This document shows positions 1 through 64,000 of a stretch of DNA of 64,000 nucleotides, piece after piece. The translations under genes were made by a program, and so were the position numbers. This stretch comes from Plasmodiophora brassicae. Taxonomy: Eukaryota. The first letter of the stretch is position 1. Every line of letters starts with the position of its first letter. The notes under the pieces are model-generated. The model saw nothing but the letters and a program-made list of their open reading frames with translations. It was not told where the DNA came from and did no database searches. Where the stretch lies: assembly GCA_036867785.1 (NCBI GenBank), contig CP145412.1:372001-436000 (forward strand). The letters are read 5' to 3'.

Positions 1-1356
1 CTTCTTTGGGTGGATACCCAAGTCGTCCAACAGCCTCTCCCCTGGGATTATTTCCTTTTCAGGAATGTCCCATACAAGGCATCGGCGCCGGCGAGTGATC
101 AGTTCGCCTGCCGTCGTCGTCAGTCCCAGATCCAGTATCATCACATGGTAGGCTGTGTGCTTCGTTTCTCGGTCTACCAGACAGAACGTTTCCGGCTTCT
201 GGAGGTTCTCCATTGTTAACAATGGGTCCCGCTCCATTAGCTCGCGCGCTATGGTCAATGGCATCAGAACGTCAACCGATGTCGCTCCACTGTCCAGAAC
301 CCCAACGTAGTCTTCCTCATGTCCGTTTACACGAACGACTACTTGGTCCCCTGTCCTCTGCGCCCCCTCCGACACTCTTCCTACCACTGGAAGCCATGGG
401 TACTCTGACAAGTCGTCATCTTTATCAGATTTGGCCTTACGGGGTCCATCCCTTCCCGTTGGCCCCTTGCGGCGATCCTTCAGCAGGTCTGCGACCTGCT
501 TCTTGGTAGGCTTCTTCGGGCAACGAAACGCTGGATGTCCAACCTCGTCACAGTTGAAACATCGCAGGTCCTTCCGGTGTCGTTTCGTGTCCCGGCCTCC
601 ATCGCCTCCTTCATCCGTCTGCGCCCCTCGCTTCTTCGGGGTGGGTTTGACCTTTCCCTTCCCCTTGCCATCCTCACGTCCCGGCTCCATGTACAACATC
701 GTCTCCTCATACGATGCAGCCCGTTCCTTCAGCACCCGATAGAATTCCAAAGGGTCCTTCTGGAGATCGGTCTGGCGCTTCATGACGAGGGTCCGCATGA
801 GCGCTTGTAAACCGGATGGGCGCACAGCACCCAGTAGGTACTTGACCAGGTTCTTCCGTCCCTCGCGGGACGTGAAGAGGTCCTGCCACCCGTTGCGCGC
901 GACCAATTCCTCGTACTGCTGCACGAGGTTCACGACCCTTGCCGCTGGTGTGGTGATGGTCAGCTTCATCGCCAGCTTCCGCATCTCCCGGTCGATGTTC
1001 GCGTCCGTCGAGCGATCCTGCTCGAGATGCCTCTTCATCCAGTCCATCAGGTCGCTCTCCGTCACCCCCTCGGCGTCCTTGCCGAGTTCCCACTTGCAGA
1101 TCGCCCTGAGCAGACCGGGGTCGATCATACTCCTCACTGACCGCGGGATCTGGCCCTTGGCGTTCGGATCGTCCCGGAAGTGATTCCGATACGTCTTCAG
1201 CTCGGCCATGAACGTCGTGACGGCCTTGCGGTCCATGCTTTTCAAGGTCGGCGCCTTGTTCATCTGCAGGACGATCGTTGAGCCTTGCACGCTCTGTCCT
1301 TGTTGTCGATCATCGACGTCATCTTCCAGCAGCATCTCCTGCGCGGTGGCCACCAT
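1..1356 (-). CDS. Gypsy Gag-protease polyprotein, partial (absent from the ORF track because it runs off the window)
   Basis: Manual translation from ATG 1356: MVATAQEMLLEDD..., CCHC knuckle CFNCDEVGHPAFRC (~520-561), protease motif VGVLDSGAT (~283-306), ending LGIHPKK at position 1. All motifs fall in one frame. Confidence 0.85.
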   Translation of the reverse strand, partial: MVATAQEMLLEDDVDDRQQGQSVQGSTIVLQMNKAPTLKSMDRKAVTTFMAELKTYRNHFRDDPNAKGQIPRSVRSMIDPGLLRAICKWELGKDAEGVTESDLMDWMKRHLEQDRSTDANIDREMRKLAMKLTITTPAARVVNLVQQYEELVARNGWQDLFTSREGRKNLVKYLLGAVRPSGLQALMRTLVMKRQTDLQKDPLEFYRVLKERAASYEETMLYMEPGREDGKGKGKVKPTPKKRGAQTDEGGDGGRDTKRHRKDLRCFNCDEVGHPAFRCPKKPTKKQVADLLKDRRKGPTGRDGPRKAKSDKDDDLSEYPWLPVVGRVSEGAQRTGDQVVVRVNGHEEDYVGVLDSGATSVDVLMPLTIARELMERDPLLTMENLQKPETFCLVDRETKHTAYHVMILDLGLTTTAGELITRRRRCLVWDIPEKEIIPGERLLDDLGIHPKK

Positions 1357-1394
1357 CGCGTCCTTCTTTGAAACCTTCCCCGAAAGGATGTTCA

Positions 1395-1404
1395 AGAGAT
1401 CTCT
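1395..1404 (-). promoter_or_regulatory. Palindrome AGAGATCTCT at the PBS position of G0
   Basis: Perfect 10-bp palindrome overlapping the last base of the 5' LTR; no TGG-type PBS. Confidence 0.75.
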
Positions 1405-2303
1405 GTGACGTCCCAACGGTGATGGTATATCAGCCGTGTAGTATAATCGTCTGTGTCCCCGACCTGCAGCTCCCACGGACGCCGTGCGGACTCCGTGCGC
1501 ACTCCGTGCATGTCCGTCATTCTTAGGGCGGCCTAGCCGGATCACAGCTATTCTTGTCTTATAGCTTGGAGCCGGCACAGAACCGACAACGTGGCACACT
1601 TGTAACCAAGACGAAGGAGCTTAACCGGGAAGAATACGTCCGTCTCCTTGTAGAAGAGGTCATTCCGGCTGTGAAGGAGAAGTGGCCGGCGGGAACGAAG
1701 TCACAGGCCATCTTCATCCAGCAAGACAATGCACGGCCTCATGCAAAGGTCGACGACGCTGCGGTTTATGCAGCTGGTCACTCGGACGGGTTCAACATCA
1801 ACTTGATGTGTCAACCCCCGAATAGCCCAGACTTTAACGTCTTAGACTTGGGTATCTTTGCTGCCTTGCAGGCCGAGCAGCTGCGGCAAGCCCCCAGAAC
1901 CATCGACGACCTGATCCATGTTGTCGTGGAAACGTACAACAACTACAATCCGGGCAAGATCAACGAGTGCTTTCTCTCTTGGCAGATGTCACTTCGTGAA
2001 GCAATCAAGGTGGGTGGGGCAAACACCTTCAAGCAGCTGAGAAGGACAATAATGAAGTGGATGTATTACGTACGGCGTGTGCGGCGGACGTTACAGTGGC
2101 GACGTAGTCGCCGACGGTGTAACGGTTGCCAACGCCGGCGGGCACGGAGTCGCGGAGTGCGTGACGGCGTTCACGTGCTGCAGGCATGTGCTGCTGGTCG
2201 TAGTGGATACGTTGTTCGACACGCCCCCTCCGTAAGCATCCACCGCAGTAGCCGAACTGCTGACGGTGTTAACAGGCACCTACGTTGCGCAACACCTTCC
2301 AAA

Positions 2304-3998
2304 CTGTTCGCTAAGAAGAAGGATGGATCGTTGCGTTTTTGCGTCGACTATCGCGGGCTGAACGCCGTAACGATCAAAAACCGGTATCCCGTTCCTCTCG
2401 TCGACCAGAGCCTTGCCCAACTAAGCTCGGCCAAGATATTCACCAAGATCGATCTCCGCTCGGCCTACCATCAAGTCCGGATCCGGGAAGGCGACGAATG
2501 GAAAACCGCGTTTCGCACACCGTTTGGACTCTTCGAGTACTTGGTGATGCCGTTCGGGCTGGCCAATGGACCCGCCGCATTCCAAGGGTTCATGAACGAC
2601 CTGTTCCGGGACTACTTGGACGTATTCGTCCTCGTGTACCTCGACGACATCTTGATATTTTCTCGCAATCCGGAGGACCATGAACGCCACGTTCGCCTCG
2701 TCCTGGAACGTCTCCGCGAGGCGAAGCTCTTTGGAAAGCTCAGCAAGTGCGCCTTCGACGCTTCCGAGGTCGAGTTCCTCGGCTACGTCATTTCTCACAA
2801 CGGCGTCCGAATAGACCAGGCCCGAATCGACACGATCCTAGCTTGGGAGCCGCCCGGCGATGCGCACGCTGTCCGAGTTTTCCTGGGGTTTGCCAACTTC
2901 TACCGCAAGTTCATCGCGCACTATGGAGAGATTGTCTTGCCACTCACCGACCTCACGAAGGACAACGTGGACTTTCACTGGGGAGCTGAAGAAGATGCCG
3001 CATTCCGCACCTTGAAAGCCGCGTTCACGTCTCCTCCGATCCTGACGCACTTCAATCCCGACCGGCCGTGCGAAGTCGAGACGGACGCATCCGACTTCGC
3101 CCTCGCCATGGTACTGTCGCAGCGCGACGACGACGGCGAACTGCACCCGATTGCGTTCTACTCGAGGAAGTTGACCCCGGAAGAGATTAACTACAAGATG
3201 CACGATAAGGAGCTACTACCGATCGTGGAAGGCTTCCAGAAATGGCGCCAGTTCCTGGACTCGCGCAGCACCAGACGCTCGTCTACAGCGACCACAGGAA
3301 CCTGCAATGGTTTCTCAGCAGCCAAAAGTTGTCGAGACGACAAGTTCGCTGGGCGCAACTCTTGGGCGAATTCGACTTCCGCATCGCCCATCGTCCGGGA
3401 CGCCTTCACGGCAAACCGGACGCATTGACGCGTCGACCAGAGTACCGGCCAACGAAGGCGGAGGCCGATGCAGCCCAGCAAGCAACCCAAGTATTGACGG
3501 CAGCTCACTTCATCACCACTGATTCCCCCGTTACCAACCACGTTCTTAACTTGATTGGCGAACCGCGCAGCACCGAGAGCTTGTGGGCCCGCATCCGAAC
3601 TAACCAAGCAACGGACCCCTTTGTTCAGAAGGTACTCGCACGCTTAGCCGCCCCGACACCACGGAACCGTCGCTTCCGCCAGGCCGACGGCATCCTCTAC
3701 CGGGACGATCGCGTGGTGGTCTCCGGCGACGATTGCAAGTTGGAAATCCTGAAATCGCTGCACGACGCGCAGACAGCTGGACACTTCGGCCTCGGAAAGA
3801 CGCTGCACCTCGTGCTCCGCGAGTTCTGGTGGCCAGGCCTCCGCGACTACGTCAAGCACTACATCAAATCGTGCGACGTCTGCTGCCGGTCGAAAACGCC
3901 ACGCCACAAACCGTCGGGACTTCTGATGCCACTTCCCCTTCCAACTCAGCTGTGGTCGTCAATCTCCATGGACTTCATCGTGAAGCTACCAACGTCGC
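2304..3998 (+). pseudogene. Ty3/Gypsy pol fragment (RT-RNaseH-integrase zinc finger, Tf1/sushi-like), one frameshift near 3260, no LTRs of its own
   Basis: LFAKKKDGSLRFCVDYRGLN, YLDDILIFS, VETDASDFA, YSDHRNL, HDAQTAGH...CDVC, SISMDFIVKLP; truncated at both ends. Confidence 0.92.
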
Positions 3999-6473
3999 AA
4001 AGCCGAATGTGAACGAGGTCTCCAGGAACTCGGCAGTCGTGCTCTCGAACGTGTCTTCCCGGTCCACGTCGTAGAACCGCCAAGCCTTCATGCCGGGCGT
4101 GAAACCGATAAACACAGCGCGAACACGACGAGGCTCCAACTTGCTCGGCTTCTTCGTGGCTGGATGCGGTCGCATGGCATAGGCATCGCAACCGTAGACA
4201 CGAAGGGCCGAGATGTTAGGTAGGGCGCGACGAGCAGCCTCGAACGATGTGCGACGCCCGGGAAGGACTGATCTCGGGTGGATGTTGTACAGTATCGCAG
4301 AGTAGGACAGCGACCAGGGCCACGTGGAGTCAGGCATGCGAGAGTGGCACCGGATTGAGCTTTCGATACCGCAGAGCGTGTGGTTGACGCTTTCAGCGCG
4401 GCCGTTCTGCTCGGGCGTGTACGGGACAGATTTGCGGTGCAGGATGCCGGACTCGTTGTAGAACAGGACGCACGCCTTGGAGTTGTACTCGCCGCCACCG
4501 TCGGTCTGGAACGTCCGGATACCACGTCCTTCCTGGTTGCGAAGACGCGCGTCATAGTGCTTGATGACGTCGAGCGCCTCCGATTTGCGACGTAGCAGAT
4601 AGACGGACAGGTACCGAGAGGAATCGTCAAGCATGGTCTGGTAGTACTCAAAGCCGCCGACACCGACGACAGGCCACCGTCCGGACAGATCGCTATGGAC
4701 GAGATCGCCAACACGACGCGCGCGCGACGTACTGGGAGGGAATGATGACCGTTTGCCCTTGGCGAGTAAACATGCAGCGCATGGACATCGATCTTGCGGC
4801 CTCGGGATTGGCCCGTCGAACTTCATGCCACGACAACGTTTGTGCAGGATGCGCAGGTTGCCGTAACCCAGGTGGCCGGTTCGAGCGTGCCAGACAGCTG
4901 GAGCTGCGGCGGTGACCTTAGCGACGCGGCATGAGACGCTGGATGCGATCAAGGAGCAGACTCGGGCAGAGTGAAGTGTGCCGGGCGCGGAGGTTGGAGC
5001 GGATAATGGAATCCGGTACAGGTTATCGTGTCCTCGTTGACTGACGGCCACTGGCTGACCGACGGGCGCCGTCCAGTTGGCCCCCGAGTAGATCTTCGCG
5101 GTATCGCCGTCGAACACGATCTTGTGACCTGATCTGGTGAGCTGGCCAACTGATACTAGCGCTTGGCCAAGTCGGGGAACGTGCAGCGAATCGATACTCG
5201 TCGCCTGGACATCCATGCCGAATGACGTCACGCCTCGACCGGAAGTGGTCGTACGCGACAGATCGGCTAGCTCAACTTCCGGTCCGGTGCCTTGGCGATA
5301 GCAGCTGAGATGTCGGCGCAGGGGCGTCATCGTCGTGGAACACGCTGAGTCCAGTAGGCCTACTGAGTTCGCGTACACGTCGATGGCGTGGCGTGCCGAC
5401 AAAGCACGCATCGGCTCGGGCGCCGGATCGATCGGATGAGCGCCAGACGTTGGATACTCGTTGGACGTTGGTGAGGATGTATTGCTTTTCGCGTTGCTGT
5501 CGCGGTACCAGATGTGTCGTTGCAGCGTGCATTCGCCGTTAGTGTGCTTGGATCCGGGATGGAAGACGCAGGACTCGTTGCGTCGTGGTCCACGGGGACG
5601 CGTCGATGTGGCGCAACTGGAGCGGTTGGCCGTTTGGAACGCGTCGTGTCGGTCCCGCACGTCTTGGACCCTGATCTCCTCGCTTGTCAACGACCCGACG
5701 ACCTCGGAGACACTGGGCAGCGTGTCCAGAGCACGATTGTGCAGGCCAGCGACGACGGCGTCGAGATCGGATGATGCGTTGGCCAAGATGAGGACGGCGA
5801 CCAATGCGTCGGTGAGGGACAGCATCTCGGTCGGTACCGTCGACCGGACGCGATGAGCCGCTGCTTGAACTCGGGCGGCGTACGTGGCGACCGACTCGCC
5901 GGGCATGTGCTGGACCGTGACGAGGTCGCGGACGGCGCGCACGACCGATGCCAGGGACGACGGGCTGTACGCCTGGAACAGCACGCGCCAGCACTTGGCA
6001 GCCGAGCCTGCCTGAAACAAAGACAATGCGGACGCGATCTTGTGGTCCAGCATGTGGACGAGTAGAATCTCGCGCGCGGCTGCCTCGAGAGCTGGGTCGT
6101 GTGCCGTACCGGTTGTCGCAGTCGGCGAGCCATCTTCGTTGATCCCGATGACGTCCGCGTACCCACGATTGCGAAACCAGAGTGCAGCTGTCTGAACCCA
6201 GGACGTGAACGAGTCGGGAGTACCGTCGAACTTGGGCATGGGCAGTCGGCCTGCGTCGCTTCGGCTGTGCGCCTCGGCGATGATCGGCATGGCCGGGGTC
6301 GATGGACAGCTGGTCGGACGCGCCAGCTGCTGCTGCAGGACACGGAGACGGTCGATCTTCTCCTGCCTGGCGATCGTTGCCTCCGCTTCGGCAATTCGGG
6401 TGTCGATCTCCTCGAGCGACAGATGACGCAGCGGGTCGTCATCCGTGTTAGGCGTCGCCTGGCGCTCGGCCAT
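3975..6473 (-). CDS. Copia A Gag-protease-integrase (832 aa, open, no RT/RNaseH)
   Basis: LLDSACSTTM protease, WHARTGH...CAAC, VHSDLSG/FQTDGGGEY/QNGRAE integrase core. Collinear with 27419-32461 up to FTFGF, then terminates in Gypsy-derived sequence. Confidence 0.9.
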   Translation of the reverse strand: MAERQATPNTDDDPLRHLSLEEIDTRIAEAEATIARQEKIDRLRVLQQQLARPTSCPSTPAMPIIAEAHSRSDAGRLPMPKFDGTPDSFTSWVQTAALWFRNRGYADVIGINEDGSPTATTGTAHDPALEAAAREILLVHMLDHKIASALSLFQAGSAAKCWRVLFQAYSPSSLASVVRAVRDLVTVQHMPGESVATYAARVQAAAHRVRSTVPTEMLSLTDALVAVLILANASSDLDAVVAGLHNRALDTLPSVSEVVGSLTSEEIRVQDVRDRHDAFQTANRSSCATSTRPRGPRRNESCVFHPGSKHTNGECTLQRHIWYRDSNAKSNTSSPTSNEYPTSGAHPIDPAPEPMRALSARHAIDVYANSVGLLDSACSTTMTPLRRHLSCYRQGTGPEVELADLSRTTTSGRGVTSFGMDVQATSIDSLHVPRLGQALVSVGQLTRSGHKIVFDGDTAKIYSGANWTAPVGQPVAVSQRGHDNLYRIPLSAPTSAPGTLHSARVCSLIASSVSCRVAKVTAAAPAVWHARTGHLGYGNLRILHKRCRGMKFDGPIPRPQDRCPCAACLLAKGKRSSFPPSTSRARRVGDLVHSDLSGRWPVVGVGGFEYYQTMLDDSSRYLSVYLLRRKSEALDVIKHYDARLRNQEGRGIRTFQTDGGGEYNSKACVLFYNESGILHRKSVPYTPEQNGRAESVNHTLCGIESSIRCHSRMPDSTWPWSLSYSAILYNIHPRSVLPGRRTSFEAARRALPNISALRVYGCDAYAMRPHPATKKPSKLEPRRVRAVFIGFTPGMKAWRFYDVDREDTFESTTAEFLETSFTFGFATLVASR

Positions 6474-6502
6474 GGCGAGTAGAGGCTCAGCGCCTGCGCC
6501 TA

Positions 6503-6516
6503 TACGACTGTTAATC
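6503..6516 (-). promoter_or_regulatory. Copia A PBS GATTAACAGTCGTA (complementary to a tRNA-Asn GTT anticodon arm)
   Basis: Abuts the 5' LTR; identical 14-mer at 11709-11722 and 27378-27391. Confidence 0.8.
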
Positions 6517-7140
6517 TGAGAAGGACAATAATGAAGTGGATGTATTACGTACGGCGTGTGCGGCGGACGTTACAGTGGCGACGTAGTCGCCGACGGTGTA
6601 ACGGTTGCCAACGCCGGCGGGCACGGAGTCGCGGAGTGCGTGACGGCGTTCACGTGCTGCAGGCATGTGCTGCTGGTCGTAGTGGATACGTTGTTCGACA
6701 GCAGCCACACTTAGGCAAGCAACGCCTCCAGCGACAAGGATGCCTCCCAGTGTCCATTGCCTGTGATGGGGAAGCTGTTCGTGCAGCGAGGGCCGTTCTA
6801 GAGGCTCATGTTGTGGAGTAAATGCATTGGAACTCGTTACCTACCAATCATTCTCGGACATCTATTTTTAGAAACCGGACAATCATTCCCGGACGGAGGG
6901 AGTATTCAATTTGCTATCAAACCTCACTGTGCAATCGGTACGCCGTCCGACACTTCGCCCGGCGGCCCGAACCGACGTTAGGATGCGTCGCGGTTTTTAA
7001 CACACCAGTGCGGCTTAATTACGGCCTGGACCGATCTAATTACGTAATTACTGTAATTAATGCTATAATTACAGTAATTACTTTAATTAATTACTCGGAC
7101 AGTGTAGCGGTTTACCTCCGTCATGAAGGCTGTGGCATAT

Positions 7141-8121
7141 CCCGCCGATTGTCTAGTACACAGAGACATTTTTGCGTAGCCTAAAATAGATGCAGCATGG
7201 CGCTCTAGTACACTCTAGTGTACTAGAGCAGTGTACTAGAGCGCCGTTTCGCGACAGTTTCCTGAAGCCTGCCTCACCAAGAAACTTTGGACTAATCGTG
7301 TCATTTATGGCCCGCTGGGTAGAGCACGTCGCAAAATACCACCCACAAATTTATGGCGGTTCCTCGACCTGTGCATCGCTGCTGGAGAGTCGTCACCAGG
7401 AACAGCATCTCGCCCATGGCAGCAAGACGCTGTGGAACGAGCGGAACGGCCACTCGAGGTCGTGGACGCGGTCGTGGACGTGGTAGAGGTTCCAGTAGAA
7501 TCGTCAGCTCGGGTCGCAGCAACAGATCGGAGGCCATAGCCGCGAAGGACCCCACGGATGGGTGGAAGGTGGTCAGTCATCCAGACGGCATGTTGTCGTC
7601 GGTCATGATGGAAGACCAGTGAATTCCATGCTTCTCAGAAAGGGCTCGTCTATACTTTCATGTGGTGGGTTCGCATGGACCTACGTGCTCGCAGCTTGGT
7701 AGTTGATATGAACGCCGACAGGTATGCCAGCGTACGTATCGAAGCCGAGCTGTAGGAGAAGTCAGGACGTCGCCGTAGTCGGCCTCCGAACAAGCAGCTC
7801 GTGTTAACATTGAACTCGATTCATGTCCTTGTTTCGGTCCGTTTGTTGAGGAGTTAAGCGACGAATGCCGCTGAGGCTCTAGTACACTATAGTGTACTAG
7901 AGGCTATTTTGATAGGGGATGACGGGAAAAATTTGCTCAACTTGGCAACGTTGTTCCTCGCCAACTAGGTGGCCGAATTTTACACAACTTTCAGCTCCCA
8001 ATCCAGAATGGCGTAACCAGTGTATCACAATGCCAATGACTTAATAATATGTCCTTGCTAAAGTTTTACGTCCAGTCAAACCTATAGTACACTATAGTGT
8101 ACTAGTCCACGGATCGCGGGG
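7141..8121. mobile_element. Non-autonomous DNA transposon with CCC...GGG ends and ATAT TSD (piggyBac-like), containing internal palindromes
   Basis: ATAT at 7137-7140 and 8122-8125; imperfect TIRs CCCGCCGAT / CCCCGCGAT each followed by CTAGTACAC; palindromes at 7202-7229, 7877-7902 and 8085-8104. Confidence 0.55.
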
Positions 8122-8174
8122 ATATTATACGACTCCGTTTCATCTGAAGAGTCCGATCCCACGGCTAACTTTTA

Positions 8175-11100
8175 GCCTCCGGTTCCCGTCGAGATCAGTC
8201 TGGGCGATGAAAGGAAGATCAAAGCAATGGGCAAGGGCAAGATCCACGTTCAGGCACTGAACGGATCGATGATCAAGTTGACGAAAGTGCTGTATGTGTC
8301 GCACGTCAAGACTGGACTGTTCTCAATCAGCGCTGCTTGCGATGCGGGCGCTGAGGGGGTTGTGTTCACGAAGGATCACTGCCGGATGAAGCTGAACGGA
8401 GATGTCATCGACATCGGGAAGCGGCTGGGCAAGCTCTACCAGATCAAATTGCCGGTCCTGGAGTCGGCGAAGGTGGCAGTCGTGTCGACGGAGGTGTGGC
8501 ACGCAAGGCGGGGCCACGTGAACTTCGCGACGTTGCGGGAGGATGCCCAGAACAAGACGGTTCAAGGCATGAGCATCAAGGACGACGATCCGAGCGCGTG
8601 CGAGTCGTGCCAGCAAGGCAAGGCGGCGAAGCTTCCGATGCCGGATCATGCAACAAGGCGGGCGACTCAGATCAAAGCGTTGGTACACTCGGACGTTATC
8701 GGTCCGATGCCTGTCGAATCCAAGAGCGGAAAGAGGTATGTCCTGACATTCATCGATGAATGGTCGCGATATACGACAGTGTATTTCCTACGGAAGAAGT
8801 CGGAGGTGTTCGGCAAGTTCAAAGAGTACAAGGTGTACATGGAGACGCAGTATGACCACCGCGTCAAGTGCCTACGAAGCGACAACGGTGGTGAGTACAC
8901 AAGCAAGGAGTTCGAGGACTACCTTCGCAGCGCCGGAATCAAGCACGAAAAGAGCATCCCGCGCAGACAGGCGCAGAACGGCGTCGCAGAACGGATGGGA
9001 CGAACGCTGCTGGAGATGGCAAGGACGATCCTTCACCACGCAAGCATGGCCAAGTCGTGGTGGGCTGAGGCGGTGAACACGTCGTGTTACTTACGGAACC
9101 GCAGCAGCAGCAGGGCTCTGGACGTCGGAGTGACCCCGTACGAGAAGGTGCACAATGCCAAGCCGGACGTGGCACACCTGCGGACGTGGGGTTGCAGGGC
9201 CATGTATAAGGACGACAAGGCCAGGAAGCTGGACTCGAAGGCGCGCAGAGGCATCTTCGTCGGATACCCGGAAGCGACCAAAGGGTACCGAGTCTACGAC
9301 CCAGTGCTGTCCAAGGTCGCTATAACAAGAGACGTCGTGTTCTACGAAGACCAATTCGGCGGCGATGATGATGACGAAGTTCCAGATCTGATGTCGGAAT
9401 CGGAGGATGATCAGGATGGTACCGGTGGTGAGGAGCAGGAGGAGACCCAGGAACGACGTTCGGAACGAGAACGGAAGGCGCCTGTCCGGTATGGGCTCGA
9501 CGAGTATGCCGGGATGGCGGTCGAGGAAATACTCCTGATGGCCCAAGGAGATCCGAGGACGAGGCGGGAGGCGCTAGAGTCGGCGAATGCACAAGAGTGG
9601 CAAGTCGCGATCGATGACGAGCTGCGATCTCTGAACAAGAACCAGACCTGGGAGCTGTGCCCAAGACCAGCTGATCGAAAGGTCATCGTCGGCCGCTGGG
9701 TGTTCAAACTCAAGAGGGACCAGGACGGCAACCCATCGCGGTACAAGGCTCGTTACGTCGCACGGGGGTTCACTCAGGTCCCGGGGACGGATTTCATGGA
9801 CACGTACGCGCCGGTGGCATCTACGACGATGCAGAGGGCTATGTTGTCAATGGCTGCCGTGAACGACTAGAGATCTATCAGCTCGATATTGAAACGAGTT
9901 TCCAACATCAAGGCGTGCGCGAGGAGCTCTACATTGAATTGCCAGAAGGGTACATCTTCCCAGAAGAGACAAGCCAGAAGACACACTGCGGGAGGCTACA
10001 AAAGGCGCTGTACGGGCTCAAGCAGGCGGCGTTCGAGCTTGATCGAAAGATTCGAGACGTCCTGACGAAGGCGAGGTACACCTTCAGCAGAGAGGATCCG
10101 TGCGTATTCTATCGTGTGCACAAGGGCAACTATCTGGTCTGCACAATTCATATCGACGACTTGTGCGTGGCGACGACGGTAAGGCTGATGTTCGAGGAGT
10201 TGAAGCAAGCGCTGGAAAGGAGTTTCCTGTCAAGGATCTAGGCGATGTCAACTTCCTGCTAGGTTGCAAGATCGAACGAGACCGGAAGCGAATGACATTG
10301 GCATTGAGCCAAGAGGCGTACGCGAAGCGAGCCGTGGAGCGCTTCAACATGCACGATGCAAAACCGATCGCTACTCCAAGCTCGACCTCGATGCAGCTAA
10401 AGAAGGGGCCAGCGGTCGACAGCGGGTTCCCGTACCGTGAGGCCGTCAGGACGTTGATGTATTTGGCGGTCATGACGCGGCCGGACATCATGGAGGCGGT
10501 CAGCGCTGTCGCTAGGTTTGTCGAATGCCCGACCGCAGAACACGTAACCGCTGTAAAGCGCATTCTGCGGTACGTCAAGGGGACGATCGAGCACGGGATC
10601 CTGTTCGGAAGAGAGAACGGTCTACGAGTGTATGTTGACGCGACGTGGGCGCAAGACCCTGAGCAGGTCGGTCTCGGGCATGCTGATACTGCTGAACGGA
10701 GGAGCGGTGGCGTACTTCTCCCGACGCCAGAAGTGCGTCGCACTGTCGTCGACCGAGGCCGAGTACGTGGCGGCTTCTGAAGCAGCAAAAGTGGCGGTGT
10801 GGCTCAAAAGGGTACTCCATGAGCTGCCGGGGTTTACCATGGGGGATGGACCGTTGACCGTCTACGAGGACAACCAGGGATGCCTGGCGATGATCGCATC
10901 CCCTACCTCGAGTCGGCGGACCAAGCACATTGACGTCCGCTACCATTACCTACGCGAACTGGTGAGAGACGAGATCCTCAAATTCGAATATGTTCCGACG
11001 GAAGAGATGCTGGCGGACATGATGACGAAGCCAATCCCGCGCGACAAGCACGAGTCGCACCGGACGAAGATCGGCGTCGTCGGCTGTCGAGGAGGAGTGT

Positions 11101-11314
11101 GGGTTATGTGCGACACGCTCGACGACGGCCGGAAGCGTGACGTGGCACAGCCACGTGCGCAACGCTATGAATAGTATGGCTTGGGTGGGAGATCTGTTGG
11201 AAACTGCGGAGCACCTGCGGCACGCCCGCCTACACCGTACGGACTGCGGAAATAAAAATCATTCACCAAGATGACCGATAGTCAACGCGTTCAACGTACA
11301 CCCAACCAACAACA
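8175..11314 (+). mobile_element. 5'-truncated, degenerate Ty1/Copia of a separate family (PR remnant, INT, RT, RNaseH, 3' LTR ~11098-11314)
   Basis: ORF 8227-9870 (VHSDVIGP, LRSDNGGEY, YKARYVARGFTQ); stop at 9868 and frameshifts through RT (HIDD) and RNaseH (SSTEAEY, TKHIDVRYH); PPT GAGGAGGAG then TGTGGG...AACA. No 5' LTR or gag seen. Confidence 0.9.
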
Positions 11315-11431
11315 GGTGCAGTTGATGACCTACCCAATTCGGACAGCGAGGGAGACGGCGAATGATTAATATATCTGCTACCTGATTTATCAAGAATACA
11401 GCAACATGTCTTCTTGCCATATGTTTTGTGG

Positions 11432-23466: not shown

Positions 23467-24571
23467 GCCGATTCGCCATGTACATTCCATAGATGCTCGA
23501 TGATATCTTCTCGAAGCGCGAAGTACGCTGCCGCGTCGCGTATCTCCATCGAACCTTGCAGCAAAGACTCGAACGTCATGGCAAATTTAAGGCGATCCTC
23601 GATGTCAGGGCGCACGAACTTAAACTCCCCATCGAAGATGTCGTCCAGCTCGTATTCGTCTGCATCGCGTTCATCCTCGATGATCATGTTGTGCAGTATA
23701 ACGCACGCCAGGACCATGGTGATAATCGTATCGACATCGAACAAACGACAAGGATTACTCAGCATCGCGAAACGCCCCTTAAGCACACCGAACGCACGTT
23801 CAACATCTTTGCGAATGGCCTCATGCCATGCGGCGTAGAGTTTGCGCTTCAGGCCCTGAGGTTGTTGAATCGATTGAAGGAAGCACTTCCAGCGCGGGTA
23901 AATGCCGTCCACGAGGAAGTAGGCCATGCTATGCTCGCGCCCATTAGCACGAAAATCGCAATGCGGACCGACGCCCTGCAGCAGGTCGTTGACAAGTGGC
24001 GATCGATCAACAACGTTGATGTCGTTGTTAGCCCCAGGCAAGCCAACATAAGCGTGCCAGATCCACAGATCCATGGTAGCTATGGCCTCCATGATGACCG
24101 AGAACTGGCCATCCTTGTCCAGATACTGCCCTTGCCACGCCACTGGACATTTGTCCCACTTAAAGTGAGTACAGTCCAGGGAACCGAACATTCCCGGAAA
24201 GCCTCTCGCTGCATTAATTCGCAGTTGACGATCCACATCTGCAGGTGTCGGCTTGCAAAGGTACTCGGCTGCGAACAGGCGGACAATAGCTGAATTGAAC
24301 CTCTGCAGGAAGCGATCAGTTCCAGCAGCTAGGACGAGCTACGGGATTACTTTGAAAGATTCTAGAGCTGTGCTCTCCCCGATCTTGATATACCGTAAAC
24401 TTCGATGCGCTGTACCCAGCAATGTCAAAAAAAATTGTGCAGTGATGTAAGGTTTTGTTTAATTTTTTGCCCGAACATGCGGCGTTTTTTTGGGTGGGGT
24501 GCGAGCTGCAGACTTCCGAGCCGGGCGGAACATTTAAACCATTGCCGCCTCAGGCGTTCGCATCGACCGCG

Positions 24572-25858
24572 ATGCACTCCCGCCAGTCCATAACGAACGC
24601 CGACAAGCTGGCCATTTTGATGTGCTGGCGCCGCGCATCAGTACAAGGTACATCGTTGCATAACTTCGCCGATGCCAATGGCGTTGCACCCAGTCAAATC
24701 CGACGGTGGAAGAAACTGGAGACGCGCCTAAGTCAATCGCGCCCCGATGCAACAACGATTTCTCGTGGTCGGGCGCCTACGTTCACAGAGCAAGAAGAAG
24801 ACGATCTGCTTCGGTGGATCTTTGATAGACGGGACGCAGGGATAGGTACTACCTTCAACTACGCCCGCATTTCGTTGTAGTGGAACTCATAGAACCTTCG
24901 TCTAGGAATATCGTTAAATAGCCTCAAACAGTATGCTTGTGAAATGTTTTCGGGGCTTAAGGAAAAGTCTACTAGCGCCAAGGAGTCGACGCTAAGGCGT
25001 TTCTTAAAAAGGCATCGTCTAACGACGCGTGTATGCACGCACTCCTCGTCTGTCGGGCCAGAGCAAGAACGGCGTCTGGCGGGAACCTTCATGGCTTCCA
25101 TCGTACCGCGTATTGCCAGCCTCGACAAGAGGCTGATCATCAATATGGATGAGACGGCAGTCTTCTTTGACATGTCTCGAAACCGGACGATCGATCGTGT
25201 CGGCGCGAGGCATGTCAACATGCGCAAGACATCGTCGTCGACGCTCAGGGTCACTGTAGCAGTAGCCGTTACTGCCAGTGGTTCGATTCTTCGGCCTATG
25301 ATCATTTTCAAAGGTCAGCCTCAGGGCCGCATCGCGACACGCGAGCTGCCGGAATATCCGCCTGGCAGCGAATACGCGTGCCAGCCGCACGCTTGGATGG
25401 ATGGCGCTACTATGCAACAATGGGTTAAGAAGGTATCGCCTTCAGTATGGCACGATCATTGAACTAACAGAGTTTAACAGTGTCTACAACCGTACATTGC
25501 GAGTGTGCCTGTTGAGGCTCAAAGTCCTGTATTGCTTCTGGATTCTTTCCGATGCCACGTTATGGCACCAGTGCTGTTGAGCATCAACAGTATTGGCGTC
25601 CAGGTGGAGCATGTTCCCAGCCATTGCACCGCACTCGTTCAGCCGATCGACGTGGGTGTCAACCGATCATTTAAGTCACGAATCCGGGATCAATGGGAGC
25701 ATTGGTTACTGGAAAAGCCCATCGGTGACCCGTTGGATCCACCAACACGTCCTCAAGTGGCATCGTGGATAATCCGATCGTTGCAAGAGCTATCGCCTGA
25801 TGTGATCCGGAGGTCATGGCGTAGCCATGATTTTCCCTACTTTACAGATACCGAATAA
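24572..25858 (+). CDS. pogo transposase (CENP-B-type HTH + DD35D); exons 24572-24845, 24906-25432, 25481-25858
   Basis: NMDET, LLLDSFRCH, VQPIDVGVN; two GT-AG introns give a continuous frame. Confidence 0.88.
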
Positions 25859-25871
25859 ACAATAGATGGCG

Positions 25872-26274
25872 TTACAGCAGGATACAACGTGCCATGCCGC
25901 CATGGCGATGCGACCGTCGACGGTCGTACACATTGTCAGAGCGAGAGTACAATTCGACAACTCTTGCAAGTCGGTTGTCGAATCGGTTGGCTCTCGCAAT
26001 GTAATGACGGGGCAGGAATCCCACCAAACATTGATCAGAACCGTTCCTCACACGATAAACGGCAATTGCCGTCTCGATGTTGCCCGCATCTGGGGATATC
26101 ATTGTCGTTAAATCGTCGACGAATTAGGGATGACTTACCATTAATGATTTGAACAATACGCAACCGGACAATGCTGTCTGGTTCCAGGACAGACCCGCAC
26201 ACGGTGTGCTCTTGACAGCAGCGTCCACGGTTGCCGATCTCGATCCCTACAATCTCAACATGGACGGACGACAT
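25872..26274 (-). CDS. 117-aa Cys/His-containing passenger protein in the pogo element; exons 26274-26139 and 26089-25872
   Basis: 49-nt GTAAGT...CAG intron; exons 136+218 = 354 nt, in frame: MSSVHVEIVGIEIGNRGRCCQEHTVCG...ETAIAVYRVRNGSDQCLVGFLPRH... Confidence 0.75.
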
Positions 26275-27173
26275 CGCCGGTCAGCTGTCGGATCGGGACC
26301 ATGCTGTGGTTGCGACCTTGAAATTCGGGCCTGATATGATGTCGAGCTGACTGGCCCTCGTAGTCGGTGGTCGCAAAAAAGTTCGAAGCCTTTTTTTGGA
26401 CAGGGGGGCACAGGATGCGCTAGGCACAGCGCATCGAAGTTTACGGTATTCATCAAGCGCATCTGCTGGTAACCCGTAGCATAACATGCGATTTGCCGCT
26501 GTACATTTCTGTATAGTCGGCAGGCCCGGGACGCCCAAGGCATACACTTCTGAACGAAGTAGTCGTCCTCACGAAATACTTCTTGCATGAGCCGCTCGAA
26601 TAGTATCCGTCTGGAACAACCGATTAGGAAAATTACTTTGGAAATCGCTCACGGTTGCCAGTACCTCATGCGGAATCGGCGACGAAACATTCGGGCGTCG
26701 TATAGGGGAACCCGATCGAAGTAATCCATCTGGATTCTCTTATCTGCCGCGATACGATCACGTGGAAGGTTGGGACGCCGACCAGGGAGTGAGCCGCCAC
26801 GCTTTTTCTCCCTAGATATTTCCACTGGAAACTTAAAAGTGCCGAACTAGTAGAGTTATCCGTAAACCCCCTAAACTGACAGCGAGTCACAGTCTGTTCA
26901 CCACCAGAATGGGTGCGCGGCCTCGTCATGAGGTTCCAAATATAGACTGGCAGGCAAACTTTGAAAGGCCTCTGGGACGGTCCCCAAAAAGTTTTCAACT
27001 TCACTCTGAGTTGCAACAGTGGTCGTCATGGACACGTCATCGTCGTCTTCCAGCGAGAGCGAGGTCGGCGTTCAGGCGATTGCGGCACCAGTAGGCCATG
27101 GCCAGCCCGACCAGTCCGAATTCAAGCCGAAGGGAAAGAAGGTTCGCGAGTTCGTGTCCACTGAGCACATCTC

Positions 27174-30100
27174 TGTCAAACAACATGTCCAGTACAACCA
27201 GCAGCACATGCCTGCAGCACGCCGTCACGCACTCCGAAACTCCGCGCTCGCCGCCGTTGGCAGCCGTTACGTCGTCGGCGACTACGTCGTCGGCGACTAC
27301 GTCGCCACTGTAACGTCCACCGTGCCGTTGCGCAAACGCCGTACGTAATACACTTCACTTCGCTATTGTCTTCCTTAGATTAACAGTCGTAGGCGCAGGC
27401 GCTTTACCTCTACTGGTCATGGCCGAGCGCCAGGCGACGCCGACGCCGAACGCGGATGACGACCCGTTGAATCACCTGACGATCGACGAGATCGACATCT
27501 GTCTAGCCGAAGCGGAGGCAAAGGTCGCAAGGCAGGAGAAGATCGACCGTCTTCGAATCCTGCAGCAGCAGCTGGCGCGCCCGCCCAGCTGTCCACCGAT
27601 CCCGTCCGTGCCGATGGTCGCCGAGGCGCACACCCGAAGCGACGCAGGTCGGCTACCGCTGCCCAAGTTCGATGGAACGCCAGACTCGTTCACGTCCTGG
27701 ATTCAGACCGCGGCCCTCTGGCTCCGCAACCGTGGATACGCGAACGTCATCGGGATCAACGAAGATGGCTCGCCGACCGCTACAACCGGTACGACGGACG
27801 ACCCAGCTCTGGAGGCGGCCGCGCGCGAGATTCTACTCGTCCACATGCTGGATCACAAGATCGCGTCTGCGTTGTCCTTGTTTCAAGCAGGATCGGCTGC
27901 CAAGTGCTGGCGCGTGCTGTTCCAGGCGTACAGCCCGTCGTCGCTGGCATCGGTCGTGCGCGCCATCCGCGACCTCGTCACGATCCAGCACACGCCCGGC
28001 GAATCAGTCGCCACTTACGCGGCCAGAGTTCAAGCAGCAGCTCATCGCGTCCGCGCAACGGTACCGACCGAAATGCTGTCCCTTACTGACGCTCTGGTTG
28101 CCGTCCTCATTCTGGCCAATGCATCATCCGACCTGGACGCGGTCGTCGCCGGCCTGCACAACCGTGCACTGGACACGCTGCCCAGTGTCTCCGAGGTCGT
28201 TGCGTCACTGACGAGCGAAGAGATTCGCATCCGAGACGTGCGGGACCGACAAGAATCGTTCCAGACGGCCAACCGATCCAGCTGCAATACGTCGACACGT
28301 ACCCGTGGACCTCGACGTAACGAGTCCTGCGTCTTTCATCCGGGATCGAAGCATACGAATGGCGAATGCAGCCTGCAGCGGCACATCTGGCATCGAGACA
28401 ACAACAACAACAACAACAGCAATACATCGTCACCAACGTCCCACGAGTATCCATCGTCTGGCGCTCTCCCGACAGATCCGGCATCCGAGCCAACGCGTGC
28501 ATTGTCGGCACGCCACTCCATCGACGCGAGCGCGAGCTCAATGGGACTATTGGACTCGGCCTGTTCCACAACGATGACACCCCTGCGCCAGCATCTCAGC
28601 CGTTATCGACGCGTCTCTGGACCAGAAGTCGAACTAGCTGATTTGTCGCGAACGACTACGTCCGGTCGGGGCGTGATGTCATTCGGCAAGGATGCCCAGG
28701 CGATGAGTATCGACTCACTGCACGTCCCACGACTTGGTCAAGCGCTTGTTTCAGTCGGACAACTCACCCGATCAGGCCACAAGATCGTATTCGACGGCGC
28801 CACCGCGACCATCTACTCGAAGGACAGCTGGACGGCACCCACCGGGCAGCCAGTGGCGATCAGCACCCGTGGACAAGACAACCTGTACCGGATCGCACTA
28901 TCAGCTCCATCCACCAACAACACGCAACCGACTGTACCAGCCTGTTCCCTGATCGTATCCGACATCGCCTGTCGCGCCGCAAAGGTCACCGCTGCATCTC
29001 CCGATCTGTGGCACGCACGAACCGGCCATCTCGGCTATGGCAATCTGAACATCCTGCGGAACCGCTGTCGTGGCATGACATTCGACGGCCCCATTCCCAA
29101 GCGTTCGGACCGGTGCCCATGCGAAGCCTGCCTCCTCGTCAAAGGTAAGCGTTCCTCATTTCCTCCGAGTAAGTCGCGGGCACTTCGTGTCGGCGATCTC
29201 GTGCACAGCGACTTATCCGGTCGGTGGCCCGTTGTCGGCATTGGCGGCTTCGAGTACTACCAGACGATGCTGGACGACTCCACGCGCTACCTGACGGTCT
29301 ACCTGCTTCGCCGCAAATCGGACGCCCTCGATGTCATTAAGAACTACGACGCGCGCCTTCGCAATCAGGAAGGGCGAGGTATCGGGGACTTCCAGACCGA
29401 CGGTGGCGGCGAGTTCAACTCGAAGGCATGCGTCCTGTTCTACAGCACGTCCGGCATCCTGCACCGCAAGTCGGTCCCGTACACACCGGAACAGAACGGC
29501 CGCGCCGAGAGCGTCAATTACACGCTCTGTTGCATCGAGCTATCGATCCGGTGTCATGCCCACATGCCCGACTCCACGTGGCCCTGGTCGCTGTCCTACT
29601 CTGCCGTCCTGTACAACATCCACCCGAGATCCGTCCTTCCCGGACGTCGCACATCGTTCGAGGCAGCTCGTCGCGCCCGACCTGACGTCTCGGCCCTTCG
29701 TGTCTACGGTTGCGATGCCTATGCCATGCGACCACATCCCCCCACGAAGAAGCCGAGCAAGTTGGAGCCTCGTCGTTTTCGCGCTGTGTTCATCGGTTTC
29801 ACGCCCGGCATGAAGGCGTGGCGGTTCTACGACGTGGACCGCGAAGACACGTTCGAGAGCACGACTGCCGAATTCCTGGAGAACTCGTTCACATTCGGTT
29901 TTGGAAGATCGGCCTCGGCCAGTTCATCATCAGCGCCACCATCCAGTCCCGAGTCGAGCCCTGCGCCGAACGTTGACACGATCGTCCCGACGCCCATCTC
30001 TTCCGACGCCATCATGGCACCTCTACCATCGACGTTAGCATCCTCTATCGCAACAGCCCCTCCCGAGCCTCCTTCACTTCCCGCTGCGTCATCGCCTTCC

Positions 30101-32525
30101 GAGATCGTCCGACCGTCACGTTCACCGTCTCCTGACCCTGCGTCCCAGAACGCGGACGCCCGTGCGCCTGACGGCGCCTGCCACATTTCTCGGTCAGCCG
30201 ACGTTCTGAATGCCCGCATAGACGACGTATCCACCGACGAAGACGATGATGACGCTGAAGATGATCCCGACTACGAAGATTCGGCGTCCAGCAACGACTC
30301 TCCCAACGAAGCTGCCGATCCCGTCGTCCACGATAATGCCGCCGAAGCTGATGTTGATCCCAATGCCATCGAAGTGCCACGTCCCCGCCGATCGAGTCGT
30401 CGTCGTCAACCGCCGGGTGAATGGTGGAAGGCGCCGGAGGCGGCCAATCGTTCGTCAACACGGTGGTCCTCGACAGTCGACGCCTGGTTCCAGAGTCCGA
30501 CCCTAACGCCACCGACGCAGCGCCCTCCTCGTCAATCACGCCGACAAATCCGCCATTGGCAACAGGTCGAGGAGCGACGTCTGATCGATCAAGCCATACG
30601 GTCCAACCGCAATCCCGCTCGCGGCGCCGCCGCCAAGGCATGTCGTGCTAGAGTACCCGCGCCGATCGATCCAGCCCGTCTACCGCGACCGGACCTGTCG
30701 AGCCTTAAAGCGACCGACATCCCTGTACCCGACTCGATGGCCGAGGCATTGTCATCGCCGTTCGCCGGCCACTGGTGGGACGCCGCCGTCTCGCAGATGG
30801 GGACGCTCGATTCCAAGGACACATTCGGCCCGCTCGTTGATCTCCCCAAAGGTAAGATCGCTGTCGGGTCCAAGTGGGTGTTCCGGGTCAAGTCAGCGCT
30901 CAGTGGCGACGGTGGCATCCGTAAGTTCAGCGCTCGTCTCTGCGCTCAGGGCTTCCGACAGCGCCCCGGCATTGACTTTGACGACACATTCGCGCCGACA
31001 GCTCGCGCCACCGCATTCCTCATCATCCTTGCGCTCGCAGCCCAACACGGGCTGCATCTTCGACAGGTTGATTGGGTGGCCGCCTACCTCAACGCCGATA
31101 TGCTCCACGACGTCTACATGCGCCAGCCCGATGGGTTTACTGATAACAACGTCCCATATCGCGTTCGCCAACTACGCAAGGCCCTATACGGTACGAAGCA
31201 AGGTGCCGAACGGTGGTACAAGACGCTTCGCTCGATGCTGCTGTCCCTGGGCTTCGAACCGATCATCGCGGACCCGTGCGTCTTTCGATATGATCGCGAT
31301 GGCAAGTTCATGGTCATGTCGGTGCACACCGATGACGGCCTGCTGGCGTACAACGACGTCGATTTCGCAGAGGTCGTCCTCGAGAAGCTCGCCACGATGG
31401 CCGAGATCACGGATCAGGGCGAACCATCGACGCTGCTCGGCATGCGCATCCGTCGCGAACCTGCCACCGGCGCCATCATGCTCGACCAGGCCGAGTACAT
31501 CGACAAGGTGTTGAGCGACTTCAACATGTCACATTGTCACCCGGTCGACACGCCACATCAACCTGGCGTTCACCTGACGAAATCGATGAGTCCACAGACG
31601 GACATCGAACGGGACGAAATGACGAACAAGCCTTACCTGAAGCTGATCGGATGTCTGACATGGCTCGCCCATCGGTGCCGTCCCGACATCGCGTATATCA
31701 CCAACGTGCTGGCCCAGTTCTCGTCGAATCCTGGTATACAGCATTGGCGTGCGGGGCAACGCGTCCTCAAGTACCTCGCCGGCACGAAGACGCACGGCAT
31801 TCGATACGAACGGCAACTCGAGGATCGCCTGGTCGCTTACGCCGATGCCGACTGGGCCTCGGATCCGGACACGCGACGTTCCCGTTCCGGTCATATCATT
31901 CTGCTGGCCGGCGGTCCCGTGCACTGGCAGTCGCGACGCCAGGACCTAGGCGCCGTTAAGGTTAGTCTGTCGTCAACACACGCTGAGATCAAATCGCTCT
32001 GCGCTGTTACCCGTCAGCTGGCCTGGATCCGGTCGTTCCTGGCGGAGATCGGCTTCCCGCGTCCCGGCCCGACGATCGTACACGAAGACAACCAAGGCGC
32101 GAAGGCCTGGTCTGGCTACCGTCGGATGGACGATCGAACGAAGGATATCGAGGTCCAGTTCCACTACACCAGAGAGGCCGTCGAGGCCGGTCTGATTATG
32201 GTCCACAAGTGCCCGTCCGCCGAGATGGCGGCCGACTACCTGACGAAGCCCGCCCTCAGCACTTCTTATCACGCGAACCTGATCCTGGCCGGCATCATCG
32301 ACACCGGTACCAGGGCGTGTGCTGCTGGAGGGGGCGTGTCAAACAACATGTCCAGTACAACCAGCAGCACATGCCTGCAGCACGCCGTCACGCACTCCGA
32401 AACTCCGCGCTCGCCGCCGTTGGCAGCCGTTACGTCGTCGGCGACTACGTCGCCACTGTAACGTCCACCGTGCCGTTGCGCAAACGCCGTACGTAATACA
32501 CTTCACTTCGCTATTGTCTTCCTTA
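27174..32525 (+). mobile_element. Intact Ty1/Copia element C
   Basis: LTRs 27174-27377 (204 bp) and 32337-32525 (189 bp), differing by a 15-bp duplication; TG...TA ends; TSD ATCTC; PBS 27378-27391; PPT GGAGGGGGCG. Confidence 0.97.
27419..32461 (+). CDS. Copia C polyprotein gag-PR-INT-RT-RNaseH, 1680 aa
   Basis: Uninterrupted ORF in Copia domain order; LLDSAC, FQTDGGGEF, HTDD, YADADWA. Confidence 0.96.
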   Translation: MAERQATPTPNADDDPLNHLTIDEIDICLAEAEAKVARQEKIDRLRILQQQLARPPSCPPIPSVPMVAEAHTRSDAGRLPLPKFDGTPDSFTSWIQTAALWLRNRGYANVIGINEDGSPTATTGTTDDPALEAAAREILLVHMLDHKIASALSLFQAGSAAKCWRVLFQAYSPSSLASVVRAIRDLVTIQHTPGESVATYAARVQAAAHRVRATVPTEMLSLTDALVAVLILANASSDLDAVVAGLHNRALDTLPSVSEVVASLTSEEIRIRDVRDRQESFQTANRSSCNTSTRTRGPRRNESCVFHPGSKHTNGECSLQRHIWHRDNNNNNNSNTSSPTSHEYPSSGALPTDPASEPTRALSARHSIDASASSMGLLDSACSTTMTPLRQHLSRYRRVSGPEVELADLSRTTTSGRGVMSFGKDAQAMSIDSLHVPRLGQALVSVGQLTRSGHKIVFDGATATIYSKDSWTAPTGQPVAISTRGQDNLYRIALSAPSTNNTQPTVPACSLIVSDIACRAAKVTAASPDLWHARTGHLGYGNLNILRNRCRGMTFDGPIPKRSDRCPCEACLLVKGKRSSFPPSKSRALRVGDLVHSDLSGRWPVVGIGGFEYYQTMLDDSTRYLTVYLLRRKSDALDVIKNYDARLRNQEGRGIGDFQTDGGGEFNSKACVLFYSTSGILHRKSVPYTPEQNGRAESVNYTLCCIELSIRCHAHMPDSTWPWSLSYSAVLYNIHPRSVLPGRRTSFEAARRARPDVSALRVYGCDAYAMRPHPPTKKPSKLEPRRFRAVFIGFTPGMKAWRFYDVDREDTFESTTAEFLENSFTFGFGRSASASSSSAPPSSPESSPAPNVDTIVPTPISSDAIMAPLPSTLASSIATAPPEPPSLPAASSPSEIVRPSRSPSPDPASQNADARAPDGACHISRSADVLNARIDDVSTDEDDDDAEDDPDYEDSASSNDSPNEAADPVVHDNAAEADVDPNAIEVPRPRRSSRRRQPPGEWWKAPEAANRSSTRWSSTVDAWFQSPTLTPPTQRPPRQSRRQIRHWQQVEERRLIDQAIRSNRNPARGAAAKACRARVPAPIDPARLPRPDLSSLKATDIPVPDSMAEALSSPFAGHWWDAAVSQMGTLDSKDTFGPLVDLPKGKIAVGSKWVFRVKSALSGDGGIRKFSARLCAQGFRQRPGIDFDDTFAPTARATAFLIILALAAQHGLHLRQVDWVAAYLNADMLHDVYMRQPDGFTDNNVPYRVRQLRKALYGTKQGAERWYKTLRSMLLSLGFEPIIADPCVFRYDRDGKFMVMSVHTDDGLLAYNDVDFAEVVLEKLATMAEITDQGEPSTLLGMRIRREPATGAIMLDQAEYIDKVLSDFNMSHCHPVDTPHQPGVHLTKSMSPQTDIERDEMTNKPYLKLIGCLTWLAHRCRPDIAYITNVLAQFSSNPGIQHWRAGQRVLKYLAGTKTHGIRYERQLEDRLVAYADADWASDPDTRRSRSGHIILLAGGPVHWQSRRQDLGAVKVSLSSTHAEIKSLCAVTRQLAWIRSFLAEIGFPRPGPTIVHEDNQGAKAWSGYRRMDDRTKDIEVQFHYTREAVEAGLIMVHKCPSAEMAADYLTKPALSTSYHANLILAGIIDTGTRACAAGGGVSNNMSSTTSSTCLQHAVTHSETPRSPPLAAVTSSATTSPL

Positions 32526-33198
32526 ATCTCTGCGCTGGCTGACAGCTACTACTCGCACTTCGAGCATTACTGCGAGGGCCGCAAGAAGGTGGTGACGCAA
32601 GTGATTCCAGGAGCGGTTTGGAAACAGGTCAGGTTCACGATTTGGGCAACTCGTACTCCTGGTATTGATTTATGTTTCAAGGTCTACGCCGAGTACCGAC
32701 AAAAGTTCCCCGATTCGACGTTCTCCGAGGCGAACTTGAAGGTTCGCCTTCGCGACACGCTCCTGGAGCTCAAAACCGGTACCTCCAACATGGAAAACGT
32801 GCCGAAACGCGAGCTTCAAGCCAAGTCGGTGATTGAGCGACTTAAGACGCTCGATTCACACTGCAAGCGGAACGTCATCCAGTTGCGTGACTCAATCGTG
32901 CAGCGGAAGACCCCCGAAAAGAAGCCACGGGTTGAGTCGCCGTCTCCCCCTGACACGGCGGCTCCGAAGAACAAGGCGCAGGCTCTGTCCTGTCAGGCAA
33001 TGGCGTTCACGCAGATCGCGAAAGCGATGCACGATCGAGGTCGCCTAACCGAGTCCCGGATCAAGCAAACGGAGCTCTCAAATCTCAAGGAGCTCCGTGA
33101 TGCGGGCGTCATTTCGGACGAGGAGTTCAGGCAGAAGGCCCGCACCCTTATGGGGCTTTAAACATGGCGTGTATTTCGATAAAGGTTCTTCGCGCTTG

Positions 33199-34335
33199 TC
33201 AATAATCCCCATCCCATCCGTACAGGTCCTGGTGTGGTACGCGCTCGATGTCGAATGCCTCCATATCCATTCGACGTCTATGGATGAAATTGGTGAGCCC
33301 GCATCCACAGCGAAACATGATTGAGAACTTGGGCTTCCTTAGGTCGAACCCTTTCATGAGTCTCATCCATTTGCGTTTAACTCCTCCAATTCCCCACTCG
33401 ACACGTACGCGATACCCGCCGTGCATCTTGTTGAATGCGCGGAGGACGTCATTGTCAATTCCCTCTAGCTCCAGATCACGGGCACGCCCCATGACAAACA
33501 TCTCCATTCCAAGATATCCTGGGTCCCCGAGAAGGTACTCGAAGTATTGTTCATCATCATCATGTGTGAAGTGTTCACGCCAGTTCGTGGCAAGGTTTGA
33601 CTGCCGGAGACAGTTCACATCGTGGAACGATCCAGGGTAGCCGGGGTCCACGTAGCGAATTAAGCCGAAGTGGTCGATGACAACGGTATTGTTCATGGCG
33701 TACATCTTCTTCCGGCCATTGAACCAACGTCCGTGTTCTGGGTTGTTGTGAGGTCTGGGAATCCTGACCAGAGTTCCATCGATGTTCCCAATGCAGCCTG
33801 GCATTTCCGGTAACGTTCTACCCAGCATCTTCCGCTCGTGTTCGTCAGGCCAGTATATCTCCTGGTCCAGGATCGCCTCATTGATGCAGGTAGCAACGAA
33901 TATTGCGTCGTCACAATGGGATGACTTCGCGCAATTCCACTTCCCGCTGTCGTAGACAAAGTTGTTGTCGTGCTTGAAGTGTAGAATGAAACTGAGAAGC
34001 CGCTGTTCAGGACTGAGCTTGGGTGGTCGACCACCAGCACCTCGAATCTCGCCCGTACTACGAGCATAGAGCTCAATTACTGGACACACAAGCGAGCACA
34101 ACTCCTCGAATTCGCTTGCGGTGAAGTTCGTTGTCGCCCTAAATAACGATGGCCGTCGTAGAAGATATGCGAGCTCATCGCGAACGCCAATGTCTGGGTC
34201 AACATACACCTGGTTATTAACGTTGTCGTCAAGTTCGTAGGGGTTGAAGAACTCATCCGTGTTGCCAATAGCCGCCATACAGCACCACGCCACCGCGTCA
34301 ATCTCAAAGGAGTCATCGCTATCGTCAGAATGCAT
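33199..34335 (-). CDS. HARBI1-like Harbinger DDE transposase, apparently intact
   Basis: CIGNIDGTLV, GSFHD, LLGDPGY, RVRVEWGIGGVK; likely ATG 34335 (MHSDDSDD). Confidence 0.88.
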   Translation of the reverse strand: MHSDDSDDSFEIDAVAWCCMAAIGNTDEFFNPYELDDNVNNQVYVDPDIGVRDELAYLLRRPSLFRATTNFTASEFEELCSLVCPVIELYARSTGEIRGAGGRPPKLSPEQRLLSFILHFKHDNNFVYDSGKWNCAKSSHCDDAIFVATCINEAILDQEIYWPDEHERKMLGRTLPEMPGCIGNIDGTLVRIPRPHNNPEHGRWFNGRKKMYAMNNTVVIDHFGLIRYVDPGYPGSFHDVNCLRQSNLATNWREHFTHDDDEQYFEYLLGDPGYLGMEMFVMGRARDLELEGIDNDVLRAFNKMHGGYRVRVEWGIGGVKRKWMRLMKGFDLRKPKFSIMFRCGCGLTNFIHRRRMDMEAFDIERVPHQDLYGWDGDY

Positions 34336-34359
34336 AGAGGTCGATAGACAGATCGAGAT

Positions 34360-34458
34360 CCAAGACAGCCTTCTAAGAAGATTCTGGCGTAGCCGAGCAG
34401 GAGGCCCCAAGACAGCCTTCTAAGAAGATTCTGGCGTAGCCGCGCGCGCAGGAGGCCC
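34360..34458 (+). repeat. ~47-bp tandem duplication upstream of the HARBI1-like gene
   Basis: CCAAGACAGCCTTCTAAGAAGATTCTGGCGTAGCCG...CAGGAGGCCC occurs twice. Confidence 0.85.
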
Positions 34459-36610
34459 TAACTGGTAGCCAGTCACACTCAGTTGATCAGGTTTGCGGAT
34501 AATCGACAAAACTGAGTGTCAGCTGTAACTGGTAGCCAGAACTGTGAGAAACTGGTAGGCAAGTTTGCGGATAACTTTAGTGCCGCTTGGAAAACGGACC
34601 CGGGGGACAACGCTTGCAAGTGCTGATTAAGTGCCCATTCATATTTTTGGAGGTTCCCGGCTCGGCAATTGCGGTTGTAAAAATAGGAAACGGGCGCGTC
34701 CGCGCCGGTTGTCATCTTGAAGCGTCGTCTTCGCCGAGTTGGCGTTGCCAGACAGTACGTCATGGCGCAGCACAATCCGAACCCTATCGTCCGCAACTTT
34801 CCTCGGGGTGGATTCTTCGCTGCCGACGCGATCAACAATCCGGTCTTTAATCTTCAGAGAAACCATCCTATGCAGCTGCCACGTCCCAACAACGGGCGTC
34901 TCACGATGGAGGTCTCCTATGTCGGCACGGTTGCCAGCGTTGATTTTGACTACAGAATTGCCCTTCCAGATAGGCGTCCAGGCTTGAATCTTGGTGACCC
35001 TGACTCCGAGGCATTTCAGAACCGTTATCGGAACGAAATCGCGCTTGCCAGTTTCCTGAAACACCAGATTCCATTGCGGCTCGTGCCTCTGGAAGTTCCT
35101 GTTTCTTCGGTACGGGCACTAGAATGTCTAGATGAGTTTAGCCAAGGAAGACAGACGCTGGAATCGTTATCGCGTTCGCTTGAAAGACTGCGTGTCGATG
35201 ATTGCAAGCGCGAGTTACAATATATCGATTTCGTAAGCGTGGAGCTTTGTTGATTTTCACCATACTTATATCGTTTTCAGTTTAGGAATTACGCAGCTAG
35301 AAAATGTTTTGACGCATCGGATCTACAAGAGTGTATCAACAACGATGCGATCCTCTCTCTCACCGGCGGCCAACGTCTCGGCTCGGTTGCTCAAGTTCGA
35401 GCGTACCTCGAGGAGCTAGGTCTTCTGATCCCGTTTCTGGAGTATCGCATATGCGAGAAGGGCCACATGTGGCCTGCATGCGAACGTTCCCCAGAACGCG
35501 AGTGCTGCCGACAGTCGGCGCCCTTCTTTTATTTCTCGCGCATTCTGTTCATCCAGTCACTTTTCCGGTCGAAACGAATATTTTCACTGATTCAATCCGA
35601 ACATGAACGGCATCGGACGATCGCGCAACAAGAGCAGCCTTCCTCAGTCATTCGAGACTGGACGGACGGCGAATTCTTCGCCAATGTGTATCGTCCGTTT
35701 CTTCTGGACACAGACGATATTGAATATCCATTGGCATTGGCTTCTGGAATTGACGGCGCTGACGTTTTGTCCTGGGGCTCCGAGTCTATTACCCCAATGG
35801 TTCAAATCTTGCTCAACCTACCGCCTGATCTTCGCTGCAACCTGGGGTTGATCCATGCCGTTGGATTAATTTCACACATCGCCAAGGAGCACCGGCAGGC
35901 GGTCCAGCGACTTGACACCTTCGAACTGAACTTGATGTACCAGTACGGTTTCCCGGTTCTCAACCCCATTATCGGCGTCCCGCAAAGGGCGCGAGCTATC
36001 GCAGCATGTCTTGTACGTATCTTTCGCTCAGTGTACGTGGCTGACATTTTTTATCTGAGCTCTGCCACCAGTCCATGGATTACAAAGAGTTCAGCAAGAC
36101 GACGCACTGCTCCCAGGGAGGCAAGCGTGACGCGTGCAATCGTTGCGACATTCGCGGTTACTATTTCCCGACACGTAATATCACAGTCTTTCCTGGAATG
36201 TGGCGATGGTCGTCTGAGTCACTCAGAGCAGGAGTAAGTGGACTGTATCGGCAGACTGCATTCTGTCCTAATCGCTTGTTCTGTTTCCTGTAGCTAGGCG
36301 ACCATTTTCTAAGTTCGATAACTGAGGACGTCCGACGATTGTTCCCTGATAATTCTCTTCAGTTCTGGCACATGCCCAGCCGAAGACAAATGAGGACACG
36401 CTTCGGCGATTGACATCCCGTATTAGGGTGTAGACGGTGGAGCAGTGCAGCATGCCCTGTCGCAGCCAGAGATACCAAGAACAGCATCTAGGAGAGGCAG
36501 CCCTAAGACCGGGAGAGTCCGTACGGCATGCGGGAAGGCCGGACGGCAGGGAGGAGAAGGATCGGGAGATCTGGGAACGAGGACGCTGAGGTTCTCTATA
36601 CACGATCTAC

Positions 36611-36622
36611 AAAACCGGTTTT
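36611..36622 (+). promoter_or_regulatory. Palindrome AAAACCGGTTTT at the PBS position of G2
   Basis: Perfect 12-bp palindrome including the terminal A of the 5' LTR. Confidence 0.8.
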
Positions 36623-36649
36623 AGTGCGATCGACGAGATCCAAAGCACT

Positions 36650-39600
36650 ATGGCACGACGATTGAAGCCCGGGCAGCAGCCAATGACGGAGGGGCTGGAC
36701 CCGAGCTCACTGAAGAAGTTGGAGGAGCAGTACACGGACTACTGTCGCATCACGTCGGAGGCGGAGGCGTACCTGCCGGAGCGAGAACGACGCGGCCCAG
36801 TCTCAATCCGGAACTGCTTCAAGTTTCATGAACGACAGGCAATTGCGATGGACGAGCTGGGACTCCAGGATGAGCAGGAGATGACGGACGCTCACCTCGA
36901 GGCGTGGATGGCCGAGGAGATTGCACAGCTGGGGAGCCGAATGGCGCACAATCTGAAGGCGGCGGAGAAGTTGCTGGCGAACGAACTGGCCATGAACACG
37001 AAACTGCCATTCCTGATCGACAGGATCAAGTCGATACGATTCGAGTTGCGGCGTCTGGTGTCCCAAAACGGCCTGGAGTGGATGAACGACGACCAGGCGG
37101 GGAGGCGCGTCTTCGGCAAGCTAGTGGTGGATGCCATTAAGCCGATTCCGCTGCAGAAACACATGGTCGACTGGGTAGAACGGGATCCAGAAGCGCGCAC
37201 TGGCGACATCGAGGGTCTGTTCCAGGAAGCCATCCGATACGCGAATTCGGTCGTCGACGTGCTGGGCAACCCGAGCACATCTGACAAGGAGACGGTCGCC
37301 CAACTGAGGGCAATCGCGAAGGGCAATGGCGGCAACTACCCTCGCGGTGCTAAGGTCAACAAGCGAGGCGGTCGACGGTCCCCGGAACCCACTCCCAAGC
37401 GTCAACGATTCGGTGGCGGATTCCAGCGCAACGGACGCGGTCATGAGCGCGAAGGCCCGAACGGACGACGCGGAGAAGGTCATGGTCGACACAAGACTGA
37501 AGGACACGGTCGGGACACGCCGGGAGGACAACAGGAAGTCGTACCTGCGGGAGGCGGAAGCCAGCGAAACGGAGGACGTAATCGAGAAGATGAGCATGAC
37601 GGCAACCGTGACACGAAGAAATCCCCCAAAGGTGGTTGTTTCCGATGCAAGGGCGATCACTACGTGAGCGACTGCCCGCAACCGCCGACGGAGGAGGAGC
37701 GCCGTGGTCGTGGCAACCGCGGAATAAACGCGGCACGTGTTCGAACGTACGATGGTGATGCAAGCGATGACACTCTGAGGGCAACCATCGGGGAGACCAC
37801 ATTCGAGTGCGCTCTGGATTCCGAATGTCGTGGAGGCAACGTCATACCGGCGAACATTGCAGAACGGCTTGACGATGCAGCTGCGATACAGGAGATTGAT
37901 CCGATCGAGATTGTCCTGGATGATGACAAGACCACTGAGGTCTGCTCGAAGGTCCTTGCCGTTCCGATCATGAAACTGCACGGCGAACACGGGACATTGA
38001 CGCTGTACAACATGCGATTCTACATCTCGACGATGATTGCGAAGACGCTGCTCGGAAACCCGATTCTCACGGCTATGGGAATTGATCCCAAACAGCAGTT
38101 GGAGTCGCTGATGTCAACGAACGATGGGGTCATGCAGTTCGATGCTGACTCGCTCGAGACGGTGGAGAGGGTGACGGCCAAGATGATCGAACTGAGCGCC
38201 AACCACGGATGCAACCCCTACGCGAACAGCGAAGGCGAGCCAACGCGCAGTGAGATCGATCTCGGAAAGGTTGATCCGTCTGGAATCAGCAAGGCTGTCA
38301 ACGATATGATCAAGCAGGCTGAGAAGAATGGCATTTCGAGGCAAGGCTTGAGGCGACTGCGGAAGATCTTGAACAAGCACATGAACGAATTCCGTACGAC
38401 GCTGGGGTCTGACCCACCTGTGGACGTGGAACCACTGAGGACGGACCTGAAGGACGGTGCCACACCATATCGGTGCAAGCCGCGCATGTACAATCCGAAG
38501 CAAAAGGAGTTCTTGACGGACATGATACGGATGCTGAAGGACAACGGCCTGATCTTTGCGAATATGAACTCGAAGTGGGCCAGTCCTGTCCTGATCGTCA
38601 AGAAGCCACACGGAGACGGCTACCGACTATGCGTCGACCTTCGACAGGTGAACCTGCGATCTGAGCCAACTGTCTGGCCCATGCCGAACATCGAGGCGGG
38701 AGCCCGCAAGCTCGAAGGTATGTCGTGCTTCTTCAGCTTGGATGCCTTCAAGGGCTTCTGGTTGATGCCTCTGGACAAATCTTGTCAAGAGATGTTTTCA
38801 TTCATGACAGACGATTCGGTTTGGACACCTACACGAAGCATCCAGGGAGGACTGAACACGGCCCCGCAATTCCAAGCAAGGATGGTGAACATCTTCGACG
38901 ACCTGATGGATCGAATGATGGTCTGGATTGATGATCTGCTGGGATTCGCGAAGACGGAGGCCGAGCTTCTGGAACTGCTGGCCAACGTATTCGAACGGGC
39001 ACGCGAAGTCGGACTGAAGTTCAACCCTACGAAATGCACGATCTTCGCCAGGGAGCTGGTCTGGTGCGGGAAGATCTACTCTGGCAACGGCATTCGACAT
39101 GACCCGGAACGGATAGCAGCTCTGACAAGCATGCCGGAGCCGAAGACGGTTAAAGACCTGCAGCAACTGATGTGGGCGGTGGGATGGATGCGCACGAGCA
39201 TCCCGGACTACCCGTACATCATCGAGCCACTACAGGAGGTCGTTGACCGGGCGAATGAGGAGCTGAAACGAACGAAGTCCAGTTCTTATGCCTCATTGAC
39301 GGTGGACGCGATGGGCTGGTCTGAACGACAACGAGAAGCATTCGAGAAGCTGCGGGCGGTGCTGGTCGAACACGTGCAACTGGCCTACCCCAAGAAGGAT
39401 TTCCAGACCTGCCTCTTCACGGACGCAAGCGAATTCGCATGGTCGGCGGTCGTGACTCAGATTCCAATGGAGGACATCGAATTGCCGATCAGTGAGCAAC
39501 GACATGAACCGCTGGCGTTCTACGGGAAACGCTTCGACAACACGCAGCTACGATGGCCTATCATCGAGAAAGAGGCAGCGGCGATCGTCCAGGCGACTAC

Positions 39601-41691
39601 GCGAGGCGATTTCTTGCTGCAAACCGGACGTGAGTTCCTGCTCTACTGCGATCATCGGAATCTACGATACATCTTCAACAACGACATGGAGATGAAGAAG
39701 CACACAGCCGCAAAGCTGGAGCGGTGGTCCGTTCATCTGCAAGGATTCCGGTACAAAATGGTGGACATCAGCGGGGAGGACAATGCGTGGGCAGATCTAC
39801 TGACGCGGTGGGGCGCGGGTCGAATCGCGCTTACGTGTCCGGCAACTCGAGTCATGTCCATGGAAGACCTGCGAGTAACCCCCATGGCGCACGACGGATT
39901 CGAATGGCCTCGTGAAGCCGACATACGACAATCCCAGAAGCTGCTGACCGACGACGAGAAGGCAGCATTCAAGGCGCAATGGGATGATCGCGACAAACTG
40001 TGGAAATCTGACTCTGGACAGGTGTTAATTCCAAGCCATGACTGTAACGCCTGAACGGGCGCGTTGGCAAATGGCGCCTCAAATGGCGCCGACGACAATA
40101 AAGTCCGAGACGACCGCGGACCGACGAGACGACCGCGGACCGACGGCAGTCGGTCAACGGTCGTCTCGGACTTTATTGTCGTCGGCGCCATTTGAGGCGC
40201 CATTTGCCAACGCGCCCGTTCAGGCGTTACAATGACGACGCAGAGACGTTACGACTACGGATCCTGGTCGTGGCGCACTGCGGCAGTGCTATGCATCGTG
40301 GCGGGACAACCACCAGAGAAGCGGTTATGAGACGATTCCGCTGGGCTGGAGTGGAGGAGCACGTGCAACAAATGTGCGATCAGTGCATGCACTGCGTCAC
40401 CACTCGAGGAGGAGAACGGATTCCGCGGCCGCTGGGTCAGGCTGTTCACGGTCACGAAAGGTTTCAGGTGCTGCATATGGACTACATGTACGTCGAGCCG
40501 GTTCGCGGAGCGGACCACGACTACAAGTACATATTGCTGCTCAAGGACGACTTCTCGGGACTCGTCCGCCTGATTCCTTGCACGAACGCGACGGCCCGGA
40601 CTGCAGCTGATTCCCTGATGGCGTGGAACGCTGACTTCGGGACGCCAGAGATCCTGGTTACCGATGGTGGTTCACATTTCACCGCTGAGGTGATGGAGGA
40701 TTTGAGTCGGCTACGTCACGTTGCGCATCACATCACGCTGGCGTACTGCCCATGGTCGAATGGAACGGTCGAACGGGCGAATGGAACGGTCGTGGAGATG
40801 CTGAGGAGCCTACTGAATGAGAACCAGATCGACACCCACAACTGGCCGTACGCATGTCAGCTGGTGCAACACGCCATGAACCATACGCCTTCAAAGCGTC
40901 GTGGAGGTCATGCACCGGTGACGGCGGCGTTTGGCATCCAACCGGAGAATCCTCTAGACCTGATCTGGGACTTGAAGGCTAGCAATTGGCGACCTGTGAA
41001 TCCTGCGACCATTACTCAGCACATCGAGAAGATGAAGGACGATTTCGACAACATACACAAGGATGTCGAGATGGGCAAAGAGAAGCGGCATCGAGCCAAT
41101 GTCCAGCAGCGCAACAGGCAGCTGCGTCCTGGAGACGATGAAGCGTTCATTCCAGGTGACTACGTCTTGTGCGCACGACCGAACATGGGCCCGGGGAACA
41201 AACTGATCGCCAAGTGGAATGGCCCGTTCCGTGTGCTGCAGCGACTGAACGATCAAGTGTACTTGCTGTACGATCCTCTTCACGAGAAGGAGTTTCGGGC
41301 GCACATCCAACGGATCAGACGATACGCTGATGGGAAGTTGAACATGACGGCGACGATGAAGAAGCATCTTCAGCACTCGAATCATAAGCTCTTGGTGGAG
41401 AATCTAGCTGACTGCCGATACAATGCGAGCGAGAAGCGAGTCGAAATCAAAGTGCTCTGGGAAGGATTCGAGGAATCGGACGCCACATGGGAACCGGCGG
41501 ACATCATAATCGAGGACGTGCCGACGATGGTTCGTGATCTGTATGACCGACTGGGAGATGACCACCCTCAGGCGGAGGAGTTGCGAATACTGTTGAACTC
41601 GGCGGCGACGAACGGGAATCGCCAGCCTGCCTCGAAACGACGTCAAGCAAAAGGAGCGCGACGTCAGAGGACTAAACGACCACGGAATTGA
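36650..41691 (+). pseudogene. G2 Gag-Pol with chromodomain, broken only by the 40043-40231 insertion
   Basis: CFRCKGDHYVSDC, ALDSEC, VWIDDLLG, FTDASE, VTDGGSHF, KVLWEGFEESDATWEP. Excision restores PSHDDAETLRLRIL. Confidence 0.93.
40043..40231. mobile_element. 189-bp foldback MITE with TGT...ACA ends and 5-bp TSD
   Basis: 74-bp perfect TIRs; TSD ATGAC (40038-40042/40232-40236). Confidence 0.93.
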
Positions 41692-44600
41692 CGATATGAT
41701 GACCGGCCGGCTGGAACATGGTAAAATAGCTGGTCGAAGGTTGCTAACTGTACATAGGCAACGAAGAACAACGACGCGAAAACGGAAAGGACGTCGATCG
41801 GACGCACGGTGCGCGGAGCACCTGCGTGGGCACGGGGCCCGAACCACTGGGCATGGGACTCAGTCTGGGAACATTCAGCAAATTGGCCACTGAATGGGAT
41901 CATGTACCAAATGGAAACCAACGGTACGGAACTCGCATATGCATGGGGAAACACTCCACCACAGTCGGATCCTAAAGATTGGACTTCGGCTAACCCTGGT
42001 AGTCAAACGGACGCCAGTCATCGGACTCCTAAAGATTGGGCTTCGGTGAACCGATATCGGATGGGAACGGAACTAACTACGGATGCACATGGCTGGACGC
42101 GGTGTGGGTATTCGTGGTGGTTGCGAGCGGAACTTACTGGACGCAGTAGTGAGCTCACAACCGGCGCTGATGTAGTGTGTTGGACGCAACTCACAGAATC
42201 AGTGCATGGGGAACTGGAACTGGAATGGATGGAACCGGGTGCGAATTGGGAACTGTGGGAATTGGAAATGCTGCCTTAATGTCGGCGTATGACTTGTCGT
42301 ACACCACATGGGGACGGTTGGCTGGATCACTGGGAAATATGGAACGTTTGGTGACTCGCTGGAGTGATTTGGAATGGATGGGTGCCTGTAACGAGGTGAC
42401 CACCTCCCACGTGGGGGTGGATGTCGTCAGTATGGCTGAGAACTGTTAGCACTATGCTGACATGGTCCGGCGAATCTGATTCACTCAACTCCGTCCTTAT
42501 TGCGATGAGTCTAATCTCAAGAAACGGGCGTGACCAATCTGAACGCGCACACGAACCAAGTAACGCCTACGTGTCGCACGAATGCAGCAACGAGCCTACG
42601 TATCTCTACGTCTGCATCCAGGTCATGTTCGGAAAAGGGCAGTGTAGACGGTGGAGCAGTGCAGCATGCCCTGTCGCAGCCAGAGATACCAAGAACAGCA
42701 TCTAGGAGAGGCAGCCCTAAGACCGGGAGAGTCCGTACGGCATGCGGGAAGGCCGGACGGCAGGGAGGAGAAGGATCGGGAGATCTGGGAACGAGGACGC
42801 TGAGGTTCTCTATACACGATCTACAAGGGCAGATCGGGGTGGCCTTCGACATCCAGACAGGGAAGTCTATGCAACCGGATTGCATTGCGGGTTCGGTCAT
42901 GTGACGCAATATATCCATGACCCTATGCATGCGCTATGCATGCGTGCGGTGCCACGACTGCTACGTTCGTTGGACTTTCACGGTTGTGGCAAAGAACTTC
43001 ATTCCCCAGAGGTGTGTGGAAGTATTACTAGTACGTTTTCAGGTTGCTGACTGGACTGCAATACAATAGGTGGATCGTGCTTTGGGTCGAGGCGCTCCAG
43101 TCATCTCCTTGCTGGTGATTCCGGACAGCCCACGGTTTCCTGGAGACACAGATGTGTCCTCTGCATCGAAGCAGATCGAGAACATTGTGCGCTCTCTCGA
43201 GTGGCCAACGGGCGCGTGTGACCCGTTGAAGAACTTGTACTCATCGAAGTCGATGAAAGCGCATGACACGCTGGTCTGGCTGAGCGACGTCGGCATTGCT
43301 GTTCTTGCCGCTGTGGTGTCTGAACGTCTATTCACCAACGGCCACGTAGACGAGGTTACGGTATGGAAGACTTTGTTCGCCTTCATGAAAGCGTCGATGG
43401 CCATGATGGGAGCCTGTTTCGAACGGGAATCCTTTGATGACACCGAACAGGACTTCATCGATACATTAGCGCGCCTCGAAACCGTCATACCATCCAAACT
43501 GCTTACTATCTCCGTAAGCAGGTAGTCATAAGTGTCTGTAGTGGAACACTGATTTGCTGATGCACAGATGCATTCATTGGTGCACTTGGGTGACGTTATT
43601 CGCTCCTGGGGTCCGATAATTGGCTTTGTCTGGACGTACCCGTTGGAGCGCTGGATCGCACACATGAAGGCGATTCTCCACTCAACGAAGGGGTTGACGC
43701 TCAACATTGCGGGAAACTTGCAGCTGATCAATGCTGCCGCTTTGCTCCGGCTGGAGATGCACGAGCATTATGCAGTGCAGAAGGATAACCCGTTCCTCTT
43801 CGGATGTCCCTCTCCAGTGGCGATGGAAATGTTGCCAATCAGATTCCAAGGTCGGATGCGGGAAACTCAACTAACAGTTCTGGAACGTGCATGGCTGCAC
43901 GCGAGCCTCATTGATCCACAACAGTGGCAAATGACACGCGGCCATCCCTGGAGAACCCAATACCAGCGCCTCGTTCAGAAATTCGAGCGTGAAATTGGTG
44001 TTCGTATGAATACGTTCTTCCTGGCGAAGGACAATTTGGCAATGTTCGACGCCTTCTGTGACTCCGAACCCGTCAGGGAGCAATTCGGTTCTGTCCGCCT
44101 ACCCTCTCGACTGCAATCTTGCCGTCGGATTCGTATCGGTATGCGTGCCATGCATATGGAAATCTGTCTATATAACTATGTGGACATGTAGGAAACTGCC
44201 TGTTTCGGACTCGTACCACCGATCAAGCATTCAAGTCGAGCAACCGATATTTCATTGCCAACTTCGCCGGCGACGGATTATATCTCGGTACCGCTGAGAA
44301 GTTTTTCACGATGGACATGAACGCCGCAGCGTTTCATGATGACGGTGATCCGTTCATCATCATTCGCGTTTTCCAGTGGCAGAAACTCAAACCCGTTTCT
44401 GGAGAGCTCGACGGCGTGCTACCGCAGTATGTCAAAGGTGCATCCTACGATCGATTGTTCGTTGTTGATGTTGCGGCTTAAGTGCGCTTTTCACGTCCAG
44501 GCGACGTGATTCGACCTGGTCATAACGAGTCGACGTGGGTTGCCGCTCAGGACGTTGAGCCGAATAACATTGTCCTGGTCCCTTGTGATCATCTGCATGG

Positions 44601-45151
44601 AGGATGCAAGTTTGTTTGCGTTCTCCCGCGAGGGAACATGACGCCGACATCTCTGCGGTCGACAATACCTACTGAGTAAACAAGAGATTTTCCACAAATG
44701 CTGCAGGTCTTAATTATGTATTGCAATGCTTGCACTGTCTGCCACTGATTAGGCGTGTGTCTGGGCATGTCAATAGTTCTTATTCTGCGATAGACGCCTG
44801 GCGAAACGTGGTTGATGGCGAGTTTACTGCCTTTCTGCACCGTCTCAGTCGGTTAGTCGGCAGCTAAGGCGTCAACCAGTGCATTAACCATCACACTCGA
44901 ACAATCGCGACCCGTGAGTCGTGACGCGGGATAGGAGGGCGCGTGCCCACGCCTATCTCAAATTCTACTGGCTGGGCGACGTCTGTGCTCCTCTGGAGCC
45001 ACGTGCGCTTTTCACGGCCCTCATGTACAGAATTTGGGGGCCCTACTGTAGCGCCCGAGCCGGTCCTCCCAGCTCAGCTGGGGCTGAGCGGGTCCGGCCG
45101 CCGCGGCATTAGGTATTCATTTCGTCATTGCAACGTCCGGGTGCGGGAACC

Positions 45152-45868
45152 ATCATGCAACAGCCGGTGCAGATGAAGGACATCGGGCTGTTCATCGCCA
45201 ATCAGCCGCACGTGGCACTGTCCGAGGAGCGACGCACGCACTGTTCTTGGTTCAGAGCGATGTATCTCAGGTACTGTTTCGCGCTGCTCGTGCATCGGTT
45301 GTCTAATTTCACTACTGGCAGTGTTTACCGCGAAGGCAAGCGGGAGGCGCCGAATCCTTTAAAGGACCAGACCCTGCACAATATAATCCTTCGCGAGGGT
45401 CCTGACAAGTTCGGGCTACCAGCGCAGGACTGGACGTTTGCTCAAACGAAACATTGTACGTGTGCGCAAACTGGGATGTGAAGAAGGCACATAATGACTG
45501 TCTGTCACTGTAGTGATAAAGCAAGCTCGGAGGTGCTACTACCGGTCTATCGGACAGGTCCATCATCGGTCTGGTTCGAAGGCATCGAAGTCGTCACCGT
45601 CCAAGAATGCCATATTCAAGGAACTGTCTGGTACGAGGGTTATTTGTCGATCATTGTCCTGAATGCCCGGCTGACATGGTATTATTTGACAGGAGCTCCA
45701 GATTACCTGTACGATTTCATCAACCAGTTGCGCCACCAGTTTCACGCGCAACAGTCGAATCAGGTCTTTGCGTCGAAATCGTTTTACCGGATCTTCGAAG
45801 AAGCGATCACCGTTGCGCTGACCGAACCGGTACGCGGAACGAGGACGTCGATGGATGTGGCTCACTGA
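45152..45868 (+). CDS. Probable spliced second (accessory) gene of the CACTA element, function unknown
   Basis: Protein-like ORF pieces separated by ~55-60 nt GT-AG segments, lying inside the TIRs. No motif recognised. Confidence 0.45.
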
Positions 45869-46001
45869 CGTTTTCGTAATAGGATCAATTTAGCATCAAT
45901 ACCACACAGCCTCGTAATGCCGATATTGGTTTCCTTCTATGCGCTTCTAAGTTTGATTGTGTCACAGGAGATGGTGTCCCTTCAAGAAACCCCGGTACCT
46001 A

Positions 46002-47055
46002 CAGTGATTACCGTAATTAGTCTGTATGCGCAATTAGTGTTAGTTCATAATTAGTGTGATACACACTATTCAGGGTCGGGTGCTCTTGGCACACCTCAGT
46101 ATATATAGTACAACACTGGTAAATACATGCGAAATGTACCATGAAAATTCAAATTTCATTATGTAAGTACATTAAGGAACGACTTCGCCTTCAAAATGGT
46201 TGCGATGTTTTGCAACAATCGCCTGGAGCTCGGGTGATAGCTGCTGGATGCGCCATTCGCCGGTGACATCCTTGGACAAACCGCACCGGATCATTGCCTT
46301 GCGAGCATACTTGAGCCCATTCGCATCGCGACAGGAGTCCACGTACTTGACCGAATCAGCAGCAAGTTTGAGAAAGAACGTTTTGCCCGGATTCTTGAGT
46401 GCCCCCGACACCCGTTGCCTGCTGTTCGCATTGGGCTGGACCTGAACTCGTTGGGAAACATGCGAATCGTCCGAGCGAACAGGCCTGGCTTTCGTCGTCG
46501 ATCATCCACTTCACGACCCTGATTCTTGACTGCTGGGTACAGAGGTGCTGCAGTTTTCTCTTACGTGCCGAATCGTTGCGGGCATTCGCATCATCATCTT
46601 CAATCCTAACCTCCTCTTCGGCGCCGTCGCCTTGCTGCTGTTCCGGTTCTCGTGGCACTTGATCATGCGGCTGCCGATGCTGCTGATGCAGCTGCGATCG
46701 AGCAAACGCGGCAGCAAGAGGTGACGCAGAGAAGACAGACAACGCTTGTGACGATGACGTCGCTGGAGCCATCCGCGTATCTCACGTGAACAAACAGAGT
46801 GCAATCATTTCCGGGTCCCTGCGGGCTCAGCGGGCAGCACGTGCGGCGTCCGTGGGGACTGGCTCGCACTGCGGCGCTGCGTATGCCTATACACACTAAT
46901 TACGTGTGAAAATAAATAGTGTGTATCACAGTATTCATGCCAGCACCAATATAGTGTTAATTCGCATTTAGTGTTATACACACTAATCAAGGGTTGAGCC
47001 TCTAAAATCGCTAACACCTAATTAGTCTGATACAGACTAATTACGGTAATCACTG
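46002..47055 (-). mobile_element. Non-autonomous Tc1/mariner-type deletion derivative
   Basis: TIR CAGTGATTACCGTAATTAGTCTGTAT at both ends, flanked by TA; remnant ORFs 46772-46172 (YARKAMIRCGLS...QLSPELQAIV); no catalytic core seen. Confidence 0.8.
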
Positions 47056-47743
47056 TAGGTACTTGAAGGCGTCCTGTTTCACGTATAGCGATGAAGCTGA
47101 TATGACATTGCAGATCGTATGTATCGTGACGGGGCGACTAAATAACGATGGAATAAAAACTAATGATTGGGTTTCCTCACATTCTAATGCTATCTATCGA
47201 CCTGCTATCCCAGTAGCTATTCGGATAGAAAGTTGGGAACCAATAAGGAATAGGAGTGGTGCAGGGGCTATCCTATTACTGTCTATTTTTGGTGGCACTA
47301 GAAGTCCGCGAGAGGCTATACTTGGCTTCCCAATCGGCACTTCAACGGCACTTAAGTGCCGATTGAAGTGCTCCAGAGTGCCAGGAAAGTGCCGAATCCA
47401 CAATTGGCCGACACCCTCCAAAACGGCACTTGTTCGGCACTTTTAAGTTTCCAGTGTTCGCTGGAGCCACGAAGATTGTAGAGAAAGTCTGGAAAGAGCT
47501 GCGGCATCATCTCATCGTCTTTGTCGTCGTCTTCAATAAGCCCTTGGGCGCGCTTCTGCAGCAATGTTCTCCAATCCGCCATCGCGACGAGATGCCCCCG
47601 TTCGGTTTGCCGTTGCGCGGATGCCGTTCGCGCGGTGGAAATTTTTTTACCGTTTCTAATAAACCATTTGCCGGCGCTCCCAAAAAACGGGAAACGGGCG
47701 GTTTTGCCGTGCTATTTTCCCGTCCGCGGTGGAGATGCTCTTA

Positions 47744-49012
47744 GAGCATCTCCACCGCGTACGCAAAACCGCACTGCAGCGCTATTTTTCAGATCCGGAT
47801 TCCGTTTCTCGTCTCCGCCGCAGAGCGTCAAACTGCAAATATTTTGCTGGCGACGCAATTTTGGCCCTCGGCGCCTGAATATCCGTCGATTTTCAGGCGT
47901 CGCCCTGCGACTGCATCGCCAAAACGATGGAGCCCAGTGGGAACCGTCAGGACGGCGAGGCGAAGCGTTCGCAGCGAGGCACAACTTAATTGATGCGGAA
48001 TATGCTCAGTTGGCCCGCTCGTGGTTGAACGTGTCCCAGAACCCTGCAACAGGGACAGGGCGAGGCCCATTTCTGCAGCAACACCAGTGCCGGGGCGCGA
48101 TCGGCACGTTCTCTGCAGTCGAAATGGAGCACCATTCAGCGAGACGTTTCCAAGTTCGCTGAAAGAGCCGAACATGTCAGGGGAGCCTGTAGCCGCGTTG
48201 TCTTTGAGTTAGCGGTCGACATCGGCAGCTGTGGGCTTGCGCAGGTACACTGCTCCAAACCGTTCACGCTACAGACAACTGCCAGCCTCATCACATGCGG
48301 TGATTTGTTCACTGCCTTGAAGGATTCAAGGGCCGTACTCTCCCCGATCTTGATATACTCGTCGAGCGCGACGTCGGCCGGTAACCCATAGCACAGGCGC
48401 GCGGTTCACTGCTGTACACGTTTGAATTGTCGACAGGCCTGGTACACCCAACGCATCGACAAGTTGAATGAAGTACTCGTCCTCAAGATATACTTCCTTC
48501 ATTAAAAGTTCGAACAGCGTTCGCCTACCGGAATGTATTATTATGACAGGACACTCCTTGGAAGCGATCGTTACCCCATTCTAAAGCGACGCATGAACAG
48601 TTTTTCACCATAGAGCGGGACCCGGTCGAAGTAGTCTTGTCGGATGCGCAGGTCTGCAGCGACACGGTCTCCAGGCAAGTTCGGCCGTCGGCCAGGACGA
48701 GAGCCACCCCGTTTGACGTCGGTAGTACTGTCGGCCTGACTCGCACTGGAAGCGTCGAACATGTCGGGAAAGAACTCCAGCACCTTTTCATCTTCATCCC
48801 TGTCATTCTGCGCCTCCCGAACGAGTTTCTGAAAAGCTGCCCACCACTGCTCCATCGTGATGTCCTGCCCCAGACAAGTTTGCAGGCGCGCAAATTGCGT
48901 CGTCGCGGTGGGAAAAAATTGCAATCTACTGCAAAGCTTTTTCAGACGGTCCCAAAAAACTGCAACCCAAGGGATTTGGCGTATCATTTTCCCGCACGCG
49001 GTGGAGATGCTC
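47744..49012. mobile_element. Internally deleted Harbinger H2, in tandem with H1
   Basis: TIR GAGCATCTCCACCGCGT; TTA on both sides; remnants LARSWLNVSQNPATGTG (+) and GGSRPGRRPNLP...FMRRFRM (-). Confidence 0.9.
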
Positions 49013-49054
49013 TTATGACGCCTTATGACGCCTTATGACGTCATGACGTCATAA
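49013..49054 (+). repeat. (TTATGACGCC)n minisatellite, segment 3, ending in the 22-bp palindrome TTATGACGTCATGACGTCATAA
   Basis: Direct reading; palindrome at 49033-49054. Confidence 0.93.
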
Positions 49055-49084
49055 AATCTGGCCACGGAGTTATGACAGAGCCAT

Positions 49085-49186
49085 GGTTCCCCGCCATCCT
49101 TCAATTTGTTCCCCGTCATGCAAACATTATGTCCCCGCCATGCAAAAATTTCGTCCCCGTCATGCAAATTCATCTTCCCGTGGTGG
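49085..49186. mobile_element. Orphan right TIR of a Tc1/IS630-like element related to 50142-52431
   Basis: ~22-bp GTCCCCG(C/T)CATGCAAA repeats ending CTTCCCGTGGTGG|TA, similar to CTTCCGGTGGTTG|TA at 52431. Confidence 0.6.
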
Positions 49187-49616
49187 TACACACTAATTAA
49201 GGGGTAGGCCTCTAAAACCGCTAACACCCATTTAGTCTGATACAGACTAAGAGCATCTCCACCGGTGATCCATATCCATATATATATCCGCAAATTTAAT
49301 GATAATGATAGAGAATCTGTACCCCACTCGTTGTCCATATCTATAAACGGATATGGATCGTCATTAAATCCGTCGCAGATTTGAACAGATCTGGAACGGA
49401 TTTGAGGACAGCAAAATGGCGGACAGCGCGCTGCGAACAGCGCACCACGGACTGCGCGCCGGCGTCGGACAACCCCTCCCGTTTAAAGACTGACTGGTGT
49501 CCCGGCCACCGCTGGGGAAACCCCTACCTTTCACCAAATCTGGAATCCATAAATTGCGCGGTTAAAGATATGGATATGGATCACCGGTGGAGATGCTCTA
49601 ATTACGGTAAACACTG
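49187..49616. mobile_element. Right end of a relative of the 46002-47055 element, interrupted by a Harbinger MITE
   Basis: 49187-49250 plus 49602-49616 align with 46977-47055; ends CACTG|TA. Confidence 0.75.
49251..49598. mobile_element. Tourist-like Harbinger MITE (348 bp)
   Basis: 31-bp TIR GAGCATCTCCACCGGTGATCCATATCCATAT; TAA TSD. Confidence 0.93.
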
Positions 49617-49716
49617 TAGATTCGTGGGTAGTAAGAGTCGTTTAGGACTGATCATAGGGGGTCATTTGTGCAGATGGAAGGCGAAGGGGGGCCTGTAAAA
49701 GGTGGCCACCTCACAC

Positions 49717-49742
49717 GGGGGGGGGGGGGGGGGGGGGGGGGG
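49717..49742 (+). repeat. Poly-G run (26 nt)
   Basis: Direct reading. Confidence 0.9.
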
Positions 49743-50141
49743 AAGATGTCGTTCAGTAGTGTAGACCGATCAACCGAAGTGAGGACGATCAAACGCCTAC
49801 GAACCTTTGAGGGCTCACGAGCCCTTAATTACACTCGCCCCGGAGTCGCCACCCTGCGAGTCTCCAGCACAAATTAAAAGGCGATAGACCGGCATTGCCA
49901 GGTCGGGGAAAGCGAGCGTTCTGCGAACTTCCCTACGGTCCTCCGAACCGAAACCGAGACACCTGCGTAAAAAGCGCGAAACTCAACTCAACTCAACTAA
50001 ACTGACGATCTTGTCTACATGGTGCAATTCGACGTCTGCGATCAAGCTCGCCCCTGGTATTCAGTTTACGTCGGCCAAGTGGTGGACCCCAAGACACCTC
50101 GCTGGAACGAGCACGTCCTGACAGTCATGTGTCGGGTGTTA

Positions 50142-52431
50142 CAACCACCGGAAGGTATATTTGGATCACAAGGACACAATTTATGGATCACGGGGACACA
50201 AACATTGGATTACGGGGACACAATTTTTGGATCATGGGGACATAATTTTTGCATCACGTGGAACAAAATGATGGATCAGACAGACAACGTGAATGGATCA
50301 TTATGCATTTATTGTGTCCCTCAACAGGATAGGTGTCTAGGCGAGAGGTGGGTGGTAGTCAATGGCAGGTTCTCCAGGTGGTCCTTGAGGAGCGTTGTCA
50401 TTGTCGTCGCCGGGTCCCGATGAACTCGTCTGTGTTTGAGCGCCGTACCAGTTCTCAATGAAATCCTTGGTTAAACGGGAGCAACCGAAAACGTCGCGAA
50501 GGTGCTGGCAGTGGTCCGGTGTGTACTCCTCGTAGAAATGTGGTAGATAACTGTTCAGGAGATCATCGACATCCAGCGTGCCTGTCGGACAGAAAGTTTC
50601 GTCGTCGCCGTGATGGGCAGATTCGTAAAGCTTTTGAGTGTACACTGGTCGTCGGTCTTTGCAATACGCCAAGAATTCACGCATGTGATCGTACGTTTGA
50701 CGAATATCGTCATTCGTAACACGACGAACTTCCTCCACTAACGCCTGCTTGTTACTCGCGAGCGATCGCTCATCCGATGACGCAGCAACCCAACGGAGCC
50801 AGATACGGACCTTAACGAGTCCGAAGAGTTCTTCACAAGGATTTAGGAACGGCGAATACTCTGGTAGGAACTCGAGTTGGAAGAGGTTAGCGACCAGGTC
50901 CCCGCTGAAGAAACTTTCCACGCAACTGGCGCGGTGCAAGCGCGCGTTGTCAAGTATAAAAAGCCGCCGGCGACTCCCATACGACGCTTTTAAGTATGAG
51001 CTGACCATGTTGTTGCTGAAAGCAAGAAAGACATCACGGTCGATGGAAGTATCAAGCACCTCATACCATACAACACCAATTGCTGGAGTTACAGCCAAGA
51101 GCAGCGAGACGTGGTGTCCCCCCGCGGGATCTTCAGAAATGGAAGGTACCCACCCACGCACCGACCAAATTTTACGATTGGCAATTCGCCTCAATGGCAT
51201 TTCGTCACAATATATCGCGTCATAGAGCGGATTAGGCCCAAATATTCCGCGATACTCCTCGGATTCAAGTCGAATAACATACTCAAACCGCTTATCGATG
51301 GTCTCTTGCGCATTACGCCTGATGTGGAACGACTTAAAATCGCCAAGTCGGAACCCAACTCGGTCGCGCAAGTGCCTGCTCAATGTTTTTTCAGAAACGT
51401 CGACATCGTAGGATAGCTTCAGGAACTTCTTCGCAAGTGCAAGAGTCGACCCAGGACAGACAAACATAAATCGGGCTGCTGCGTCAAGCTGGACATCGGA
51501 TAGCTTACGGCGCGCTCCTCGCGGAATACCGTCGTGAGCATTCGAGACCTCGTTCAAGTGCCGCGATACGGTGGACTGAGAGCACCCTACTTCCCTCGCT
51601 ATCTCCTTTTGTGACCGACTTCCATCCAGAGCATGAATAAGGCGATCCTCTTGGTCATCAATGTGCGCTTTTCGCGGTACCAGCGCCTTCCGAACACGTT
51701 CTGGAACATCTTCAATTTGCACTTCACTGGCTAGTAGTCGGTTACTCCACTGGGCGACCTCGTTCTCGAATTGCTGTTGACGATCAGCCAACTCATGGTA
51801 GCGACTTATCTTTCTGTCAGCAACGGCGCGAACGTGATCAGCAGCGCATTGTAGTTGGAGCAATTGCTGCGTTGCACGCTGCCGAGACTTCTCACGCACG
51901 ACCCGGCACTGGTCGTCTAAGCGCCGTTTGTCGGCAGCGCGTCGTGCTTCTGTAGCCGCCGACGTGAATTCGACCTGACCGATTCTCGCGTCTGCGGCGA
52001 TCGTGGGATCCAACCTCGGGATCCGTTCAGGGTTCATCGCTGGTCGCCCCCGCCGACGCCGAATGAGATGAGACGGTTCGTCTCCTTCTGCTGTGTATCA
52101 GTACTGAATCACATTGCCAATGTGATGCTGCCCGTCAAGTACATGACGCTTACCACTATTTGCATGCCGACTCTGACGACTTGCGACGCTCAACGTTGAT
52201 GCATTCGCCTCGCCACATGCGGTCGCCTGATCCATTTGATGTGGCCCAACGATCCACGAAATCCGTCCCGGTGATCCATTTTAACTTGTCCGCCCGATCC
52301 GCCAATTTGGTCCGCGTGATGCAAAAATTGTGTCCCCATGATCCAAAAATTATGTCCCCGTGATCCAATGTTTGTGTCCCCGTGATCCATAAATTGTGTC
52401 CCTGTGATCCAAATATACCTTCCGGTGGTTG
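50142..52431 (-). mobile_element. Tc1/IS630-like transposon with long modular TIRs
   Basis: TIR begins CAACCACCGGAAGGTATATTTGGATCAC and continues as ~21-22 bp GGATCACGGGGACACAA repeats for >110 bp; TA TSD. Confidence 0.93.
50337..52037 (-). CDS. DD38E Tc1/IS630-family transposase, 566 aa, intact
   Basis: HTH SQKEIAREVGCSQSTVSRHL; IYCDE, FILDNARLH, FLPEYSPFLNPCE (38 residues between D and E). Confidence 0.9.
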   Translation of the reverse strand: MNPERIPRLDPTIAADARIGQVEFTSAATEARRAADKRRLDDQCRVVREKSRQRATQQLLQLQCAADHVRAVADRKISRYHELADRQQQFENEVAQWSNRLLASEVQIEDVPERVRKALVPRKAHIDDQEDRLIHALDGSRSQKEIAREVGCSQSTVSRHLNEVSNAHDGIPRGARRKLSDVQLDAAARFMFVCPGSTLALAKKFLKLSYDVDVSEKTLSRHLRDRVGFRLGDFKSFHIRRNAQETIDKRFEYVIRLESEEYRGIFGPNPLYDAIYCDEMPLRRIANRKIWSVRGWVPSISEDPAGGHHVSLLLAVTPAIGVVWYEVLDTSIDRDVFLAFSNNMVSSYLKASYGSRRRLFILDNARLHRASCVESFFSGDLVANLFQLEFLPEYSPFLNPCEELFGLVKVRIWLRWVAASSDERSLASNKQALVEEVRRVTNDDIRQTYDHMREFLAYCKDRRPVYTQKLYESAHHGDDETFCPTGTLDVDDLLNSYLPHFYEEYTPDHCQHLRDVFGCSRLTKDFIENWYGAQTQTSSSGPGDDNDNAPQGPPGEPAIDYHPPLA

Positions 52432-52993
52432 TATAATATATACACGACGTTATTCCCGCCAGTTCGACGGTACTCGGCAGAGACCCTGGCCCGGTACGTG
52501 TCCGTACATAAGTGCTTTCCGATGAAGATAACGGCTGACTCGGTCTTGAGGCTATGACCTGCTCGAGGTGCTTATAGGCACGGCATCCGGGTTTCGATTG
52601 ACGATGACGGTGGCGTATCGCGCACGTGGTAACGGATGGCCGAACATCCGCACAGAAGGCGTCCTTACCGAGGAAGACCGAGGAGGACTTAACGCGATGA
52701 CGCGATGAGAACTTTAGGTCGAGCACCTGACGTTTTCATACTGCAAACTGCAAAGGCGTCTGCGAAATGACGAAATAAAGGAGACGCCTCGCTATCTGGA
52801 GTTCAGGTGGGATATATCTAAAGGGTCCTGTGGAATATGATGTTGTACTACCAAGGTAGTAAGTAGATCGTCACAGTAGTTCGTCACACTGTACCCGAAG
52901 AATAAAGAAAGTCTCTTATTGTTTGCTCAGTCGTCGCGGGCTGTTGTCGACGTCCCTGAGAGCGTCGGGCTCGTGGCGGCACGCCGAAAGTAC

Positions 52994-53005
52994 AGAAACG
53001 TTTCT
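52994..53005 (+). promoter_or_regulatory. Palindrome AGAAACGTTTCT at the PBS position of G3
   Basis: Perfect 12-bp palindrome including the terminal A of the 5' LTR. Confidence 0.8.
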
Positions 53006-55963
53006 AGCGACAACTTTGGCGCTACCGAGACTCTCCCATGTCAAGGGGACGGTTGGTCGAGTATGGCATCGGCCAGTCGAGTGATGATGATATCGCGCAG
53101 TTGGGAGGTAGGCCTCTCTTCATGTCGATTGTCTCCGACCTTGAAGTCGAAAAACTTCGAGGAGATAACAAAATTCTTGAAACGGTACAAACAAATATTG
53201 TACCCGTATTGAACAACGCAGAAAACTTCACAACGAGGATACACCCACAGGCACTACGAGAGTGTATCGACGACGACGAGCTGGATGACATTGCTCAGTA
53301 TCGTATGCGGAAACCTCTTGATGAAGTTACTGACGATGATCTCTTAGCGTATCTGCAAGTAGTGCAGAAGAGAAACGCGAAAGGAAACAAGGAACACAAC
53401 CTGAAAGAGTTGTTGAAGAAGGCCGTTATCATGGACATGTCGATTCAGTCGAGCCACGAGCGAGTGGACGATTTGTTCGGCAAATTCAACAGATTCGTAC
53501 GTGACCGTCATCTGGACGACAAGTACAAAGGAACGGAAAAGAAGGTGAAGAAGAAAATCAAGATCCTGTACGAAGGTATTCGCCCAAAGGAGTTGAAGGA
53601 TATGATCTTCGAGGAAATAGAATTCGGTGATCATGAGGACGCTTGGTATGACGAGATCAAATTCTTTGACCTCGTAGATAAGCTAGCCGATGAGCAACAG
53701 CGCAATCACATAAGTCGCATCCGCAAAGAAAAACGTATGGCCAACGGTGGACACCGAGTCGAAAAGAAAAACAACGTAACCACGGCAATGGTGGCGGTGG
53801 AAACGGTGGCGGCGGCGGACGCAACACCGGCAGCAACAACAAAGACAGTGGCACGAACCAGTCCACGAAGAAGACTGAACATTCAGGTAAACAGCCTGCT
53901 GCTAAGATCCCTGATCATGTTAGGGAAAATTACGAGAAGAAGAAACCGCCGGAAGGTGGATGTGCATTCTGCAAAGGAGATCATTGGTTGCCCTTATGCA
54001 CGAAAGTCACACCCGAGAAGCGAAAGGAATTGCTGACCCAGATCAAAGAGAAGAATCAGCACAATCAACAGAAAGATCAAGTTACCCCAGTTCCCACGAA
54101 GGACACGTACAGAGCACAAACGAGCGACATCCGGAAATGCCTCGTTAGGTTCGGTACGTGTACAGGATTGCATATCGTTCCAGTATGAATTCGACAGTGG
54201 TTGTACGGCGACAACGCTGTCTCTGACCCAGTTGGATATTATCCAAAGCAAATCGTTTGTGTCTTATAGGAAATTCGAAAATCCTGTCACCAGCAAACTC
54301 GCGAAAGCCGATGAGATTGCAACAATGATTGGATTGGCGATCTTAGATCTGACGTTTACATCTCAACAGGGTACTCAAGTCACCCTACGCCGAGTTGAAT
54401 GTCTAGTCTCCAGAAACGATTTGAGCGATAACGTCATCCTTATCGGCCGACGTGAGCTCGACATTCTTGGCATTAACCCCGATGATATTTTCGAAGACAA
54501 GTATTCCAACCATGCTGACAGTGTGGAACTTGTATGTAGCTATGAAGATCGACTACAGAATTTGACGACGAAACGCTTTCGTGTTGAGACTTCAAATGAA
54601 GCGGTAACGCAACCTGATCCTGGTGATGATTATTTCGTTGATGTAGGCGACTTCGACAAATCGGAAGTTGACAAGGCTATCGATAGCATGGTGGATCGCG
54701 CCGGTGAGGAAGGGCTTCCAATTGAACACAAGAGTGAGTTACGCCGTATTGTGTATGATCGCCATGACGTATGGCGAATTAATTGGATCGTATACCTCCA
54801 GTGAAGGTGACACCCATGAAATTGCATTTGAAACATGATGCTAAACCTGTAGCCTGTGGAGCCGGGAGGTACCCCATACCTCACCAGCAATTCCTGCATG
54901 AACATTGTGCGAATCTACTGGAGAACGACTTTATATATCGGAACCCTCAGTCCCGATATGCTTCCAGAGCCGACGTCCACGAGAAGAAGGACTTTAGTAA
55001 TCGTGGTTATCGCATGACCGCTGATTATCGCCCTGTCAATCGGCAGATTGAACGTGTGGCTTGGCCTATGCCGCATTTGGATGTCGTTCTTATGTATCTA
55101 CGGACGGCAACGATATTCATGTTATTTGACGCCTTCAAAGGCTATTGGCAGTTTCCCCTGCATGTCGATTCGCAGGAAGTTTGTTCGTTTATGACGCACG
55201 AGGGTAACTTCACACCCAAACGCATAATGCAAGGCATTTGCGATGCCGTATTTGCCTTCCAATCTGGGATGCAGGAAGTTCTGGGCGAACTCTTGTATTT
55301 ATGTGTTCTTCTTTGGATTGATGATGTTCTTGGCTACGTCTCCGACTTCAAGGAGTATTTCACTGTTTTGAAGCGCATTCTGAAGAAGTTTGCATCATTC
55401 GGTGTTAAGTGCAATCCAAATCGCTGTCATCTTTTCTTGAAGAAGGTGAAGTGGTGTGGGCGCATCACTTCGTCCGAAGGTGTTTCGTATGATCCTGACA
55501 TGATCTGCGCTCTGAAGACGATGTCGATCCCGCAGACTGCCGCTGATTTGCAGCAGTTTATATGTGGACTGAACTGGATGCGGTCTGCTATTCCGCGTTT
55601 CGCTGAACGTGTGCATCCGCTGCAGCAATTGTTGCTGGAAGCGTCACGCTCAATTGGTTCGTTGAAGAAGCGTCAGCTTCGTCGCGTTCGACTCGATCAT
55701 ATCGGTTGGGGAGATGCGCATGCCCGAAGTTTTGAAACGCTGAAGGATGTTCTGGCTAATTTGATGACAACCCAAAAGATGGTTGGATAGTCTGCATGTT
55801 TCCTGATGCATCAAATCACTTCTGGTCTGTTTTTCTGACACAGATTCCATCTACCGATCTTGTTAAATCGTATGATGATCAGCAGCATGAACCATTGGCG
55901 TTCATTTCTGGTTCGTTTAAAGGCAATCAGCTACGCTGGGCGACTATCGAGAAAGAAGCCTTT

Positions 55964-56146
55964 TGTAGATCGTGTATAGAGAACCTCAGCGTCCTCGTTC
56001 CCAGATCTCCTGATCCTTCTCCCCCATGCCGTCCGGCCTTCCCGCATGCCGTACGGACTCTCCTGGTCTTAGGGCTACCTCTCCTAGATGCTGTTCTTGG
56101 TATCTCTGGCTGCGACAGGGCATGCTGCACTGCTCCACCGTCTACA
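55964..56146 (-). mobile_element. Solo LTR of the G2 family inside the G3 RNaseH region
   Basis: 183 bp, reverse complement of the G2 LTR with ~5 substitutions; 4-bp TSD CTTT; excision restores EKEAFAIVEGC. Confidence 0.95.
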
Positions 56147-59100
56147 CTTTGCTATCGTTGAAGGTTGTTTTCGATTGAAGCATTTCTTGTATACTTCATT
56201 ACCTTTTCGAATCTTCACTGACCATCGTAATCTTGCATTTATTCTGGTCCCATATCGCTATATGACGTCACCAAGTCGTACAACGGGTGATCGCTTGGAG
56301 CGATGGCGTTTGCAGCTTGAATCTTTAAATTTCGAAATCGAACATATTCCAGGTGATGAGAATATCTGGGCTGATCTTGGCACAGGTTGGGGGGCTCCTG
56401 TCTCTTCTGAAGTGTCAGGTACTGTTTCGTCTGTTCGTCATCTGCGTCTTTGTCCGAAAGCAGTTCGTTTTCGTGACTATCGCATTCATGATGATTTTTT
56501 ATGGCCGACTATTGCTGACATCGATGAGTCGCAATTATCCTTTTGTCGTGATTCTGGTATTGTCCTACCTGCTGAAGGAGATCTGGAACTTGAAGGTGTT
56601 CCGTTCGCTTTGCATCGAAATGATCACGGTGTTTGGTCGCTTCCTGATGGTCCTGTCTGGATTCCTCCTGGTCCTCTACAACTTCGCATTATGGTTATAC
56701 TCATATGGGTTTGTCAGGACATTTAATTTAACGCCTGATAATACTCTGACAGACACTGATTCGCCAACACTTCTGGTGGGCGGATCTGGATGATTCAGTT
56801 CGACAATTTGTGCAACATTGTTTGCACTGCCTCCGAAACCGCAATGGGACGGTTATACCGCGGTCGTTTGGTTATGCAATGCATGCTCGTCAGTCGTCAC
56901 CCAATAAGGTGCTACACTACGACTTTTTGTTCATCGAGAAGCCGCGTGCAGGCTGCTACCACTCAAATCGATATGTCTTGGTTTTGAAGGACGATTTCTC
57001 TGGTTTCGTTGAATTGGTCCCTGTCGAATCTGCGGATCACATCTCTGTTGCTGAATCAATGATTGATTGGTTCAAGCGCTTTGGCATTGTTCGCCAGCAT
57101 GTCTCTGATCAAGGTTCACATTTTATGAATAAGGTGATCGACGAACTTGTGTCGCGTTTGCACATCGCCCGTCACTTTACAACTGCCTATACGCCATGGG
57201 CTAACGGCACTGTCGAGATCGTTAACCGTCGAATTCTCTTTCTTTTGAAAACACTCCTGTCTGAATTCGGAATGATTTTTCAAGATTGGCCGTGTGTGCT
57301 TCCACTCATTAATATGGTTATTAACCATACAATTCGGCCCCGGATCGGTTACGCTCCTGTCACAATATTTACTGGTCTGGAACCATCGACTCTGCTATCT
57401 TCGATCTTCATTTCACGGTTGGATTCTGTTGTTGATGTTCCGCTTACACCTGATCGTCTCGTTGAGTTGACATCTGAACTTATTGAGGCATTGGACAGTA
57501 TTCACTCTGATGCGTCGCATCGTATCAACAAACAACGCGCTCAACAACACAAGTCGCGTTTGAATCGCCGCAATGTTCAACCGATTAATTTTGCTCCTGG
57601 GGACTACGTTCTCGTTGCGAAACGTTCGGGACGTAAAACTTCGTACAATTGGACTGGACCTTGTGAGATCATATCGCATGTTAACCAGCATGTCTATTCT
57701 GTTCGTAACCTGTTAACCGACGATGTCACTGAGATCCATGCCCAACGATTGATGTTCTATCATGATTCGTCATTGAATGTCACCTCGGACATGTTGCATA
57801 ATATTGCTTTGACTGGCAGCACCTACATCGTTGATCGTATATCTGACATGCGATCGGATCCTGTTTCCGGTGATCTTGAACTGCTTGTCCATTGGCAAGG
57901 TTTTCAAGATGAGGATGCAACTTGGGAACCGTACACAACAATGGCTACGGATACTCCTGATAAGTTCGTCAGTTCTTGTCTACGCGTACTGATGACCTAT
58001 CTCGCAAACTGGCGCAAGATTTCTGAAAGGGGAAGTGTACCAAGGTAGTAGATCGTCACAGTAGATCGTCACACTGTACCCGAAGAATAAAGACAGTCTC
58101 TTATTGTTTGCTCAGTCGTCGCGGGCTGTTGTCGACGTCCCTGAGAGCGTCGGGCTCGTGGCGGCACGCCGAAAGTACAGATGTCCAGCTGCCCAAGAAA
58201 CGGGTCGATCGATCATATATACTGCGAATACCCCTGCAACGTCTCCCACGGCGGTTGCGGTAGGCATGGGAGGTCGCACATCGAATGGCGAAAGTAGCGT
58301 AGGGCCAGCCTGCTGGAGATCGAGAATCTAATTATTAGTGCGACCCCTGCCATTGACATCGCAGTCCAGGGTCATCGTTGCAATACACACGAACTTCGCT
58401 GAGGAATCCCTACCAGGTCACAATATCATACATGTGTGCCTAACAGAATCAATACGAGCGCCGATGACAATATGGATCTTGCACGCCAACCACTCCCTCG
58501 TACCTGTACCGATCGGCGTCAACGATTAGCCGCCCCGCGTATTCGTGCCGACAGGGACAGGAGATCACACCGCCTGCCCCGTCTCCGGTGTGCTTTTTAA
58601 CGTATATGGCGAGGCAGGGCTGGCAGAACAAGTCGAGACCGATTAGATAATGCATATGGAACAGTAAGCGAAACGGTCGCGTAAGAGCGCGCCATAAACG
58701 ACGAGGACGGGCGATATTGCCGGCATGCGCGCGCAGGAACGAACACTGGCGGAAGTTGCGAGACGTGGAGACCGATCGATCATTCCCAGGATCAATACGT
58801 CGTCAGCGGCCTACATAGGGTCTGAGTGTACAGGACAATCGTATTACGTACATGTTCTTCGGCAGCGGCTACCTGAATTCCCATGTCAACACATGCCGCG
58901 GACCATACATTACATTTTATGTTGCTCCGGGTACTCAAATCGCCGTCAAGGGATCGACTCCGGAAGCGCTGCACGTGACAGGTACACGTCAATGTGCGAC
59001 TACACGCGGCGATCTGCCATGTCCTGCATTTGCCACGGACAGGGATGCGGCAGCTGCATGTCCACCGTGCTGTAGCGGCAGGGCTGCGTGGGCTGCTGGC

Positions 59101-59338
59101 TGCCTGCTTGCCTGCAGCTGCTGGCTGGTACGTAGACGGGGCGCGGGGCCGCGCGCGCACTTGGTCCTGACAAATAGTGCGTGACTGAGCGCTGCGGCAG
59201 CACACATTGTCCGTCATCTCGCTGACAATCGTGACAGGCACGATCCGAGCCCATCAGTCGACGCTGCACGCTGTCTGCCGAGCACCTGGACGAAATTGTT
59301 CTTCGCTGGTGCATATCGCATACAGGCTGTCCGTATCG

Positions 59339-64000: not shown

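What the first reader, a model, noticed from the sequence alone, without database searches (positions are those of the whole stretch)
27174..32525. Copia lineage apparently primed by a half-molecule of tRNA-Asn(GTT)
Seen: Copia A (6503-6516, minus), B (11709-11722) and C (27378-27391) have diverged LTRs but the identical 14-mer GATTAACAGTCGTA abutting the 5' LTR. Its complement TACGACTGTTAATC reads as an anticodon arm with a CT-GTT-AA loop (Asn). Established: Drosophila copia and yeast Ty5 use a tRNA-iMet fragment ending just 3' of the anticodon (PBS GGTTATG...). The register here is the same (anticodon + 4 nt). Inference: the same half-tRNA mechanism switched to tRNA-Asn. In B the downstream CGCTCT could extend pairing into the D arm.
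Basis: partly seen in the sequence, partly recalled or inferred. Interest (0 to 1): 0.8.

Follow-up and report, generated by a model that had tools for sequence, protein, structure and literature searches.

The report
Copia elements primed by half tRNA-Asn
Three recently inserted Copia retrotransposons in what looks like the clubroot parasite's genome start reverse transcription from a site that matches the anticodon arm of asparagine tRNA rather than a tRNA's 3' end, a rare but already described way of priming.

Summary
GATTAACAGTCGTA occurs exactly three times. Each copy directly follows the 5' LTR of a Ty1/copia element that has 5-bp target duplications, a shared polypurine tract and near-identical LTR pairs. 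It is the longest invariant block across LTRs that are only 59-76% alike.

Its complement is a real tRNA-Asn(GUU) word. Of 122 exact hits in viral contigs, 50 lie in ARAGORN tRNA-Asn genes, all in sense, covering positions 27-40. Other tRNA types there are at least 2, mostly at least 4, mismatches away.

There is no TGG start and no Tf1-like self-complement. The closest metagenomic relative keeps GATTAACA..., and outgroups carry half-iMet sites in the same register.

The host, Plasmodiophora brassicae by protein names, could not be checked properly. Its sequencing runs hold a high-copy 73-nt tRNA-like contig that aligns across the arm, but the mismatch positions were not shown.

Half-tRNA priming with tRNAs other than iMet, including Asn-GTT in rust-fungus elements, is already in print (PMC10886601; PMC6317226; PMC4139406). 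This is a new member of a known kind and of modest interest.

The parts
27174..27377 (+). Element C, 5' LTR (204 nt, TG...TA)
   Evidence: Direct repeat with 32337-32525. Identical to it apart from a 15-nt indel. Flanked by the TSD ATCTC at 27169-27173.
27378..27391 (+). Element C, primer-binding site GATTAACAGTCGTA, complementary to tRNA-Asn(GUU) positions 27-40
27419..32461 (+). Element C, single intact gag-pol ORF of 1680 aa (gag, protease barrel, integrase, RVT_2)
32327..32336 (+). Element C, polypurine tract GGAGGGGGCG
   Evidence: The same tract is present in A (2222-2231, minus strand) and B (21863-21872).
32337..32525 (+). Element C, 3' LTR (189 nt), followed by the TSD ATCTC at 32526-32530
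11519..11708 (+). Element B, 5' LTR (190 nt); TSD ATGAC at 11514-11518
11709..11722 (+). Element B, primer-binding site (same 14-mer)
21873..22062 (+). Element B, 3' LTR (188/190 identical to the 5' LTR); TSD ATGAC at 22063-22067. The interior of B is split by a nested Gypsy at about 14158-19502.
6517..6700 (-). Element A, 5' LTR (184 nt); TSD GCTGC at 6701-6705
6503..6516 (-). Element A, primer-binding site (same 14-mer)
3975..6473 (-). Element A, gag-protease-integrase ORF (832 aa); the Copia RT/RNase H part is missing
2038..2221 (-). Element A, 3' LTR (184/184 identical to the 5' LTR); TSD GCTGC at 2033-2037

Best explanation
A, B and C are members of one Ty1/copia lineage. By the names of the nearest proteins, the host genome is Plasmodiophora brassicae. 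The minus-strand primer-binding site of these elements pairs with the anticodon arm of cytoplasmic tRNA-Asn(GUU): the 5' strand of the stem (27-31), the whole loop (32-38) and the first two bases of the 3' strand (39-40).

A paired 3'-OH is needed to start DNA synthesis into U5. The primer is therefore most likely a 3'-truncated tRNA-Asn (a 5' 'half') ending at nucleotide 40, as in Drosophila copia and yeast Ty5 with tRNA-iMet. The lineage switched tRNA species from iMet to Asn and kept the register.

Shown here:
- the position of the site and its conservation;
- its exact identity to natural tRNA-Asn arms;
- the absence of a 3'-end-type or self-priming site;
- the same type of site in the closest relative, and half-iMet sites in outgroups;
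- recent transposition.

Inferred:
- that the host's tRNA-Asn has this arm;
- that the tRNA is cleaved after nt 40;
- that pairing stops at nt 27 because position 26 (often m2,2G in eukaryotes, from recall) ends plus-strand copying of the primer.
For: 1. Anatomy.
- The 14-mer abuts the 5' LTR in three elements that have 5-bp TSDs, a shared PPT and a Copia domain order.
- The LTR pairs are 184/184 identical (A), 188/190 identical (B), and identical apart from one 15-nt indel (C). Primers for these elements were therefore available in this genome recently.

2. Selection.
- The site is the longest invariant block although the LTRs are only 59-76% alike.

3. Identity.
- 50 hits lie in ARAGORN tRNA-Asn(gtt) genes, all in sense. 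In 49 of the 50 the word starts 7 nt before the anticodon as ARAGORN numbers it. In the one gene cut by the end of its locus ARAGORN gives 8, but the word holds GTT at the same place.
- In those genes the word is followed by GTA or GTG, or once GTT (L080), which completes most or all of the stem.
- 3 more hits lie in odd intron-bearing calls labelled tRNA-Ile(aat).
- All other tRNA types in the same loci are at least 2 mismatches away (Arg-tct). The remaining types are at least 4 away.
- Internal check: the last two bases of the word (TC) pair with the GA that closes the 5' strand.

4. Alternatives excluded.
- There is no TGG after the LTR.
- The longest complement between the first 20 nt after the LTR and the element's own LTR is 5-7 nt, at different places in each element.

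5. Comparison.
- Locus L120 is the best of the 80 metagenome loci kept, at 42% protein identity. It has an LTR followed by GATTAACATTCGAAC, which is 12/14 identical. It keeps the anticodon, A37, A38, U39 and C40.
- L120 falls in a 10-row clade with the P. brassicae elements (SH-aLRT 99).
- Outgroups in the next clade carry GGTTATGAGCCC (L122) or TGGTATCAGAGC (L123).
- L121, L160, L181, L187 and L193 carry GGTTATGGGCCC. It directly follows the LTR in L121, L160, L181 and L187 once the repeat limits are shifted by 1-2 bases; L193 has a 2-nt spacer.

6. Host.
- Four DNA runs of the organism, from four studies, each hold one high-depth 73-74-nt contig (depth 236-1091).
- It aligns to a tRNA-Asn reference from about position 6 to 46, which includes the whole anticodon arm, with 4 other letters and 1 gap.

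7. Precedent.
- Half-tRNA priming in Copia, and switching between tRNA species, are in print.
Against: - The host's tRNA-Asn sequence was not read. No genome is held and the window has no tRNA gene.
- In one search the places of the 4 mismatches are not listed, so the arm may differ.
- That contig ends in A where the tRNA-Asn genes I recall have G73. It could therefore be another tRNA.
- L120's site implies A at tRNA position 32, which is unusual, or a mismatch.
- Only two members of the 10-row clade (the P. brassicae elements and L120) could be checked for their site. The others are proteins without DNA.
- No physical evidence for a cleaved primer exists here.
- t6A37 and Q34 (recalled as typical of tRNA-Asn) might weaken pairing, although tRNA-iMet halves face the same t6A37.
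Confidence: 0.75

Rival explanations
1. The site binds the 3' end of some other small RNA of the host (not tRNA-Asn), and the likeness to an Asn anticodon arm is coincidental.
For: The host's RNAs could not be inspected. The tRNA-like contig in the host's runs has an untypical last base, and its mismatch positions are unknown.
Against: - A 14/14 match in the right strand and register to 50 natural tRNA-Asn genes.
- Other tRNA types are at least 2-4 mismatches away.
- The relative L120 keeps exactly the anticodon-loop part.
- Related Copia elements use the same register with iMet.
Confidence: 0.1
2. The site was inherited from, or transferred with, an element adapted to another host's tRNA-Asn. 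In P. brassicae the pairing is imperfect, or a neighbouring tRNA such as Arg(UCU) or Lys is used.
For: - The stem bases of tRNA-Asn differ among organisms (from recall).
- The nearest non-Asn tRNA in the sample is only 2 mismatches away (Arg-tct).
- The contig has 4 unplaced differences.
Against: - Three elements with diverged LTRs keep all 14 bases.
- They have inserted very recently: the LTR pairs are identical or nearly so. The site is therefore under current selection in this genome.
Confidence: 0.08
3. Whole tRNA-Asn anneals through its anticodon arm, for packaging or as an RNA chaperone, while DNA synthesis is primed in another way such as self-priming.
For: No cleaved tRNA was shown here.
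Against: - There is no self-complement of more than 5-7 nt between the LTR and the site.
- There is no second candidate site with TGG next to the LTR.
- The site abuts U5 exactly where a primer's 3' end must sit.
Confidence: 0.05
4. The shared 14-mer is simply common descent of three related copies and has no function.
For: A, B and C are relatives (62-87% protein identity).
Against: - The flanks on both sides have diverged (LTRs 59-76% identical, leaders differ), yet the block is exact.
- A relative at 42% protein identity keeps 12/14 bases next to an unrelated LTR.
Confidence: 0.02

Closest known systems
Drosophila copia and yeast Ty5 (half tRNA-iMet priming; Kikuchi 1986 and Ke 1999, seen only as titles in a reference list)
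   Same: [quoted passage not shown] The primer's 3' end is two bases into the 3' strand of the stem. The same register is seen in related metagenome loci with GGTTATGGG/GGTTATGAG.
   Different: The tRNA species is Asn(GUU), not initiator Met. The host is a rhizarian parasite. No biochemical proof exists here.
[quoted passage not shown]
   Same: 3'-truncated tRNA primers of several species within Copia, with primer switching during evolution. Asn-GTT is named as one of them. TSDs are 5 bp.
   Different: - Those are fungal elements, and the Asn case is reported for non-autonomous Helenus.
- The text is inconsistent between Asp and Asn.
- Here the carrier includes an autonomous-looking element with an intact 1680-aa ORF in a non-fungal host.
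- In my tree, basidiomycete Copia proteins (P0017, P0021) sit just outside the clade.
Plant Bianca lineage (1/2 tRNA-Ile) and Osser, Bryco and Gymco-II (1/2 tRNA-Met) (Neumann 2019, PMC6317226, passages read)
   Same: Half-molecule tRNA primers are confined to Ty1/copia lineages, and the primer type is a lineage character.
   Different: Different tRNA and different hosts. That survey lists tRNA-Asn only among 3'-end primers (2% of elements).
[quoted passage not shown]
   Same: A Copia-group element with a site homologous to an internal region of a non-initiator tRNA.
   Different: The tRNA is Arg(UCU), and some families are described as having an extensive region of homology. Here the tRNA is Asn and the match is 14 nt.

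Membership tests
Ty1/copia (Pseudoviridae) LTR retrotransposon | Polyprotein with gag, protease, integrase before RT (RVT_2 type) and RNase H | tested here: met
   Element C (P0001): Retrotran_gag_2 135-272, Pol_BBD 377-453, gag_pre-integrs 520-575, rve 595-690, SH3_retrovirus 754-825, RVT_2 1139-1380. B has the same parts in two pieces. A lacks the RT.
Ty1/copia (Pseudoviridae) LTR retrotransposon | Paired LTRs, 5-bp target-site duplication, polypurine tract before the 3' LTR | tested here: met
   TSDs are GCTGC, ATGAC and ATCTC. The PPT GGAGGGGGCG is present in all three.
Half-tRNA (3'-truncated tRNA) primed Copia | Site directly after the 5' LTR, without TGG, complementary to a tRNA anticodon stem-loop and ending 1-2 nt into the 3' strand of the stem | tested here: met
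   14/14 match to positions 27-40 of 50 natural tRNA-Asn(gtt) genes from viral contigs. Specific against the other tRNA types in those loci.
Half-tRNA (3'-truncated tRNA) primed Copia | The host's own tRNA carries the complementary arm | tested here: inconclusive
   No genome is held. The host's runs hold a high-copy 73-nt tRNA-like contig aligned over the arm with 4 unplaced mismatches and 1 gap.
Half-tRNA (3'-truncated tRNA) primed Copia | The primer is physically a cleaved tRNA whose 3' end is at about nt 39-40 | not testable with these tools
   This needs primer mapping on strong-stop DNA, or small-RNA data from particles.
3'-end tRNA primed LTR elements | Site begins with TGG (complement of CCA) within a few bases of the LTR | tested here: not met
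   The sequence after the LTR is GATTAAC... in all three. More distant relatives do have TGGTATCAGAGC.
Tf1-type self-priming elements | About 11 nt at the start of the transcript (within the LTR) complementary to the site | tested here: not met
   The longest exact complement is 5-7 nt, at a different LTR position in each element.

The most novel reading that the evidence does not exclude
A whole Copia clade, found in a rhizarian plant parasite and in at least one unknown soil or freshwater eukaryote (L120), is primed by a 5' fragment of tRNA-Asn cut after nucleotide 40. Its 14-nt site runs exactly from the cut to position 27, because the modified base at position 26 stops copying of the primer. 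Together with the fungal, plant and yeast cases, this would mean that Copia elements can adopt almost any tRNA while keeping one fixed cleavage register. That points to a conserved and still unidentified nuclease step acting on the 3' strand of the anticodon stem.
Probability: 0.4. Interest if true: 0.45.

Novelty: new member of a known kind. Interest (0 to 1): 0.3.

Why it matters
- It adds a non-fungal, non-plant host lineage, and an apparently autonomous and recently active element, to the short list of Copia lineages that prime from a tRNA half other than initiator Met.
- It shows that the register (3' end at nt 40) is kept when the tRNA species changes.
- For annotation, standard PBS finders that look only for tRNA 3' ends will miss these elements in P. 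brassicae and its relatives.
- It does not open a new mechanism.

Tried and rejected
- Whole genome of the window: not held. The window has no tRNA gene.
- Earlier findings of the scan: nothing.
- The look-up of sequencing runs: 20 of the 24 listed runs hold the element. No RNA holder is listed; six runs are only guessed to be RNA, so nothing can be said on expression.
- Read laying on a giant-virus tRNA-Asn reference: it shows a compatible tRNA-like contig in all four runs, but table 3 lists no letters, so the arm could not be read. My reasoning about which contig positions the table hides is a guess and is not used as evidence.
- The search for related loci in viral contigs: 69 pattern matches, none a relative.
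- Self-priming: rejected.
- Extension of pairing into the D arm (CGCTCT in B, GCGCT in A and C): the motifs are at different offsets and not collinear, so rejected as evidence.
- My own idea that all half-tRNA primers decode ANN codons and share t6A37: rejected, because Tyr and Asp are reported as primers.
- Literature searches for an Asn half primer:
  - searches gave nothing relevant;
  - led to Kojima 2024;
  - searched the site's own letters and found only an unrelated PCR primer;
  - (P. brassicae papers) found no mention of tRNA or PBS.
- Neuveglise 2002 is not held.
- Supplements and figures (Neumann's additional files, Kojima's Figure 3) could not be seen and may list further Asn-type sites.
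- 46 of the 48 metagenome loci with repeat pairs were read for their site. L172 and L167 were left out as messy or duplicate. 32 of the 80 loci had no LTR pair. Of those, L120 and L122 were read by eye, as was L123, whose true site lies beyond the repeat limit used.

Full report
**What is there**

The 14-mer GATTAACAGTCGTA occurs exactly three times in the window: 6503-6516 on the minus strand, 11709-11722, and 27378-27391. No further site appears even with two mismatches allowed, and none of 100 shuffles reaches three matches.

All three sites sit at the first base after the 5' LTR of an LTR retrotransposon.

- **Element C.** LTRs are at 27174-27377 and 32337-32525. The TSD is ATCTC. A polypurine tract GGAGGGGGCG lies at 32327-32336. 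One uninterrupted ORF of 1680 aa runs from 27419 to 32461.
- **Element B.** LTRs are at 11519-11708 and 21873-22062. The TSD is ATGAC. B is split by a nested chromodomain Gypsy.
- **Element A** (minus strand). LTRs run 6700->6517 and 2221->2038, and the TSD is GCTGC.

Pfam gives the Copia order gag, protease barrel, integrase, RVT_2.

The LTR pairs are 184/184 identical in A, 188/190 in B, and identical apart from one 15-nt indel in C. All three are therefore young insertions.

Between elements the 5' LTRs are only 59-76% alike. In the alignment of LTR plus leader, the site is the longest invariant block.

**Which organism**

The nearest proteins are named Plasmodiophora brassicae: P0002 at 85% identity over the full length, P0003 at 99%, and P0006. 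This fits the sequencing runs that hold the element, which are one coded organism plus 'plant metagenome'. No genome is held for the window, and the window contains no tRNA gene.

**Is the complement a tRNA-Asn arm?**

I scanned the viral contig collection for the complement.

- ARAGORN places 50 of the 122 hits inside tRNA-Asn(gtt) genes of phages and giant viruses.
- All 50 are in sense. In 49 of them the word starts 7 nt before the anticodon as ARAGORN numbers it. The one exception (L058) is cut by the end of its locus, and there too GTT sits at the same place within the word.
- The word is therefore the stem 27-31 (TACGA), the loop 32-38 (CTGTTAA) and positions 39-40 (TC). The following bases are GTA or GTG, or once GTT (L080), which complete most or all of the stem.
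- Three more hits lie in odd intron-bearing calls labelled Ile(aat). The remaining 69 hits are outside tRNA genes.
- Among the 135 other tRNAs in the same loci, the best match has 2 mismatches (Arg-tct). Every other type has at least 4.

It is a natural tRNA-Asn(GUU) anticodon arm, not merely something that looks like one.

**Other kinds of primer**

There is no TGG after the LTR, so the site is not of the 3'-end type. The longest exact complement between the first 20 nt after the LTR and the element's own LTR is 5-7 nt, at a different place in each element. That argues against Tf1-like self-priming.

**Relatives**

It returned 80 loci at 24-42% identity.

48 of the 80 loci had LTR-like repeat pairs. 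I read the junctions of 46 of them.

- Most have TGGTATCAGAGC.
- L121, L160, L181, L187 and L193 have GGTTATGGGCCC. It directly follows the LTR in L121, L160, L181 and L187 once the repeat limits are shifted by 1-2 bases. L193 has a 2-nt spacer.
- L122 (GGTTATGAGCCC) and L123 (TGGTATCAGAGC) were read by eye.

The closest locus, L120 (42% identity), is a permuted contig. In it an LTR (TGTTGAG...GCGCAATA) is followed by GATTAACATTCGAAC. That is 12 of 14 identical to the P. brassicae site. The two differences fall at tRNA positions 32 and 28. The anticodon, A37, A38, U39 and C40 are kept.

I built a quick maximum-likelihood tree of the RT/RNase H region with 37 rows. Loci with HSPs under 350 residues or with stops were left out.

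- The P. brassicae elements, P0002, P0004, P0005, P0007, P0008, P0009, P0010 and L120 form one clade (SH-aLRT 99).
- The next clade out (SH-aLRT 95) holds L122 (half-iMet), L123 (3'-end iMet) and two basidiomycete proteins.

The simplest reading is that an ancestor of the 10-row clade changed from iMet to Asn and kept the register. Only two branches of that clade could be checked for their site.

**The host's tRNA**

As a substitute for a genome, I laid the contigs of four DNA runs of the organism (from four studies) on a giant-virus tRNA-Asn gene, L037:5343-5418.

- Each run has exactly one high-depth contig of 73-74 nt, at depths 236, 670, 1091 and 295.
- It aligns to 5371-5412. That is roughly tRNA positions 6-46 and includes the whole anticodon arm.
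- The alignment has 4 other letters and one missing base in the D loop.
- The unaligned end has a regular T arm and acceptor strand.

The length and depth fit a multi-copy tRNA gene. However, the tool did not list where the four differences lie, and the last base is A where the tRNA-Asn genes I recall have G. This result is compatible with the hypothesis but does not test it.

**Mechanism**

I commit to priming by a 3'-truncated tRNA-Asn ending at nt 40 (confidence 0.75).

The steps shown are the position of the site, its conservation, its identity to tRNA-Asn arms, the exclusion of the other two primer types, the comparative pattern and recent activity.

The steps inferred are the host arm, the cleavage, and my suggestion (from recall) that the site ends at position 27 because a modified G26 stops plus-strand copying of the primer.

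It would need a 4-nt bulge, and A and C have no collinear equivalent.

**What is known**

- Copia and Ty5 use the anticodon stem-loop of tRNA-iMet. I saw these papers only as titles in a reference list.
- Neumann 2019 reports 1/2 tRNA-Met in Osser, Bryco and Gymco-II and 1/2 tRNA-Ile in Bianca, and lists tRNA-Asn only among 3'-end primers (passages read).
- A Candida review reports sites homologous to internal regions of tRNA-Arg(UCU) and tRNA-iMet (passages read).
- Kojima 2024, section 3.6 (read in full), reports rust-fungus Copia and Helenus elements using the anticodon loop of Tyr, Ile, Asp and iMet. [quoted passage not shown] Its text wavers between Asp and Asn, and I could not see its Figure 3.
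- My searches found no report of this site in P. brassicae or any rhizarian. Supplements were closed.

**Verdict**

The phenomenon is a new member of a known kind, not a new mechanism. Interest is 0.3.

Noticed in passing
window 2222-3999 (inside element A): Element A matches the Copia polyprotein only up to residue 828. Between that point and its 3' LTR lies a Gypsy-type RT, RNase H and integrase zinc-finger fragment on the opposite strand (Pfam hits on ORFs 1554-3428 and 3242-4012). A nevertheless has identical LTRs and a clean TSD. It is either a chimeric non-autonomous element that moved as a unit, or a later rearrangement.
   Followed up: partly
window about 14158-19502 (inside element B): A nested chromodomain Gypsy on the minus strand, with identical 206-nt repeats and an intact 1629-aa ORF (RVT_1, RNase H, integrase, chromo). 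Its exact ends were not fixed.
   Followed up: partly
window 11432-11518 and 22063-22187: Element B sits inside a 10-bp minisatellite (TTATGACGCC), which continues on both sides. The TSD ATGAC is part of the repeat unit.
   Followed up: partly
window 8221-11033: A fourth Copia of another family, degenerate (about 30% identity to element C, frameshifted). No LTRs were found, so no primer site could be read.
   Followed up: partly
window 27174-27377 vs 32337-32525: The 5' LTR of C carries a 15-nt duplication that is absent from its 3' LTR. The two are otherwise identical.
   Followed up: yes
window 33199-34335, 50337-52037, 36650-41691, 54816-58048: The rest of the window is also mostly mobile DNA: a DDE_Tnp_4 (Harbinger-like) transposase, a DDE_3 transposase with an HTH domain, and further chromodomain Gypsy pieces. 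Few ordinary genes were seen (a PHD-finger ORF and a Sad1/UNC ORF near 59339-61485).
   Followed up: no
runs X1, X3, X11, X12 laid on L037:5343-5418: One 73-74-nt contig of very high depth, tRNA-like, is present in all four runs. It has a T stem TCGCG/CGCGA and ends in A. It is probably a multi-copy tRNA gene of the organism, but its anticodon could not be read.
   Followed up: partly
L060, L070, L086 (viral contigs): Three phage-like loci carry the same Asn-type arm inside a roughly 100-nt gene that ARAGORN calls tRNA-Ile(aat) with an intron. These may be miscalled or unusual tRNAs.
   Followed up: no
L120 (metagenome contig, 5019 nt): The contig is circularly permuted: leader, ORF, LTR, primer site, part of the leader, a second LTR, then flank. 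This may be an assembly loop or tandem elements sharing an LTR. Its leader is full of a repeated ACACTACAGTGTATAT-like motif.
   Followed up: no
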